Shown here: positions 1 through 64,000 of the stretch, one piece after another
Layout: the number at the start of each line of letters is the position of its first letter
Position numbering within the stretch: the stretch's first letter is position 1
From: Selaginella moellendorffii
Lineage: Eukaryota; Plantae; Lycopodiophyta
DNA: 64,000 bases
Direction: 5' to 3'
Assembly (NCBI RefSeq): GCF_000143415.4
Contig: NW_003314273.1
Coordinates: forward strand, 1,188,074-1,252,073
Position numbers and translations under genes: made by a program
Notes under the pieces: generated by a model
Told to the model about the DNA's origin: nothing
The model's database searches: none
Seen by the model: the letters and a program-made list of their open reading frames with translations, nothing else

Positions 1-651
1 TTTTGATGTTTTTCCATCTGAACTTCCTCATAGGTTGCTTCCGTTATGAGGTGTGGAGCATGGGATTACATTGGAGCCGAGGACGCAGCCAATTTACCGG
101 TGTCCATTTCAGTTAAGTTATGTAGAGGAGCAAGAAGTTCAACAACAAGTCAAGGAGTTACTTGAGTTTGGATTTATTCAACCAAGTATGTCTCCGTTTG
201 GTGCTCCGGTCTTGCTTGTGAAGGACGGTTCAATGCAGATGTGTATTGAATACCGCACTTTGAACAAGAAGATGGTGAAGGATAAGATGCCGATGCCATG
301 TGTGGATGATATCCTAGACAAACTTGGTGAAGCACGAGTGTTTACCAAGATTAATCTGAGGAGTGGATATCATCAGATTGCAATGGATGGTGCATCTATC
401 TCCAAGACAACATTCAACACAAGCTTCGGACATTTTGAATTTACAGTTATGCTGTTTGGCTTGACAAATGCACCAGCCACATTTACTCGGCTGATGACAA
501 TGATATTTGGGCGTTATCTTCATGAGTTTGTGGAGATTTTCCTGGATAATATTCTTGTTTTTAGCAAGAATATAGAAAAGCAAATGTGAGTTTGCAAAGT
601 CGGAGGTGGAATATCTAGGCCATATTGTGACATCTAAGGGTGTCAAGACGG
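1..651 (+). mobile_element. Ty3/gypsy reverse transcriptase fragment, 5' part of an element interrupted at 651
   Basis: ORF 53-589 carries RT motifs (SPFGAPVLLV, INLRSGYHQI, FGLTNAPATF, FLDNILVFS). The reading frame GVKT|DPRKV resumes at 22450 after a duplicated GACGG. Confidence 0.9.
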
Positions 652-745
652 TGTAAACAACCAAAGGGAACAACTCGAGAAACGATCCATAGGGGTTTAA
701 CTATAGAGGGAAAGGGCCCATGAACAAGAGTGCACCCCCTTTTAA

Positions 746-3700
746 ACTTAGAGCATCTGCCATGATGTTGTTTGTCCCAGGCTTGTACAGAATCTCGCAA
801 TCAAACTCAACCAAAGCATTGGCCCACCGACCTTGTTTCCCCTTAAGTCAGGTTGTGACAATAAATGTTTTGTTGCCACATTATCTGTGTAAACTTTGAA
901 GTGCCTCCCAAGGTAGTGTCGCCACTCCTTGAGCGCCTTAACCACCGCAAATAATTCCTTCTCGTAAGCAGGCCACTTTCGCTGAGCCTTGTCCAACTTC
1001 TTCAAGAAGAATGCCACTTGATGGTTGTCTTGCTTCAAAACTACGCCCAACGCAAAGTCTGAAGCATCCATTTCTACATCAAAGTCCTTACCAAAGTCGG
1101 GTAATGCTAACATGCCACATAGGTGGACAAATGCTGCCTCACATTCTGCTGTCCATACCATCTTCATTTTACCCATTTGGTCCATTAAGGGCAGAGCTAC
1201 TCTTGAATAGTGTTTGATAAACTTTCGGTAGTAGTTGCATAGCCCCAAGAATTTGATGGTCGCTTCCATTCCTGGATCGCTTGGACCTTCTCAAGGTCCA
1301 CCTTGAGTCTGTCCTTGCCCACCACATGCCCGAGAAAATTTACCTCTTCTTGAGCAAAGTCACATTTGCTTTCTTTAGCATACAGCTTGTGTTCCCTTAG
1401 TTTCTCAAACATCTTTGTCAAGTGTTCAGCATGCTCCTCTAGCGTCTTGCTATAAATAAAGATGTCATCAATATAGTGATCCAGATAGGGTACAAAGATG
1501 TGCGCCAAAAATGTTGCCGCTGCATTGCATAGCCCAAAGGGCATCACCAGAAACTTGAAGCTCCCATACCTTGTTCAACAAGTTGTCTTTTCGACATCTT
1601 CCTTTGCTACCCAGATCTGGTAGTATCCTGACCTTATGTCAATCCTCGATAAGTATTTTGCCTTTCCCAACCTATTAAACAGGTCCTCAATCCTTGGCAA
1701 AGGGTACTTGTTCTTCTTTGTATACTTGTTAAACAACCGATAGTCTATGCACATGCACATAGATCCATCTTTCCTTTGCACAAATAACACCAATGCCCCG
1801 TACGGCGACTTGCTCAACCTAACATACCCTTTGTCCACCAACTCTTCTAGTTGGCACCTGAGCTCCTCGAGTTCCTTTTCATTCAAACGATAGAGGGGAC
1901 AAACCACCGCCTTAGCACCCTCGACCAGCTCAATCTTGTGGTCTATCGGTCATGCGGGGGGCAACCTTGCTGGTACCTCCTCTGGCATGGTATCCTAGAA
2001 TTGGTCCAACACCCGTTGGATCACTAAAGATACTTCTTTCGTTCCCGTCTTTTTGTCACTCTTCACTAAGAGTAAGCACAAAAATGCTACTTTAGCTCCT
2101 TTAGTGAGTTGTCCTCTCATTGACACTAGGATTAAGCAGGAGTCTTTGGCCTTACATTGCCCTACCTTCAAATCCTGGGCGTCCACCCTAGATCATTCTC
2201 CCCGGGCATTTGTCAGTACCACAAGGTTCCTCGTTTGTCCATACAAGGCCACTACGAACCGATTGAACCAATCCATCCCGAAGATTATGTCAAATCCTGC
2301 CATGTCCAATATGGTGAAATCCATATCTACTTTCTATTTCCCTACTTCGACTCTCGCTTGTCGAAGTATCTCATCGGTGCTTTGGCTACCTTGAACAAAC
2401 TCTATCGTCCTTGGTTCGCCTACCCACTGCATCGTTAGTCCGGCTTGCTGGACTATGTCTATAGCCACAAAATTATCCGAAGCACCCGTGTTAATAAGGA
2501 TCTTAGCAAAGCTACCTTCGAGCTTCCCTCAGAGGGCTAGTAGATGTCACAAATGACTCTCTACCAAAGTTGCTCGTGTAATGAGTAACTTTGAGTTAAG
2601 GACTGAATCATGTACCTCAATTTGGATTTCACCAGACTTAATGGCTGTATTAGCTTTAGCCTTCTTCGAGTAGGGACATTCCTTCAAAAGGTGTCCCACT
2701 TCACCACAATTGTAACATACGTTATTTCCCACACTGTTAACAGACTTGACCTTTTTATCCGTGGGTTTGTCTCTTTTTCATTGACTCCCCCACGTACTTG
2801 CTTGCTGGCCACCAAATTTGCCTTTCTGGAACCCCAAGGACTCATTCTTAGAGAAACTCTTCTTGAATTTCTCTTTACTATATGTTCCCCTTGGTTTGGC
2901 CCCTTTGCTAAACATGGACCCCAACCCTGTCGTGTTCCCCTTTTGCAGGTTATTATTGAAATGCACCTTGATAACTGCATCCAACACTTCCTTGTAGTTG
3001 GTCGGGTTCCAACGCATCACCTCGCCACGAGCCCAGGTTTGCAAGCCTGACATGAAGGCATGGAACGCATCCATATCACCCATATCCATGATAAATATCC
3101 TCTTTGCCAACCCATTCACATACTCTTGAATGATTCTGGTCTATTTCAGCCTACTCAACTCGTCCCTTAGGTGCAGGGTAGCATTCGGAGGAACATAAGT
3201 CGCGCAGATCCTTGCCTTCATCATTTCCCAAGTGGCCATCGGTCCTTCGTTGGCCTTTGTCATTCTCCATCAAGACTTGGCATTATCTGCCAAGTTTGGT
3301 TTTGCACATGGGACCTTCTCCGAGCTTGGTAACCACAACGCTCGGAAGTAGTCCTCCATATCATAAAACCATTCCTTCACCACCTTATAGTCATTCACTC
3401 CCTTGAAGACCGGTGGTGTTAGAGCATGGCCATTGAAAGAGTGAGAGAGAGAGAGAGAATATTTTAGTCCTTAGAATATTCCCCATCTTCCTTGTATAAA
3501 ACCCTTGCCTGACAAGGGCAGAGGCAGGGGGGCATTTTACGAAGAGCATTGAAGCATTTCTTGAGTTTGAGCGAGTGTTGGGGGAGGTGCCCCTCCTTCT
3601 CCCAATAGTGGGGGCTTTGATTTATACTTGGGAACTGCCTAAGGGATTGATTCTACTTCGGTCTATTCGACCTTGTTTGGTTCTGCCTCAATCCTTGCCG

Positions 3701-4040
3701 AAGGGTCCACACCTTCTACGCTGCCAGCATCTACAGTCTTTTGCCTTTTCTTCTGCTTCTCGTCATGCTTTAGCTTGTGCACGAGAGTCTCCAGCAGGGC
3801 ATTGGTCTATGCTAATTGTCCTTCTACAATGTCCAATCAAGCTTTGGACAACCGAACCTCACCAGCAGACTCCTGTTTGGAAGATTCCTCACTAGAGTCC
3901 TCCTCATGCAAGGATTCCTCATCCATAGCCTCTTTTTTGACCGGAGGCTCCAGCTCTGGAGGAGGTTTCGTCTCCACCTTGGTTCATTTACACCCTGCCT
4001 TTGCCATCTCCCAGCAATCCGCCTCTATCCTTCACTAGAA
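746..4040 (-). pseudogene. Decayed gypsy gag-pol (gag, Zn knuckle, protease, RT, RNase H)
   Basis: CYNCGEVGHLLKECP knuckle (2547-2732); protease-like ILINTGASDNF near 2470-2500; RT YIDDIFIYS (1197-1547); RNase H DASDFALGVVL...YEKELFAVV (748-1269). Multiple stops and frameshifts. Confidence 0.9.
3417..3607. mobile_element. Probable ~190-bp solo LTR inserted in gag
   Basis: Starts TGTTAG and ends CCCAATA, flanked by a GTGG direct repeat (3413-3416, 3608-3611). Removing it restores the gag frame YKSKPPPVFKG. Confidence 0.6.
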
Positions 4041-4051
4041 CTAAGGAAAAG

Positions 4052-4063
4052 GCTCCGATACCA
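4052..4063 (-). promoter_or_regulatory. Primer-binding site (tRNA-iMet type)
   Basis: The reverse complement reads TGGTATCGGAGC, directly upstream of gag. Confidence 0.7.
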
Positions 4064-4065
4064 CA

Positions 4066-4892
4066 AATTTTTCCTTTCCAATTTGCCAGCTTACCTCATC
4101 TATCTGACCAACACTGCCTTGGCTTTAGCTAACTTCCCTCGCGAAGGTTCCCACCTACTATACCATCTCCTACTTGGTTTAAGCTACTCACTGCACGAGC
4201 AACAAAGCGTTAGTGGGGCACCACTCCACATGAGCCGGGAGCACCGCAGTTGGTTTCCCTTCCGGGAGTGGGAGCTGCTCTTGAGCACTTCCTTGGGTGG
4301 CCCCTCCAGCACCACCTGAGTCCATGCTCACTCCCACCCAAGGCCCCTCGGTCCCAGTCTCAACCTCAAGTTAGTTTGGAAGCACCACTAGAGAGTTCGT
4401 TCGAGACTGGTTCCTAGACCTCACTATCCCTACTATACTTTTGGAACACCCTGCAGCTGCCCCCCCCCCCCCCCCCCCTTGAAAGACACATGCTTTAAGC
4501 TTTCACCCCACGACCCGTATTAGTATTTGGACTCGATCTCGGACTTGACTTCGGACTCAACTTCGTACTCGGCCTTGGACTCGATCTCGAACTCGACTTC
4601 GGGCTCGACTTCGGGCTCGACTTCGGACTCAGTTTCGGACTCGATCTTGCACTCGGTCTCGGACCCAATATCGGATCTTAGACTCGGTCTTGGACTCGGT
4701 CTTGAACTCGGTCTCGAACTTAGTCTCGGAGTTGGTTTCGGACGCGATTTTGGACTCGGTCTCAAACTCGGTCTTTGAGTCGGTCTCGGACTCGATCTTG
4801 GACTTAGTCTCATCTGATAAACTCTTTATCATTTTGGTCATGCCTTCGGGGATCCTTTAGCCTTCGACACCTCAGGGAGTCGGTTCCTTACA
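4066..4892 (-). repeat. Family A LTR (central copy)
   Basis: Homologous to 21470-22449 and 58256-58542. Begins TGTAAGG on the minus strand, next to a purine-rich PPT-like tract (4893-4905). The left boundary is approximate. Confidence 0.75.
4528..4812. repeat. Hexamer tandem array (GACTCG/GTCTCG-type) inside the LTR
   Basis: Clear 6-bp periodicity; the same array occurs at ~22110-22370 and ~58256-58462. Confidence 0.9.
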
Positions 4893-5329
4893 ACTCCACC
4901 ACCTATAGAAGAAGTTTGATGCCCATATCGAATGCCTCTTTTTAATCCAACAACTTGTTGACCATGTCTCCTTGGGCATCCCCCCACTTAGCGGTGTGCC
5001 TAAGTTAGCCTCCCCAACCAAGAGCCCATGACAATGGAATATAGGTTTCCCTATACCCCTCACCTCACTATGCCCTAGTATGGGGTTGGGACTTGAACCC
5101 AGCCTTGCTTTACTAGGGGTTTGGGATTTGAACCCAACCTCCATAGAATACGTCTATGGATTCGACATCCCCGCGGGGAGTCAGGCGTAATTCCCTACGC
5201 CTGGTCGACCTAGCTAACCCATGTTAATTAGCTTACCTTCGGCATGCCTTCAAGTCCCAACATATGCCATTGCTCAACTTCACAACTTGATACTTTTAAT
5301 TGAACTTTGCATAAGTACATAGAGTTCTG

Positions 5330-5662
5330 CCATGTAGAAATCCTCCACTATACCTTGTGTGTTCGCAAGGTTCTCCTCTAGTTCCTATGTTGCTTTGCAG
5401 TGTGGAAATCCTTTCCACTTCACATGGACTCTCTCACCTCGTGTCCTTGTCGTTTGCTCTTGCGTGCATTGAGGATGGCCTCGACTTCATATTCCTCTTC
5501 CCCTTGGATAACCTTAGGTAAAGGTCTCACTTGGTCCTTGCAAAGCAGATCCTCAAAGTATAGCTTGAGTAGGTTTACAAGGAACACTGTGTGCATTGTC
5601 CCCATCTCTCAAGCAAGTTGGAGGTGGTAAGCCACTTTACCGATTCATGCCTCAATCTCATA
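5330..5662 (-). pseudogene. Integrase C-terminus/chromodomain remnant of family A
   Basis: HTVFLVNLLKLY...EEEYEVEAILNARK, then VKWKGF in a shifted frame. The upstream integrase sequence continues at 20227. Confidence 0.8.
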
Positions 5663-5686
5663 AAGCTCTATTTTGTTAAAGTGGGA
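5663..5686 (+). repeat. Left terminal inverted repeat
   Basis: AAGCTCTATTTTGTTAAAGTGGGA matches the reverse complement of 20203-20226 at 23/24 positions. Confidence 0.92.
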
Positions 5687-6323
5687 TTTATTCAGTAAAA
5701 TGGGACTAGGTACAAATTTTCAAGTATTTGAAAATGACGTGAAATTATATGTTTTTTGTCTAGGGGCTAGACATATCTAGGGCATGGTGACTAGCGCGGT
5801 GACTTTGTGTCCAGACTGAGTCCATCTGGTTGTATAATAAATCTCATTGTCAAGGTGAACAAGCCGAATCTAAAGCTAAAGAAGAGCGATGGCATGCGCG
5901 CACACACTATTTGTTTGTTCATTGAGCGTATGGTGAGCTTTCCAAGATGAACGTCATTCCTATTAGCCAGACATATAACTTAATGGTGAGAACATTTAGA
6001 TATTATTCAATGTTATCTTTTTCTAACGAATCTAATTGTGAAGGTGTAGCAAGAGGCATTGCTAGTCTGGAGAAGTCATTTAACTCATTTGACCCTTAGT
6101 GTATTTTCATGAAACTAAATAACATTCATATTATTAAGGAATTTCTCTAGTACCTTTTTTTTACGACATAGAGTCTTGCATTTCTTTCAAAGGTGATTTA
6201 GTAAAAGGCCTGAGGGCACATGCCATTCTATTTCTCAGACCGGTATTAAGATATACTAGTGCAAAGGGGAAAAAGGTATTTGGTGATCAAGTAAATGGCA
6301 TGAGGGCACACGCCATTATAAGC

Positions 6324-6580
6324 CTAAGCGCTAGTGGACACCTCCTTTTTGGTACTCTCAGCGGTACTATCATCCTTCTCTGGGTCAGTTGTTTTGCTTT
6401 GGATTGTTGTCTCTGACGTTACTGGGGCGTTCTCGATAGTTGTTAATGTTGCCGTTTGTTCAGAAAAATGATCACCTGGAGTATAGTACGGGGAGTTTGG
6501 AAGACTTATATATTCTACATCTTCACCTATCTCCTTCTCCGTCTCCTTTTCTGCCTCACTTACAGATTTTGTGCTTGCCA
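6324..6580 (-). CDS. Possible acidic/Thr-rich 3' exon or small ORF of the transposon
   Basis: Open frame MASTKSVSEAEKETEKEIGEDVE..., co-oriented with and downstream of the transposase. No recognisable domain. Confidence 0.3.
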
Positions 6581-7308
6581 TGAGAACGCTCTTCACCCTA
6601 AAATATGGAGTTCGTTGTGTTATAAAAGGAAACCAACACACACGCTGCAAGGGAATGATGGTACATAAAGCACGTAAGCCCACAATATGGGTTTATGTGC
6701 CATTAATATGGGCCACACGCCATATTATTAGATTTATGCACGTGTGATTGGTAAATGCATATGTCACATCATCTTTGTTTTACCTCACACACTATATCAG
6801 GCCTAATGAACCATATCACATGTGCGCACATGCTATATATATGGAGAAGTATTATGCAAGGATAGAAAAATTCAATGCATGATTGTGGAGAGCAATGGCA
6901 TGAAGCCACATGCTAAATAACATTTTAGAGAAAGAATTAAAATAGAAACATACAAACAGTACTGAGTGGACCAAGACTTAGAAGTGCACAATTGAATGAG
7001 GTATTTCTAATAAATATTTCACTCACCTCATATAGGAATGGCTACCACTCTCAAATGGCGTATCGCCTCATGCCATCACCTCGCAATTTGTTATAACAAT
7101 CCGATGAATTCATATTCGGCTTGTTCACCTTGAACTTTAAGTAAGATTTGCTAGAACAACTAAGAATTTATACTTGTTATTTGTATCATCTCACCTAGGA
7201 ATGGCATAAGGCCACATGCCATCACGCCTCCTCTAATTCAGATTCGGATTGTTCACCTTGAAATAAAATACATTAGAAACTTAGTAAAGGAATATTAATG
7301 AATCTCAC

Positions 7309-10075
7309 CTTGAACCCGGGTTATGAATGCCCTTGCTGCATCTCTTGCATGGTCTGGCAAGGTGATGGTGGCACTCTACTTCCGCATCCAACCATGCACA
7401 ACATTATCCACCGATATGCTCATGCTGGGATCCCTTGGATTCAGCACCCATCTCTTTTCTAGGCAATCCTTCGTATATCCGGAACTTGGCTTGAACCACT
7501 CCACAGTTACATTGAAGGAGTTAGTTTCCGCATCCTCCTCTGCATCAGTGATGCAGCGCCCCACCCATATCATTTGTTTTTTATTACTGGGTCTGACAAG
7601 CACGACCATTCCTTTGCAGACCTGTACTGGATTGAATGCTGAATCCGGCTTCTTGTTCCTCGGCCCACAATAGTGATCCTCAACATCGTTATCTGTCACT
7701 GCATTTCCAGAGGACATTGTTCCGCTACTATCTGGTGCTCTGGGTTCTGGCCAAAAGGACTCTTCCAATTCTTCATATACAACCGGCCCATTTTGGATAG
7801 CAGATATAATCTTCTCCCAGTATTCGAGCAAAGGCTTGCATCTCTGAAAATAGGATTCTCCACCAAACACCAACCCCCTCTTCCAGAAGGCAATATGCTG
7901 TCTAATCCTGGCCACTATACTTTCCTGGTCTTTGAGTCCATCCGGGTGCATCGGCCGTGGGGAACCCTGAGGAATCATAGGTTCCCCAGTTATGGGATCT
8001 CTCTTGAAAAGTTCAATGCCGTCCACTGGCAGCCACACTGTGTCCCATTCTCTCATCTTGTACCTCATCACTGGAGCACCGTCACACATGCTGAAATGAA
8101 ACTGAAGAGGCTTGGAGTGGCCAATCAACATTTCAGATCCGTCCCTGATGTAGCCTCTTACAAACCCCTTAAAGTCTGGAACCTCTGTCACAAGTGCAGC
8201 TTCAACAGTGCCTTTGATGCAATTTTGGAATTCATCGTAGAATTGTGGGAGGGTGAGGACATTAGATCGCCAGAGGGACTCTGCCAGGTGACTGAACATG
8301 GCATCGATGTCTTCATGAGTGTGCCCAACCATGAGAAAGCCAAGTGTAACCGTTTCAAATATGCCTTTGGCAACAAGCATCGCCAAGTACGCGAAGCCGT
8401 ACATGTTTTTGTTCTCACTGCCAGCATTGTCTGTTTGGAGCAGAAGATGGGGTGGAAGGCCACATCGGCCGCAAGAACTTCCTTGAGATTCTGCTTCGTT
8501 TGGATGAGGCTGTGCATTCACCGGGCGACCAGCCTCGTCGGAATGCCATGAGGCCTCACGTGATAACCCTACAATCTGACGGCCAACATATTCACTGGGA
8601 TGGCATGNNNNNNNNNNNNNNNNNNNNNNNNNNNNNNNNNNNNNNNNNNNNNNNNNNNNNNNNNNNNNNNNNNNNNNNNNNNNNNNNNNNNNNNNNNNNN
8701 NNNNNNNAATCATCATATTTGCACCCCCGCCACCCCATAGAGGTACAAAGAAGTCCCATAGTTCTGGGCACCATGCCCATGAGCGATTATGCCAAATAGA
8801 GACACAGGCAGCTGCATGGATGAAGAGATTGCCTTGGGGGCAGGATTGAGTCGAGGTAAGCACGTCTTTTTCTGGTCCATTTTGTCGTGGATGATGCAGA
8901 GGTAAGAGTCAAGTCTCTCTATGGAGAGAATCCTGTTATGATAATATGCAGTCCTGCAGCTTCTCTGCTCGATGTTGTGGTCGAGCTACCTTCTAACCAA
9001 CGTCTCTCGCTCTTGAGCGATGCAAGAATTCTTCGACAAAGCCATTTTGATAGCAATGCACTCGTCACACTTTGAAAAGCTGGAGTACTTTCCTATACTC
9101 ACATCCCTGAACCTGTTTCTCCACAATCTACTAAATCTAGATTGGCTCAGCTTCCTGTAGCCATTACTCTGGAGTTCCCGATTCACATCTTCCAATATGG
9201 CCAACTTGGTATACATGGAAGGGAGAACTCGTTGGGTGTCTCGAGTTCCATCTTCCAAGAGGCGGGTTTTATGTGGTTGCTGCTCGGTACATGTCTCGAC
9301 AAACCTCTTGAAGATTGCCTCTCCATATACAACATGACCCCTGGTTTTGTGAGTACCGTCGTTCCCATGGACTGCCTGTTGAACCCTTTGTTCCTCGAAC
9401 TCAGTTTTGATTATGTAGAATGTGGTTCGAGGGACTCCATAAATGATTCTCCATGCCTTCATGCAGACCAAACCCCTCTGGAAGACCATGCCCCCCACCT
9501 GATGTTCTGAAGCATCAACAAATGACCGTAATGCCTCATACACAAAATTGCGAGCTGCCTTCTAGGACAATGTCTTGTATCTTGCTCTCTCCTCTTCAAT
9601 AGCATCCCAATCAGCATGTTGACAGCACCTCCTCTTGCAACAAGCAACTGTCGAGACCATTCGAACCTCCATCGCCATTTTCTGCCTTTTCGGTTCGTTG
9701 CTCAGATCCCTTTGGCTGCGCTTTAGGAAGGTGTACTTTCTTTTCCCATGAAGAGATGTTATGTCATCAGTTGTAGTGGTGTTTGATTGTGAATCCTTCA
9801 CATTCTCAAACACTAAGTGCCTCAATTTCCACCGCACAATGCTTCCAATAGTCAGACTGTTTTCTTCTGTGTCAACAACCTCTAAAATCACAACTCCAAT
9901 ATCATCCCAGCCCAATTCTTGATTAGCAACCGCATCTCTTGGATCGACAACTATGGCTAAGCCCTCAGCTACCACCTCCCCCTCGGGGTTGTTTAGAAAC
10001 ACCTTTTCCTGAATCCATGTAGCACGGTTCTTAAGATCCACAGAGGGAACATGCATCGCACTTGCGGAGGCTATT
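7309..10075 (-). pseudogene. DDE/D transposase, Sola-like/DUF7869-type, disrupted by 3 in-frame TAGs, a frameshift near 8754 and an N gap
   Basis: Motifs in order: CCKRRCC, VCMKAWRIIYGV, FSKCDECIAIK, YLCIIHDKMDQKKTCLP, LLLQTDNAGSENKN, FLMVGHTHEDIDAMFS. Splice acceptor at 10076-10077 and donor at 7308. Family recognised from memory of the motifs. Confidence 0.85.
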
Positions 10076-10227
10076 CTGAAAGTGCAGAAAAGAAGTTAAG
10101 ACCATACAAAAAATGATTGGAGAATGGCCTAAATCATAACATACCAAACAACCTCAATAGCATGAGGCCACATGCCATTATTCAAACATGCTATTGACAC
10201 CCATGTGAAATTTCGCATTCACAAAAT

Positions 10228-10552
10228 TGGCATGAGCCCTCATGCCATTAGTGGTACCACTAATGGCATGAGGCCTCACGCTATCTTTGGCCCCTGCTAG
10301 CCTGTTGCTATATTCCNNNNNNNNNNNNNNNNNNNNNNNNNNNNNNNNNNNNNNNNNNNNNNNNNNNNNNNNNNNNNNNNNNNNNNNNNNNNNNNNNNNN
10401 NNNNNNNNNNNNNNNNNNNNNNNNNNNNNNNNNNNNNNNNNNNNNNNNNNNNNNNNNNNNNNNNNNNNNNNNNNNNNNNNNNNNNNNNNATATAGGCAAA
10501 GGATATGGCAATAGGCTAGCAGGGGCCAAAGATGGCATGAGGCCTCATGCTC
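10228..10552. repeat. Nested inverted repeats/hairpin around an N gap
   Basis: 10228-10283 is a near-perfect palindrome centred on GTGGTACCAC. 10264-10316 is the inverted copy of 10501-10552. Confidence 0.85.
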
Positions 10553-10890
10553 ATCTTGATAAACACACAGCTACAGGCAGGTAAAGAAACTATTGGCAAT
10601 ATGCTAGTGATGAACTTGCAAGCCCCAAGATGGCATGAGCCCTCATACCATTAGTGGTACCGTAGCGCCACTCGCACCACCGCAACTGCTCGTAGCGCCG
10701 CTCGCACAAACTGCCACTCGCATAAACTGCCGCTCGCAATGGCGCTCGCAATGCCGCAACCGCTCGTAGACGCATAAACCACAGCTCACAATGCCGCTTA
10801 CACAAGCAGCGCTCACTGCGCTCAGCGGAACCAAGAACACGGCGCACAAAAATGGTAGACCTAGGAATGAGTTCGAGAATTCAAAAATAA

Positions 10891-12822
10891 CACACGCTTG
10901 AACGTCACATCAAATCCTCTGACAAACCAGATCTTATGATTCGTCTGACAAATTTTAAACTGAGTAGCTTCTAGACTTTGCTGTCGGACGTTGAACTTTG
11001 TCACATCATGTCCTTGCCTCGATCCAGCTGTGCCATGTCAGTGATTCGAACTTTGCCATGCCATGTCAGCGATCCGCGCCAAGATTATTCGCCGTGTAAA
11101 GGAATAATTATGCTGTGTGTGTACGTCCATTTATGGCAATATAAGGCCACACGCCATTCAAAGAATAATGCTAGTCGAGCATTTTTTGGTGCATTTTTGG
11201 GTTCAAAATTGCATGAGCCCACACGCTATAAAGTTTACCTGTACCAAAAATAGAAACAGCTTTATTTACTTGGGAATTTAAGTGGTTGAGGCATTTTTAA
11301 ACTTACAAACACATGCCCTACTTACATTCCTTTGGTTGCTTAAAATTCAAAAATATTATAAACTTTTCTTTTTGCATTTTCAATGTTTTCAATTATGGTT
11401 TTTGATTTTCGCAGGACCAGCCTAGTAATCTATTTGCATCCCGTCATGTTTATAGCTAGCTTTCGTTTGTCCCCTTCGCTAGCCTGAGATACATCTGCTC
11501 GGCATCTGCCTCTTACAGCATTTGCCCAGAAAGGGCATCTTTCTTCACGCAGCATTTGCCACATGTTTAGGGTTTAGGGTTTAGCAATTCAGTAGCTTGA
11601 TAAACATGCAAATACAGAACTTGATGCAAAATCCTTTGATATGTCACAATGCCCCTAGGACCATAAACACATTTCAATAGAGAGGGTCCTTTCATTTCAT
11701 AACTCCTTACGTAGATCTTGGTGAAACCAGAGTTAGTGAAGTTAGTTTCTTGTGATCCCGCATCTGATTGTGATGTCCCTTTGCAGTGTCGATGGAAAGG
11801 TCAATGCACACCAAACTGTAAAATCTTGGAGCAAAATAACGGTCGGATCTATGGCAAATGCCCTTGAAACATTGTAAGGCTCGTGTGGTCTCATGTGGTG
11901 TCCAATCGAGATGCTTCTTTGCAGGGTCATCAAGAAAGACATTGTATACCATTCTGTAAAATCTAGTTGCGATCTAACGGCTGGATCTCCAGAAAACTCA
12001 AAAAAATCTCGCGCGTGTCAGAATATTCTAGGAATATACTCCTATGTGCCCCTTAAAATGGCATGCGGCCCCACGCCATTCAAGAGATAACGCCAGATGA
12101 CACCGAGCATTTTTTGGTGCATTTTTTGGGATCAAAATTGCATGAGCTCACACGCTTGAACGTCACATCAAATCCTCTAACAAACCAGATCTTATAATTC
12201 CTCTGACAAATTTCAAACTGAGTAGCTTCTAGACTTTGCTGTCGGACGTTGAACTTTGTCACATCATGTCCTTGCCTCGATCCAGCTGTGCCATGTCAGT
12301 GATTCGAACTTTGCCATGCCATGTCAGCGATCCGCGCCAAGATTATTCGCCGTGTAACTGCTCGGCATCTGCCTCTTACAGCATTTGCCCAGAAAGGGCA
12401 TCTTTCTTCACGCAGCATTTGCCACATATTTAGGGAGGGTTTAGGGTTTAGCAATTCAGTAGCTTGATAAACATGCAAATACAGAACTTGATGCAAAATC
12501 CTTTGATATGTCACAATGCCCCTAGGACTATAAACACATTTCAATAGAGAGGGTCCTTTCATTTCATAACTCCTTACGTAGATCTTGGTGAAACCAGAGT
12601 TAGTGAAGTTGGTTTCTTGTGATCCCACATCTGATTGTGATGTCCCTTTGCAGTGTCGATGGAAAGGTCAATGCACACCAAACTGTAAAATCTTGGAGCA
12701 AAATAACGGTCGGATCTATGGCAAATGCCCCTGAAACATTGTAAGGCTCGTGTGGTCTCATGTGGTATCCGATCGAGATGCTTCTTTGCAGGGTCATCAA
12801 GAAGGACATTGTATACCATTCT
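10891..12822 (+). repeat. Internal direct duplications in the intergenic region of the transposon
   Basis: 10891-11099 matches 12149-12357, and 11495-11955 matches 12358-12822, both near-identical. Confidence 0.9.
11566..11584 (+). promoter_or_regulatory. Short plant telomere-type repeat (telo-box-like)
   Basis: TTTAGGGTTTAGGGTTTAG; duplicated at ~12429-12451. Confidence 0.55.
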
Positions 12823-13483
12823 TTATTTAGCTGAACATCTGGCATTTTTGGAAATACAAGATGCTTTGGAATATCCAATCATGCATGGTATAAATATAGC
12901 GAGGGTATTAAATGATATCCCAATCATGATCTTTCTTTTGGATTTCGCGTGCATGCAGTCTGAGGAATGATGACGTTGCGGATTTTTTTTGGATTTCACG
13001 TGCATGCATGCGCGTGGCGATCCAGAAATTAATGGTGGCGCCCAAGTCCGAGGAATGATGACGTTGCGGGATTACCAACCGTCGTGACATTTCGCGCGTG
13101 TGAGGTTAGGTTTTGCATTTTGCTTCGTACTCGCGCTCGCATCGCGCTCCCACTCGCGATCACGCTCACATTCGCGCTCATCTACCTTCTCTACAGGTTT
13201 CTCGTGTGCATCGGCATCCACTCGCGCTTACATCACACTCGCGCTCGCATCGCACTCGTGTGCATCGGCGTCCACTTCAAGACACACCCAGTTTGTAACT
13301 TCGCCGCCAACTCTGCCGCCCACTCCGCCACCCACACGCAGCCCACTTGGCGTCCCGGGAGATTTCAGCACCACTCTCCAACTGTAAGTGGCAGAGTAGC
13401 CTTGTTGCTACGATCCACTGCACAAACAGTGCACATTCGCCAGCGAGTCCGGCCTCGATTGTCACGCCTCCATTCGGCTTCAA

Positions 13484-16400
13484 ATGGTAAGTCTTTTAGG
13501 CCAAGTAGAAAATGGCATGAGGCCACATGCCATTCAGTAGCAACATTGGCATACACCGATTGGGCTCTCGAGTGCAGTCCGGTTACAGATGGCGTGTAGC
13601 CTCACGCCATCTTAGGATGCAGCCTCAAGACATCTGATGTAGTGGTGAATAGCGTGTGGCCTCACGTTATTTCCAGCTGCTAGCTTTTCATCTGTCAGCT
13701 CTAATTGTTGTGCATTTCTGAACAGGCGAGGAATTGCGTTCTTCTTCCAGCCACTGTCAATGTGGATGCAGAGAAGGGGGAGGAGCTCACCAGTTGGACT
13801 TTCGGGATGGAAGGCGAGGATCTGAGGCTGTACAACACAGATGGTGGGAGAAAAGAATGCATGGGGATCCTCATCCAAGTGACAGACACTCCATGCAGTT
13901 CCATGCAAGAATATGGACTGGCACTTGTGGTAGAAACAGCGTCTGCCTTCAAGATCCACCTTGCACATCCTAGCGGCTTCCCGGAGGGGGGCAGCGGCTA
14001 TGAGGAATTCCTAGAGGGAGCTAGGGAGAGGTTGTCCAGGAGGCCCACAATTTCAAAGATGCTGCGGTACTATGAAGATCACATGGAATCCACGGACCTC
14101 ACCTACGGCGATGTTCAAAAACTATATTCCAACATTGAGCTGTTGAGAGTGACTCCAGTTCGCGAAGCAAAGGGGAAGGGGGTCGATCTGGAAACTACCC
14201 CGAAGCAGAAAAGGGTGGTCAAGCTCAAGCCGACGTCCGACTCTCCTGCTCCAAAAAAGAAGCTACTCGGTGATGCCATTGCCTCGGGTTCGAACACTAC
14301 ACCCACCAAAAGGAAGAGCCGCAAAGAGCAGAAAGAGCAAGAAGAGGCAGCAAAAATCGTCGCAGATAATAGTACTTGTTACTATTCCAACAAAGTATAT
14401 ACAATCGACGTGAGCCACATCGACATCCAAAGCAAATACAACCACAGGCTAGTATCTGATGAGTGGGTGGAGAAACTGAAGCAGAAGATGCTGGCAAGTC
14501 CAGTAACACCTGACATCGCAGACGTGATCCCCTACTACCGAACAATAAAGGGCGAGATGAGGTTTCCAGACTTGATCAATAGGAAGGTGTTGGACGATCA
14601 GAACATCCGGTTCTATGCCGTCTCCGGGCAGCATTCTAGCTTGGCGATACAAGAGATAGTTGTGGATATTATGGTGGGCGAGGAGGTGAAGAAAGTCTTC
14701 AAGACAAGAGTTGTCTACCTGATAAAAGGCAACTCGCCCCTCCGATCTATCATATACATCTCCCACGCGCAGAATGTCAAGCAAGAAATGTGCTACAAAT
14801 CGGGTCTGCACGAGACATTGGCACGAACATGGAAGCTCTGGGTTCAACTAAAGAAGCCACAAAAACCAGGACAAGGACGTGCACTAGCAACTAGCGCCTG
14901 GCAGGTAAGCCTCGTTGCATGTGGCATAGCATGTGGCCTCACGCTATTTCCATTGTAGGAATTCTCGAGTCTTCTCTCGAAAACACTAGGGGTCAATGAC
15001 ACACTCAGCATCCATAACATTCTACTCGTGATAAAAGTTGTTTTTGACAAATGGGTAGATGTGTTGAGGAGGTACCATGACGGGGAGTTGCTAAACTCAA
15101 TGGGTGTGGAGGACGGCCGGAAGCCCAATGATTTGAAGCTCAATGCCTTGCGTTTCTCACGGTCTTTAGATGAGGACGACCTTCTGACAGTGGCTAATGC
15201 TCTTCTACGTGGTGAGGTAGTCTTCAACAAGACCAAAATGACTCCCGGCCATATTGTGACATACGAGGACTTGTGCACGACTCTGAGAGCTCGTGCGCTA
15301 TTGAAGGATTGGATCTTCGAGCAAGTGGCCATGGAGAGGGTGAGCATTGACATCACGCAAGAGATGATGGAAGAGCTGGAGTTGTCAAATGAAGACATCG
15401 ACGAGTACGTGAAGGGGGCCCCCAAGTTCATTAATCTGCTGCGGGATGCCACGAAAAGTAAAGCTGAGAAGTTGGATCAGTATCCAAATTTCATTAAGAG
15501 GGATGTCGACCGCCGGCTTCAGAAACAGCTCGACCCCGCAGCAGAGGCCTATCGAGAACCTTACCGGGTATACGTGAATTCGGATGAGGATCATAGGTGG
15601 AGGAGCATCGTTTCCCGCGGAGATGAGCAGGTCAAGAACATCTTTTGTGTGATGGACTTCACAAACGAGGAGATCACTCATGCAGACGAAGTCAGCTCCA
15701 TCATTGATTTAATGGTGGGACTTGCGGAGGTGGAATCTTCAGTCCATTATATGATCTACGACTCCGAATCCTATCACAAGTTCTAGAAGGCCTTGAACGA
15801 GGTGAAGGCTCGGTTGAAAGGCAAGGAGATGCGGGAGATCCATGGGATAATGGCTAAGAAGAAGATACCGACGAATGTCCGCATCTTCACACTCGCCCTT
15901 GTTATTGGTCCTGCAACAGAGTGGGACTGGAGTGACTTCCCAGCTTCGTTCGACAAGGCCGATCGAATTGATCTGAGGGAGGTCAATTTACCCGTGCCTG
16001 AGGAACTGAAGACGGCTATGGAGCTTTCGAATCCAGAGAAAGCTCCAGGTGCAGCATGGGAAATGCTCAACTGGGTCTTCAACGCAATAGCGGGTGGGTC
16101 ACCTGCTTCCGACTCCAAGGGCAAATGCGTTGTCGAGTACAATTGCGGCGGACTATTCTTTCGAGCCACACTACTCAAGGGTGTCCTGTGTGTTGTGGTG
16201 ACAAACTCCATTGAAGAGGTGACTTCAATGGAGCATATAATTACAGTTGCCAAAGAAAAACAGTATCTTCTCTGCGAACCTGGTGAGTACGCACTTTAAG
16301 TTTAAATGTTATCTCACAAGCTCTGTATGCAGGAGCGTGGCCACCCCCAGATGCTGAAACGGCGTTAATAGCTACTGTTGAAGATACCCATGTTGGGCCG

Positions 16401-19400
16401 AGCTCACAACCTGCACAAGGTAAGGTCACGTGAGGCCTCATGCCATTTTGATTATAGATCGTTGTGAATATTCAGACACGAGGACTGAAAAGCGCACTAG
16501 TGGCGCGTCGAAGAAGGACAAACAGACAAGCAATAGGAAAAAAGGAGGTACAAATTATATTTGCAATGGCGTGTGGTCTTATGCCATTCCTTGCAGGAGA
16601 CACTTCTTCAAAGGCAAAACAGGCAAGCACAAGCCAAGTACAACGGACGAGAGGTACCAATCATTTTTGTTATACGTGAATTCTCATGCCATTGCTTCTT
16701 GCAGCTCAAATTCCAAAGAGATTAGGGCAAGCAGCGCAGACCTCACGACAAGAACCTGAAGGTTTGATGGCGTGTGGCCCCACGCAATTAACTAATGTTC
16801 TTGCAAATCGTGTCGAGGAAATCGAACGGAACAACGTGCCTCTAGTGGAGGAGGGGGAGGCCTCGGAGAGTGATAAGGAGAGTTCCGAAACAGGTACGAT
16901 CATGACATATGGCCCCATGCACTTATCTAAGTTTGTATTTCAGGGGAACAAGTTGAACCAATGGAAAACTTTATGAAAGGTAACTTAAAAATATTATGGG
17001 ATGTTGCATGTGTTGATGCAATAATATACAGTTCAAGTGCCAAGGAGACGTCGTGAACCTCGAATTAGGCTACCTGCAAAATAGCTTTCAGATGCTGTAG
17101 ACAAAGAGATGGATAACCAACCAGGGCAGAGGAGGAAGGGTAAAAGCATTTGTGTGCTTATTGCGTATGTCCTCATGCTATTTCTATAGAACGGGCGCAT
17201 AAGAAACGAAAGCGAAAGGGAATTGAGGAGCAGGCACCTGAGGATGCGGAAGGCACGACAGAGCCTCCAAGGACGGGAAGTAAAGCGTCATGGTTATTGC
17301 GTGGGTCCTCATGCCATTTCTTGCAGATCAAGCTCAAACTGACAGTGGTCATAAAAAGCGAAAGCACGTTGGACAGTCGTGGGGATCAGAGGCGTTTGAT
17401 TCGAAAAGGAAGAAGGGCAACGAAAAGATGATAGGTAATGCCTCGCGGTTATGGCGTGTGTGCTCATGCCATTCATTGCAGATCAAGGGCTGAGTGAAAG
17501 CAGCCAGTCACCACCTCCTGACTCAGATTCCTATGGCAGACTCCCCTTCCCCAATCTCAATGGAGAGGTACAATGGATGAGGGATGCTTTTCAAGTCAGG
17601 GCCACGTTTTTCTCATCTCATCGTCTTTGAAGGGTGCAAGAATGTGCAGAAACCATGTTAAGACAGTCGGGTGAGGATACGGTCCTAGGTCATGCACTAA
17701 AACAGGCTATGGATGTCTTGTATTTTGAGATGGAGACTCGGCCAGATGATTTTCCCAAGATGGTCCTGGAAGAACAAGCCATCCAGCCTGAGCAGCCTAT
17801 GGAAGAAATGCAGGAGGGGGATGAGGAGCCAGAGAAAGATAATGAGCAGGAAGAGCAGAAGGACGAAGAGGAGGACGAAGAGGACTTGGATGGTCCTCAC
17901 AATGGTGACGATCACAATAACGACGATGACCATGATGACGACAATGGCCAACCTGAGGTGGCCAAAGAGCAGCGGAGGAAGGTCATACAAGACAAACCAT
18001 CAGGTAAATAATAGTACATCCATTCCTAACCTTTTACCATTTCTAACATTGTCCATGTAGGTCGCAGAGCAAATGGTAAGTAGAGATTATTCAGTTGAAT
18101 TAAGATACAAACTCTAGCCTTTAGTGTCGAGGAAGGATAGTGCCAAGCAAGGGTCGAAACGTATGTCCAATCCTTCAGAATCAGCAGTGCGCCTAAGTGA
18201 TATCGGTCCTAGTTCCTCAATAGCAGTTGATGGTAAATACAATATAGTCGATTCAATATGCTAATGAGTTTGTTTTTAGTAGCACGGAAGGATACCATCT
18301 CAATCGAAGGGAGATATTTGGACATGCATATGGAACCGCCAGTGGACTCTACTTGCCTGCAAGAGTCATCAGAGCTGGTGGAGGCTACTATCCATATCAA
18401 CGCCAAGCAAGCTGACCACGCTCCACTTGATGCTGCCCATACCACTGAGTCAATCTTGTCCATGTATCCAACTGACGGTGACCAGGCGCCATTGGACCCG
18501 CATGAGGCCGCCCCAGCCGCCGAGCCGGTCGTATCCTCATTTCCAACGGACTCAACGTGTGCCCAATCGTCTGACTACGCGCCGTTGGAACCTCCCTACA
18601 CCGCCCCTGCTGCCTGTTCGATCATGTCCACTTTGCCAACGGAGGCACTAGCTGAAATGGCGTGTGATCACACGCCATCGGAACCACCCCATGCCACTGT
18701 TGAGCCAGTTGTACCAGAGTCTACAACTGAAATGGCATGTGCCCACACGCCATCGGATGCGATTGACCCCACATTGCAGATGAGAGTATTTCCGCCTTTC
18801 ACGTTTCCTTGACCAAAACCCTCTCAACGACCATCGGGAGCACCATTCGCTAATATTGTAGATGGTAAAATTGACTTGTACCATTTTTTATGCTGACACA
18901 TTTCATTTCAAAGTCACGGCGAAGGTACTGTATCGTTTTTGATCTGAACGGTGTCCTTTTCTCCCATGAGCGTGGCTCGTCCTCGAATGTCACTGCACCC
19001 TCCAAAGCATGCGGTCGCAAGTTGGTCAAAAGAGACAAATTCACATTAATCACACGGGAGAAACTGCAGGATCTAATAATGACCATGCAACACTTAAAAC
19101 AGAGGGCCGGGTTCAATTTGCAATTGGGAGTTTGGACATCCATGATGCGCCACAATGCATTAACGTTGCTACAGATGATGCACGATCAGATGTGAGTAAT
19201 ATTACCATTTGACTTTCTCCTAACGCAGGAGGATTGCTTGACTATGGTCCATGTGAGGGGTAGCAAGCCCATCTTCGTCAAGCCAGAGGCTGTAGTGATG
19301 AACCGGACTGCTAGGTCAAGTGAAATCCTCATCATCGATGACTCGTCGATTAAAACTGCAGCGAACACGCACACATATGCAGTGCACCCCATCTCTTGCA

Positions 19401-19774
19401 GTATGGAAACTAGGGAGAAGAAACCGTATGTTCTGGGGGACCTTGCAAAACGGCTTGGAGCGATGGTGATAGAGAACCGGCCAGTCCAGGAGGTGGCTGC
19501 AGAAATCAACCAAATGGCAAATGGAACGGTATATCAGAAGCCATTTGATCGGACAAACACTAGTCATCATTTATGGCATGTATATTGTCTAGCCAAGCAC
19601 TATCCGCATCTCCATAATCTGCTCAACCGGATGGGTTCTTCGACCACTGAACATGAGCGTGGACATATTAGAGAAGAGATGGCATTACTATTGGGTTTAA
19701 ATCCTAATAGTGTGGAGAGTGATGAAATTCCAAGATTATTGTATAGGTGTTGGAAGCAAAAAATAACAGTCTGA
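13484..19774 (+). pseudogene. Multi-exon transposon cargo gene (~1,750 aa): ParB/Srx-like, degenerate MTase-like, low-complexity linker, FCP1/NIF HAD-phosphatase-like
   Basis: ATG at 13484, then frame-preserving GT-AG introns: 13487-13725, 14905-14958, 16283-16332, 16420-16475, 16548-16596, 16654-16704, 16762-16806, 16894-16943, 16980-17031, 17140-17189, 17280-17326, 17435-17481, 18004-18060, 18076-18124, 18233-18279 and 18865-18911. Five in-frame stops. Two acceptors are mutated here but intact in the copy at 61176-64000. Confidence 0.8.
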
Positions 19775-20202
19775 GATGGCATGTATTTATTTAAAAATGT
19801 AACTTATTATGGCATGGGGTTCCATGCCATTGTATTAATATTAAAAGACAATTCTTTGAGAGGATTTGCATTATACTAGAAGTGTTACAGCATGTTACAA
19901 CATGTTATTGGAAGTCTACGAAGTTGTTTTATTAATAAGGGGAAAGTAAAGATTGAATGGGGACTTGGGCTCCATCTAAACTCGGAGCAACTGAGCCAAT
20001 ATTAAAAGGATGGAAAGAAATTGGACGACGATGACAAGGAGAAGAGAGAGGTGAAGCAGTGGCAGGGGGAGGAGAAGTGATTGAGTAGACATTTCCTTAT
20101 TTAAAATAAAATGGCATGTGCCTCAATGCAGTTGAATTTTGTTATATTTATATACTATATAAAGGTTTGGAAACCTTATTTTACAAGTGGGATAATGACA
20201 AT

Positions 20203-20226
20203 TCCCACTTTAACGAAATAGAGCTT
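20203..20226 (-). repeat. Right terminal inverted repeat
   Basis: TCCCACTTTAACGAAATAGAGCTT, the inverted partner of 5663-5686. Confidence 0.92.
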
Positions 20227-21450
20227 CATAAGGCCCCACGAACCTGCTTAAGGAACTCAAGATCAGTTCATTTCCAGGAATACATGCATTTTTACCTTTG
20301 GGTAAACTTTCGGCTGATCCCACTTGGTAGCCTTAGGTTCTTAGTGTTCAGCCACACCTTCTCCCCAGGTTGGAACTCTACGTCCCGACGCTTCTAGTTT
20401 GCATACTTGGTTTGCCTTTATTGAGCCCGTTCCAAGGAATCCCTCACTAGATTCCAAATGTTGAGCCTTTCCGCCATGAACGCCTTCACTGCAAGTAACT
20501 CTCCATGATACTCGGCCATGCCGAGTTTCACAAGATATTCAATAGCCTGCCCATTGATGACTTCCCATGGATTCACCCTGATACTCGAGTGTGGTGAGTT
20601 ATTATAACACATTTCCACAAATCTCAAATAACTTACCCAATCGGTCTGGTCCTTCAAGACATAGCATCACAAATAATCCTCCAATTGCCTATTCACCCTT
20701 TCTGCTTGTCCATCTATCTGTGGGTGATAGGCTGTACTGAATTTCAACTTAGTGTGATATTGTTCCAAGAGAGTTCTCCAGAACCTACTAGTGAAGATCT
20801 TATCTCGATCTGAGATAATCTCTTCTGGCCTTTCCCGCATTCGAACCACTTATTTGAATAACAACTTCACCACACCTTCGGCATCCACTTCTGTTATGGT
20901 GGGTATGAAATATGCCATCTTCGAAAATCGGTCCACCACCACAAATATTGCATCGAACCCCTCACTTGGGGGGAGTCCCATGATGAAGTCCATCGTAAGA
21001 CATTTTCACGGACGATCTGGAATTGGGATGCTTTTTAACAAGCCCCCACTAGCTTTAGTCACGGCTTTGACCTGTTGATATATTGGACATCCCTTTACAT
21101 AGTCTTGGACGTCCTTAGCCATATCTGGCTAGTGATACTTCCTCTTATGTAAGCCCATCATCTTGGGCACTCCACCGTGTCCCGCAAGAGGTCCATCATA
21201 ACACTCTTCTAAGGCTACCTTCCTTAGTTCCCCTTCTGGAACATACACCCTTGTTTGTTTATAATAGATGAGTCCATTGTGTTCTGCATAGCTTGTTTTC
21301 TCTTCCATTGGCAGCTCACCTCTTTGGTGAGCTTCTCGCGCCTCCAGGTTCATCAGCAACACTGCTTATGCTAGACCATTATTCTCATACACTGTCTGCA
21401 CATCATCCCAAAAGGTTGCTATCGTGCTGGATATCACCAGCTTTAAGCTT
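20227..21450 (-). pseudogene. Gypsy integrase remnant (family A)
   Basis: ECYDGPLAGHGG; IISDRDKIFTSRFW; STAYHPQIDGQAERVNRQLEDYL. Confidence 0.9.
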
Positions 21451-22449
21451 GGTCCTACTTCATTTCAACTACTCACTGCATGAGCAATGGAGTGTTATCC
21501 ATCCATCCACGGATTCCCAAATCTCTCCCAATCCCCCTCCCTAGGTTAGACTAGACTTAAGGTTTGGCTACACTCCCCGCAGGCATAAGCAGCCAAACAT
21601 ACCAAACTTCCAAGTTCCTAACCTCCTTTGGTACAACAAGACTTGATCATGGGACCCTCTAAATCCCAAGCTTTGGGTGCAACACTTGCTTCTGAACACC
21701 GGGGTGAAACACCGTGGCCTAACGGCTCGGTATGGGTACCTCTACCCCCCCACAAGGGAAGGCCCAAGCCCCTAGGAAGGGCAAGGACCAATGAGCTGCA
21801 AGATACTCAAGTGGGGCACCACTCCACATGAGCCAGGAGCACCATAGCCGGTTTCCCTTTCGGGAGTGGAAGCTGCTCTTGAGCACTTCCTTGGGTGGCC
21901 CCTTCAGCACCACCCGAATCGATGCTCACTCCCACCTAAGGCCCCTTGGTCCCAATCTCAACCTTAAGTCAATTTGGAATCACCACTAGAGAGTTCCTTT
22001 AAGTCTGGTTCCTGGACCTTACTATCCATACTATACTTTTGGAACCCTTGCAGCCCCCCCCGGGAGACACACGCTTTAAGCTTTCACCCCACGACTTGTA
22101 TTAGTATTTGGACTCGGTCTCGGACTCGATCTCGAACTTGACTTCGGACTCAACTTCGAACTCTGCCTTGGACTCGATCTTGGATTTGGCCTCGGACCCG
22201 ATATCGGATCTCAGATTCAGTCTTGAACTCAGTCTCGGAGTCGGTCTCGAACTCGATCTCGGAGTCGGTCTCGAACTCGGTCTCGGAGTCGGTCTCGGAC
22301 GCGATCTTGGACTCAGTCTCGAACTCAGTCTTTGAGTCAGTCTTGGACTCGATCTTGGACTCAGTCTCATCCCATAAACTCTTTATCATTTTGGTCGTGC
22401 CTTCGGGATTCCTTTAGCCTTCGACACCTCGGGAAGTCGGTTCCTTACA
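21450..22449 (-). repeat. Family A LTR (5' copy, joined to the integrase by an internal deletion)
   Basis: Homologous to 4180-4892 including the hexamer array, and ends at the GACGG TSD. Confidence 0.8.
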
Positions 22450-24175
22450 GACGGATCCAAGGAAGGTGGCTGTGGTGGAAAATTGGCCTACACCGACTAC
22501 AGTGGCTGAGTTGTGTAGTTTTCTTAGTATAGCTAGTTACTACCAATGATTCCAGCATAAGTTTGCAGAGGTGGCTATTCCTTTGATACGGTTATTATGC
22601 AAGAATGTGCCATTCGAGTGGAAGAAGCCACAAGAGGAGAGTTTTGTGGTGCTGAAACAATTGTTGAGTGAGAAACTTTTAACAAAAACACTTGCACTTC
22701 AATTGCCCACCATTGTTCTAGGCTTTGATCATCATCGTACAAACCAATGTTGGGGGAAGGAGGGGCGCCTCCCCCAACGCTTGCTCAAACACGAGAAATG
22801 TTTCAATTTATGCAGTGAGTTACCATGGTGTGGAGTAAAGGTTAGGGCTCTTGATTTAGGTATTGAAATCCATGCAAGATTGAAAGTCTGATATAAAGGC
22901 ATGGAACACATCCATATCCCCATGTCCATGACAAGTATCCTCTTTGCCAGCAACCATGACATCATTTGGAGGCTAGTCTAGTGTTGACAAGATTGAAACA
23001 TTTCTCACTTTGTTTTTGTGCAGGCCGACCTTGAATATGTCAATAGATTCAATACACCATGGATAGTTTTCACAGGGTAACTGTTTTTATCCACATTTTC
23101 TCCCAATGCATAACCACTCGCATCGCATGTCACCTTGTAAGGTTTTGATGGATTAGCAATGCGAAGCACTGGAAGAGTTCTCATGCAAGAGGGACAGTCT
23201 ATTGCATATGAGAGTCAAACTTTGAATTCCACGGAGCAACGCTATTCCATATATAAGCAAGAGTTACTCTCTATTGTTCATACTTTGCGGACGTGGCGGC
23301 ACTATCTTTATGGTGCAATGTTCCTGGTGTTGACAGATCACAAACTACTTGTGTATCTTTTCACATAGAAGGAGTTGAACACTAGGCAAACTCATTGGAT
23401 GGTCAAACTCATAGAGTTTGGGGAGTTTTCTATGGAGCATCGTCTGGGAAAATCAAATGTGGTGGCAGATGCTTTATCTCGTGTTCATCATGTGGGGACG
23501 TTACAAACACGATTTTGTCATCATTTGAGTAAGGTGGTCAGCGAATTTGGGCAGTTGGTTGAGCATGCTCAAGCTCAAGATGTTGAGGTGGCCTCTTTGC
23601 GAGACCAGATGGAAGCCCCTTTCTCATTGGTGGATGGGATTCTCTACTACAATGGCCATGTATATTTGCCACGGGTGGATGTGTTAATTACTCAAGTTTT
23701 ATTCCACTATCATGATCATCCAGAGGCCAGTCATTTTGGGGGAAGAAGACGTATGACTTGATTAAACACAATTTTTATTAGAGGAATATAAAGGCTGATA
23801 TCCTCAAGTATTGTAAATCATGCGAGCTCTGTCAGCAGGTTAAGGTGCTATGGGAGAAGCCAGGGGACTTTTGCAACCTTTACCTATTCCTTAGAGTCGT
23901 TGGTGTAGTATCTTTATGGACTTCATCACTTGTTTGCCACAAACACAGAGGCAAAAAGAGCAAGTATGGGTCATAGTGGCTTGGTTGACGAACTATGTGC
24001 GGTTGTTGGCTCTTTGGAAGACTGTCACTGACTCAAACTTGGCTGCAGTTTACTTGGAGAAGGTTTTTCCTGATTTTGGTTTGCCGGAGGACATCATTAG
24101 TGATTGAGATTCAAAGTTCACCAATGGATTTTGGAAAAGCTTTGTGGGAAACACACTATGTGGGAAACACACTGA
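22450..24175 (+). pseudogene. Continuation of the plus-strand gypsy pol (RT end, RNase H, integrase), with a foreign fragment at ~22680-23160
   Basis: DPRKVAVVENWPTP; EQRYSIYKQELLSIV; NVVADALSR; MDFITCLP; GLPEDIISD. Confidence 0.85.
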
Positions 24176-27100
24176 CTTAAATGAGTTATGGAATGACCTC
24201 TCCTCTATGTCCAAAGACGTTAAGACTTAAACACCCTCCGGCCGTCGTCGACAAGGAAATAAATAAACCTTGGTGTGTCCACCCAAGAAGTGTCTCTAGT
24301 GTTCCAGGGCTAACACTACAGCAAACATCTCTATCTCATGCGTTGGCCATCTTCGTTGAGTTTCATCCAATTTCTTGGAATAAAACACAATGGGACAACC
24401 ATGTTGCCTTAGCGTAACACCAACCGCTTTGTCACAATCTTGCTGTAACACGGCACCAATAGCATAGCCAAATGCATCACAATGCACTTCAAAGGGTTTA
24501 TCAAGATCTGGGATCCTGAGAATAGGAACCGTAGTCAAAATCTCCTTCAATCATACAAAAGCATGCTGACAAGCTGGTGTACAATGAAACAGTGTACTAC
24601 TCTTCGCCAACTCAGTCAACGGAAGAGCAATTCTTGCAAAATTGCGGACACACTTGCGATAGTATCCCACCAAACTAAGAAAAGAACGAACATCTAATGC
24701 AGTGCTTGGGACTTCCCAGGACCTCACCGCTTCCACCTTCTTTGGATCCACCTCAATTACACCACCACCAATGATATGTCTGAGAAAGTTTATGTGCAAT
24801 TGTCCAAAAGTGCATTTACTTTCCTTAGCATACAGTTTGTGTTCGTGCAACTTTTGAAACACTAGTTCCAAGTGTTTCAAATGATCTTCCAACGTTTCAT
24901 TGAAGACTAAAACATCGTCGATATATAGGACAACAAATGTAAATAATCTCTGAATATTCTATCCATCATAGTGCTAAACATTGCCAGAGCATTGCATAAC
25001 CCAAAAGGCATGACAAGGAACTCATAAGATCCATACCAAGTCTTAAAGGCTGTCTTTTCCACATCCTGACTTGCCACCCGTATCTGATAATACTGGGACC
25101 GCAATCAAGTTGCGTAAAATATTTAGCCTTTAAGAGCTGGTTAAACAAGTCATCAATACAAGGCAAAGGATAATTGTTTTTGACTGTGATCTTGTTGAAT
25201 ACTCGATAGTCGATACCCATCCTCATGGTTCCATCCTTTTTCATAACAAAAAGGACTAGCACTCCATAAGGTGACTTGCTAGGTCAGATATGACCTTTGT
25301 CAAGAAGCTCCGTGAGTTGTTTCTTGAGTTTAGCCATCTCCTTGATGTTCAATAGATATAAGGTGGTTTAGAACCCAGAATAACCTCAATCTAATGATCA
25401 ACCTCATGGCTAGAAAGTAGCCCTAGTGGCAAATCCTTTGGGAAGATATCTTGATTCCTCACCAACAACTCCAATATCTTCTTTGGTACAGGATCAACCC
25501 CATCACTGATTTAAATTGAGTCACCAACACCCTTAACTTCCATCACTTAAGCCCAAAACGTCCGACATCCCTTCTTAGCTGCTTTCTGAGTGGCTCTCAT
25601 AGTCAGGAACTTAGCATCCCAATCCTTTGAGGAGTGCTTTTGCAATTGGAAGAACACAACAAGATGTCCTTCTGATTTCAACATAATACGACTTTGTCTA
25701 GCACCATAAATCCCTTTAATATATTTGTTACAAAAATCCATACCAAACACCATCTAAAAATCTAGTATCTTCAACACTACCAAGTCCACTCTTTCTTTCC
25801 ACTTGGATATTTTTATTGGAACATCACTCACAAATTTTCTAGCTACTTGCCCTTCTACAAACCGAAAGTGCATAAACGACATTTGCTCAACATTCAATCC
25901 TAACAACTTAACTAAGTCTTCTAATATCACGCTGTGCGTAGCTCCTGTGTCAATCATCACTTGGATTCAGTGTCCGCGGACAAAGCCTACCAGATACATC
26001 AATGGATCAGTGTTTGCATTGACTGCAAGAAAAGCTTGAGGAAAGCAATGAAAGTAACTCACCTCCTCTTCCTCATAGTCTGCATTTGACCAACTTGTCA
26101 ACCCCTTCAACTTCACTACCACCATCTTCCCTCATGACATTAACACAAGACTTTATCTTATGCTTGTTGGGACATTCTGAGGACTTATGTCCTAACCCTC
26201 CACAATGGAAGCAATGACCCACACTACCCACTCCGCTAGGAGTAGGTTTCACAGGTTGCTACTGCTTGTACCCACTAGGAGGAGGAATAGAGGGCCTAGG
26301 ACCAGAAGAAGTTGGTGGTGGTCTCCAACTACCACCACCTTTGTTAATCGTTGTTTGTGAGCCTTTAGGGCGAAACCTTACTTCCACCCTCTGTTTCCGG
26401 TCACCTTGTTTATTCCTAGAATTCTTATTCTTATCCGAGGTACCAGCATACAGCTATTGATATTGTTCTATGAGCAAGTGACTAAAGGCAACTTTCTGTG
26501 CTGCCTCCTTAAACTCTAGGTACGTCTTCTGCTTAAACTTCAAAATCTCATTGCAAAAAAGTGAATTTAAACCCTCTAGGAAATAACTCCAAGCATCTTT
26601 GTCATTCATATTTGCAATCATAATGTGCTTCTGAGCAAACGCATTAACTTAATGCATGAGCTCCCCTCACTGCTTTAACTGCTGCAGCTCCACGTGAAGT
26701 CTCATACCAAGATCATCCGGCAAGTATTCCTTACGGATACAAGATTTTCTAGTTTGCCCTTTTTCAGCACACACTTGGCACCACCAAGTTTTGGCATGAT
26801 TAGTGAGAAAGGATTGTGCGCACACAACTTTCGTATGATCATCTACGTTTGCCACTATGAAATAGTTTTCTATATCGTACACCCAGTCTTCCAAAACCTG
26901 ATAGCCCCGCATGCCCCTAAAATTGGGTGGTTTTGAAGGCTTGAACTTTGAAACTCGTGCAACCGGGGGTAGCTGCAAAACTTCATCATCCTCAGAACTT
27001 GAAGAGGAGTCTGGTTGCTTAGGTTCAGCTGGTTTAGCTGCCTCAGCTTTTTTCTTCCTTTTTTTGCTCTCCTTCTTCAATTTGTGAACTTCCCTTCACA

Positions 27101-28368
27101 AATTTTCGATCTCGATCTCTTGAGCCGTACGCTGTAGTGCCACAGCATCTAGCTCTTCCTCTTCTGACTTAGCCTTAGCCTCTTCCGCAGCATCTCTAGT
27201 AATAGTTTCCTCCTCTCGATTTGCCCATCTAGATGTTTTAGAGTCATCAGTATGGCTAGCTGCATGTATGCCTCTTTCAGTAACTGAATATGCATACAAT
27301 GTTCTTACCGAATGGTGCAATCCATCTAATCCTCCACAAGTCGCTTTGGATCTACTAAAAAAGTCTCTACGTATGCAACTTGAGTCAGAAAATCCAACAA
27401 AAGTTGGATAGGAATTGTTGAGACAATCCCTCTAATACCAAATGTAGCACACCTAAATTTGGAGCTGCACTCCAAGCCAGTTACGCTACAAAACAAGGGT
27501 CCAGTACAATCCCATGACCACCAGCTCCCCGTATCCAGCACTTGCACGCAAAATGGTGTCAGATGGAGTTTGGCGCAATTTTGGCATACCAGTTGCCTAA
27601 CACGAGGAGGAGCATACCCCACCAACTAGAGTAGCATGGAGCTTGGGCTTAAACCCAAGATGGACACAAAACAAAGAGCGACATAGCTCAACGGGAGCCA
27701 AACTAATATCTCAAATGGTCAGACATGCATTCCAACCACTATCCCTACTATACAATTGGAACCCCGTACAGCCCCCTCCCCCCCCCCCAAGGAACACACG
27801 ATTTGGGCTTTGGGCTTTCACTCCAAGCCTCCCTTAGTACTAGGAGTTAGTCTCTAGGACAAGCTCGAAACTTATTAAATATGGAATGTTCCTAGATTGC
27901 AAATTTGGATACGGGATGCACACCATTGTGTTCAAGCCAATCTTTACATTCTGTAGATATGCCAAATGAGCAAATCTAGACACTTTCCATAAATAGCATT
28001 TGGAACTGAAATAAGACCAACACAAAGGGTATGATAGTGAGGGTGTTTGGTAGACACAATAAGCTATCATTCAGCGATATTGAGGGAATAGTCTCAATAC
28101 GTGGGGGTTCTTGATACTAGCAACTGCAAGACAATGACACAAGTTTCTCAAACTAGGCCAAGTATACATAGCAAGAAACATATAGGGTTCCTACCTTATG
28201 TTTATCCAATTTAAGTACAAGGTTATTCACCAATTTCTCAACTAGCTCAAGTGAGAACAATAAAGGGAACCAACTGTATTGACCTTCTACCATCATGGCA
28301 GTAAGGAAAAAGTGTCCGTAAAGATTTGCTGACAATTATTTTTTGATACCTGAAGTCACATTTGCGAC
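24176..28368 (-). mobile_element. Truncated gypsy element (family B): 5' LTR 28368-27443, PBS 27440-27430, gag, protease, RT, RNase H
   Basis: PBS TGGTATTAGAG; gag KPPNFRG...LEDWVYDIENYF; protease MIDTGATHSVI; [10 protein letters not shown]; RNase H HCDAFGYAIGAVLQQ. Confidence 0.88.
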
Positions 28369-31300
28369 AAAAATCAACAATGGAAACCATCTCCATAGTA
28401 AAACAATTATCAACAACAATACTAAAATAATCAGCAATAGAAATTTTCTCAACAATCAAATTACCAACAATAGCCACAATAATATGAATAACAACCTCAA
28501 GCATATCCTTGAAACAACTGTGAGCAACAAACTTAAACTTACAACTTTCAACCTCAATACTAATAATAACAAAATCAAGGGACCAACCATCTTAGAATAA
28601 TTAATCTAATCATAGACCTCCACCAATAGTAAGAAATATCAATATAGAACTAATTGAAGAAGAGCTATATAAAGACAAACCTAAAATCCAAGTTCTCAAA
28701 TGAACTCAAAAGGACATAATTCTTTAAGAAAAAGACCTTGACAACAAAATTAAAAGACAAGAAACTTATGATGAAATACAAGAAATTTCAAGAAAAGAAT
28801 CAAAAGAAGCTAAAAAACTTATCAACATAGTGCAAAAAAACTTTTAACAACAAAAACCTGAAATAAAAGATGATCAAAAAATCACAATCCAACCCATATC
28901 AAAATATGAGAAGCAACTACAACTCATAAACAAAATTCTTTAACAAGGTAACACGCATACCCTTCAAGAGTTTTTGCAGATCACTTCATACTTGAATAAA
29001 CAATTCTTTAAAATTTATCAAGCACTAGCATAAGTATAATCAATTGAAATCAAGAAAAAAACTAGCAATACTTCAATCCACAAAACTAATATCTAACCTA
29101 GTGACTTTGATAAAGATGTGCCATGCATTCCAATCTTAATAGGAAAGAAGAAAATTCCAGAAGCAAATGTCAACATTATTGAATACTTAGCATGCAAAGT
29201 GATGGGACTTGGACCAATTCAGCCAACACCCTTTAACATCCAGATGATTGATGACAAAAATGTAGAACCTTTTGGAATCATCTACAATATCCTAATCAAA
29301 ATCAAAGATCAAAAGTTTAAAGTAGTTTTCATCATATTCAAGATGGCTAAAGAACACTATTTCTATAAAGTGCTCCTTGGACAAACTTGTGGAAGAACAT
29401 AATCACTTTTAGAGAGCATCAAGATTCTCCTTAACTTTCCACAAATACAATAAAGAAAATTTAGAAGAAATTCTAACAAACTATTATTAAACACTACAAT
29501 TGGAATGAAGACCTTAATGACTATAAAAAAACATAAATTTTGAAAGCATATCTAGAATTGAAGTCCTTTATTGAAGTTGATCTCAACCGAATTATCCCCA
29601 AGTTTAACCTAATCTGCTCAACAAAACTACGAGAAACTTCTGACTCAAGAAGATTCAACACTCAAGACTACACCAGCAAAACTCAAGAAACAGCATAACC
29701 AACCAGGATCAAACTTGAGCAACTCTAACAAATTCTTGTTATGATCTAAATCTCTAGTAATATGAAGTTTCTTAAATCATTTTCAATTCCTAAGTTGATT
29801 TTTCAATTGATTCTTCAATATTGAGAATTTGCAAGAGTTGAAATCCTTTTTGTCAAAGAGTTAGTTCTTCTCTATGATTGACTTGTTGTTGAGCAATTGA
29901 TATTTTAGACAAGTACAAAGATGTTTTTGCTTGGCCTTATACAAATTTGAGAGGAATCCCTCCAAAATATGCATGACTAAATCAAACTTTTTTCTCAGAT
30001 TGTATTAAGAAAACAATCAGCATACCAAATGAACCCAATATGCAACTCAAAGTCAAGGAAAAACTTGACAAACTTGAACAAATCAATTTCATCTACCCAA
30101 TCTAGATTCTAGAATGGCTATCACTACTAGTAATTGTTCCTAAGAAGAATAATAAACTCAAGATTAGTGCTCAATGATGCAATATAAAAAGACACATTTG
30201 CAATTCCCTTCTCTGAAAAAATTCTCAACACAAATGCTAGACGCAAAATATACTCATTCCTTAACAGCTTTTCAGGATACAACCAAGTTACACTTGAAGA
30301 TCAGTATAAGACAGCTTTCATAAACCTATGGGGTGGTTATACATACCTACATATACTATTTGGTCTTTCCAATGCACCATTTACTTTCTAAAGAATCATC
30401 ACGAACACTTTTTAAGAGTACTTCACAGAATTCATATGAGTTTTCATGGATGCCTTCAGCATTTTCAATAGCAAAGAACACTATCTCTAATGTCTCAAAA
30501 AATGCTTCATCAGATATTGAGAAAACAACATCTCCTTAAAGTTTGATAAATGCACTTTCTTTATCAAATCCAAAGTTATACTTAGACATGTTATCTGCAA
30601 AGAAGGCATCCTCATTGGTAAAGACAAGACTCTACCATCACCAACATGCAACATCCAACATACATCACCCAATTTCGAACCTTCCTTAACAAAATGGGAT
30701 ACCATTGATGATTTATTAGAAATTAAACAAAGATTATCAAACCATTTATTGAACTTTTCAAGAAGGATTAAGTCTACAAATGGACTCAAGAATGTCAAGA
30801 AGCTTTCAACATACTCAAGAATTTGCTGACAAGAGCTTTAATACTTGCTCAACCAAGTTGGAGAAAAGACTTTAACATTCAAGTCAATACCTTTTCCTAT
30901 GCAATAAGAGTGGTTTTTTCACAGTAGCAAAAAGACCTTAAAAATTGACCAATCTACTATGCCAATTAAAGACTCAATTCAGCTAAGATGAACTATACCA
31001 CTACAAAAAAAGAAGCTCTCAGAATGGTCTATGCACTTTAGAAATTTTAACATTACCTTCTTGGCAATAAAGTGAAGATTATGATAAATATAACGTGCTT
31101 CTACACCTTCTTAACAAAACCACCAATAGTTTTCTCAAGAATATAATATTGAGATCATCCACAAGTCTAGTAAGAAACATGAACAAGCTGACCATTTTAA
31201 TTACATCATAATAAGTGAATAACCAAAGTATAACATAGATGATTTCCTTGACTCCAACATCTTATGAGTCTATACTTTACCCTAAACACATGACATCTGC

Positions 31301-32050
31301 GACTACCTAACTACAGTAAAAATACCAAGCCAATACACCACCTCTAAGCAACATAAACAATTTGTCTTGGAGCAAGACCATATTTAGTTGTGAGAGGAAG
31401 ACTGTGCAAGTTAGGATGAGAAAATGTACTATGAAGATGTGTACAACCAAAAGAAACTCAAAATTTATTTGAAGAAGCTCACTACATATAAACAAGAGGA
31501 CACTTTGCAGAAGAAATCACAACTCAAAAGATTTTACAAGCAAGATTTTAGTGGCCAATGCTCTAAAACAATTTAAAATTTTTTTTACAAGAATGTGACA
31601 TTTGTCAAAGAACTAATATGCACTGAAAAAGCAAATTCAAAAACTTCATCTTATGACTCCTTTCGAACCATTTGAACGATAAAGACTCGACTTTACGACC
31701 ACTTACAACAAATTCTAAGTGAAAGAAGTACATCCTTATACCTACTAACTACATGACAAAATGGACTAAAACTCAACAAATGAGGGTTATAACAATGAAG
31801 AACATACCAAAACTCATCTATAAAAACATTATCACAAGGTATGGTTTATCTCAAAAACTTATTACAAATTAAGGAACATACTTCATCAATGAGACCATCA
31901 ACATTTTGACTCAAAAGTTCACAATCAAGCACAAAGATTTAACACCATACTATCCTTAAGAAAATGGTCAAGTCAAATCTATAAACAAGACCCTCAAGAA
32001 GTTCATGAAGACAAATAAAAAAGACTGAGACGATTGCATTTATAACGACT
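28369..32050 (+). mobile_element. Highly decayed A-rich gypsy pol (protease, RT, RNase H, integrase)
   Basis: Residual motifs FSGYNQV (~30270), NYTTT..EAL.MVYAL (~30990-31040) and GHFAEEITTQKILQA (~31500). Possibly resumes at ~33780-34100. Confidence 0.75.
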
Positions 32051-32690
32051 TGTAGACATATGACTTTGGGTGTCAAAAGTTACCTGTCGATTAATCCTTT
32101 CGAATATTCTTTCTTTACTACCATGATGGCAGAATATCGGTATTATTGAACCCTTTATCAGTGCTTCTTGTTCAAGTGCTAATAAACTGGGCTTAGCACC
32201 TATACTTAGCAAAATGAATAAAAAGTAAGAACTTCTATATATTTTTTGCTGAGCATAGTCGACTTAGCTTTTAGTTCTCTTTTACTCTGTCTTGCACTAG
32301 TTTGACAAGAACCCTCATGTATTAAGATTAGTCTCTCAATATTGCTGAATGATAGCTTATTGTGTCTACCAAACACCCTTATTATCATGCCCTTTATGTT
32401 AATCTTATTCAATCTTAATTGCTATTTATAAAAAGTGTCTAGATATGCTAATTTGGCATATTTATGGAATGTAGAGATTGTTCTAAACACAATGGTGTTA
32501 GTCCCGTGTCCAAATTCACAATTTAGCACCATTCCATAACTTTCAAGCTTATCCCAGAGACTAACTCCTAGTACTAAGGGTGGCTAAGGGTAAAAGCCCA
32601 AAGTATGTGTTCCTCAAGAAGGGGGGGGGGGGCATTGTTTGGGGTTCTAAATGTATAGTAAGTAGGTTGAGCATGGCCAACCAACCTGAG
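32051..32690 (+). repeat. Family B LTR, inverted relative to 27443-28368
   Basis: Its reverse complement aligns with ~27740-28368 (e.g. cccttagtactaggagttagtctct and gggtgtttggtagacacaataagctatcattcagc). The right boundary is approximate. Confidence 0.85.
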
Positions 32691-32992
32691 ATTTATATTT
32701 GAACTATATATAACCTCAAACAATATATATTAAGGACTATATTTGAACTTTATGGATTGTCTCTCAAGTCGTTCCTTTTAGTTGCTTACAATTCACTACA
32801 CTTCCCTTCAAATTCATGCCTTCGTGAACAAAAGCTAAAAGCTACAGCTCTCTAAGAGCCCCGCACTCTTGACACCCTACCCCTTGGGTCGAGCCCAGCC
32901 AGAGCAAATTGGACCAGCCAGATGTTAATTAACATGTGGTGTGATTCTCTTATGATTCCCTTAGCCAACCAATAAAGTTGAACTCGAGACCC

Positions 32993-33199
32993 CTCTAATA
33001 CCAAATGTAAACTTCTAAATTTGGACTTCCTGAGAGGTCACTTAACCCAGTATTATTCAAACCCAAGGACATTTAACCCTAAGTATCTTAAGACCCTTAA
33101 CCGATTGGAAAAGGGGGTGCACTTTTATTCATGGGCCCTTTCTCTTTATATTTGAACCCTATTGATCGTTTCTCGAGTTGTTCCCTTTGGTTGCTAACA
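32993..33199. repeat. PBS plus LTR fragments
   Basis: ctctaatacca (PBS, minus strand) followed by TG, resembling 27443. 33110-33199 is an inverted homolog of 652-745 and ends in CA. Confidence 0.6.
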
Positions 33200-35329
33200 A
33201 CATAATCTAGTTTCTGCTTGAGTGTCTATCCTTGTTCTACATCCGGCTTAGGTCTAAGGCCATGTTTCATACCATGCTAGTTAGTGGAGTACCCATATCC
33301 TTGCGTTAGGCCACCAATATGCTGAAATAGCACCAAACTCCATTTGGCTCTATTTTGCATGCTAATCTTAATATTGGGATGCTAAATGCTCTAGGATTGT
33401 TCTAAGTTGTTTCGTGCTCTTATCCCTTCGCTCCTTAGGCTATATACTCGCTCATGCTTTAGTTCTATTACTCCTTGGCTCCATACTTAGGAGTTTGCCT
33501 CCATTCCTTCATTCAGTGGCCTAAGGCCCTGAAACTCGAGTTCCACTTTGCTATCCTTTGGACACGTGGCATGTGGCATGTGGTATGTGGCATGTGACAT
33601 ATGGCATATAGAGGGTTTAGGTTCCAGTTTGTGGTTATCTTACAATAAATCACCATAGGATAAAGAATGAAAACCACGTGTGTTACAGGCATATTAAATT
33701 GCTTATAAAGTTTCAACAAACTCAACACTATTCAAGCTTGCCTATAACTTACAAATTTTGACACCACTCAAGTACATCATTCCTTCATTACAAATAGCAA
33801 TATACTATGAGATCAATCAAGACGAATCAATCAAGAGAATACTAGCAATGCTAGAAAATCTTAATAAAAAATGACTATAAGAAATTTTGACACTTGAAGT
33901 CATTTAAGCTAGAAGAAAAGTGAACCATGATAAAAAAAAAAAAAGGCTCAAAAATGAAGAACTCAAGATTGGAGATCAAGTTCTATGATTTCTAGAAAAT
34001 ATAGAGAAAATTAACTCAAGGACAAAATTAAGATAGGAAGGACCATTCCTCATCAAATAATTCATAATCTTCATTTCTTCCTAGATCATTATTGACTAAA
34101 TTAGTGTTGATCAATCAATATTTCTTGAGCTTTTTGAGGTTGACAATTTGGAGATATTCATCATCAAGTGTTGTAATTATTGTTATTCTTCAAACTCAAG
34201 AATCCAACACTAAAGAAAATCACAAGCATGAAAGTCAACAATCTAATAACTTAAACATAAAACTCAAGACTTCAATAGAAAGAGAATTTAACTCAAAGAA
34301 ATCTCAAGAAATCAAGCTTAAGAATGAAACTTAAGAATTCCAAGGATCAGATGTCCAAAAAGATGTTCAAAAATAAAGCTTGAAGATTCATCAACAAATG
34401 TGCACAAGATTACAAGCTCTAACAAGAAAATAACAAGGAAAAGAAACTCAAGCTAAAGATTCAAACCCAACTCACTCAACACTTGGTCAAATTTGGAGCA
34501 AAGGCAAAATCCTAACCCTAGCACTTCTATCTACAGTACATCACACCAAGATCAAGAAAACAAAATGTGAAGATAGAGTATATAAGAGTGTGGCATCACC
34601 AAAGAGTTCATCTTCAACCCAAGGGAGCATATAAATAGGTAAAGAGTTTATCTTCAATCTCAAGAGAGCATGCAAGTGTATATTTCAATAGTAACTATAT
34701 TGTCTATGTCATTGACAATTCTGATTTTATTATCTTTATCTTTACCAAGAATCACCAAAATATGATAGTGTGGTAGTACTTGTTTTTGGAATTCAATCAC
34801 ATAGATATAAGAATTAACTTTGCCAAATATTTCTCATTTGTAAATGTCATCTACAAGTTCTTGTTTCTTGACATGGAACACATGTGCAACCAAGTCAGGT
34901 CTGTTGTCTAGGTAGAAGGTTTTCAGTGATCTCTTTCCATTTTGGATTGCAAGTGAATTTTATCAACAAATCAGGTTTTCCATACTTCCTCACAAGGCTT
35001 ATGGCATTTTGGTAATTCTAATTCATCTATTGGGGGCCTCTAGTGAATGAGATTAGTTTTCCAGCACATACCCCCTGCTGTTCAGCTCTGTTTATCACAA
35101 AATCTGAGAGGCCACTATATGCTTTAGCACGAGCTCATGTTTATGGTTTCTTATCCCTATTAGCTAGCCACCTTCAATCTCGGTGTATGTGTCAATGATG
35201 TATTGTTGTGTGACTTTTCCTGCTGTCAACACAAGGTTGAATTATATGCTTCTTATCCTCATTGTTCTTATGCCATTGTTATGTTGTTTTGATGTAGTTC
35301 TTTGTAGACTATATTTTTTGTATACATGA

Positions 35330-36582
35330 TTTTATTTTGCAGGAAACCTGATCCCTCATTGTTCTACAAACATTATAATTTATTTCTTTGATGTTCCCCT
35401 TGAGAGCACAATATAAGTTGACCATGGCTGAAAACTAGTCTTGGCAGGAATATCCCTAATTTTGCAATATTTGTCCCTAGGATTTGCAAATTGTAATAGA
35501 AAATGCAAGCCTTATAGGGAACTTAGAATGAATGGCATATCTCCATTTGTAGGTTTCAAAGAGATCTTTGGTAGAAGGATTCTTTGTACTTGCATATCAC
35601 TATCTAAAATTTCAGCTTCAATGATGTTTGTTAAAGCCTTGGTTATTAGTAGTTTAGTGCCATTACATACATGTTTATGTGCAAAGAGAACATAAGGAGT
35701 TTAGACCATATTGGTGAGGATTTGATGCTGTTTTGAACAATTTGTGTGCAGCAGGCTCTTCTAAGAACAGGTAAGGTTTGCCTAAAGTCCCCCCTTGTCA
35801 CCAATATAATACCACCAAAATCTGTGTTACATTCTTCATATCATACAAGACTCTTTCAACTGCTTTGAAAGCATGAATGTATGCCATGCTTATCTCATCC
35901 CATACGAGTAATTCAGCTCTTCTAATATGTTCAGCAGATGTAGAATTTTCTCTTAGGTTTGATGTGCATGTTTTTGTGATTGGTATTGGGAGTTTAAATG
36001 TTGAGTGTGCTGTTCGTCCTCCTATAAGTAGTGCACTTGCTATTCCTCCCACTCCATCAATAAAGAACAATCTTCTTCTTTCAATTTTGTTTTTTATTGA
36101 TTGTTGAATATGTGAAGTTGGTCTATATTTAGTTTGTTTTAATCAGATAAAATTTTCCCATGTTATTAGAGTAATTTAGTGATTTCTTAGAGCCCATATT
36201 GTATGGCTATCTTGTAGTTATGAATTTGTATTAAGTCTTTACACATGCCTTCTTGGAATTTGTCTCAGAGTTTTTTGGGGTCCATGAGCTTGCAAAATAA
36301 AAATATGATGTTGCCTTTATTGAAATAAATCCTTTGGTGGTTTTCAAGGTGAATGTCCAATCTCTCAATAGAATGTGACCTGCCATATAAGTCATATCCA
36401 TAGATCCTTCATATCCCTTTTGATGTAGAGATGTAGCAGCAATTCCTAAATGCCTCTATTTCATCCCAGTCTAGTATTTGTTCAGGTAGTGAGCCTTCTT
36501 CCCTTCTTAGGCGTACCTCTGATACAATCGTGTCCCTTGTAAATGTATTTAAATATGTATTTGAAACTCTCTACTGTGGAGG
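35330..36582 (-). mobile_element. Helitron Rep/PIF1-helicase remnant
   Basis: KYIFKYIYKGHD near 36515-36560; FFIDGVGG...GGRTAHSTFKLPI...LLVWDEISM (35798-36070). Confidence 0.85.
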
Positions 36583-36682
36583 NNNNNNNNNNNNNNNNNN
36601 NNNNNNNNNNNNNNNNNNNNNNNNNNNNNNNNNNNNNNNNNNNNNNNNNNNNNNNNNNNNNNNNNNNNNNNNNNNNNNNNNN

Positions 36683-39285
36683 ACACCTTCTGTATTCTAG
36701 AAACTGGCCTCCAATATTCTGTTAATAAGCACATGATACACAGCCCTTGTGGGCCTGAATTTCCAAACAGCCCATGCACAAAGGATGGTGAATGTAAGTC
36801 ATGCTACCCAAGAGATTACTGTGAAGAAACACAGAATGTTGGTAGTCGGTTTCCAAAGTATAGAAGTAGTCAAAAAGGATATACCATTTTAATAAAGAAC
36901 AAATCCATCAACAATAGGTTTGTCGTGCCATATAACAAATACCTCTTATGTAAATACAAAATACACATAAATGTTGAGGTGTGTTCCATTGTAAAATGTG
37001 TCAAGTATATATTCATATACATATATATAGGACATGATTGTGCAGAGGTACGCTTTTGAAGTGATGAGAATGCAACTCCTGAACAAGTACTAGACTAGGA
37101 TGAAATAAAGTCTTTCTGAAACTGCCGCTATGTCTCCACATCAGAAGGAATATAAAGGATTTATGGATATGACTTGCATGGGAGATCACATTCTATTAAG
37201 AGACTGGACATCCATCTGGAAAACCTTCAAAGTATTTATTTCAATGAGGGTGAGGAAGAGATTGCATTACAAATTGGCTATAAAACCAAACTGATGGAAT
37301 GGTTTGAACTAAACAAGACCAATGAATTTGCAAGGATACTCTTGTACCATGAGATTCCTGAGTGGTATACATGGAATTCAAGAAACAGAATGTGGACACC
37401 ATGCCAACATGCATTCAAGGTGGTCGATAGAATGTACTATATCATCGTGTGATTTTGAATGTTTCACTCTTGCTCTACAAAAAAGGTGCTATGAGTTTTA
37501 GTGATTTAAAGGTATTAAATGGTGTTACATATGAAACATACCGTTCTACCACACAAGAAATGGGACTTCTATAGGATGATTGTGAGTGGGAGAAATCCTT
37601 AGAAGAGTCATTGACATTTAAGATGCCTGCAAAAGTAAGGTATTTATTCAGTGTCATTGTGTTTGTTTTGGAGCTCATTGATCCCCAAAAACTATGAGAT
37701 AAATTCATGAAGACTTGGTACGAATTCACAACAACTATGAAGTAGCAGTGCAACATGGATTGCCTGAAATATCAATATTACTCCAGAAACATGGCAAGAA
37801 ACTTTTTGACTACAAGTTACCAGATCTAGATTTTATAGTAGATAACAGAACAACTGAAACAAGCTGTGTGCCATGCACGCCAAAACCAAACTGAACATGG
37901 AATAGCTTCACATATTTAACATCTTGAATGCAATACAAAACAAAAAAGAAACAAACAGATTATTCTTTGTTGATGGTTTCGGAGGCACAAGGAAATGATA
38001 CCTTTTTAACATGCTGATAAAATATGCCACTTCTTATGACATGAAAGTCTTAGTGGTCACTTGGACAGGAATAGCAAGGACTCTTCTTATAGCAGGCCAA
38101 ATGGCTCACTCCACATTTAAGCTATCACAGAAACATGCACCTTGGACCTGCAAGAGAAGCCAAGATCATAAGGAGAGATGAACTGCTTATATGGGATGAG
38201 ATAAGAATGGTACCCATTCATGCTTTTAAAGCTGTCAAGAGGGTCTTGCATGACATAAAAAACTGTGATACAGATTTTGGTGGCATCACATTAATAATAG
38301 GAGGAGATTTCAGACTGACATTACCTGTTCTAAAAAGAGCCTGTTGCGCACAAATTGTCCAAAACAGCATAAAATCCTCACCAATATGGTGGAAACTTTG
38401 TAAAGTTCTCATTACACACAAACATGAGGGTGAACTCTAAAGAAACAGAATGGTCCAGATGGCTTGTGAGTAACCTACCTAGTCTCCAAGGATTCAACCT
38501 GGAAGTTATAAAATTACCTCTAACATTCACCACCAGAGAACAAATGATAGATAATATGTTTGTAAAGCACATACAAACAAATGACCAAAGCTATTGCAAA
38601 AAGTTATTCTCAAGACTTTAAATGATCTCTCTCTACAAGTGAATGACCAAGTCCTTTCAAGAATGACTGGCAGAACAATAACATACAAAAGCATTGACAT
38701 TATAGAAATAGATTCAGACAAAGAGGTGTTGGACTATCCCGTTTCTTAAACTCAATAACACCATCTAGAATGCCTCTGCACAAGCTACACATAAAAATTG
38801 GATGCATTGTAATGTTGTTATGCAACATCGACACTAAAAAAGGCCTCTATAATAGCACTAAACTAGGCACTACTAAATAATATAGAAGCTGAAATTCTAC
38901 ATAATGGTATGCAAGGAAAAACAAGTCCTACCAAGAATCTCTTTAAAATTGACTGACGGAGACATGCCATTTACCCTCGAATGATGACAATTCCCAATAA
39001 GGCTTATGTTCTTCATAACAATTTGCAAATCTTAAGAACAAACATTACAAAATGTGGGTATCTACTTGCCAAGACCAGTTTTTGGCCATGGTCAACTTTA
39101 TGTTGTGTTTTCAAGAGGAATATCAAAGAAACAATTCCATTGAACAATGTGAGGGATAAGGTGTGCTTCAGAACCATAATGTCTATGTGCACAAAGAAAT
39201 TCTCTAGGATTCACCAATATAACAATATATAACCAATATAACAGATTTCCTATCTATTTCAGTGGAGCTGGATTCCTTGCTAGTG
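36683..39285 (+). mobile_element. Helitron Rep/PIF1-helicase remnant
   Basis: MIHSPCG..NSPC; NRFVVPYNKYLL..HINVEVC; RLDIHLEN; LLYHEIPEWYTW; LLIWDEI; FGGITLIIGGDFRLTLPV; HGQLYV. Candidate CTAG 3' end near 39280-39283. Confidence 0.88.
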
Positions 39286-40592
39286 AAGTTATAAGATAAG
39301 TCTTATATAGAAATGTGCCACCCATACCACCTAGCCAATTCTAATTTAAAAGCATGGAAAGAAGAGCAGTGAAGCTCATATATACAACCTTGTTTCTGGA
39401 AGTGTTCTGGAAAAGTGCTTGCCTAAAAAAAACACTTTCAACTTCAACACAGTCACTAGCTCTGGTCCAAATGCTGCTCCAAAACTAAAGTTTTTAATGA
39501 AAGAAAACGTCTCCTTTGATGAAACATAAATGTATTCCCCATGTCCACAAAGGGACTCAAAGACTACAAAGCGAGACTCAAGGGAAACTTTCTCAAGCAC
39601 AGAAGGCCTGGCACTACTCACGATCCCTCTGCCTCCCAAGTGACTCCTTTGAGCTCCTTTTCTTTGGTCATCTGCACAAACCTAGGAGAAATTTACAAGT
39701 AACCTTCTTGGCCAGAATAAATTGTTTGGAAAGACTAGTTAAAGCTAGCAAGCTTGCAAAAAAAATAAATAAAAAATTGCTCCTCCCAAAGAAATTAAGC
39801 TGCAATTCTAAAACCACATGAATTCTGGTCACGTTTCCCTACAAGTGCTTGGCAGATTTATGCTCTCGGTGCCATGGAAATCTTGACGAGATCAGAAACA
39901 TTGTGCTAAAAATTTGTGAATCTTGGACATAAAGTGACGGTAGCCTACAGATCTACATTGCTTAATCTGGACCGCCTCCTTTCTTTGTTTGCAGCTTAAG
40001 AAACATGATCTTAGTTGCATAAAGCTCGTGGATCAAACTGGAAGTATGTATTCGATTTCAAAAAGAATTCACCCATAAGGTTTCCATCGCAATCATCAGC
40101 ACAGCAAGCAAAAGGGATTTTTGTTTTCTTCCTCCTCCATGGACAAGTTAGGTGCTGTTCGGAAAAGTGTAGAACAGGGACATATAGAAGTTTAGCAATT
40201 GGCAAGCCAAAGTACATGAAAAGAAAAACAGGCAGCTAGTCTCTTCTTCCCACACTCTTTTCAACAGATTTTGGCTGCAAATTGTCAACGTATCGTGCCA
40301 CGTCAGTGGAGGGGCCGGTTTTGTAGGAGGTATACCCAGTGGGCGAAGCGCTCTGTCCAGGATTTTCTTCCTTCGTTCCTTCGATCGAGGGTTTAACACG
40401 AGGGATGATCCTCGCATGCGCTCATCATAAATGCAGCGGAGCCACAATCTCCTGCCGCCATCACAGAAATATAATCTTTTTCTGTAGGTCTCCCGGATCT
40501 GGACGAAGATGAGCTCGAGCTCGATTCGTCCTGCGGGCACAGCTTCTTCCAGCTGGAATTCTCACAGAAGGATTTGGCGTTGAGTGGTCCAG

Positions 40593-43500
40593 ATGGCGGA
40601 TTTTCCAAGGCTCGGAGAGTTTCCAGCCATCGGGGACATGGTCGGCCATACGAGGGATATGCTCTCGATCGAGCATGTCACCGTGGTCGGGAACTTGCAC
40701 TGGGAGAAGATGCAATCGCTTCTACAGGTCCTCTGCACTCAAATACAAGCTCAAACACAGGAGCTTAACAAACAGGTACTTTCTCTCCTTTTCCTCGTGC
40801 TCGCAAATAACTTTTTGGAAAGAAGTTTTATGTATGCTACAGGCACTGCAATTGAGTAAAGTTGAGCATCACGAAAAGCATCTAGCTGATCTCCAGGCTG
40901 AGCTTGATGACTGGTAGTTCATTTTGTTATTTTATTGCTGGTTGTTTACCTTATTTCTTTCTTTCACAGCAAAAGGGTCATGAAAGGCTATGAGGAAGAC
41001 AGAGCGAATGATGCGGAGAAGCAAAATTTTATGATGGATGCGTTGAAGCTTTTTGACGACCAAGAAAACCGGACGAAAAATCTCGAAACTCAGTTAGCGA
41101 CTTTACAAGACGAGTAAAAGTTTTGTGTTTATCGTTTTGATCTTTCAACTTTGAATGTAGGCTGGCTGCCAGCATTCTTGCTATGAGAGACTTGACTACA
41201 CGGGTCTCAGTGATTGAGCAGGAGCTGGTACCGCTGAAGCCGCTACCACAACGGATGGATGCTTTGGAAGGAAACATGAAAAAGCTGAATGCGGCAACAG
41301 CCAATTTACAACAGTCCTTTCGTGCAGTGGATTTTGGTCGGATTGCAAAGCTCTCTTCCATGATGGGTAAGCAAGGATCTCCTGTGCAAGATGTCTCACC
41401 AGAACCAAAAGTCGAACTTATTCAACCTGACTTTGAGAGTGCACAACTGGATGAACTGGGAAACGATCTCGATTCCCTAAATTCCATGTTTTCGAAGCAG
41501 AACGAGCACCTCAATAATCTCGAAACACAAGTACTTCGATCTACCTAGACGAAATTCCGTACTTAATCTCGTCATGTTTTTCCAGATTGAGCAACTGATG
41601 CTTTTGATTCAGCAACTAACCAAGGTGCATACTGCGGATTTTGAGACCCTTCGGAAGTCATACGCGGTAAATACATCTGGAATGTATATTACTATAAACT
41701 GAATGTTGTGTTTCAGGGTTTGCGTCAAGAGATAGACTCAAAGCCCTTGCTGGCTCCTCATGTTCCAGTGGTTGCACCTGCTGACATTGACGCTTCTTCG
41801 AGGCTAGAAGCCACTTTGGCAGAATTCCAAAACCGTTTGTCTCGAAAAGCTGAGGAAGACGCTGTCAGTCATGTTGCAAACGACGTGCAACGGATGAAAG
41901 ACGTGAGTATTTTGTCATCTGGTTCAAGGTGTTGACCTTGTTTAGCCTTTCAGTTACTGGAACAAATGGGAATCACTATGAATGCTTTCAGAAGGAGAGC
42001 CTCGTCGCTGGCAATTGGAGTATGTACATCAGAAAAATGAGCTCGGTCTTTTATGATTGAATATATGCAGGGTCCAATGCTGGACAGCATGGAAATTCGG
42101 TTAAAAAAGGCGGAGGAAAACTTGGTGACGATGGTATGGCGCTTTTGGAAGCTTTTATCTACCCCTTTTTTTTGTTTTCCAGGATAATAACAAAGCTGAC
42201 CGTTCACGGTTGGACGCAATTGAGCTAAAGTTTAGCCTGTTAGGCTCTGGAGATCCAAAGGCAGTAGCTGATGCTGCTGGCATACAGAGTCTTACGGTAA
42301 TGAGTTTCGTGTATCAATCCACTCAAACGTTGCTACAATCAGGACATGCTGATGAAAAAGGCCGACCGAAGTGACCTAGTTGATGTGCGGAAGATGCTCC
42401 AAGCTCAGGTACTCCTTATGCGTTCACCCCTTATGAAACTCTAATGCATTTCGACTCCAGGCTTCTCGGACTCCAGACGATGACATCAGACGATTATTTG
42501 AAGCTATCGACGAGATCAAGGGTCTAATGGTAGTCCTTGCAGCGCTTTGATTGTTCTAAATGTTGTGGTTAACAGGTGGATCGTACGGCATTGTTATTGC
42601 CAAGTACACCCTTTGTGCCCGACACGAGCAGTGTACTCAATGATCATGCAGCGATGCTTTCAAAGCATAATGATCTACTTTCACATTTTGGGGTGAAAAT
42701 CTAGTAGTGCTATGAAATAGGACCAACATTGAGTGCTTTTACAGGAACGACTAGAAAAGAAAGCTGACCAAGCTTCTTTCTTGTTTCTAAAAGACTTAAT
42801 GGACAGTTTGAAGCAACATAGGAAGACTAGAGCGGCCTCTTTTTCTTCCAATCAGTCTCTTAAACAGGTTTGTGAGCTCCATTTTGTTTTGATGCACTTC
42901 ATCTTGTTAGTTTCAGTTTGCTGATGAAACGTCAATACTTCATCAAATGCTTACCGAAGTTACTACCACGTTGAACGATCACGAGCGAGTTTTGCAACAG
43001 GTACTATATTTCTGATGTATATGTTGTTGGCATATTTTTATACAGCTTACGCAAGGAGTGCTTATCATGTCTGGGCATGATGACGATGAAGAAATTCACA
43101 TGGGGATAGTGAGTACTTTCCAGCCTCAACTAGAAGAGGATGAGGCATCGGAATTAAGTAGGCCTTCGACAAGGTCTGAATCAGCTGTGACCAGAGTTGA
43201 GCCCGTACATGACCCTACCGCAACCAGTACCTTTACTCACGAGCCACAGCAGACTATGGCTACGAACTTGGCTGTTCAGTCCGCAACGCAGGTTGCTGAA
43301 ATGCGATATAGAGTTCCAGTAGAGATTGTGGAAACAAAACCTGCTAGGGCACCAGATCGAAGAGATTTGCAACGTGAAAAAAGTCCGAGACTAGCAGTAA
43401 ACCATGCACCGACAGCTCGAGGCTTTAGCCAGCCACAAGCTCTGGAATCTGTTAGCAGTGAGCCTGAGCCAGGAGCAACAGGATCACGAGATTTAGAGAG

Positions 43501-45338
43501 CAGGGAAAATCATCCGGTTTCACGAGGAGAAAACCTTGAAAACCACCAGCGTATTCAAGGGACGGCTGAAGTTGCTCTGCAGCCTACACAAGCAATGTGG
43601 ACAGAACTGATCATTGTCCAGCGGAGCGAACCAACAGAAGACACTGAAGAAACTGTCAATCAATCTCTTCAGACTCATACAAGAGAAGTTGCTGGAGTAT
43701 TAGAGGGTGGACCTACGGTGGAAAGCAGGCAAGACGTTTCTTCCAGTCGGGTTGCAGAAAACAGAGTAGCAAAAGAAAGTAGGTCGGATGGCATTTATGC
43801 TCGAGTTGCAGAGAGCAAAGCAGCGGTTCATCATGCCACATCAGTCAGAGATGCCGTAGAAAGCGGTTCCCCTGCAGTGGTAGAAAGCAGGTCGGATCCT
43901 CCATCAGTTCCAGCACCAAACACCCCTGTGACTAGTTCACCAATGAGAGCTACACCAGACGTCCTCCTTCAGTCCCAAGAGCCGGATGTAGCTACATCTG
44001 GCCGGGCTCAGGAATTTGCTAACAGCAGAGCTCGAGATGTTGCTCCTGTTTATGCTACAAGTCCCGACGCCGCGCAGCATAGAGCTCCACATATCATGCA
44101 ATATAGCGCTCCAGATATCTCGCAGATTGTCTATCCTGCACGGGCTCCAGACATCTCTCAAACTCGTGGTCAAGCTCCGGATATCGTGCAAATCGTCTCA
44201 GCTCCTGTTCAAGTAGCATGTCATTTGGATGAAAGAGAGTATACCCAAAGCCGTGACAACTTTGTTCGGAACGTAAATCCACCTGATAGTGGGGAAATCA
44301 GCGCGGGTGCTCCATGGCAAAGCAGCATGAAGAGTCCAACCGAAATGACGAGCACTTCCTCAGAACTTCGTCGTTCGCTTACTCCACTGGAAAGCCAATT
44401 CGCCGCTCTTGAGGCAAGTTACAGATTTTACCATTCTGTTTATGGCTTTCTAGCTGAGATGTCTATTGTTCAGGCCGCTCTGAAGGAAAAGAAAATTCGA
44501 GCGAAGGAAAATGTAAGAACAAAAGACCTGGATGTTTTGCGTACGGGATTAGAGGAGCTCAGGAATTTGCTATCGTCCATGGAGTTATTAAAAGCTGATA
44601 AGCAAGCTATGGAGGTATTTTCCGTTTCGTGTGGTTATATGTAGTATTTCTTCTTTTGAGCATGCAGGAGCTTTGGCAATTCGTGAGAGCAAACCTGACA
44701 GAGAATGCTATGTTCACTGGCAAACCATTGCTTGGTTTCAAGTGCATGTAAGTGGAAAAACTTTGCATTTATTCGTTCCGTTTTGATAACAAACTCACTA
44801 GGATTTTTTCAGGTCTTGCGAGCATTCAATTGAGAAGCTGCACCCCTTCCGGTCTGACTACCTGCCTACAAACATGATGCCAAAGCAATGGCTTTCAATG
44901 TTCACGGCCGACCGTCTGTTCAACAATGTGAGGAATACGATTATCTTTAGTTAGCATAACGAATTTTTCCACAGGAGAAACGAGATGAGAAGCTTTCTTT
45001 ATACCCCAATCGGTCACCAAGTCCCCCGAGAACAAACGCTTCCTCTCCATTTCCAAAGGCCAACACTCCAGAGCAGCCAGCGGGTGGAACTACACCACCT
45101 GGAAACCGTGCAGAAGCACCGACAAATCAAACCCTGAAAGCGGCCACCAGCGTCCACCTGGGGCCCAAAGTTGCAAGCATTGCCATCAGGAAATAGACTA
45201 ACAAAAGGAAAAGTCTTAATCATCTTTTTACTTTTTATAATTTTTATAGAAGTGCTCCCACCTGTAAATGTATGTATTTATTAACTGCCTTAAGTGAACT
45301 TTCTGTCTATTTTCACAGCTGCAGTCCCTTTGGATTGA
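40593..45338 (+). CDS. Multi-exon coiled-coil protein, QRICH2/C16orf96 (DUF4795)-like, probably flagellum-associated
   Basis: Many ~50-bp GT-AG introns and a large exon at ~43046-44614. N-terminal GNLHWEKMQSLLQVL, repeated xKAD motifs, and a spliced C-terminal NAMFTGKPLLGFKCMSCEH. The 3' end is approximate. Confidence 0.65.
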
Positions 45339-45649
45339 TGGACGGAGAAAAATTTATCATAGAATGATTCCATTTTGCATGCATGGAGCTTTGGGTCATT
45401 CATCAAACGATTTTTTTCTACTATAGTGGAGCTGGGATCCTGGAGTCCTACTCAAGTGTAAGGCTGGACAAGTGCATAGGATTTATCACCCAGATTAAAA
45501 TTCTTTCAAAACATGCAAGTGTAACAGATTATTAAAAACTCGATGGGATTACAACTCGATCATAGTGTAGAACCGGTGGTGCCGCCTTTACATTATTTGC
45601 TTACTCAAATATCGGGCTATATTTGCTCTTTTCAAGTCTTTCTAGGGTT

Positions 45650-48600
45650 ATGGAAGAATGGCGATGGAAATCAGGTGCCGCATTCCTGATGCCCATGAAC
45701 TATCAGTCCTCTGCGTCGCCTTCAATAATTACCGGAATGAGGTCTACAGTGGGTCACAGGATTGCCTTATCAAAGTATGTAGTAAAGAATTTACAATTTT
45801 CTGACCATGACCTTTCTGCGACTAGATTTGGGATGTCGAGTCTGGGAGCCAGATTAGAATTCAAGAAGGTCATCAAGCATGGGTTACAGATCTTTTATAT
45901 TCCGAACTTGTGAAAATTCTTTTCTCGTGCTCGTTGGACGGTAAAGTTCTTGCATGGTCGGATAAAGGAAAGTTGCTTCAGGTACATTCATGTTATTCTT
46001 TTCTCTCATAATACTAGACTTCGTTTATGGTTTCGTAGGTTGTTGAGTTCGGAGGACCTGTCTATTCCTTGGCTTGGGATGGAAAAGGAAAGCATGTAAT
46101 AGCCGGAGGAAAAGGAGTCGTGCAGCTTTACCGTGTGATTCGTTCTTCTGCCAGTGTGTATATTAAGTCGGGCTCTGCGAGCCAGAAGATGGGAACCGTA
46201 ATTACAACAACTTTGGTGTTCATGGTGTCCTGCTTTTGTGTTGATTGCAGGTAAAGTTTATGCAACCGAGCATATTCAGCTTTGTCCACAAAAACATAGT
46301 CCAAGGTGTCTGCTGTTCTCATGTGGGAAACGTATTTACTGCTGGGTAAGCTACTTCTTCAATACCTTTTCTCTTTATAGCTCTTTTTTAGACACGATCG
46401 ATGCATTTGTCTATTCGAGAGCCTGAAGCCAGGAACAACAATGATGCGCTTGACGGACTGCCATGAAGTACCACACCTTCTTTATGTTTCTATATAACTT
46501 TGAGGTTTTACCTAACATCGGTTGATTGCTGTAACTGGCATCTCTCGTATAGGGAGCAATAACTGCAGTAGCTTATGATAAAGATGCAAAAACTTTGATT
46601 ACGGGGTCGTATGATGGATCTATCAAAATTTGGAGCCACGAGGGACATTGCATGGACGAGTTTATTGGCGTAACGGACTCTGTTTCTTCTATTGCATACA
46701 TCCCCGAAACCAAGTGCTTATGGGTTACAGGTCGAAAAAAGTAAGTTGTGCTTTCCAACATGCCGCGACGCTGGAAAATGTTTATGTGCAGCACAGCACT
46801 CCTTCAATTATTGACACTTTGGCTCCATCGGACGTGACCGAGTGGGTAGCTGACACATGTGGAATTCGTAATCTACCTTTGACCAAGGTCTGCTGTTTAT
46901 TTTGATTCACAAATACATTCCCAATTTGTTTTAGGTATATCATGCTGCTGATAAAGAGCTCGCGATTGGAGTTTGCGGAGGGTTGGAACTAATTATTTGG
47001 AGATTTAACCGCTTTGGACCACATCGTGTTCTTCAGGGACATGCAGACTGGGTGGAATGCGTAGTTCTATGTTATCGAAAGCCTCCAAAGATAAGTGAAG
47101 AGGAAAATCAGAAGCCAAAGAAAAAAGACGCAGCAAATAACGGTGGTCCTAAAAGAGTTACTTTTACAGCCGTGGGCGATGGACCTATATCACCCTCGTC
47201 ATCACCAGAACCTGAAGCTCCTGTTCAACACCAAACCTTTATATCTCCGACTGCTCCACAAATTGGATCGTTACTAGATACCGAAATTTACAGTGCGGGT
47301 GCAGATGGTTCTATTCTTAAGTGGAAACCAAGTCCTGGCAATAATTGTGATTCATGGACTATGCATGAGTATGCCCCTCCATGTGGTTCTGCTGTCTTAT
47401 GCATGATCCATGATCCGACTTCGGATGTGCTGGTGACAGGTACTGAGTTATAGCAATTACTTTGTTACAGGATTTTTACAGGGTCCGAAGACTGTAAAAT
47501 ACGAATATGGAACCTTGATACACAGCCCACTGTATCACGGTGCCAGGTAGCTGGGGGCGAGGTAACAGGTCCGGACGTGCTTCGTGGTCATGAAGCAAAA
47601 ATCGTTGGACTTTGCGTTCACAATGAAGAGGTCAGACTTTGATGGACGTTATGTAAGCCAATAAGTGAATTTTCTATCTGCAGTTTTTGATTTCTGCATC
47701 TTATGACAAAACGCTCAGATGGTGGAATTTACCTTTTCGATTGCCATTAGAGGGTATAGAAAGTGCTCATGAACTGCCCATTGAGGTTTGAAATTATTTT
47801 TCTGCATCAAACATTCATAAACGTTTTTAAATTCCGCAGGGCATGCAGTATAGTCCTCCCAGAGGTGAGATAGCCACATGCGGAGGTGGAAACTTCTTGA
47901 AAATCTGGAATGCCACAAAAAAGAAATTAATAACCACCTTGATTGGTGGTACAGGAAATATAATTATGGTGAGCTGTTGCACTTTCTATTTCACATTATC
48001 TCACTTCTAACAATTTGAAGATTAAGTGGTGCAACCTTGACAACGGATTTTGGATTACCGCGTCAGATGAAGGAGAAATTGCAATGTGGGATCCAGATGC
48101 CGGTTGTGTCACCAAGACAATGTGTCATAAGAAAGAGCCGGTAACCTGCTTATTTGTGGATGAAATTAACAAGCTGGTGCTGATGAGCATGCTGTCTGAT
48201 CACTTTATTCGGGGTTTTGACTTGAATATGGAGAAGGAGTTGTGCACCTACGTTGGCCATAAGGATCAAATCCATTCGCTCGTTCACTTTCCGCACAGAA
48301 AGCAGTATCTCTCAGGCTCATGGGACAGCACAATTCGCGCATGGCTTACTCCTGATTCAATAGTAGAGCCTAAGCCGGTTGTCATTAGAACAGCTGTCGA
48401 AGAGAAAGACGTGGATCCTTTACAAGAGGAGCCACTTATAAGCAGCTATGAAAAAGAATATCCTTTGGTACCTCCAAAAACTTTACAAAATGCAGGTCCT
48501 GCAATGTTTCCGACCAAACGTCCAGATTCTCGAGAAACAATCCCTGCAACAGGTTCGTCCTTACCGTCAAGAACCTCTTCCTCGAGCCAAAGTAGCAGCC

Positions 48601-48671
48601 AAGCTGGCTCTAATCTAAGGCTGTCGAAGAGGCTCCAGGACCTGGACATGATCCTGAAACCGCATGCTTGA
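45650..48671 (+). CDS. Multi-exon WD40-repeat protein
   Basis: Repeats such as LITGSYDGSIKIW, LQGHADWV, YSAGADGSILKW, ITASDEGEIAMWD and VGHKDQI...LSGSWDSTIRAW, with short GT-AG introns. Confidence 0.88.
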
Positions 48672-50748
48672 TTTAAACAAAAACAGTAAATGGATTTGGA
48701 TTTCTTCTATCCAGGAATGAATTTCCATGCTTGCTGGTAATCAGATAGAGGCCTATACTTCTGTCATGTGAATTTTAAAATGTATTGTGTTATGCTAATC
48801 CTTTCCTCTTGATCGTGGAGTGTGTGGTACCGTTTAATTTGGGACTGAGACTCGCACCTTTGGTAAATCGTGAAATGTAGAATTTGGATGTGGAATTTGG
48901 AACTTGAAATTTGCTTGGATACGCTGTTCAACGCTTCTTTCATACAATTTATTCGTCTTTATCTACTTTTTTATATTGGGGTACCACAAACTCCTAGGGG
49001 CTGCATTGCAAACACAGTAGCAAAGGATAACGTACCTACTATGCATGTGCCACCCAAAGTCGGTATTTGAGCAAAGGCGTGGAAAGCATTTTGCAGTGGC
49101 ATTAGCAGGAGAAACAGTCCGGTTTTCCTAGAAGGATGAAAAGTACAACATACCCAATGATGTCCGGGGGATTTGAGATGCGGGCATCTACAGAGATGGT
49201 GCAGTTAGGGAGATGACGGCTTAGCTAGTATAAAGCATTGTAATTTGGTCTCGTGAGGTTAGGCTGGACCTCACTTGTGAATTGAAGTGTTTACCAGTGT
49301 TTGAAAGTGTGTTTTTTTAGTAAGTTTAGAACTTGTGTCCCAGGTGTGGGATTCTTTTCTGTGTCTGAGTCAGGGAAGCTTGTGATAGGGAGTAGCATCA
49401 GTGTCTTGCGAGACTTCTTGGACGAGAGCAAGTTCGGTGTTGTGAGAGCATGCAAGGTTTTCACATTCAAAGCACTTGAAGCTACAGCGCAATCCTGTGA
49501 CACGATGCTCTTAAATCTGTGTACACTTGCAGCCTACTGGGGAAACACAGTGGCAGTGACCTTAGCTGCACACTTTGGTGGCTGTTCTCCTGCATGCAGG
49601 CAAGTTTATTGCGCAAGCCGTGGCCTTGACAGACGCTTCAGCAAATGTATCCCCAAAATGACCATTTTGATAACTTGTGTGTTCCTAAGTTTAAAAAGAA
49701 AGAAAAACACTCAATTCAAGCCTTGGCACCTTCCTGCTCACTGTTTAGTCCAGCTCATCTCAAGTTGCAGCCACCTCAAACACCGCGTAAACCACGCTAT
49801 AAAGGTCATCAAGGATGCTCAAATGCCAAATCAGCAGAATCATCATGAACTGCTCTACCATCCATACACAAATTCAGAAGCTACTTGGGCTTGAGGATTC
49901 ACAGGAGACTCTTTTGCGGCACACTTCGAGCTTTTGGAGATGATATTGCTGAATAGATGACCATTGAGAAGCAACCCCTGGTAGACAGAAAAGTGGTGGA
50001 GAAATACCCATAAACATCTCAAGCGCCATCTTATCTCTGGTGAAATCCTAATAAGTATGGCCTATCCTCACTCATTCTGAAATATTCTGACAGCGATATA
50101 TTATGTGGAGAATCTCGTGCAACCAGGAGAGTGTTGGTTTCTTCTTTTACCTTGCTACGTGGAGCTTTTCTATGACCTATATTTTCTTCAACAGGTTTTG
50201 CAACCTTTTTATGCTTTGCCATCCTAATACAAAGATAGGTGTGGAAAGAATGCATAAAGGAGGAAGACAGGCAAGGTTTCTAAAGTAGAAATATGGGGAA
50301 CACATCAAGCTGCCACATATGCTTGTAAAGAACCTATAAGGACCAGTGGCAGTGTTTGCACTATACACCGTGTAAAGAAGCTATCCAGATTGGGATCCAC
50401 AGCATTCTCATTCAAGTAGATAAGAAGATTGGTCTAGAGCTTATCTAAAACCATCTAGAAAGTCCATCGAGCTCATATAAAAAAAGAAAAATAATGGATA
50501 GAAATCAAGAATGATGTTAGTACAAAGAACCAAAAAAAAAAAAAAACGAAGAGAAATGCGAGAGGATAATGTAGACTGGATATGTAAAGCATTGGGGTAC
50601 TGTAACTTGCAACCATCATGCAAGTATTTTCCATTAGGTCTGGCTATGATGGTTTAGACAGAATCTCCATGCTACAGCATCAGGAACCGGTTGAGGCTGG
50701 CAATCTAAACACCATCCAGGAATTATTCTTTGTACACCAAGTTTTGGT

Positions 50749-53280
50749 TTAGTTTTTTTTTCCTTTGTCGCCAGGCTTCCCTTTCTTTGATGGGGATGCA
50801 ACCGGTTCATTCAGAATAACATCTAGGCTTGTTGACAAGTTTGGAACAATTACTTCAACAAGAACTTTTCGAATAATTTCTTTTGGTTCTCCTCCAGGAA
50901 TAATTTTGTGCTGTAGTTAAAATTTATTTTTATATATTTTTAAAAACGTCCATACCTCCATTGCAATCAAATAAAGGCAGAGCTCGCACTCCCTTAAGTT
51001 AATATCATAATCCATAAATGCATTAAAATCATCGTTATCACCTAAACAAACATAGTACAGGCCATAAACAAGTTTTCCAACTACCCTTGCTTGGTTAACA
51101 ACGAGGTCCGGACCAAATCTCTGCAAACATTAATATCTCAATATGGTTACAGTACAGGTGTCATTTACCAAAAAGAAATGTATAAGATATGCTATTTTAA
51201 TTGTCCCATCGCTGGTTCCAACTTCTCTCAGTGTAACATTAAAAAACTGCTGCATATGAGAACTAAAATCCACAAAAACCTTTTGAATTAAATCAGAAGA
51301 AATGAAAGTATATGGAGACTCTTTTCCACAAGCGTCCATTCTGAGGACGCTAGCTTCTAGAAAGGTGTTTACCTGCTATAAAGTTAGAAAAGATAGAGAT
51401 TTATAATTTTCAAACCTGTATTTCCAGCTTAGAGATAGTTTTGTGTTTTTCTCTAGCCAATTTAATAATAATTTCAAGAAACTCTCTATACAAAAATTGT
51501 CTCTTCTGCAGAATACATAGCAGGTGTATAGCAAATGATACATAACAAACATACGGGAAAATGAAGTTCTGATGCAGAATCCCAGGAAAAAGATGATGTA
51601 CGCAAGAGAAAATCTATTTGAGCCAAACCCAAACCTGGCTTTACAACCTGTGGAAGACAGTTACAGACATTACATTGCATATAATTCATACCTGTAGGTC
51701 ATGACAGAACTGCCAAAGTTGTTCCATTGTCAAGGCACGAGTTCGACCAAGGTAAGAAGGATTTTTTTCATTATTGGGAAAATAGCTGTCAGACGTGTTA
51801 ATATTGACATAGAATAAATACATGCATGTAGTCTACCTGTACAGCAGATAAATATCCTGCAATTTTTTGTTATATCGCAAAAAGATATATAGGGTATTCT
51901 CTAGGATATTTGAGTCAACCTCTAGCACGGCTTTCAAAGCCTAATCTAACGGAACAATTACGAAATTTGCCTTTTAAACACTTTGACTACCTCTTTTTCA
52001 ACAGCTGACGCCATCTTGCAAGCTGAATATCTGTCACGAGAAAAGTGTCCATAATGTAAGGTCCCATCTGGATAAACTAGGCACCCATGTCCTTCTTTTT
52101 GGCCATTCTTCCATATCCCCTTGAATCAAAAGTGTCTTTTGACGTTATGTCGGAAAGTGGCCAGCTACCTTAAAAAGAGCGCCTGTTGCATAATTGAAAA
52201 CGCCATATCCATTCCTCTTGCCTTCATTAAAACTTCCAGTATATGTATTCCTCAAAATGTTACCATTTTCTTCAACACTATCATCAGCCCAAATATCTGT
52301 TCCACTGGCAAATCATGCACCAGCATATGAGTGAACATGATAAAAGGAACGTGGATAATCCTTGAAATCAAGTACCTTCCATGTGGAAGATCATTTGTCC
52401 ATTCCCCTTTGTAAATTTGCACTGCCTTTGCATCCAGCCGCCAATGCCTATGCATTAATGAGATATCAGGTTTCTTATTGACAGACTGCGTGACCAGAAC
52501 GGCTTGACCAAATCCTTGTCTTTTTCCTTTAAACCAACAGCCTCTATAGGTACTCCCAGATTTGTAAACTAGGCTACCCTCCCCATGCTTGTAATCACTT
52601 TCCCATTGTCCATAGTAAACCGATTCACCAAGCTTTCCATAAGTCAATGTCCCCTGTAAAGCAATGTTTCCGTTTTAAGAAGAATAAGTACTTTGTTTGT
52701 CACCTCTTCATGTCTTAATCCATTTAACCACTTCCCTTTGTATTCACACCATTCATCGGTACGCATTATGCCAGCGCCATTTGGAAGTCCATCCAAGACC
52801 TGCAAAAGATTCTGGAATGCCAGTAATAGACGAAACTGCTACCTCTCCACAATAATTTGCTCCATTGAGCCATTTATAAGTCCCTGTCCCGTGAATGCAG
52901 TTATAAAAAAACTGTCCTTCATATGATAAACCAGTGCTAAACTCTAGCCTTCCTTGACCATGCATGAGTCCCTTCTTATACTTGCCAATGTACTTCATAA
53001 TCCCTCCCAAAATTGTGGCTTTCCCTTCGCCATCAGGAATTCCATCGCTTGTTGCCTCACCAGAGTACGTCCAGTTTGTCCAAGCAGACAACACACCCTC
53101 AGAAACGCCGTATGCTCTCAAACAAGCATTGTAATCGTAGAGAAGCTGATCTTGCGTAGCAAAGCACACGTTTTCAGTTGTGCGGAAGTTCACACCAGCC
53201 CAAGTTGGGTGCAATGTTTTGTCATTGGACGATTCCAGAAAGTTTTCCGGCTTCTCAGTCATGCTCTGTGAATTTTCCAT
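50749..53280 (-). CDS. MORN-repeat protein, radial spoke head 10B (RSPH10B)-like
   Basis: Tandem MORN repeats (YIGKYKKGLMHGQG, YEGQFFYNCIHGTGTYKW, YYGQWESDYKHGEG), followed by FWHFCHDL..LGLAQID resembling the post-MORN region of RSPH10B. Multi-exon, with a basic C-terminal tail ending at TAA 50751-50749. Confidence 0.8.
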
Positions 53281-55517
53281 GACACACAAAATGACTATGA
53301 CCTAGAACAGGATACAAATTCGATATTTATTTCTAGATTTAAAATCTCTAAAGTGTGGGAGGAGGCTAGTTTCCTATATGCTTATTTTCCTATGCTAATC
53401 CCTTCCTTTTGAGGAAGTGGTATTTTGTGGCTTGTTTGTGGCACACTAAGGAAGCTTGTTCAAGCTTGTAGAATAGTAGATACTCCGTTGTCCTATTGGA
53501 GTAAGACTCATCCCTTCGTGTGCTATTTTCAGACTGAGAACATCAGGGATGTTGAAAAGCTCTACTGTGGTGCCCGGTCAAATGTAAGCTCCTCTCTTCT
53601 CCATTTTTGCGGTAAATGGTTTCTGCGGCACCTAGTTTGCTACACCATAAATGGAGTAATCAATGACGAAAACAAGTATTTAGAATTTTGCATTATTCTA
53701 GCTATATACTAGACCTCTTCCTTTTTCTACTGATGAGTGCTTTGGAAACCTTTGTTGTAAATGCTTTGTGAAAGCTTTATTTCTTCAGTAATATATGATC
53801 CAACATCTTTTGCAGATGTAATAGTGTTTCCAAAGCGATATATGTGCAGTAAGAGCTATTAAGTATTAAGAATACCTGATCCATGAGCTTTGTTAGATTC
53901 AGACATCTTTTCTCCAAGATTAGGCAAGAATTTAAAGTTCAATATAGATTTGTGGTGGTGTTGTTTACTTCTTCTCACTGTGAAGACCTGTGTCCAATGT
54001 CAACCTTAAGGAGAAACTAATGTTCTTGACTGTGCTCTTTGTGCCGTGGATTATACAAAGACTAGCGTGCTCCTAGGGAACATGGTAGCTTTTTCCAATC
54101 TTTCTAGGCCTTTGATCATAATATATCTTTTGTTTTTTTAGCAGCCTTTTTTTGGGGGCGACCTCTTTCGTAGTAGTGGAGTGGTTTGATTTTACATATC
54201 CCGGTGTCAGCCCACGCAAATATTGGTAAAACGATTTTTCTTATGTTGTCTTTGTTTCTTTTCCATTTTGCAGGTGTTAGATACTTTCTTCCATTTACTA
54301 TGCCATATATACCGCCTTGACAAGATAGCATCATCATGTTTCTGTTTACTACTCTGTCAAGGAACCAGAGCTTTTTTGTTTTCCCTGGGACAGACAACTC
54401 TGCATGTAGTCACTAAGCTTTGACTGAATCTCTCTTTTTTCCTTATCTAAGTTTAACTTGCAGCCATTTCCCACCTGATAATGAAGTAATCTCCATCAAG
54501 ATCCAACACTGTTGAATATTCCTTTAGAATATTTTTATCAACCACAAAAATTAAACTGGCTCAAATACCAATGTTAGGATCCTATCCATTACACTCTTTG
54601 CCAACTTACTAAATGGGTGATCACATGATTGTCCCTTTTTTATCCTATTATTCTAACCTAGTGTCTAAGAGCCATGACAGGGAACTATTTAATTTGGTGT
54701 GGCAAAGAAGGATTTAGGTCTGGAAAGAACAGTTTTTTAAACTGTGAGCAAAGATGATTCGCTTTGACACTATTAGGTGCCAGTTTTGACCATGTGGTCA
54801 ACATCAGTCAAAGGTCAGCTTAAGGATATATTAAGGCATGGACTTACCAAGTCATAACATTGTTATTAAAGGAGTTGATTGCGATGGCCAACTAAGAAAT
54901 ATTGAAATCCTAATGTTGATAGTAGTGCTAATGTTTGAACTATCCACAATGTTGTTCATGAGTTATAAGCCCTCAACAGAAACTAGTAAAGATGCAAGAG
55001 GAGATGTATGGGCATGTAAAAGCACTTGAGGCTGGAGGTGGTGGTGCTTCAGGCAAGGCTTCCTTGGTGGATCAACTTAAAATTTTAACTTTTTCCAGTG
55101 ATGGTAGCATGAGTGTTTGGTTTGGCTAGCCAATGTGAAGGTCTTGATTGCTAAAGGAACTCCAGATGTAGAGGCTTAGTAGCTATTCCAATGGTTTTAT
55201 GTGATGCAAGTCTTCAATGGTGGAATTAGATTGAGAACACTTGTGTTGCTAATAAGAACCATGGATGAGTTTGAGGTTGTTTTTTGTTTACTCATTATAA
55301 TGTGGAGAATGTTTATATAAAACTTTGACACTTCTAGTAAGGGAAAATGATGCTCGATGACTACATTGAGAAATTTACTAGCTTGATCAGCTATGTTCCA
55401 ACAAAGGATCTAGATTTAAATAAGTCCTACTTCATTGATAGCCTTCATAGTGCAAGCTTGAGGTAGCACTTGTGTCATTCCCAACCTATGAAAAGTTTGG
55501 AGGAGATATTTGAAGAC

Positions 55518-55872
55518 TAACACAAAGGGCATGATAGCGAGGGTGTTTGGCAGACACGGTAAGCTATCATCCAGCGATATTGAGGGACCAATCTCAATAC
55601 GCGAGGGTTCTTGTCACTAGCAAGTGCAAGACAAAACGAGACAGGAACTCCTTACTGGGCTAAGTCTACTTAGCTAATAACACGTAGGAATTCCGTCCTT
55701 ATGCTCGTGCGGTTTAAGTACACTCGAAATGCCCAGTTAACTCCACTAGCACAAGAGGGACTGATAAAAGGTCCAGCAATACCAACCTCCTGCCATCATG
55801 GCAGTAAGGTAAGAGTGTCCGAAAGGACAGGCGAACAGGTAACTTTCGATACCCGAAGTCACATTTATGACA
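55518..55872 (-). repeat. Partial family B LTR
   Basis: Aligns with ~28018-28368 in the same orientation and ends gtcacatttatgaca. Confidence 0.85.
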
Positions 55873-58255
55873 AAACATCACCCACAAATATTTTCTAGAA
55901 TCTAATGGCCATTCCCATCATATTCACGACCCATACTATAACCCATTTCATGAGTCATGAAGGCAGGATCCCAATCACCCTTTTTATGAATCTCAGGTCC
56001 ATTTCATGGTTTGTTTATCCCAAATTACCCAAGGCTCTGTAGTCCTTCTCATTCATTAAGCTTACAATGTCACAACAAAGTAGAAGACTAGAAGAGAAAA
56101 TTGGCATAATACAAGGCAAGTACTTCTCATAATGTGCTCATCTATAGCTAATTCTATAGTGTAAGTTCCAACCAACTGTCAGGACCATAGGGTAGGCAAA
56201 GATCTTCAACAACTGTTGAAACATAAAGTACCACAACTAATAGCAACTGCCAGTGGGTTGTATAATTTGGCTTGACCATCTTGTATTACTAGCAATTCCA
56301 TGTATTACCAAAGCTACAAGTGCAACAATTGTCTCATAACATGAAATTAGTGGCAAACTAAAAGGCAATGGCAAACTAAAAGGCAGTGCTCTATCACAAT
56401 AGCAAAGTAGAGAATTTCACCAAAATACTAAAATTTCTTTTGTAGCTTCAGAGATACAATAAACTTTTAAAATTTGTTAAAAGGCAAGTCTAGATTAACC
56501 ATTGTAGTGAAAAATTGAAAATCCAGGGTTTTGGGTGAGCAAGGATGGGCCAAAACTATTCAATGTATGTTGTTTGTTGTGGTAGAAAAATTAGAATATT
56601 TAAATATAGGAGTGTTCTCCATCCCCTAGTTGGCAATAACTTCTTTTCTATGTTTCACTGTATTGATCCTACTCTCATACAGCTTCATCAATCCTTCTCC
56701 CTCAATTCCATAGAGTAAGTCAAAGGTTTCCTAAACTGTATAGTGCTTTGGATTTACTCAGCATATGAAACAAAGATCTGGCTATAGAAGGGCTCTAGGC
56801 TTGTGGTTCTAGCCAATTGGGTTAAAACTCATCCACATGCTTGTGGCCAGCAGTCTAAGCCAGCTTCTAGCACCAAGCCCAAACAAAAGGGGAATGATAT
56901 CAAAGACAAAGATGTAAAGAAGGATAGTTATATGACTGTTGAAGAGCATCTAAATGAACCACACAGTCTAGAAGATTGTGGCTCTTGTTCCCAGAGTAGC
57001 AACAGTAATCCCATTCTAGAAAATTTATCAGTAACCCAACTATATCTTTGTCTATTGAAAGAAACGAGTGGAAAATAAAATGCAAAAATAAAAATGGAAT
57101 ATTCTCATGATGAACTTGGACTTTACTATTTGTTAGACAGTTTTGGAATTTCTTACTTTAAATTCACATTCACCATTTTTCAAGTGTTCCCTATGGGACT
57201 AGGTTAGAAAGCAATTGATATAGCAAGTATTATGTGCACTCCTTGCTACGATAGCTTGATGAGAACAAGCTCTCTCGAGCAAGTCTGGGCTGTGGGATGC
57301 TAGCCAGGCTGGTTGTTAACTGTATTACACCAAATCCATATTGGCTCACCCTACCTAAATTCAAGGGAGTCACATACAAAGTGGTGCAATTTTGACAAAA
57401 GAAGCAATTTTCAAGTTAGGAGGATTATCACTCATAAACCATATCCATACCGATGATCTCAATGATCCAGGTGCACAAGTTCTAACCCATATGTTACATA
57501 TGGTTAACCCATGAGGCACTTGATGAATTGCTCTGCCTAGATGATTGTATGGACTTGGAAAACTTGAAAAAACACATTTGTGACAATTCTAGCCAATGTG
57601 CCAAGAAGGATCCTTCTCCAATGGGGTATTTGCCATGCCTCCATTGTCATTGAGTGAGCAAAACCTGCCTTTAGCATATCTGCCACCTACTTTGGCTCAT
57701 TGAACAACACTTGCCACACTACTGTAGATATGCATTCTTCCATATTGTCAACATAGTTGTCATTGATCTTCAAGTATAGTTGTAGGAGTTAATTGAGATG
57801 CACAATTGCAAGGTCCTTAAGAATGGCTTCCACCACCTCCTCCTAAACCTGTTTAGAGCCTCAATCTGTCACCTCTTAGAGCATGTTCATGGCATTCCTC
57901 ACAATGGGCAAGATGGACTTCAGATCCATTTCAAATAGTTTGCCTTGGCATAATCTCTTGTCATCTTGCTTAGGCACCTCCTCTATTGCTATTGCAAGCG
58001 TGGCTATCATGCACATCTATGCATGTCAATACCTGGACATTATTCTCAAACACTTGGAATAGAAGCCAATCCACGAACATTGCCTACATATTGAATCCTT
58101 CTTAGAAAGCATTACAAGGGACCATTGAGACTTACCAAGTTTCTATGACATTCCCGCAATCATGTCATATCAGGTAGCATCCTTAGATGCCAGTGGGCAC
58201 CACCTTCTCCCATCACAAACATTCACATCAACTGCAAAGTGCAAAATATAGGCCT

Positions 58256-61175
58256 CAGACTCAGACTCGATCTTAGACTCGATCTCGGACTCGACCTCAG
58301 ACTCTGTCTCAAACTCGATTTCAGACTCGGTCTTAGACCCGATCTCGGGTCTTGAACTCAGTCTTGGACTCGGTTTTGAACTTGGTCTCAAACGCAGTCT
58401 TGGACTCGATCTTGGACTCAGTCTTGAACTCGGTTTTAGAATTGGTCTCAGACTCAGTCTCATCCGATGAACTCTGTATCATTTTGGTTGTGCTTTCAGG
58501 GATCCTTTAGCCTTTGACACCTCAGGGAGTTGGTTCCTTACAACTCCACCACCCATAAAAAAAGTTTAATGCCCACATCGAATGCCTCTTTTTAATCCTA
58601 TGGCTTGTTGACCATGTCTCTGAGGGCATCCCCCCATTTAGCAGTGTGCCTAAGTTAGCCTCCTCAACCAAAAGCCCATGACAATGGAATATAGGTGTCC
58701 TTATACCCCTCCCCTCACCACACCCTAGTATGGGGTTGGGACTTGAACCCAGCCTTGTATTACTAGAGTCAAACCTAACCTCCATAGAATACGTCTATAG
58801 ATTCAACATCCCCACAGGGAGTCGAGTGTAGTTTCCTACGCCTAGTCGACCTAGCTAAATCATGCTAATTATCTTACCTTTGGCGCACCTTCTGGTCCTA
58901 ACATATGACATTATTCAATTTTGCAAATAGATTTTTTAATTTTGCATAAGTATATAGAGTTCTACTTTGCAAAAATTCCTCCACTAGATCCCGTGCGTTC
59001 ACTAGGTTTTCTTCTAGTTCCTATATTGCTTCGTAGTGTGGAAATCCTTTCCACTTTATATGGAACTCCCTCACCTTATGTCCTTGTCACTTGCTCTTAT
59101 ACGCATTGAGGATGGCCTTGATTTCCTATTCCTTTTCTTATTGGATAACCTCAGGGGAAGGTGTTACTTGGTCCTTGTGAAGCAGATCCTCAAAGTAGGG
59201 CTTGAATAACTTCACATGGAACACAGGGTGCGTTTTCCCCATCTCTCAAGGAAGTCGGAGGACCTTACCAATTCGTGCCTCAATCTCGTAACACCCTACG
59301 AACTTGCTTAAGGAACTCAAGATTAGTTCATTTTCAGGAATACATGCATTTTTACCTTTGGGTTAGCTTTCGGCTGATCCCACTTGGTAGCCTTAGATTC
59401 TTGGTATTCAACCACACCTTCTCCCCAGATTGGAACTTTATATCCTGGCACTTTTGGTTTGCATACTTGGTTTGCCTTTGTTGGGCCCGTTCCAAGGAAT
59501 CCCTCACTAGTTTTCAAATATTGAATCTTTCTGCCATGAATGCCTCCACTATAGGTAACTTTCTATGATACTCGGCCACGCTAAGTTCCATAGGACCTTC
59601 AATAGCTCACCCATTGATGACTTCCCATGGACTCACCCCAATACTCAAGTGTGGTGAGTTGTTATAGCACATTTCCACAAGTCCCAAATGACTTACCCAA
59701 TTAATTTGGTCTCCGGAGACATAACACCGCAAATAATCCTCCAGTTGCCTATTCACCCTTTCCGTTTATTCGTTTGTCAAGAAGTGTTAGTGCTATCAAA
59801 CTTGACTTAATACCCAATAACTATCTATGGGTGATAAGCTGTGTTGAATTTCAACTTGGTGTGATAGTATTTCAGAAGAGTTCTCTAGAACCTATTGGTC
59901 AAGATTTTATCTCGATCTAAAAGAATCTCTTCTAGCCACTTGAACCACTTGTTCAAAAAATAGCTTTATTACACTTTCCGCATCTACTTCCGTTGTGGTG
60001 GGTATGAAATGTGCTATATTCGAAAATCAATACACCACCACAAATATTGTATCAAACCCCTCACTTAAGAGGAGTCCCGTGATGAAGTCCATCATAAGAG
60101 ATTTCCATGGACGATCTAGAATTGGGATGCTTTGTAACAAGCCCCCACTAGCCTTAATCATGGCTTTGACCTGCTAACATATTGGATATGTCTTTACATA
60201 GTCTTGGACATCCTTAACCATATCTGGCTAGTGATACTTCCTTTTGAGTAAGCCCATTGTTTTGGAAACTTCGCCGTGTCCCGCAAAAGGTCCATCATGA
60301 CACTCTTTTAAGGCTACCTTCCTTAGTTCCCTTTCTGGAACATACACCCTTGTTTGTTTATAATAAATGAGTCCATTGCATTCCACATAGTTTGTTTTCT
60401 CTTCCATTGGCAACTCACTTTTCTAGTGAGCTTCCCGTGCCTCTTAGTTCCTCAACAACACTTCTTGTGTTAGACCATTGTTCTTATATGTTGTCCACAC
60501 ATCGTCCCAAAAGGTTGTTGTCTCGCTAGATATTGCTAACTTCAAGCCCGCCTTTTTATTTAGAGCATCTGCCATGATATTGCTCTTCCCAAGTTTATAC
60601 TGAGTCTCACAATCAAACTTAGCCAAAGCATTTGCCCACCGACCCTGTTTCCCTCTCAGGTCGGGCTGTGACAAGAAGTGTTTCGTTGCCACATTATCTG
60701 TGTAAACTTTGAAGTGTCTCCCAAGGTAGTGTCGCCACTCCTTGAACACCTTGACCACCACAAACAATTCCTTCTTGTGAACAAGCCACTTTCACTGAGC
60801 CTTGTCTAGCTTTTTTGAGAAGAATGTTATTGGATGGTTATCTTTTTTCAAAACTATGCCCAATACAAAGTCTGAAGCATTCGTTTCTACCTCAAAGTCT
60901 TTACTAAAGTCTGGTAACACCAACACATGATCCTTCCTCAACTTCTCTTTGAGGTGGATAAATGTTGCTTCGCATTTTGCTGTCCATACCATCTTCCCTT
61001 TTCCCATTTGATCTGTTAAAGGAAGGGCTACTCTCGAATAGTGTTTAATAAGCTTTCGGTACTAGTTGTATAACCCCAAGAATGCCCTTAACTCGTATAC
61101 ATTCGATAGTCATTCTCATTCCTGGATCGCTTGGACCTTCTTAGGGTCCACCTTGAGCAAGCCTTAGGGTCCACC
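58256..61175 (-). mobile_element. Family A gypsy fragment (RT end, RNase H, integrase, chromodomain, PPT, partial 3' LTR)
   Basis: Colinear with 4600-5662 plus 20227-21450 and with 746-1310. Contains the uninterrupted counterpart of the DNA-transposon insertion site. Confidence 0.9.
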
Positions 61176-64000
61176 TCAAGCAATCCTCCTGCGTTAGGAG
61201 AAAGTCAAATGGTAATATTACTCACGTCTGATCGTGCATCATCTATAGCAATGTTAATGCATTGTGGCGCATCATGGATGTCCAAACTCCCAATTGCAAA
61301 TTGAACCCGGCCCTCTGTTTTAAGTGTCGCATGGTTATTATTAGATCCCGCAGTTTCTCCCGTGTGATTAATGTGAATCTGTCTCTTTTGACCAACTTGC
61401 GACCGCAGGCTTTGGAGGGTGTAGTGACATTTGAGGACAAGCCACGCTCATGGGAGAAAAGGACACCGTTCAGATAAAAAACGATACAGTACCTTCGCCG
61501 TGACTCTGAAATGAAATGCGTCAGCATAAAAAATGGTACAAGTCAATTTTACCATCTACAATATTAGCGAATGGTGCTCCCGATGGTCGTTGAGAGGGTT
61601 TTGGTCGAGGAAACGTGAAGGGCGGAAATACTCTCCTCTGCAATGTGGGGTAAATCGCATCTGATGGTGTGTGGGCACATGCCATTTCAGCTGTAGACTC
61701 TGGTACAACTGGCTCAACAGTGGCATGGGGTGGTTCCGATGGCGTGTGATCACACGCCATTTCAGCTGGTGCCTCCGTTGGCAAAGTGGACATGACCGAA
61801 CAGGCAGCAGGGGCGGTGTAGGGAGGTTCCAACGGCGCGTAGTCAGACGATTGGGCACACGTTGAGTCCGTTGGAAATGAGGATACGACCAGCTCGGCAG
61901 CTGGGGCGGCCTCATGCGGGTCCAATGGCGCCTGGTCACCGTCAGTTGGATACGTGGACAAGATTGACTCAGTGGTATGGGCAGCATCAAGTGGAGTGTG
62001 GTCAGCTTGCTTGGCGTTGATATGGATAGTAGCCTCCACCAGCTCTGATGACTCTTGCAGGCAAGTAGAGTCCACTGGCGGATCCATATGCATGTCCAAA
62101 TATCTCCCTTCGATTGAGATGGTATCCTCCCGTGCTACTAAAAACAAACTCATTAGCACATTGAATCGACTATATTGTATTTACCATCAACTGCTATTGA
62201 GGAACTAGGACCGATATCACTTGGGCACATTGCTGATTCTGAAGGATTGGACATACGCTTCGACCCTTGCTTGGCACTATCCTTCCTCGACACTAAAGGC
62301 TAGAGTTTGTATCTTAATTCAACTGAATAATCTCTACTTACCATTTGCTCTGCAACCTACATGGACAATGTTAGAAATGGTAAAAGGTTAGGAATGGATG
62401 TACTATTATTTACCTGATGGTTTGTCTTGTATGACCTTCCTCCGCTGCTCTTTGGCCACCTCAGGCTGGCCATCGTCGTCATCATCGTCGTCGTCGTTAT
62501 TGTGATCGTCACCATTGTGAGGACCATCCAAGTCCTCTTCGTCCTCCTCTTCTTCGTCCTCCTCTTCTTTGTCCTCCTCTTCGTCCTTCTGCTCTTCCTG
62601 CTCATTATCTTTCTCTGGCTCCTCATCCCCCTCCTGCATTTCTTCCATAGGCTGCTCAGGCTGGATGGCTTGTTCTTCCAGGACCATCTTGGGAAAATCA
62701 TCTGGCCGAGTCTCCATCTCAAAATACAAGACATCCATAGCCTGTTTTAATGCATGACCTAGGACCGTATCCTCACCCGATTGTCTTAACATGGTTTCTG
62801 CATGTTCTTGCACCCTTCAAAGACGATGAGATGAGAAAAACGTGGCCCTGACTTGAAAAGCATCCCTCATCCATTGTACCTCTCTATTGAGATTGGGGAA
62901 GGGGAGTCCGCCATAGGAATCTGAGTCAGGAGGTGGTGACTGGCTACTTTCACTCAGCCCTTGATCTGCAATGAATGGCATGAGCACATACACCATAACC
63001 GCGAGGCATTACCTATAATCTCTTCGTTGCCCTTCTTCCTTTTCGAATCAAACGCCTCTGATCCCGACGACTGTCCAACGTGCTTTCGCTTTTTATGACC
63101 ACTGTCAGTTTGAGCTTGATCTGCAAGAAATGGCATGAGGACCCACGCAATAACCATGACGCTTTACTTCCCGTCCTTGGAGGCTCTGTCGTGCCTTCCG
63201 CATCCTCAGGTGCCTGCTCCTCAATTCCCTTTCGCTTTCGTTTCTTATGTGCCCGTTCTACAGAAATAGCATGAGGACATATGCGATAAGCACACAAATG
63301 CTTTTACCCTTCCTCCTCTGCCCTGGTCGGTTGTCCATCTCTTTGTCTACAGCGTCTGAAAGCTGTTTTGCAGGTAGCCTAATTCGAGGTTCACGATGTC
63401 TCCTTGGCACTTGAACTGTATATTATTGCATCAACACATGCAACATCCCATAATATTTTTAAGTTACCTTTCATAAAGTTTTCCATTGGTTCAACTCGTT
63501 CCCCTGAAATACAAACTTAGATAAGTGCATGGGGCCATATGTCATGATCGTACTTGTTTCGGAACTCTCCTTATCACTCTCCGAGGCCTCCCCCTCCTCC
63601 ATTGGAGGCACGTTGTTCCGTTCGATTTCCTCGACGCGATCTGCAAGAACATTAGTTAATTGCGTGGGGCCACACGCCATCAAACCTTCAGGTTCTTGTC
63701 GTGAGGTCTGTGCTGCTTGCCCTAGTCTCTTTGGAATTTGAGCTGCAAGAAGCAATGGCATGAGAATTCACGTATAACAAAAATGATTGGTACCTCTCGT
63801 CCGTTGTACTTGGCTGGTGCTTGCCTGTTTTGCCTTTGAAGAAGTGTCTCCTGCAAGGAATGGCATGAGACCACATGCCATTGCAAATATAATTTGTACC
63901 TCCTTTTTTCCTATTGCTTGTCTGTTTGTCCTTCTTCGACGTGCCACCAGTGCGCTTTTCAGTCTTCGTGTCTGAATATTCACAACGATCTATAATCAAA
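61176..64000 (-). mobile_element. Second, inverted and truncated copy of the giant DNA transposon (cargo-gene exons)
   Basis: The reverse complement is near-identical to 16447-19241, with the same exons, introns and palindromes. It continues past the window end. Confidence 0.95.

Follow-up and report, generated by a model that had tools for sequence, protein, structure and literature searches.

A Sola-type transposon with a predicted ParB-fold cargo protein and an array of palindromes as its candidate binding sites

A single palindrome recurs along a giant transposon in the 64,000-nucleotide stretch of Selaginella moellendorffii DNA analysed here (the window), which raises the question of what reads these sites and what such reading would serve. 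We propose, at a probability of roughly 45%, that the 32 palindromes are binding sites for the element's own cargo protein, whose ParB fold is predicted by modelling, and that they would mark the family as self.

The element and its transposase

Positions 5663-20226 hold a plant DNA transposon of the Sola type, one of multiple copies, with a 4-bp target duplication and 27-bp inverted ends, reading CATA and then AAGCTCTAT on the left and ATAGAGCTT and then CATA on the right, and its inverted arms match at 88% over 33 nt, flank included. Near 59277 a paralogue of the flanking retroelement has an empty site, which shows the insertion, as do sequencing-run contigs in which both flanks adjoin. The boundaries of the complete 14.6-kb element described in an earlier note on this DNA are thereby confirmed, but the copy is not intact, as its transposase is broken and its cargo gene carries premature stops. 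The second copy is 96.3% identical to the element; it is truncated by retroelement sequence at 61176, and its other end lies beyond the window. Between the two window copies pN/pS is 0.60, a value biased by CG/CHG decay. The dominant form in the sequencing runs lacks 16635-17328. Recombination at loose contig ends at 16447-16452 was considered and rejected, since these ends align with further stretches of the element that contain palindromes.

The transposase carries the motifs IIHDKMDQ, LQTDNAGSEN and GHTHEDID, and three acidic motifs are present; its decay comprises stops, one frameshift, the loss of about 243 bp and two N gaps, and a last exon is tentatively placed near 6327-6650. Its close match P0047 is the full-length family transposase from UniParc, with a weak N-terminal TNP1/EN/SPM match (E 0.014, below the cut-off). 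We take DUF7869 to be the Sola transposase and place the element, on the same assumption, in the Sola1 subgroup. The Sola-like nature claimed earlier is supported by this domain, the 4-bp duplication and the inverted repeats, and to judge from sequence the element is likely of Sola1 type. A search of prokaryote genomes returned three loci related to the transposase, while a search of viral contigs found no relatives of the transposase or of the ParB part of the cargo.

Table 1. Coordinates of the features of the element and of its second copy in the window
Feature	Position	Strand	Evidence or remark
Left target-site duplication CATA	5659..5662	.	Sequence; empty-site paralogue; flanks joined in sequencing-run contigs
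Left terminal inverted repeat, about 27 bp	5663..5689	+	No palindrome half-site inside (by eye)
7 sites (5889, 6205, 6295, 6815, 6895, 7055, 7201)	5889..7222	.	3' non-coding part of transposase gene
Transposase main coding region, DUF7869	7309..10078 (ends approximate)	-	Pfam E 6.5e-38; 92% identical to P0047
9 inter-gene sites (10157, 10227, 10263, 10532, 10630, 11136, 11208, 12058, 12137)	10157..12158	.	
Internal duplications (blocks of 209 bp and 468 bp at 97-98% identity) with short TTTAGGG repeats	10891..12825	.	
Cargo gene as modelled: 1,766 codons over 17 exons, with 5 premature stops	13484..19774	+	Hand-built, splicing predicted
Cargo intron 1 with 3 sites (13512, 13589, 13649)	13487..13725	+	
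Predicted ParB/Srx-fold domain, model residues about 54-188	14390..14795	+	AF2, Foldseek, VIA
Helical region, then alpha/beta region; stop at 15784	14959..16282	+	Positional match to L083 tail
Low-complexity linker of short exons	16283..18864	+	
FCP1/NIF-like HAD domain and C-terminal extension; stop at 19193	18914..19771	+	PF03031
2 sites (19809, 20111) 3' of cargo gene	19809..20132	.	
Right terminal inverted repeat	20200..20226	-	Inverted-repeat comparison
Right target-site duplication CATA	20227..20230	.	Sequence; empty-site paralogue
Second inverted copy of element family (cargo part 16447-19241), 8 sites	61176..64000	-	

Distribution and form of the palindromes

The palindrome, ATGGCRTGWGGCCWCAYGCCAT, is 22 bp long rather than the 20 bp first noted, and occurs in the element at 24 sites with at most three mismatches and at 32 sites with at most six. 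Its restriction to the element family, with about 30 sites as noted before, was upheld: window DNA outside the family (46,609 bp) contains none at any threshold from three to six, Markov controls gave means of 0-0.8 sites (maximum 3), and the 29 window matches were reached by 0 of 100 shuffles. All eight sites beyond the element lie inside the second copy. Non-coding positions hold 29 of the 32 sites against 55% coding DNA (P 6e-8), one site (8543) falls within the transposase coding region, and two exonic sites (18657, 18732) lie in the cargo linker. A site is present in 9 of the 16 modelled cargo introns, and seven of the about 50-bp introns of the linker bear one at up to five mismatches. 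An N gap (10317-10489) interrupts the inter-gene site region, and the motif is absent from the terminal inverted repeats by eye.

T7 and A16 are invariant in 32/32 sites. The arms do not covary (pair 6/17, 15 observed versus 16.2 expected; pair 9/14, 10 versus 12.1), which fits double-stranded recognition and led us to reject a hairpin reading; the palindrome thus looks like a candidate protein site rather than a hairpin. Between copies 1 and 2, CG decay amounts to 5/22 in sites, 10/108 within 100 bp and 18/122 farther away, and CHG decay to 11/112 versus 7/112, so that no mutational shelter near the sites is seen in a comparison of small numbers covering 2.8 kb of two broken copies.

The cargo protein and its relatives

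The cargo and transposase genes are divergently oriented, and a single frame is kept through the whole cargo model, in which two acceptors are mutated from AG to AA; the two divergent genes and the spliced cargo of about 1,750 aa described before agree with this predicted model. Sequencing-run contigs cross intron 1 unspliced, and the run is possibly DNA rather than RNA.

ParB, Noc and KorB bind palindromes, as is known partly from the titles of structure entries. An AF2 model of the ParB part (pLDDT 58, built from 10 sequences) matched Noc in Foldseek (E 8.4e-4) and ParB 7bnk in VIA (Z 10.4, rmsd 2.5, 95 aligned), and the best 30 VIA rows were ParB, Noc, KorB, Srx, SerK, SbnI and similar chains. 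These fold searches back the ParB likeness suggested earlier, and a ParB/Srx fold is accordingly predicted for the N-terminal part of the cargo. The ParB box reads GQHS in the window protein and GQHS, GQHT or GNNS in 6/6 aligned sequences (by eye). CTP-clamping ParBs need the arginine of the GxxR box for CTP binding; this arginine is absent from the cargo in all six aligned sequences, which weakens the partition role envisaged in the earlier note.

The region downstream of the ParB fold is helical, and its comparison with the related loci L083 and L042 was not significant (15/300 shuffles; P 0.41); the exon 3 fold model (pLDDT 39) is too poor to trust and gave no informative match in a fold search. 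By its positional match to the L083 tail, the alpha/beta part of 14959..16282 is likely a degenerate remnant of an N4/N6-methyltransferase. PF01555 gave no match to the window cargo alone (HHalign probability 0.1%, within shuffles), and the score of the window tail against the L083 tail was reached by 27/300 shuffles. [DSN]PP[YFW], the catalytic motif of N4/N6 DNA methyltransferases, is missing from the exon 3 translation, with DFTN where it would be expected (by eye). The C-terminal FCP1/NIF-like domain scores 25.4 bits against a cut-off of 21.8 (E 1.3e-5), and DxDxT, the FCP1/NIF catalytic motif, is replaced by DLNGV with the first Asp retained. The ParB-like and phosphatase-like parts first read from the sequence were therefore recovered, but the methyltransferase-like part was not recovered on its own.

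Two word-index searches, which are weak evidence, found no long cargo homologues; a 50%-identity library gave four cargo matches (E 3.5e-7 to 5.4e-4), all on short contigs that offer no gene context. PHROGs, NCBIfam and PDB sequences held no significant cargo match, the best match in phage records reached only E 0.3, and prokaryote genomes held no relative of the ParB part. L083, a distant relative, is a complete 10.9-kb element with a 4-bp target duplication. Its divergent ParB-like gene (HHalign P 2.7e-4; 0/300 shuffles) has a methyltransferase-like tail that matches PF01555 proteins (P 2e-4; score 27.5 versus 10.7 +/- 2.4, maximum 20.0 in 60 shuffles) over the SAM-binding region, and the element carries 31 copies of its own different palindrome, eight of them in a cargo intron; the sites are located within 0.3-1.6 kb of the element ends. 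Cargo and motif thus co-occur in a relative, as the earlier proposal had envisaged. Among the 45 related loci only six pass the array test, one via a doubtful AT-rich word, and L003, L009, L012 and L041 pass though no cargo was detected. The ParB profile found 0/80 metagenome loci, L041 with about 10 kb on either side included, and the L041 palindrome word recurs in L033, L052 and L073.

Candidate readers of the palindromes and known systems

If the cargo protein is the reader, a cargo dimer would read the two half-sites of the palindrome, and the sites may have multiplied via duplicated short exon-intron units. The methyltransferase part would no longer be catalytic, while the FCP1-like part could connect the protein to transcription; binding would then label the copies of the family as self and probably aid their transcription despite host methylation, so that the cargo would act as VANC or TnpA do, though an unrelated protein. 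We favour the cargo as binder because proteins that bind palindromes (ParB, Noc, KorB) are among its top fold matches, because the motif lies outside the inverted repeats and mostly in non-coding DNA, cargo introns included, and because L083 pairs a ParB-like gene with its own palindrome array. In addition, self-binding is proposed in the available text on an Ectocarpus counterpart (PMC12477816), and VANC motifs are likewise intronic or otherwise non-coding and tandem-grown, as described in the accessible part of PMC5735166. Counted against the cargo as binder are the arrays at loci without detected cargo, the small share of related loci that pass the array test, the placement of the L083 sites, which resembles that of transposase-bound subterminal repeats, and the lack of a demonstrated HTH, given the poor exon 3 model; the lack of mutational shelter in the two copies counts against anti-silencing.

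It is possible, though doubtful, that the transposase binds the palindromes, for internal or subterminal loading or for self-activation, and that the cargo has another role. The cargo-negative arrays, the spread of the L041 word, the subterminal sites of L083 and the weak N-terminal match of P0047 speak for this, as does the precedent of AtMu1, whose transposase is able, by itself, to activate its own family and remove methylation from it according to the available portion of 10.64898/2026.08.24.746577, a result that also counts against the cargo reading. However, the motif does not resemble the inverted repeats, the sites extend over 14 kb with a concentration between the two genes and in the introns of the cargo, contigs without cargo are mostly short or decayed and a protein supplied in trans could act on them, and the two scanned L083 transposase exons lack an N-terminal Pfam match of the TNP1/EN/SPM kind. 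A mechanical ParB-like clamp or bridge, by which the cargo would compact the 14-kb element, pair its ends or hold excised DNA, appears unlikely: the predicted fold would suit it, and both complete cargo elements are large (14.6 and 10.9 kb) with sites near both ends, but the CTP-binding arginine is missing from the box in all six aligned sequences and the fused methyltransferase-like and FCP1-like parts suggest chromatin or transcription.

That the sites serve a host factor, arose neutrally by tandem duplication or form RNA hairpins affecting splicing would agree with the likeness of adjacent exon-intron units (74% over 77 nt) and with the five sites that finish 8-11 nt upstream of a 3' splice site; this is very improbable, as the word is kept at sites whose flanks have diverged, the arms do not covary, each family has its own word and Rfam has no match within the element. 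We give hardly any credence to the cargo as an active N4-cytosine or N6-adenine methyltransferase writing its own mark at the sites, even though the Ectocarpus counterpart is predicted to be one in the available text of PMC12477816 and the L083 tail matches the SAM-binding region, since the window protein has DFTN instead of a PPY/F/W motif and its HHalign probability stays within shuffles.

The element resembles bacterial ParB/parS, Noc/NBS and KorB in its predicted ParB/Srx fold and its palindromic sites, but differs in having no visible ParA partner, no CTP-box arginine and a spliced eukaryotic gene; a phage ParB adjoining an amino-methyltransferase is described in the accessible part of PMC4738411. 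VANDAL/VANC of Arabidopsis likewise combines an accessory gene with a family-specific motif that tandem repeats have multiplied in introns and elsewhere in non-coding DNA, whereas it belongs to another superfamily, has 8-9-bp motifs, which the available text does not describe as palindromic ('palindrom' occurs 0 times), and shares no domain seen here; its binding and demethylation are demonstrated in Arabidopsis (PMC5735166), while both would be predictions here. Spm TnpA and AtMu1 also rely on family-specific motifs in clusters, to which a protein encoded by the element binds so as to activate cognate copies, but their motifs are terminal and the regulator derives from the transposase; Sola and ParB go unmentioned in the available portion of that report (10.64898/2026.08.24.746577).

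Terminal inverted repeats are typical of Sola elements. Moss Sola with a DDD transposase and a 4-bp target duplication is known, and some Sola exceed 15 kb, as the available text of PMC10741241 reports; given P0047 at 92%, the window family, whose transposase is a putative DDD enzyme, may be one of the Physcomitrella patens Sola1 elements (Repbase Sola1-1_PPa). The closest described parallel, likened by description and not by sequence homology, is Sola1-1_Ec32 of the brown alga Ectocarpus, a giant Sola1 (21.5 kb) with a 4-bp duplication and an opposite-strand ParB-like gene that also has an N4/N6 methyltransferase domain, whose product has been suggested to attach to, and modify, the element that encodes it (PMC12477816). 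The gene pairing is thus already known, and the 'new system' of the earlier note is not new in this respect. The Ectocarpus protein has 1,104 aa, and the available text mentions no FCP1 domain in it, whereas the window cargo has an FCP1-like C-terminus and a putative degenerate methyltransferase. That text contains 'palindrom' 0 times in its main part and once in its supplements, for an EnSpm family, and not for Sola1-1_Ec32; in the accessible literature we found no description of palindromic sites, though Repbase or further papers may describe the sites or the cargo. We speculate, with considerable reserve, that an ancient, third type of transposon self-recognition is common to giant Sola elements of plants, algae and an animal-like host, in which a prokaryote-derived ParB-methyltransferase reads a family-specific palindrome seeded at the ends and within introns, the protein and its word evolve in step, and here the enzyme was swapped for an FCP1-like module keeping the element transcribed. 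If the idea of self-binding, self-modifying cargo proteins holds, sequence-specific counter-silencing by transposons would exist beyond Mutator and CACTA of flowering plants and would derive from a bacterial partition-type fold, and the cargo would offer a long-site DNA-targeting module. The self-binding idea for Sola1-1_Ec32 names no target in the available text of PMC12477816, and what is added here is candidate target sites: two distant elements each give a precise one, which makes that idea directly testable.

Insertion and copies of the element

The earlier note described a complete transposon bounded by inverted ends and target-site duplications, and this description holds: CATA stands at either side of inverted ends of about 27 bp, and an empty-site paralogue near 59277 joins both flanks over a single 4-bp word, the same empty site being present in contigs of public runs. 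The element interrupts a retroelement whose sequence, judged by eye, is a Gypsy integrase region; the retroelements in or beside which the two window copies lie are similar.

In run X1, 30,055 contigs fall on the cargo half of the element, about half of them at less than 99% identity, and even contig sets as shallow as 3-5 million letters span nearly the whole element, so that the family has many diverged copies. The dominant form in the runs lacks 16635-17328 and has a transposase longer by about 243 bp. Transitions account for 65 of the 74 differences between the two window copies, and their decay by context (CG 33/252, CHG 18/224, CHH 14/877) is, judged from sequence, the pattern expected of host-methylated DNA. 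Together with TTTAGGG repeats and relatives of the transposase in Riccia, this CG and CHG decay points to a plant host.

Features of the window and of relative loci (L numbers)
Feature	Position	Remarks
Transposon	5663-20226	
Second family copy	61176-64000	96.3% identical to element; cut by retroelement sequence
3' part of transposase gene	6800-7310	short repeated units with splice-donor-like word and palindrome
Beta-rich domain region	9778-10068	P0047 residues 1-170 seem to hold two such domains; window copy lacks the first
Internal duplicated blocks	10891-12825	short telomere-like TTTAGGG repeats; between transposase and cargo genes
L083 element	2865-13771 (G003:C12)	complete, 10.9 kb, Sola-type; TSD ATAA
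L127 ParB-like exons	9467-9628, 13952-14101	61-64% to L083, same contig; amid large inverted repeats; no transposase match; L083 palindrome 0 in 20 kb
L042	4086-4367	similar to L083 cargo helical region (E 7e-5); convergent to DUF7869 transposase
TTGGTGGCCACCAA in L033	3959-4507	within 113-bp tandem units 3' of transposase
TTGGTGGCCACCAA in L041	11984-12349	as in L033
L012 array	36-353	47-bp tandem; family-specific, adjoins DUF7869 transposase
L003, L009, L002 arrays	525-1726, 556-4496, 632-1574	family-specific, adjoin DUF7869 transposases

Transposase and cargo genes

The minus-strand transposase gene matches DUF7869 (E 6.5e-38), which we take to be Sola1, and has 37 homologues from metagenomes, Riccia and animals. 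A full-length UniParc protein, P0047, is 92% identical, so that the family transposase is already in public databases. Two similar beta-rich domains seem to open this transposase; the first, weakly matching TNP1/EN/SPM in P0047 (E 0.014), is absent from the window copy. Sola features given in the accessible part of PMC10741241 are a 4-bp TSD, a DDD transposase, sizes to >15 kb and presence in Physcomitrella.

The putative spliced cargo gene of ~1,750 aa is matched by a predicted model of 17 exons and 1,766 codons in a single frame, with 5 internal stops. Its proposed ParB likeness likewise persists, as the predicted fold of the C-terminal half of exon 2 (built with four distant homologues; pLDDT 58) resembles ParB, Noc, KorB and sulfiredoxin (Foldseek E 8.4e-4), with Z 10.4, rmsd 2.5 and 95 aligned against ParB in VIA. 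The phosphatase-like assignment is retained in part, the C-terminal domain scoring above the Pfam NIF/FCP1 cut-off while its motif reads DLNGV.

Palindromic sites in the element and its relatives

The palindrome ATGGCRTGWGGCCWCAYGCCAT, 22 bp long and not 20 bp as first noted, does recur along the element, with 24 sites at <=3 mismatches and 32 at <=6, against 3 at most in Markov controls. It has no site in the remaining 46,609 bp of non-family window DNA, and the 8 sites beyond the element all lie within the second family copy. Of the 32 sites, 29 are outside coding DNA, vs 55% of the element coding (P 6e-8; transposase taken as 7310-10078); 9 of the 16 modelled cargo introns contain a site at <=5 mismatches, and five intronic sites end 8-11 nt upstream of the acceptor. 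No site deviates at T7 or A16 and the arms show no covariation, which argues for a candidate protein site on double-stranded DNA. The sites showed no shelter from decay (changed CG 5/22 inside, 10/108 within 100 bp, 18/122 farther).

The best 80 of 308 metagenome stretches were grouped in 51 clusters; none of the 80 matched the ParB profile. The array test covered 45 loci: L081-L083 plus representatives of 42 clusters, each representative 2.5 kb or longer (the other 9 clusters fell short of this length). Palindrome arrays were found in six (L003, L009, L012, L041, L046 and L083), each with a separate word, that of L046 being doubtful and AT-rich. The L083 contig is binned as prokaryote (G003, labelled Nitrospirales), though it carries introns and is thus eukaryotic. 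L083 encodes a DUF7869 transposase and a divergent ParB-like gene (P 2.7e-4; 0/300 shuffles reach its score against the window ParB domain), the tail of which matches PF01555 proteins over their SAM-binding region (P 2e-4). L083 has 31 copies of GTTGAAATTTCAAC: 23 stand close to its right end, and the other 8 occupy a cargo intron towards the left end. TTGGTGGCCACCAA is shared by several separate clusters (L034, L052, L073, L018), and the transposase loci L065 and L067 lie within inverted repeats that are very long and either resemble foldback elements or stem from assembly errors.

Readings of the array and known systems

We consider it most likely, with a probability of about 0.45, that the palindromes are binding sites of the cargo protein, a regulator of its own family. 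Some cargo domain would read the site, the protein would bind as a dimer, and once bound it may act on its family, perhaps on silencing. The main rival, binding of the palindromes by the transposase, appears rather unlikely. Co-occurrence of cargo and motif in related elements holds for L083. In L041 an array is present and no cargo was detected across ~10 kb each side; this counts against a strict link, though L041 is decayed and cargo could act there in trans.

That the cargo is a mechanical clamp is improbable; CTP clamps need an arginine in the ParB box, which in the cargo reads GQHS, without arginine. Very unlikely is host-factor binding or a neutral origin of the sites. We give least credence to an active amino-methyltransferase: taken alone, the methyltransferase-like part claimed earlier is not upheld. 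Compared with a profile built from 21 PF01555 proteins of bacteria, it reaches a probability of 0.1%, inside the range of 40 shuffled controls, and it shows no catalytic methyltransferase motif, its putative identity resting indirectly on the link to L083.

The observation is real and mostly as first described, yet it is a variant of a published kind. The pairing of transposase and ParB-cargo gene is already known from the accessible part of PMC12477816, for the Ectocarpus element Sola1-1_Ec32, and the claim of a new system is not supported. Our literature search found no description of a palindrome array or FCP1 fusion in such elements, although Bao 2009, Iyer 2011, Petroll 2025 and Repbase may cover either; neither was found in the accessible parts of PMC10741241, PMC12477816, PMC12973397, PMC5751038, PMC4738411, PMC9033089 and 10.1101/2021.09.26.461848, and the corresponding terms had 0 matches in PMC6431247. 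The value lies in a candidate target site, in two distant elements, for a class of putative transposon accessory proteins. By analogy, cargo binding to the palindromes would act in the manner of VANC (PMC5735166) and of TnpA (10.64898/2026.08.24.746577), as the accessible parts of these sources present them.

Follow-up and report, generated by a model that had tools for sequence, protein, structure and literature searches.

A 22-bp dyad repeated throughout a DUF7869 DNA transposon as a candidate binding site of the element's own transposase

In Arabidopsis and maize, Mutator-like and Spm elements are known, from the accessible portions of the literature, to encode sequence-specific self-activation. 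In the Mutator-like VANDAL elements of Arabidopsis, the VANC21 and VANC6 motifs are family-specific and dense in non-coding DNA, including introns. They are described in the accessible text as non-palindromic words of 8-9 bp, lying in one orientation inside tandem repeats (PMC5735166, PMC10398659). For AtMu1, it is reported that the transposase alone activates cognate copies; the available part of the same preprint presents Spm TnpA and the AtMu1 transposase as sequence-specific activators with binding and hypomethylation confined to the termini (bioRxiv 10.64898/2026.08.24.746577). For Sola1 elements, a target preference AWWT is given in the part of the report available to us (PMC3845634). 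We found no literature on DUF7869 or on palindromes of the kind described below in the sources covered, which did not extend to subscription journals and Repbase.

The window, that is the whole 64-kb stretch of DNA analysed here, carries 31 copies of a palindrome, all within one 14,564-bp transposon, and 8 more in a truncated second copy of it. The initial annotation had proposed about 30 copies of TGGCRTG-N6-CAYGCCA with an exactly 6-bp spacer, spread along the element and not confined to its ends. Both points were confirmed. The exact motif occurs 11 times in the window, nine times in 5890..20131 and twice in the second copy at 61.2-64 kb, and the same arms are never found there at spacers of 0-5 or 7-12. 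Between 5800 and 20200 there are 18 sites with at most one mismatch, 24 with at most two and 31 with at most three, spread over 5889..20132. At two mismatches no site lies in the window outside both element copies, and the other spacer lengths give 0-7 matches each (the maximum of 7 at spacer 11), which we read as probable shifted registers of the same sites. One hundred second-order Markov simulations gave a chance mean of 0.31 and a maximum of 3, compared with the 24 observed. When a scoring matrix was built from these 24 sites, 31 sites in the element scored above 8 bits, and the best score outside the copies was 0.4. The element and its parts are as follows.

5659..5662, forward strand: left target site duplication CATA, 4 bp, from the empty-site comparison
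5663..20226, no strand assigned: DNA transposon, 14,564 bp (273 N), decayed, inserted in an LTR-retroelement fragment
5663..5686, forward strand: left terminal inverted repeat (TIR), 24 bp, matching the right one at 23 of 24 positions
7376..10095, reverse strand: DUF7869 DDE-type transposase gene, broken by stops and one frameshift near 8753
13484..19774, forward strand: predicted gene 2, with 17 exons, 16 introns (15 of 45-57 bp), 1766 aa and 5 premature stops
20203..20226, reverse strand: right TIR; an X2 contig ends at 20226
20227..20230, forward strand: right target site duplication CATA, 4 bp, from the empty-site comparison
61176..64000, reverse strand: second, truncated element copy, 96% identical to 16447-19241, with 8 sites

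The empty site was read from a paralogous retroelement near 59.3 kb, and also from X2 contig ends and empty-site X2 contigs. A second insertion with a different flank, found in X2 contigs, diverges from the window at 5659. With its TIRs, a target site duplication backed by the empty site, a transposase gene and multiple copies, the element is a cut-and-paste TIR/DDE DNA transposon. The two copies in the window differ at 74 positions, 65 of them transitions, and 49 of these transitions lie in CG or CHG context. Such a spectrum is what would be expected of a methylated element. Differences fall on 7 of 198 motif positions and on 67 of 2597 surrounding positions; the motifs have diverged no less than their surroundings, as expected after insertion, which lends no support to the role proposed below for the sites.

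The transposase gene matches Pfam DUF7869 with an E-value of 6.5e-38, and 15 homologs of its product were found at 29-45%, with the N-terminal part aligning to homolog P0011. In an X2 contig this gene is longer by 244 letters, at 10066-10068. From context and motifs we infer that DUF7869 is a transposase; its motifs resemble those that we take to be Sola-type. None of the searches made identified a DNA-binding domain in the transposase profile.

The product of gene 2 is unrelated to the transposase. Its introns are predicted, and their splice sites are kept in the second window copy; in RNA runs X8 and X9, of which about 12% was read, coverage is essentially limited to 40 bp at 13381-13420. 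The protein has a domain with an SGQH motif in exon 2, followed by a disordered acidic linker and a C-terminus with weak NIF/HAD-like resemblance (NIF E 0.023, below the cut-off); Pfam searches with pieces of the protein gave no family above the cut-off. An alignment search with the protein returned P0003 alone. A model made for this protein had a pLDDT of 58.6 and gave no clear match with Foldseek and VIA-align, and a longer single-sequence model (pLDDT 33) was unusable. Reading exon 3 as a dead N4/N6 methyltransferase was dropped for want of support in searches, and so was an intron at 19192-19228, where the frame reads through a stop.

The sites are distributed over the element as follows.

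5889..7222, no strand assigned: 7 sites 3' of the transposase gene (arm starts 5890, 6206, 6296, 6816, 6896, 7056, 7202)
8543..8564, no strand assigned: 1 site within the transposase reading frame; other copies are nearer the consensus at 8546
10157..12158, no strand assigned: 8 sites between the head-to-head genes (10158, 10228, 10264, 10533, 10631, 11209, 12059, 12138)
13512..17472, no strand assigned: 11 sites in predicted introns of gene 2 (13513, 13590, 13650, 14927, 16426, 16567, 16768, 16903, 17161, 17297, 17452)
18657..18753, no strand assigned: 2 sites in exon 16 of gene 2, inside a 75-bp peptide duplication
19809..20132, no strand assigned: 2 sites past the gene-2 stop codon (19810, 20112)

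Weak additional sites lie at 11137, between the head-to-head genes, and at 16672, in the intron stretch of gene 2. Sites avoid coding DNA: by our own gene model 57% of the element is coding, and three of the 31 sites are there (p 5e-8). A site is carried by 10 of the 16 predicted introns of gene 2. This intron location, like the palindromes of related elements described below, goes beyond the initial annotation.

That annotation had treated the unit as 7-bp arms around a variable spacer. The arms and the spacer length stood, but the spacer is constrained: G stands at its position 2 and C at its position 5 (1.59 bits, with 0.8-1.9 bits in the arms), and positions 3-4 are mostly G/C (0.79 bits), which leaves positions 1 and 6 as the only loose ones (0.3 bits). 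An outer A/T pair is conserved too (1.28 bits), and the full unit is therefore a 22-bp dyad, ATGGCRTG-WGSSCW-CAYGCCAT, made of two 11-bp half-sites. It had also been suggested that conserved flanks would mark the copies as by-products of duplication. It turned out that flanks are 30.5% identical between sites, against 29.1% for random sequence and 75% for the core.

The arms combine as A-T in 11 sites, A-C in 9, G-T in 6, G-C in 4 and C-T in one. Among the 31 sites we found no covariation between arms of the kind a hairpin would show; pairing is without compensatory change, and in 21 sites spacer position 1 is not complementary to position 6. That the two arms vary independently argues against a hairpin, and pairing that is not conserved suits a dimer on duplex DNA. 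With the fixed spacing and the unconserved flanks, the best reading of the sequence is that the palindrome serves a protein dimer on duplex DNA; the operator proposed in the initial annotation is kept in the form of two 11-bp half-sites, and "variable spacer" was an overstatement. The variation it had placed at an arm CpG, CATG versus CGTG/CACG, is present as well: CA/TG stands in 37 of 62 half-sites and CG in 22. Some of these differences look like decay between the window copies. However, other copies, seen as high-depth contigs, also have the CATG arms of 5.9-7.2 kb, which means that the family contains both states. T replacing C at this position mimics 5-methylcytosine, and binding would therefore be likely to tolerate methylation there.

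Five further palindromes, each specific to its family, were found in related DUF7869 elements, where they likewise occupy non-coding DNA and an intron of the transposase gene. L003 has nine copies of TTGGCCATATGGCCAA, L002 four of GCTCAAAC-N4-GTTTGAGC, L017 ten of CACGGGTG-N2-CACCCGTG and L009 six of GTCGGC-N5-GCCGAC. In one clade, TGGTGGCCACCA is present at least twice in 28 of 35 rows, which by our reading of the tree are about 14 distinct insertions. The table of motifs by loci is diagonal, with off-diagonal counts of 0-2. A gap in the transposase gene, identically placed in L009, L036, L041, L047, L053, L057 and L061, holds the family dyad in each of them, and its GT..AG ends could be read in L009 and L057. 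No palindrome was seen in 7 of the 35 clade rows, nor in the close relatives L004-L007 and L012-L016, several of these contigs being short. Thirteen of 80 loci were picked out by a de novo test for palindromes, which missed the clade motif that an inverted-repeat scan found; the flags of L027, L045, L052, L057, L060 and L078 were set aside as tandem or low-complexity. The tree is a quick version of 71 rows, with 10 of the 80 loci omitted for short coverage, and in it the window element groups with L001-L007 at only 90% support. L017 and L026 contain tandem motif arrays. Of the long loci, only L047 yielded a clear TIR pair in a first search, and this locus looks like a deletion derivative. L038/L039 have an additional G-box-like palindrome, present three times.

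We tentatively propose, with a confidence approaching even, that the palindrome is bound by a dimer of the transposase that the element itself encodes; this protein would cover the element from end to end and keep it unsilenced and transcribed. That the binder is encoded by the element is quite probable; given this, the transposase is probably the binder; and self-activation is somewhat favoured as the main role of the sites. In L041, which is bounded by a TIR at 1962 and a worn TIR near 12230 and has 5 sites, neither tblastn nor a profile search nor Pfam detected a second gene, and this makes the transposase the likelier binder.

It is unlikely that the second protein is the binder, its exon-2 domain loading on the palindromes as ParB does on parS and then spreading as a VANC-like accessory factor. 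Among its Atlas neighbours by features are clusters of DUF3723 (0.95) and one of the ParB N-terminal family (0.92, with the family on 35% of members). Its [SD]GQH motif, invariant in the window protein and four homolog clusters, presumably resembles the ParB GxxR box, which is the CTP-binding motif of ParB. However, the residue after GQH, where R is expected, is S or T and never R in all seven aligned rows, and no ParB match was found by Pfam, PHROGs, PDB sequence or phage tblastn searches. None of the 80 related loci matches the second protein; in the closest relatives the sequence ends 1-2 kb upstream of the transposase start, so these may hold a second gene, and the long relatives are decayed, so that a lost one could be missed. 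Site density is highest in the introns of gene 2, which favours this protein, as for VANC21 in the accessible text (PMC5735166). A stronger version is more improbable still: a family-specific dyad code would fill every non-coding gap across the DUF7869 lineage, even tiny introns built to house it, and its reader here would be a giant accessory protein with a ParB-derived clamp, loading at parS-like sites and spreading against silencing. As unlikely as the second protein is a role of the sites in transposition itself, where they would gather transposase and pair the ends of a long element, the inner copies being surplus or an autoregulatory sink. For hAT and CACTA elements, subterminal sites for the transposase are established; here the outermost site and the TIR are about 95 bp apart at the right end in the window and at the 5' end of L047, and less than 100 bp apart at the 3' TIR of L026, L040 and L047. 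End pairing needs no inner sites, yet most of the 31 are several kb away from both ends, with a single site per 45-57-bp intron.

Two further explanations have a very low probability, the latter slightly the lower. The sites could act as RNA or single-strand hairpins, or be a neutral by-product of duplication or of tiny intron-making insertions. Four tested sites fold at -6 to -10.5 kcal/mol; introns 11 and 12 of gene 2 resemble each other at 81%, and flanks are shared in 4 of 465 site pairs, so duplication accounts for some spread of sites. But nine of the 31 sites have an A-C mismatch, a fixed G and C lie inside the would-be loop, flanks are unrelated in 461 of the 465 pairs, 20 sites lie outside the introns of gene 2, and sites stand anywhere from 9 to 193 bases from the 3' splice site. 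The sole Rfam match was mir-7939, whose 28 bits fall below the cut-off of 75. Alternatively, binding sites of a host transcription factor may have been captured. The core at some copies resembles what we take to be GGNCCCAC-type (TCP) plant sites, and the G-box-like palindrome of L038/L039 is in keeping with this, but six unrelated dyads track the transposase families, and the other DNA of the window, about 46 kb, lacks the motif.

If the transposase is the binder, each half-site would be read by one subunit on duplex DNA, and site and protein would diverge together. Sites may have spread through local duplication of exon-intron units and short tandem units, and been retained while their flanks drifted. 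If VANC, TnpA and the AtMu1 transposase are a guide, dense binding could lead to local loss of methylation and thereby activate the element genes. Here another transposase family has the same signature, six dyads matched to six transposase lineages. These motif-protein pairs are material for asking how a transposon protein and its sites diverge together, and bear on the tolerance of 5-methylcytosine and on whether demand for motifs drives the gain of small introns. The analysis also flags an unannotated predicted accessory protein.

Compared with the known systems, as far as the accessible parts of the reports describe them, the element shares with VANDAL/VANC a short family-specific motif, frequent in introns and other non-coding DNA, rare in other families and partly duplicated in tandem, and accessory gene(s) in the element. 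The motif here is a 22-bp dyad, mostly single and with unrelated flanks, in contrast to the unidirectional tandem VANC words, and it belongs to a DUF7869 element with intact TIRs in which Pfam detects neither a Mutator-type transposase nor a VANC homolog. With TnpA and AtMu1 it shares family-specific motif clusters that co-diversify with the element, but the sites are element-wide, including introns and three coding positions, whereas those systems are described as restricted to termini. Unlike CACTA and hAT subterminal repeats, the sites are not confined to the element ends. A 4-bp target duplication and short TIRs are also features of Sola1; the target duplication here is CATA at one fully read site, not AWWT, and the element has 14.6 kb with a second gene. 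ParB-parS partition sites are likewise many palindromic dyads in one region, and the second protein has a weak ParB-like signal; it differs in lacking a significant sequence or fold match, in having S or T at the GxxR arginine, and in belonging to a eukaryotic transposon.

The window holds 11 exact matches to the palindrome TGGCRTG-N6-CAYGCCA; the same exact arms at spacers of 0–5 or 7–12 bp give none. Between 5800 and 20200, 18 sites were found at up to one mismatch, 24 at up to two and 31 at up to three. The window contains no site at up to two mismatches outside the two element copies, and Markov simulations gave a mean of 0.31 sites versus the 24 observed. A matrix built from these 24 sites extends the palindrome to a 22-bp dyad, ATGGCRTG-W-G-S-S-C-W-CAYGCCAT; beyond its edge the information drops quickly, to 0.07 bits at the second base. 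Sites above 8 bits number 31 in the element and 8 in the truncated second copy (61176–64000), and the best score in the rest of the window is 0.4 bits; the scores are circular for the 24 training sites, not for the outside control. The initial annotation had described a spacer of exactly 6 bp and variable sequence. The length is indeed fixed, but the sequence is not free: 1.59 bits are found at each of spacer positions 2 and 5.

A paralogous LTR-retroelement fragment matches the element flanks and is uninterrupted across the insertion point. Therefore, the element can be delimited as follows.

Features of the element
5663 and 20226, element ends, from the paralogous empty LTR-retroelement fragment
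Element ends, TIRs of 24 bp with one mismatch between them, from comparison with the empty site
Flanking the element, target site duplication CATA, from comparison with the empty site
Minus strand, broken transposase gene, DUF7869 by Pfam
Plus strand, head to head with the transposase gene, predicted gene 2 (17 exons, 1766 aa, five premature stops)

Some contigs assembled from sequencing run X2 stop at 20226; the empty site is present in this run too, as is a second insertion with a different flank. The DUF7869 gene has 15 homologs (29–45% identity). In the second copy, GT and AG are found at all 12 gene-2 introns covered, two of which have the acceptor AA in this copy and AG in the second. 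Between the two copies, gene 2 shows one indel alone, of 30 bases and in frame. The RNA read runs X8 and X9 gave no support for the gene-2 model. Transitions between element copies were seen in CG, CHG and CHH contexts, the context calls being rough; taken with the gene structure, they suggest a eukaryotic host, probably a land plant.

Internal duplications of 97–98% (10891–11958 and 12149–12825) lie between the two genes, and an X2 contig links 12257 back to 11000; this repeat may belong to the transposon family or be an assembly loop. Downstream of the transposase, a small minus-strand open frame (6324–6692, about 85 codons from ATG) has an acceptor-like site just before it and no Pfam match; it is possibly a third gene or a spliced exon. 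A stretch of 40 bp shortly upstream of gene 2 (13381–13420) is matched by RNA reads, more than 100 from X8 and more than 100 from X9, and these reads extend into other sequence, presumably large-subunit rRNA. This could be a captured rRNA fragment near the promoter of the element.

The 31 sites avoid coding sequence: gene-2 introns hold 11 of them and the remaining non-coding DNA 17, which leaves 3 in coding DNA, although by the gene model this makes up 57% of the element (p = 5e-8). A site of at least 7.4 bits is present in 10 of the 16 gene-2 introns. Eight of introns 4–12 carry one; these introns are 45–56 bp long, and the exons between them are whole codons. As had been proposed, the copies are not confined to the ends: they are spread over the full length of the element, and the gaps between them reach about 1.6 kb at most and mostly fall at long exons. 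Their flanks, whose equal conservation would have pointed to a by-product of duplication, are not conserved (30.5% identity versus 29.1% at random). Flanks are shared in 4 of 465 site pairs, and introns 11 and 12 are 81% alike. Thus, some sites probably spread by duplication, the dyad outlasting its flanks.

Related transposases were examined at 80 loci from a metagenome scan using a transposase alignment, and five other dyads were found.

Dyads of the relatives
L003, 9 copies
L002, 4 copies, with a related form in L001
L017, 10 copies
L009, 6 copies
Clade of 35 rows (99% support), TGGTGGCCACCA

Of the 35 rows, 28 contain the clade motif two or more times, versus 0–1 expected; many rows are one insertion in different assemblies, and about 14 distinct insertions were counted. 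Among the other 45 loci it occurs only in L057 and L061, both similar to the clade at the DNA level, and the motif-by-locus table is diagonal. Seven loci carry the family dyad in a transposase-gene gap whose position they share; in L009 and L057 this gap reads as a GT-AG intron. L026, L028, L031, L054 and L064 have no dyad copy at this position. No palindrome was found in seven of the clade rows, nor in L004–L007 and L012–L016; several of all these are short contigs. In the closest relatives, L003 (5301), L005 (4254), L007 (2388) and L001 (4766), sequences similar to the TIR of this element lie shortly past the transposase stop. L078 (1–11242) holds two inverted transposase copies in a palindrome of about 10 kb, and in L079 (6596–14545) the open frame with the DUF7869-like match runs to 2650 codons, well beyond the length of the other homologs.

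Less probably, the palindromes could form a hairpin, serve end-pairing or be host-factor sites. Against the hairpin, the two arms vary independently across the 31 sites, and 21 of these have non-complementary bases at spacer positions 1 and 6, a pattern that fits two half-sites on duplex DNA and agrees with the dimeric protein initially suggested. Rfam gave nothing above cut-off. Among 62 half-sites, 37 have CA/TG and 22 CG at the arm position, and several differences between element copies fall on this CpG. CATG arms are kept in high-depth contigs over 5931–7239 (at most one unlisted difference), and at 8546 and 13651 other copies are nearer the consensus.

The transposase is the likelier binder, since it is the sole gene common to all palindrome-bearing loci. 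The second protein is a real rival: the loci were selected by the transposase gene itself, close relatives are truncated on the upstream side and long ones are decayed. None of the 80 loci matches the gene-2 protein. L041, whose two TIRs (one clear, one worn) lie about 10.3 kb apart, has five sites and no Pfam family in its upstream 4.2 kb. A search of 1.84 billion representatives gave four distant homolog clusters of the gene-2 protein (24–31%) with a GQH motif in common. Three of the four SGQH-domain homologs (P0001–P0004) end in WKV where intron 2 begins, which suggests a conserved intron and a wider gene family. The Atlas places the domain near eukaryotic clusters without names and near DUF3723, with a ParB N-terminal cluster following at rank 25; family, structure and fold searches did not confirm the ParB likeness. 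In the C-terminal part of gene 2 (18912–19774) there is a DLNGVL motif, and this part matches NIF phosphatase weakly (E 0.023, below cut-off). No solved structure matched the transposase profile, and its N-terminal repeats match Transposase_23 weakly in 3 of 5 homologs scanned (E 0.02–0.1).

Elsewhere in the window, a long inverted repeat (35380–39134, 71–80%) surrounds an open frame (36565–37059) without a Pfam match, which we take to be Helitron Rep-like. A further element (27746–32660) has inverted ends of about 600 bp (73%) and an AT-rich interior; one arm is repeated at 55513–55880. Host genes occupy 43016–53301, where a 542-aa frame has no Pfam match.

Host genes
47973–48671, WD40 protein
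52252–53301, minus strand, MORN-repeat protein

We propose that a dimer would recognise two 11-bp half-sites and be recruited along the full length of the element; by analogy with VANC21, TnpA and the AtMu1 transposase, its binding might lower methylation and switch on cognate copies. In the openly accessible literature searched, nothing was found on DUF7869 or such palindrome arrays. PMC5751038 contributed no diagnostic feature to the superfamily question. The CATA duplication agrees with Sola in its 4-bp length but not with the AWWT target preference of Sola1, as described in PMC3845634. According to PMC5735166 and PMC10398659, the VANC21 motif is densely distributed over non-coding regions, introns included, and varies between families; bioRxiv 10.64898/2026.08.24.746577 presents TnpA and the AtMu1 transposase as sequence-specific activators. 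The palindrome may work in the same mode as VANC/TnpA targeting, from which the element is set apart by its transposase family, the form of the dyad and the dispersed layout of its sites.

Follow-up and report, generated by a model that had tools for sequence, protein, structure and literature searches.

Why should most of the miniature introns in one part of a gene carry a copy of the same palindrome? The question arises from a 64,000-nucleotide stretch of Selaginella moellendorffii DNA (the window), in which a first-pass annotation had described a run of phase-1 mini-exons and proposed that exon-intron units were amplified to park binding sites inside a gene. We found that the run belongs to a transposon, a context that the annotation had not named and that explains the intronic palindromes.

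The element at 5663..20226 (14,564 bp, no strand assigned), which lies in a Ty3-type LTR element, is a cut-and-paste terminal inverted repeat (TIR) DNA transposon. Its 24-bp left TIR (5663..5686, plus strand) is preceded by a CATA target duplication at 5659-5662, and its right TIR (20203..20226, minus strand; 1 mismatch over 24 bp) is followed by CATA at 20227-20230. These are the only two TIR-like matches within the window. An uninterrupted equivalent of the insertion site is present from 59278 onward, and one contig of X3 reads through the empty site at 20229; X3 and X4 are two DNA-like runs from one sample. Copies are dispersed, as deep contigs in X3 and X4 also indicate, and a second, partial one lies on the minus strand at 61176..64000, is 96-97% identical to 16447-19241, holds nine palindromes and is cut at 61176 by retroelement sequence. 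The transposase-like gene (7222..10095, minus strand, exon limits predicted) is broken by stops, a frameshift and an N gap at 8608-8707. It matches Pfam DUF7869 (E 6.4e-38), which we take to be a transposase core, and exon-plus-motif units are present in duplicate at its 3' end. Sola1 elements were reportedly defined by Bao et al. in 2009 by a 4-bp target duplication, short TIRs and the residues GHTH..D where the third catalytic Asp is putatively placed, and our element shares these features. Sola1 is listed for Physcomitrella (PMC9033089). In the literature searched, no Sola element turned up with an accessory gene or an internal array of motifs.

The palindromes of interest lie partly in a predicted accessory gene (13484..19774, plus strand) of 17 exons and ~1,765 aa, with five in-frame stops in this copy. 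Unspliced, the modelled region has 15-22 stops in each of three raw frames. Spliced over 8 introns, the second copy has no stops and has GT-AG ends, and the stops at 17082 and 17628 are absent from X4. The second copy and family contigs leave the modelled frame open; splicing itself is predicted. Introns 1 (13487..13725) and 2 (14905..14958) are both predicted on the plus strand in phase 0, and relatives also break or join at the intron 2 site. As first described, intron 1 holds three palindromes (13512, 13589, 13649) and intron 2 holds one (14926). The mini-exon region received no reads from X9, X10 or X11 and no contig from X1, X2 or X20, and is left uncovered by these runs; X11, X2 and X20 gave no placement at all. 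About 12% of each of the raw runs X9 and X10 yielded 189 and 117 reads, nearly all of which match just 40 bp (13381-13420) and are foreign at their ends. Contigs of X1, which may be DNA, pass unspliced through intron 1. An apparent joint in X3 (13534-16431) was discounted as a match of the 22-bp motif, and a candidate intron at 19192-19228 was not adopted, since read-through there leaves the NIF-like motif in frame.

How regular is the mini-intron array? The size of 45-56 bp and the shared phase given by the first-pass annotation both held, and the ends are GT..AG, but between 16283 and 17481 there are ten predicted plus-strand introns rather than nine: 16283-16332, 16420-16475, 16548-16596, 16654-16704, 16762-16806, 16894-16943, 16980-17031, 17140-17189, 17280-17326 and 17435-17481. 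The pattern is real, and the predicted phase-1 run continues through four motif-less introns on the same strand (18004..18911; at 18004, 18076, 18233 and 18865), 14 in all. The last two bases of intron 16762-16806 are AA here but AG in the second copy and X4. Eight of the ten mini-introns contain a palindrome (starts 16425, 16566, 16671, 16767, 16902, 17160, 17296 and 17451), at positions one below those originally given, and the weak one proved to be 16671 (6.8 bits), not 16902 (18.1). With a position matrix trained only on the 25 palindromes outside 16283-17481, these eight score 6.8-29.8 bits, whereas none of 46,400 background positions scores above 5.7. The degenerate trace claimed for 16980-17031 fell away: its score of -7.4 is reached by 0.3% of the background, which is not significant over the ~30 positions tried. 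The motif fills 39-49% of its intron, in line with the ~40% proposed. The exons are less uniformly rich in K/R/E/Q than suggested, at 14-50% with just 14% in the first. The sites are spaced 96-258 bp apart.

The 22-bp motif has the consensus ATGGCRTG-WGGCCW-CAYGCCAT; there are 33 copies of it in the element, nine in the second copy and 0 at the 46,400 positions (46.4 kb) outside. Although 56% of the element is coding, 30 of the 33 palindromes are non-coding and only 3 coding, with the caveat that the sites are not independent. Two lie on the plus strand in one coding exon of the accessory gene (18657..18753; starts 18657 and 18732, 75 bp apart), contrary to the idea that the protein is left untouched, and another, at 8543, is in or near transposase coding sequence. 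Outside the introns of the accessory gene are 21 of the 33, including copies in intergenic and near-terminal DNA. On the transposase side there are 17 (5889..12158, no strand assigned), in the 3' region, upstream and in intergenic DNA, mostly of opposite polarity; two more (19809..20132, no strand assigned) lie beyond the stop of the accessory gene, short of the right TIR. Polarity follows gene direction, both at positions 6 and 17 (G6/T17 14 vs A6/C17 3, p 0.013) and at the inner positions (T9/T14 14 vs A9/A14 2, p 0.004), which an RNA-level signal would fit too.

Is the palindrome read as DNA or as RNA? The first-pass annotation had allowed either, and our analysis favors the DNA site and weakens the hairpin. 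Arm positions 6 and 17 vary independently (AT 11, AC 10, GT 7, GC 4, other 1; Fisher p 0.71), positions 9 and 14 are mismatched in 20/33, and 27/33 copies retain the inner G:C pair 10/13, although it could not close an RNA loop. Compensatory covariation of the arms, looked for across the 33 copies, was not found, which argues for a double-stranded DNA site. Confinement of the motif to the transposon, its avoidance of coding sequence and its independently varying arms all favor this reading. Might hairpins instead hide the branch point or bind a protein, and so control whether accessory and transposase transcripts are spliced? The right half of the palindrome supplies a branch-point-like YTNAY in six introns, with a branch-like A in the right arm. 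Moreover, folding energies are -2.9 to -16.2 kcal/mol for introns with the motif and -0.7 to -9.3 for those without it, and sense-strand mismatches lean toward G-U (28 vs 14, p 0.04). However, that lean is gone without position 6 (14 vs 11, p 0.69), folding is weak in several copies (16902: -0.7), the center is conserved, and copies also occur in probable intergenic DNA (11136-12137). We judge action in RNA quite improbable. Still harder to credit is a largely refuted reading in which the array is a neutral by-product of duplication, or arose when short palindromic elements inserted in introner fashion and so created the introns. Same-phase introns, duplicated units and the absence of six units from most copies would suit it, but between-intron identity is 0.71 in the motif and 0.35 in the flanks (chance 0.30; the difference is partly ascertainment), as the annotation had noted in saying that the rest of the intron diverges. 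The palindrome also floats 5-21 nt from the donor instead of forming intron ends, most copies lie outside introns, and independent insertions would not give 14 introns in one phase. Introner elements show whole-intron similarity, repeats that form intron ends and mixed phases. We rejected that identity on the flank identity of 0.35, the internal motif and the single phase.

What became of the proposed amplification? The 14 same-phase introns, the similarity of the last two units (15/21 non-motif intron bases in common) and the duplicated units at the transposase 3' end speak for it. For most other unit pairs, by now diverged to near chance, we infer duplication, and similarity among mini-exons is weak (2/45 pairs above z 2.5). 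Amplification in order to park sites fits less well, as five of the eight intronic motifs are missing from the family form with the greatest depth and the four later phase-1 introns carry none. The missing segment (16635..17328, plus strand; 694 bp) comprises six introns, five motifs and 399 exon nt. Read depth at the joint across the gap is 113.5 in X3 and 93.4 in X4, against 6.6-8.3 inside the segment, and the skip is in frame only under our gene model (1 in 3 by chance). Most family copies in X3 and X4 thus lack six exon-intron units, and the dense array is dispensable. Between the two window copies (16548-17481), 6 of 8 intronic differences fall inside motifs, so that recent divergence shows decay, not selection. 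Of 27 differences to X4, 21 are C-to-T or G-to-A changes in CG/CHG context, such sites being 288 of 903 cytosines; judging from this excess, the copy at 5663..20226 was methylated.

The accessory protein ends in a NIF/FCP1-like phosphatase domain (NIF E 2.8e-5) and has a Selaginella relative (E 2.8e-9). Searches for a DNA-binding domain in Pfam, PHROGs, NCBIfam, PDB sequences and folds gave nothing significant beyond NIF, and word-based protein searches gave nothing further. Foldseek found no structural match at E<=0.001, and the best VIA-align Z was 6.5, to assorted alpha/beta folds; the A2 structure model has pLDDT 49.6. By eye, an SGQHS motif resembles what we take to be ParB/Srx cores; no profile or fold search matched a ParB/Srx domain, and the sole model covering that part, a single-sequence one, is of low confidence (pLDDT ~33.5). 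A relative has 4 plasmid matches in all, each a DNA methyltransferase (E 7-9), and the accessory protein aligns to their SAM-binding strand, sub-threshold and with a low-confidence model; no DPPY-type catalytic motif is visible. The resemblances to bacterial ParB/parS and to beta-class N4/N6 DNA methyltransferases are below significance (hhalign E 0.08-0.21; hmmsearch E 0.07 or more). Related loci were absent from viral contigs and, for A1, from metagenomes; one candidate, L001, was a spurious bacterial match.

The closest precedent we found is VANDAL/VANC of Arabidopsis (Mutator-like). That system too is a large DNA transposon whose accessory gene shows repeat-linked exon/intron variation, and VANC21 binds family-specific motifs that lie in the introns and in the intergenic and terminal non-coding DNA of VANDAL21 (PMC5735166, PMC10398659). 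The transposase there is MuDR, whereas ours is DUF7869 with intact 24-bp TIRs and a 4-bp duplication; the motifs there are 8-9 bp in tandem arrays, whereas ours is a 22-bp palindrome, usually a single one in each tiny intron. VANC is said to be specific to dicots (PMC13547354), and Pfam scans of our element detected DUF7869 and NIF only, without the VANC domains DUF1985/DUF287 or MuDR. The element is VANDAL/VANC-like in layout, unrelated in sequence and of a different transposon group. En/Spm (CACTA) TnpA is likewise an element-encoded regulator with family-specific clustered motifs, but it has its sites, and exerts its effects, at the termini (10.64898/2026.08.24.746577), whereas here a long dyad is spread through an element whose ends are not CACTA. 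VANC and TnpA motifs measure 8-10 bp and are not described as palindromes in the material consulted (PMC5735166, PMC10398659, 10.64898/2026.08.24.746577). No paper with DUF7869, none combining ParB, methyltransferase, Selaginella and transposon, and no description of such an element turned up in the openly accessible literature searched.

We therefore propose, as on balance probable, that the palindromes are double-stranded DNA sites for the element's own accessory protein and help copies to stay active against host methylation. A symmetric phase-1 unit carrying the motif would have been duplicated in a low-complexity part of the gene, with units later lost again. A dimeric or two-domain protein reading both halves could have kept the palindrome while the flanks drifted, and since positions 6 and 17 take CG or its deaminated form, binding would outlast methylation damage. 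The accessory protein as binder, and activation or loss of silencing as outcome, are suggested by analogy with VANC and TnpA. A fuller version, in which a Sola-like element independently evolved anti-silencing through a ParB-like/dead-methyltransferase/FCP1-like protein that binds parS-like intronic palindromes, with one arm as branch point and in-frame array changes, we consider unlikely. Could the transposase be the binder, for self-activation or assembly of a transposition complex, the accessory gene being a mere host? The palindromes flank both ends of the element (the outermost lie 226 bp from the left and 94 bp from the right) and are oriented outward from the center, and the AtMu1 transposase activates its own copies sequence-specifically, as a 2026 preprint reports (10.64898/2026.08.24.746577). 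However, the palindrome is unlike the TIR, so it is not simply an end-recognition sequence, and it is densest far from the ends; we hold this distinctly unlikely. The motifs might also recruit a transcription factor of the host, such as one acting in sperm-forming or spore tissue, and an apparent resemblance of the half-sites to RY (CATGCA) and TCP (GGNCCCAC) elements would speak for this reading. The 22-bp dyad is longer than either, and the 46.4 kb of neighboring DNA without a copy includes host genes; we rank it below action in RNA and above neutral origin.

Sequence-specific transposon self-activation is already documented for Mutator-like and En/Spm elements in flowering plants. If binding by the accessory protein is correct, a seed-free plant would add a third case, unrelated to those two, and show that the strategy recurs. 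At 22 bp the site offers enough specificity for binding to be tested cleanly and, possibly, for targeted epigenome editing, and the accessory protein belongs to a family without annotation that has relatives in Selaginella. Finally, the palindrome may also serve as branch point: use of the right-half YTNAY would let a 22-bp site fit a 47-54-bp intron, and a single compact sequence would then be read at the DNA as well as the RNA level.

The palindromes in the mini-introns are real and are explained as belonging to an array of motifs inside a transposon. This element, at 5663-20226, ends in 24-bp terminal inverted repeats (at 5663 and 20226) with CATA duplicated on either side, and it sits in an LTR element that has an uninterrupted relative at 59278. 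Sequence inspection and a repeat search defined the motif as an imperfect 22-bp palindrome, ATGGCRTG-WGGCCW-CAYGCCAT. Scanning with a symmetrised matrix, we found 33 copies in 5889-20132 and nine in 61664-63881, within a second copy of the element (61176-64000, 96-97% identity), and none scoring 6 bits or more among the 46,400 other positions of the window. The 33 copies are a minimum, and the coding label of the copy at 8543 is uncertain, because the transposase gene may have a motif-bearing intron at an assembly gap (within 8543-8707). This gap and another within 10317-10489 each adjoin motif copies, and a half motif (8600-8607) leads into the first.

The element carries two divergent genes. 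The minus-strand gene (7222..10095) is broken and matches the DUF7869 profile (E 6.4e-38), which we take to be a transposase core; we likewise assume that the element's features are Sola1-like. Sola transposons were reportedly studied by Bao et al. in 2009. Within 7030-7260 a motif begins at the predicted transposase stop codon, and the last transposase exon with its motif has a downstream duplicate and one inverted copy near the left end (5850-5910). The accessory gene (13484..19774, plus strand) is predicted to have 17 exons encoding ~1,765 aa, and in the copy at 5663-20226 it is interrupted by five stops. Its protein has a low-complexity acidic/basic middle, an NIF/FCP1-like C-terminus (E 2.8e-5) and four distant relatives among 1.84 billion representatives, one from Selaginella moellendorffii. 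Between this copy and run X4, 21 of 27 differences fit CG and CHG decay. Recent duplications, 98-99% identical, lie between both genes (10891-12735), and each duplicate has a short TTTAGGG run (11565 and 12436) that resembles plant telo-boxes. Upstream in the element, a 40-bp piece (13381-13420) is matched by 167 and 108 RNA reads from runs X9 and X10; their ends come from another transcript, marking a fragment shared with an expressed locus.

The first-pass annotation described nine consecutive phase-1 introns. The phase holds, but the gene model places ten introns in 16283-17481, and counting four motif-less ones downstream the phase-1 run reaches 14. With a matrix built from only the 25 copies outside this range, the eight clear or weaker intronic palindromes score 6.8-29.8 bits against a background maximum of 5.7. 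The trace claimed in 16980-17031 falls below that maximum (-7.4), as does 16283-16332 (-11.4), correctly reported as empty. Motif identity across 28 intron pairs is 0.71 versus 0.35 in the flanks (155/440; chance 0.30), a contrast partly built in because the motif was picked for similarity. No RNA reads were seen on the mini-exon region in ~12% each of raw X9 and X10, or in X11. Frame comparison indirectly supports the mini-introns as predicted GT-AG introns. The unspliced frames contain 15, 22 and 18 stops; the second copy, modelled as spliced across its eight covered introns, is stop-free with GT-AG ends; and in run X4 the intron end at 16806 reads AG, while the stops at 17082 and 17628 are both absent. 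At intron 2 (14905-14958), the ORFs of two relatives stop three or fewer residues from the predicted donor site, and a Selaginella model has WQ-EF across the predicted junction, the same as the gene model here.

How did the array arise? The proposed amplification of exon-intron units is borne out in part. Since a one-intron unit keeps frame only by reproducing phase, 14 phase-1 introns fit unit duplication, and the last two units have 15 of 21 non-motif intron bases in common (p 0.002 after 28 pairs) and identical first six exon bases. The remaining unit pairs are near chance similarity; among 45 exon pairs, just two are weakly similar. The 3' end of the transposase gene also has duplicated exon-motif units, as does a coding exon (18657/18732). 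The two motifs in that exon (18657-18753) encode peptides that are nearly identical, and here the protein sequence is thus shaped by the DNA motif. Spacing every 110-150 bp had been read as the purpose of the array. Runs X3 and X4, both from sample S3, contain a joint 16634-17329 at depths of 113.5 and 93.4, versus 6.6-8.3 inside the skipped 694 bp, in contigs that do not phase molecules and with depth not being a copy number. Five of the eight intronic motifs thus appear absent from most element copies in this sample, which counts against a need for such spacing. The two copies in the window both have the long form. Under the gene model the skip comprises 295 intron and 399 exon bases, and only under that model is it in frame, because 399 exon bases are removed (1 in 3 by chance). 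The 4-bp microhomology at the skip and the divergence of the six skipped units suggest that the short form arose by deletion from the long form.

Is the motif read as DNA or as RNA? An RNA-level signal, the hairpin alternative raised in the first-pass annotation, draws on the motif's polarity, which flips in orientation between the two genes (G6/T17 14 vs 3; T9/T14 14 vs 2), and on a lead of G-U-type mismatches (28 to 14, only 14 to 11 without position 6), with p values that are generous because motif copies share descent. Moreover, six introns have the end of the motif 8-12 nt before the acceptor, and in these the motif's right half supplies YTNAY, a branch-point consensus low in information; 14-18 nt follow the A of YTNAY, a distance shared by most other introns. 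However, the arms do not covary: positions 6 and 17 vary independently (p 0.71), and positions 9/14 are mismatched in 20 of 33 copies while the inner G:C is kept in 27. In addition, 30 of the 33 copies are non-coding, and many are not in introns. These features favour a double-stranded DNA site, and we consider an RNA signal improbable. The changes tolerated at positions 6/17 are CG to CA/TG, with C5 and G18 unchanged, a pattern that would be expected from a protein reading methylated and deaminated sites alike. Six of the eight intronic changes between the two window copies fall inside motifs, which argues against recent selection and is as expected of decaying methylated copies.

By analogy, we lean towards the element's own accessory protein as what binds the motif; casting it as binder, with anti-silencing as the outcome, rests on that kind of comparison. 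Binding by the transposase is unlikely, ranking ahead of the RNA signal; a host factor ranks behind both, and a neutral or introner-type motif is the least likely reading. Sequence-profile and fold searches found no DNA-binding domain in the accessory protein. One relative had four plasmid matches only, all weak and all DNA methyltransferases (E 7-9), and the accessory protein aligns to the SAM-binding strand of those enzymes in weak profile comparisons (E 0.08-0.21); its ParB-like and methyltransferase-like resemblances may serve as leads. According to two sources (PMC5735166; PMC10398659), VANC21 binds a 9-bp motif in VANDAL21 introns, intergenic and terminal non-coding parts, and exon/intron diversity of VANC genes is linked to repeats. 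In other work, TnpA binds 10-bp motifs that cluster at the termini of Spm (10.64898/2026.08.24.746577) and VANC is called dicot-specific (PMC13547354); the text consulted in PMC4738411 describes no such plant family, and further background comes from PMC5751038, PMC4455052, PMC9033089 and 10.1101/2021.09.26.461848. The element's motif layout is like that of VANDAL/VANC, but it shares no domains with them; it works like them in layout, yet is not a member. We found no description of this element in the literature searched; Repbase, outside that search, may hold the family.

The neighbouring DNA holds host-like ORFs with WD40 (46935-48668, plus strand) and MORN repeats (52756-53301, minus strand), the latter best matching flagellar FAP266 (E 1.5e-20). 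Together with the Selaginella relative and the CG and CHG decay, this match suggests a seed-free land plant. Long, nested inverted repeats with 70-88% complementarity form two sets (27808-32603 and 35415-39098) and are probably other fold-back elements, and we take an ORF at 36565 to be Helitron-like in appearance.

Follow-up and report, generated by a model that had tools for sequence, protein, structure and literature searches.

The 64,000-nucleotide stretch of Selaginella moellendorffii DNA analysed here (the window) carries a plant-type DNA transposon with terminal inverted repeats (TIRs), which spans 14,562 bp (~14.6 kb, positions 5664–20225) and lies within LTR-retrotransposon-like sequence. 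The left TIR (5664–5689, plus strand) matches the right one (20200–20225, minus strand, 26 bp) in 24 of 26 bases, and the element is bordered by copies of a 6-bp target site duplication (TSD), TCATAA, at 5658–5663 (plus strand) and 20226–20231. If the TIR is counted one base longer, the TSD of this single examined insertion becomes 4 bp (CATA). The flanks of the element (4591–5663 and 20226–21448) directly adjoin each other in a related LTR-retrotransposon-like copy within the window (58265–60547), and this uninterrupted junction near 59,280, together with the TIRs and the TSD, identifies the element as an insertion. A partial second copy occupies 61176–64000 on the minus strand and matches 16447–19241 at 96%. 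In one public run 26,359 contigs matched 6.9 kb of the element and in another 21,764 contigs matched 2 kb of it; such abundance, which is not a copy number, suggests many variant element copies in that organism.

Three coding regions were delineated. The putative transposase gene (7376–10095, minus strand) is spliced and broken in this copy; its protein matches DUF7869 (Pfam PF25273, E 1e-37), has a Cys-rich N-terminus and contains three candidate catalytic Asp motifs, located by eye at 8895, 8437 and 8326, which look like those of a transposase. DUF7869 is presumably linked to Sola transposons, which would make the element "Sola-like". According to the accessible text of PMC10741241, it shares with Sola its TIRs, large size, relatives in non-flowering plants and a candidate three-Asp transposase; the TSD would agree with Sola if read as 4 bp and differ from it if read as 6 bp. 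Another coding region (18875–19774, plus strand) has a predicted NIF/FCP1-like HAD phosphatase fold, the motif D-L-N-G-V-L and one in-frame stop; with this stop read as X, it matches Pfam PF03031 (E 3e-5, 24.2 bits versus a cut-off of 21.8). Between these two lies the spliced cargo gene considered below. The scanned ORFs of the element included no ParA-like gene.

The non-coding DNA of the element contains a 22-bp palindrome (consensus ATGGCRTGWGGCCWCAYGCCAT) built of 8-bp arms and a 6-bp core centred on GGCC, 33 copies of which are distributed between positions 5889 and 20132 in introns, spacers and at the ends. At no more than 3 mismatches 30 matches were registered versus 0.00 expected, all of them in the element or in its partial second copy. 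The weight matrix, trained on these same sites, found 33 sites in the element plus a further 9 in its partial copy, with the best score elsewhere reaching 3.9 against a threshold of 8. Not one of the 33 falls within the unambiguous coding DNA of the element, which totals 5,803 bp (P 3e-8; two palindromes in the unclassified ORF 18237–18812 were left out of the coding count). Their density is one per ~440 bp, mostly inside short introns, and they spread over the whole element, sparing the TIRs themselves. Some positions are nearly invariant (C5 is paired in 30 of 33 copies, T7/A16 is constant in all 33), and at the variable pair the two arms show no covariation (Watson–Crick in 15 of 33, A–C in 10), so that double-stranded binding sites fit better than hairpins. 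Thus, a plant transposon full of palindromes, as the initial annotation described it, is borne out by the TIRs, the TSD, DUF7869 and the 33 element-confined sites. Calling these sites "parS-like" is apt only insofar as they are palindromic and element-specific.

Cargo gene, its decay and its relatives

The cargo gene was modelled from sequence only on the plus strand, from the ATG at 13484 to 18060 or beyond, and comprises no fewer than 14 exons and 1247 codons. Exon 2 (13726–14904) is separated by a 54-nt intron from exon 3 (14959–16282), after which short exons follow. Exon 2 encodes an N-terminal region with a Lys/Pro-rich linker (13726–14340), similar in layout to that of homologues, where a G-F-P-like motif lies ahead of the linker, and then the domain of major interest here (14377–~14880). 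Exon 3 encodes a helical middle region (14959–15630), conserved in P0003 of Selaginella, P0019 of Calypogeia and P0004/P0010, and its tail (15640–16260) is methyltransferase-like. Ten short or low-complexity exons (16333–18003), with palindrome-bearing introns between them, supply a charged, acidic tail. Between the short exons stand 11 phase-1 introns in a row, each 45–57 nt long. Borders of the GT-AG type were found in 12 of 13 cargo introns, and the thirteenth has AG in the second copy. Palindromes occur in 10 of the 12 introns tested, versus a null maximum of 3.9, a proportion to be read knowing that introns were sought partly near palindromes; the intron model is supported by frame continuity.

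In this copy the cargo gene is interrupted by in-frame stops at 15784, 17082 and 17628. The first one, a premature TAG (15784–15786), is a Trp codon in most public-run contigs (depth 32,875 of 40,390 in X2; X3 covers the whole stretch in one piece). The second one is Gln in the second copy of the window, while the third is common to both copies. Similarly, the Tyr codon at 14716–14718 is Arg in most contigs, in line with the near-invariant Arg of the family (R160 of A6). At least 38 coding differences from the contigs were counted; they affect 36 codons, with a silent outcome in 13 and a non-silent one in 23 (stop included). Since these are mainly changes of the C-to-T and G-to-A type, the copy in the window is a decayed member. 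In runs presumed to be RNA the contigs continue across introns, and no RNA data set was listed for the stretch; neither point has a bearing on expression.

Phmmer over 1.84 billion proteins gave 4 matches, one of them on the domain in exon 2 (P0006, query 33–180, E 8.5e-4) and two on the downstream exon (P0003, which is S. moellendorffii EFJ30523.1, and P0004); P0005, a repeat-rich protein of bacterial type, was dropped as a chance match. Two profile searches added 2 and 11 proteins, 13 in all, including Calypogeia fissa (CAM6086388.1 and others) and Riccia sorocarpa. The profile of 11 homologues built without the window recovered its ORF with 60 bits (E 2.2e-11, Z=1.8e9) as the sole one reported among 842 six-frame ORFs. 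In 12 aligned domains, an alignment that left out P0015, P0026 and P0027, the pattern F-x-A-x-S-G-Q-H-S-x-x-A and one Asn are invariant. These sequence comparisons show that a conserved family of the domain exists in liverworts. Since P0019 (Calypogeia) and P0003 join the end of the ParB-like domain to the middle region, the architecture is common to liverworts and a lycophyte. A word-based search with the window alone retained none of 179 candidates, and in locus scans with A6 none of 11 viral and none of 60 genomic candidates passed. In metagenomes 1 of 23 stretches passed, but this one (L001) was discarded as intergenic DNA of bacterial origin.

Predicted ParB/Srx fold of the exon 2 domain

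The initial annotation had recognized a ParB/Srx-like domain at 14389–14780. The peptides it quoted do lie in one frame of exon 2 at the place given: KVYTIDVSHI starts at 14389, HRL occupies 14443–14451, ADVIPY 14518–14535, SGQHSS 14623–14640 and RVVYLI 14707–14724. The position was therefore right, while the end was set too early, as the domain runs on to ~14860–14880. That the domain has a ParB/Srx fold is predicted with great confidence, because three methods agree (structure searches, ESM Atlas features and a profile-profile match with DGQHR proteins), single scores being modest.

The structure searches used an AF2 model of the homologue P0022 (12 sequences), which is 24% identical to the window and reached pLDDT 66.8 and pTM 0.62, with 2 of 5 models above 65; the single-sequence AF2 model of the window itself (pLDDT 30.2) had no fold. 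Compared by VIA with 48,161 chains, the P0022 model gave eight with Z of at least 5, and all eight are ParB/Srx-fold chains. The best one was pNOB8 ParB-N (Z 9.1, rmsd 3.4, 118 aligned), a Z slightly over the 7–8 usual for unmatched models. It was followed by SerK (Z 8.1, rmsd 3.1, 86 aligned), PadC (7.5, 3.6, 99), Arabidopsis Srx (7.4, 4.3, 87), KorB (7.1, 3.0, 93), SbnI (Z 6.7), Atu1540 (6.5), which we take to be ParB-like, and human Srx (5.5), the next, unrelated chain scoring 4.7. Foldseek against PDB produced no match at E≤0.001 (best E 0.015), and the first 23 matches listed were all ParB, Noc, Srx, SbnI or KorB. In BFVD 1 of 500 matches passed E≤0.001, and this was a ParB-like phage protein (E 8.8e-4).

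In the ESM Atlas the window sequence fell nearest to unnamed sponge and mollusc clusters (0.96) and then to DUF3723 (0.95); a ParB_N cluster with PF02195 in 35% of members followed at 0.92 with 136 shared features. Hhalign against 87 phage DGQHR proteins gave a probability of 63.5, E 6.8e-5 and a score of 31.7 versus at most 16 for shuffles; these proteins were picked by an IDGQHR pattern resembling the motif of the family, so the motif match is partly by design. With the motif columns removed, the score was 23.9 (E 0.0017), near the 21.0 of an unrelated control. Four of five checked DGQHR phage proteins weakly match ParB_N, GmrSD_N or DndB.

Plain sequence searches did not find this relationship. 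No ParB match came from Pfam, PHROGs, NCBIfam, PADLOC or PDB sequences; none of 12 family members matched ParB_N PF02195 in Pfam, where no clan member exceeded the cut-off, and DndB appeared in 2 of 12 members far below it (best E 0.011). The ParBc profile proposed by the initial annotation as a check thus gave nothing in an HMM search; the fold is indicated instead by the structural, Atlas and profile-profile matches, so that the refuting outcome named in that annotation did not occur. Weak matches to PPV_E1_N, HAD_SAK_1, B12-binding and Cas5d were discounted because the model lent them no support, and GNHT-type phage ParBs were rejected as the closest class (hhalign to 47 sequences, probability 2%).

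Among known proteins the plant family thus resembles the DGQHR/DndB/GmrSD-like and archaeal pNOB8 ParB-N branches in its predicted core fold, the helix Arg and G-Q-H being collinear with those of phage DGQHR proteins. It differs from these branches by Ser in place of the GxxR Arg, by an insertion of ~25 residues between strands, and by the fact that the plant gene is eukaryotic, spliced and located inside a TIR transposon.

Probably remodelled active sites and the methyltransferase-like region

Box II is defined as GxxR in the accessible text of PMC12704722, where its Arg-to-Ala replacement abolished NTP binding in the binders studied. At the corresponding place (14623–14640, plus strand) the cargo protein has S-G-Q-H-S-S, with Ser instead of this Arg, exactly as the initial annotation had read it. 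The substitution turned out to be family-wide: all 12 of 12 rows have SGQHS without exception, and no difference at these codons is among those listed between this copy and others. Ser at this position is therefore a trait of the family and not a sign of decay. It also speaks against a canonical CTP clamp, which we consider unlikely. Other conserved residues are an Arg ahead of helix 1 (14446–14448, plus strand; Arg in all 8 covering rows of A6) that aligns in hhalign with the Arg of DGQHR-type proteins, its helix region still aligning with them once the motif columns are removed, and an invariant Asn (N179 of A6, window position 14773) at a distance similar to that of Box III, without a conserved Glu. 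At the level of sequence, this Arg and Asn together with the invariant Gly-Gln-His suggest a pocket that is retained but altered. Pfam registered neither an HTH nor a C-terminal dimerisation family in the cargo protein and gave no match on its middle region. The nucleotide-binding clamp suggested initially loses ground on several counts, as the Box II Arg is missing in 12 of 12 members, Pfam finds no HTH, the scanned ORFs include no ParA-like gene, and in sequence the family comes closest to the DGQHR/DndB-like class, not to the Spo0J-like one.

The tail of exon 3 (15640–16260, plus strand) looks like a degenerate N6/N4 (beta-class) methyltransferase. It has V-E-Y-N-C-G-G at the SAM-binding motif and, judged by eye, D-F-T where D/S-P-P-Y would stand. 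For the homologue P0010 (residues 190–452) the ESM Atlas indicated an N6_N4_Mtase cluster (0.90, 159 shared features) with PF01555 in 39% of it, and 10 of 10 family-bearing matches belonged to one clan. Hhalign against 28 beta-class enzymes placed motif I in register; the probability was weak (0.2, 0.7 or 7.5% by master row), and the best score was 26.6 over 74 columns versus at most 20.2 for shuffles. The region had no Pfam match, tblastn of P0010 versus phages gave no match, and the catalytic motif (D/S/N)PP(Y/F) is absent in the window, P0003 and P0010 (3 of 3). Based on these sequence features, it is probably a degenerate domain of this type, likely inactive.

Such a domain placed after a ParB fold would suggest that the protein descends from a ParB-methylase fusion of prokaryotes or phages. 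Phages are enriched in these fusions, as reported in the part of PMC12704722 accessible to us. One of them, gp1 of Mycobacterium phage Vincenzo (AKF14263.1), encoded beside the terminase, stands at rank 29 among the BFVD matches. Like the plant protein, it has a ParB fold and then a methyltransferase-like domain, and G-N-H-T replaces its Box II Arg, so that loss of this Arg has a precedent. Vincenzo gp1 keeps C-P-P-Y, which the plant proteins are without, and the plant protein adds to the phage layout a helical region of 220 residues and a long charged tail. In PMC4738411, as far as its accessible text goes, algal and fungal N6-methyltransferases are derived from phage ParB-terminase loci, and the cargo family is not among them.

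Candidate binders of the palindromes

Since both active sites appear remodelled, the cargo protein would likely act neither as a methylase nor as a clamp that hydrolyses CTP, but as a dimer that binds DNA site-specifically or serves as a scaffold. By analogy we tentatively favour, among several readings, an accessory protein that recognizes the palindromes and maintains expression or mobility of the element; what ties it to these sites is co-occurrence in one element, and no DNA-binding domain was identified in the protein. Like VANC or TnpA, it would occupy the 22-bp palindromes of its own element and coat 33 sites, short introns would allow binding sites inside genes, and the charged, acidic tail may recruit host chromatin or transcription factors, thereby opposing silencing by methylation. 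TnpA of En/Spm is, like VANC, the model for such an accessory protein. VANC21, one of the anti-silencing VANC proteins of the VANDAL Mutator-like elements in Arabidopsis, binds a motif that its own element carries in introns, between genes and at the ends, and the accessible text of PMC5735166 also gives the points of likeness: an accessory gene in a large TIR element, a motif in non-coding parts and a variable multi-exon tail. The two systems differ in that the VANC motif comprises 9 bp in tandem arrays, while a 22-bp palindrome, mostly single, is used here. VANC elements also have a transposase other than the DUF7869 one. Neither DUF1985 nor DUF287 was matched by Pfam in cargo exons 2–3.

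The transposase is an equally plausible binder of the palindromes. Intrinsic sequence-specific regulation has been reported for transposases (10.64898/2026.08.24.746577, accessible text), the one of this element has a Cys-rich N-terminus, and the cargo protein has no HTH according to Pfam. Srx, SerK and SbnI use the same fold without DNA clamping, as described in the available part of PMC12704722. The ParB-fold protein would then be an accessory with another job and no site specificity, an arrangement we hold to be somewhat improbable as a whole; nucleotide or phosphate sensing, non-specific DNA binding or partnership with the NIF-like phosphatase, each named as such a job, are to be viewed with the same reserve. 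Against it stands the distribution of the sites, which are element-wide and not at the ends or in the TIRs, a pattern that by analogy with VANC would suit a separate accessory binder.

A wider view, rather unlikely in our estimate, is that unrelated large eukaryotic DNA transposons share a ParB-fold accessory acquired from prokaryotic mobile elements, with parABS-like self-recognition at palindromes. The protein would load at element-specific palindromes (here one per intron) and organize the long element for transposition or shield it from silencing, and the idea would span the plant TIR element, fungal Starships via DUF3723, and the unnamed sponge and mollusc proteins. DUF3723 is the third-ranked Atlas neighbour of the window (0.95, 184 of 256 features, PF12520 in 78%), and both genes reside in large eukaryotic transposons, their putative homology being one language-model result. 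Unlike in Starships, which use a tyrosine recombinase, the transposase here is of the DUF7869 type, and there was no HMM match to PF12520. The function of DUF3723, a conserved auxiliary Starship gene, is stated as unknown in the accessible text of 10.1101/2025.02.28.640899, while that of 10.1101/2021.12.13.472469 likens it to chromosome segregation genes through TIGR02168, not ParB.

Improbable, too, is the version of the initial annotation in which an NTP-gated sliding clamp loads at parS-like palindromes, spreads and brings the element ends together. The ParB fold itself, the ParB-Noc-KorB entries on top of the Foldseek list, the conserved helix-1 Arg, Gly-Gln-His and later Asn, a helical region where ParB has its HTH and the many dispersed palindromes all speak for it. 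They are countered by Ser at Box II in 12 of 12 members, where Arg-to-Ala ended NTP binding (accessible text of PMC12704722), by the nearest sequence class being DGQHR/GmrSD/DndB-like, and by the lack of HTH and C-terminal dimerisation families in Pfam. There is likewise little probability that the palindromes were left behind by duplication of introns or mini-elements, or are RNA hairpins that aid splicing, with no protein partner and the ParB-like gene a passenger. The 11 consecutive phase-1 introns of similar length do suggest serial duplication of an intron-bearing unit; yet these introns have little in common beyond the palindrome, sites occur also between genes and near both ends, three palindrome positions are near-invariant and the arms lack covariation. 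Least probable of all is an active 4mC or 6mA enzyme that marks palindromes and shields the element from 5mC silencing under regulation by the ParB domain: the N6_N4_Mtase-like tail with its Atlas and hhalign scores, the GGCC core and CATG arms, the existing phage ParB-methylase fusions (PMC12704722, accessible text) and the beta-class 4mC enzyme used by liverworts (10.1101/2021.02.12.428880, accessible text) are outweighed by the missing D/S-P-P-Y/F in the window, P0003 and P0010 (position by eye), the degenerate glycine loop and the disagreement of these three proteins at the supposed catalytic site.

In eukaryotes the ParB/Srx fold is best known from sulfiredoxin. In the texts accessible to us we found no published description of a ParB-fold protein in eukaryotic, liverwort or Starship transposons, nor a publication on DUF7869 or one linking DUF3723 with ParB. 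The words "plant" and "transpos" are absent from the accessible main text of PMC12704722, and ParB is unmentioned in that of the Marchantia 4mC preprint 10.1101/2021.02.12.428880. The cargo protein is thus VANC/TnpA-like by analogy and ParB/Srx-fold by prediction; it falls outside canonical clamps by its Box II and outside active beta-class methylases by its catalytic motif. A binder specific for 22 bp could serve as a tool, and whether DUF3723 of Starships is a ParB-fold protein becomes testable. If the accessory reading is true, a ParB-fold, and likely methylase-derived, transposon protein together with a dense intronic palindrome array would represent a new route of transposon self-recognition, and it makes testable how methylation is withstood by large cargo transposons in seed-free plants.

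Palindromes and open frames of the element

The tail of the cargo gene, which encodes the predicted ParB/Srx-fold domain, is interrupted between positions 16283 and 18060 by 11 consecutive phase-1 introns of 45–57 nt each, and most of them consist of splice sites placed round one copy of the 22-bp element-specific palindrome, with little else. In a 191-codon ORF (18237–18812) each 75-bp tandem unit also contains a palindrome, which the frame reads through; a Pfam search with this ORF gave no match. A NIF/FCP1-like HAD domain, also inside the transposon (18875–19774), carries D-L-N-G in place of D-x-D and may belong to a third gene or form the end of the cargo gene.

Spacer, gaps and second copy

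Stretches of 209 bp (98% identity) and 468 bp (97% identity) have been duplicated recently within the spacer between the divergent genes (10891–12825). The duplicated unit includes a short telomere-like run of TTTAGGG, which also occurs as an insert within a contig, matching the element, from a public sequencing run. Two runs of N were registered in the element (8609–8708 and 10318–10489), one of them in the transposase gene. The second copy lies on the minus strand at 61176–64000; it ends at the equivalent of 19241, adjoining retrotransposon sequence, and continues past the window edge on its other side.

Surrounding sequence

LTR-retrotransposon fragments with reverse transcriptase and RNase H (Pfam RVT_1, RT_RNaseH) occupy 50–1307 and 60548–61157, and copies related to them stand on either side of the element. 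Long inverted repeats, nested and 70–88% alike, form two sets in AT-rich DNA, at 27544–33362 and 35380–39134, and are fold-back or MITE-like; a related piece was found at 55513–55880. A 542-codon open frame (43016–44644) has no Pfam match. Host-like genes encode WD40 repeats (46935–48671, plus strand) and MORN repeats (52756–53301, minus strand).

Relatives of the ParB-fold domain

In ESM Atlas the top-ranked named neighbour of the predicted ParB-fold domain was DUF3723, a Starship auxiliary gene; among the papers searched, none names DUF3723 and ParB together. In four annotated proteins from Selaginella moellendorffii (P0003 and P0007–P0009) the sequence starts only with the final helix of the ParB domain, followed by the middle and methyltransferase-like regions. 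Possibly, they are truncated or domesticated forms.
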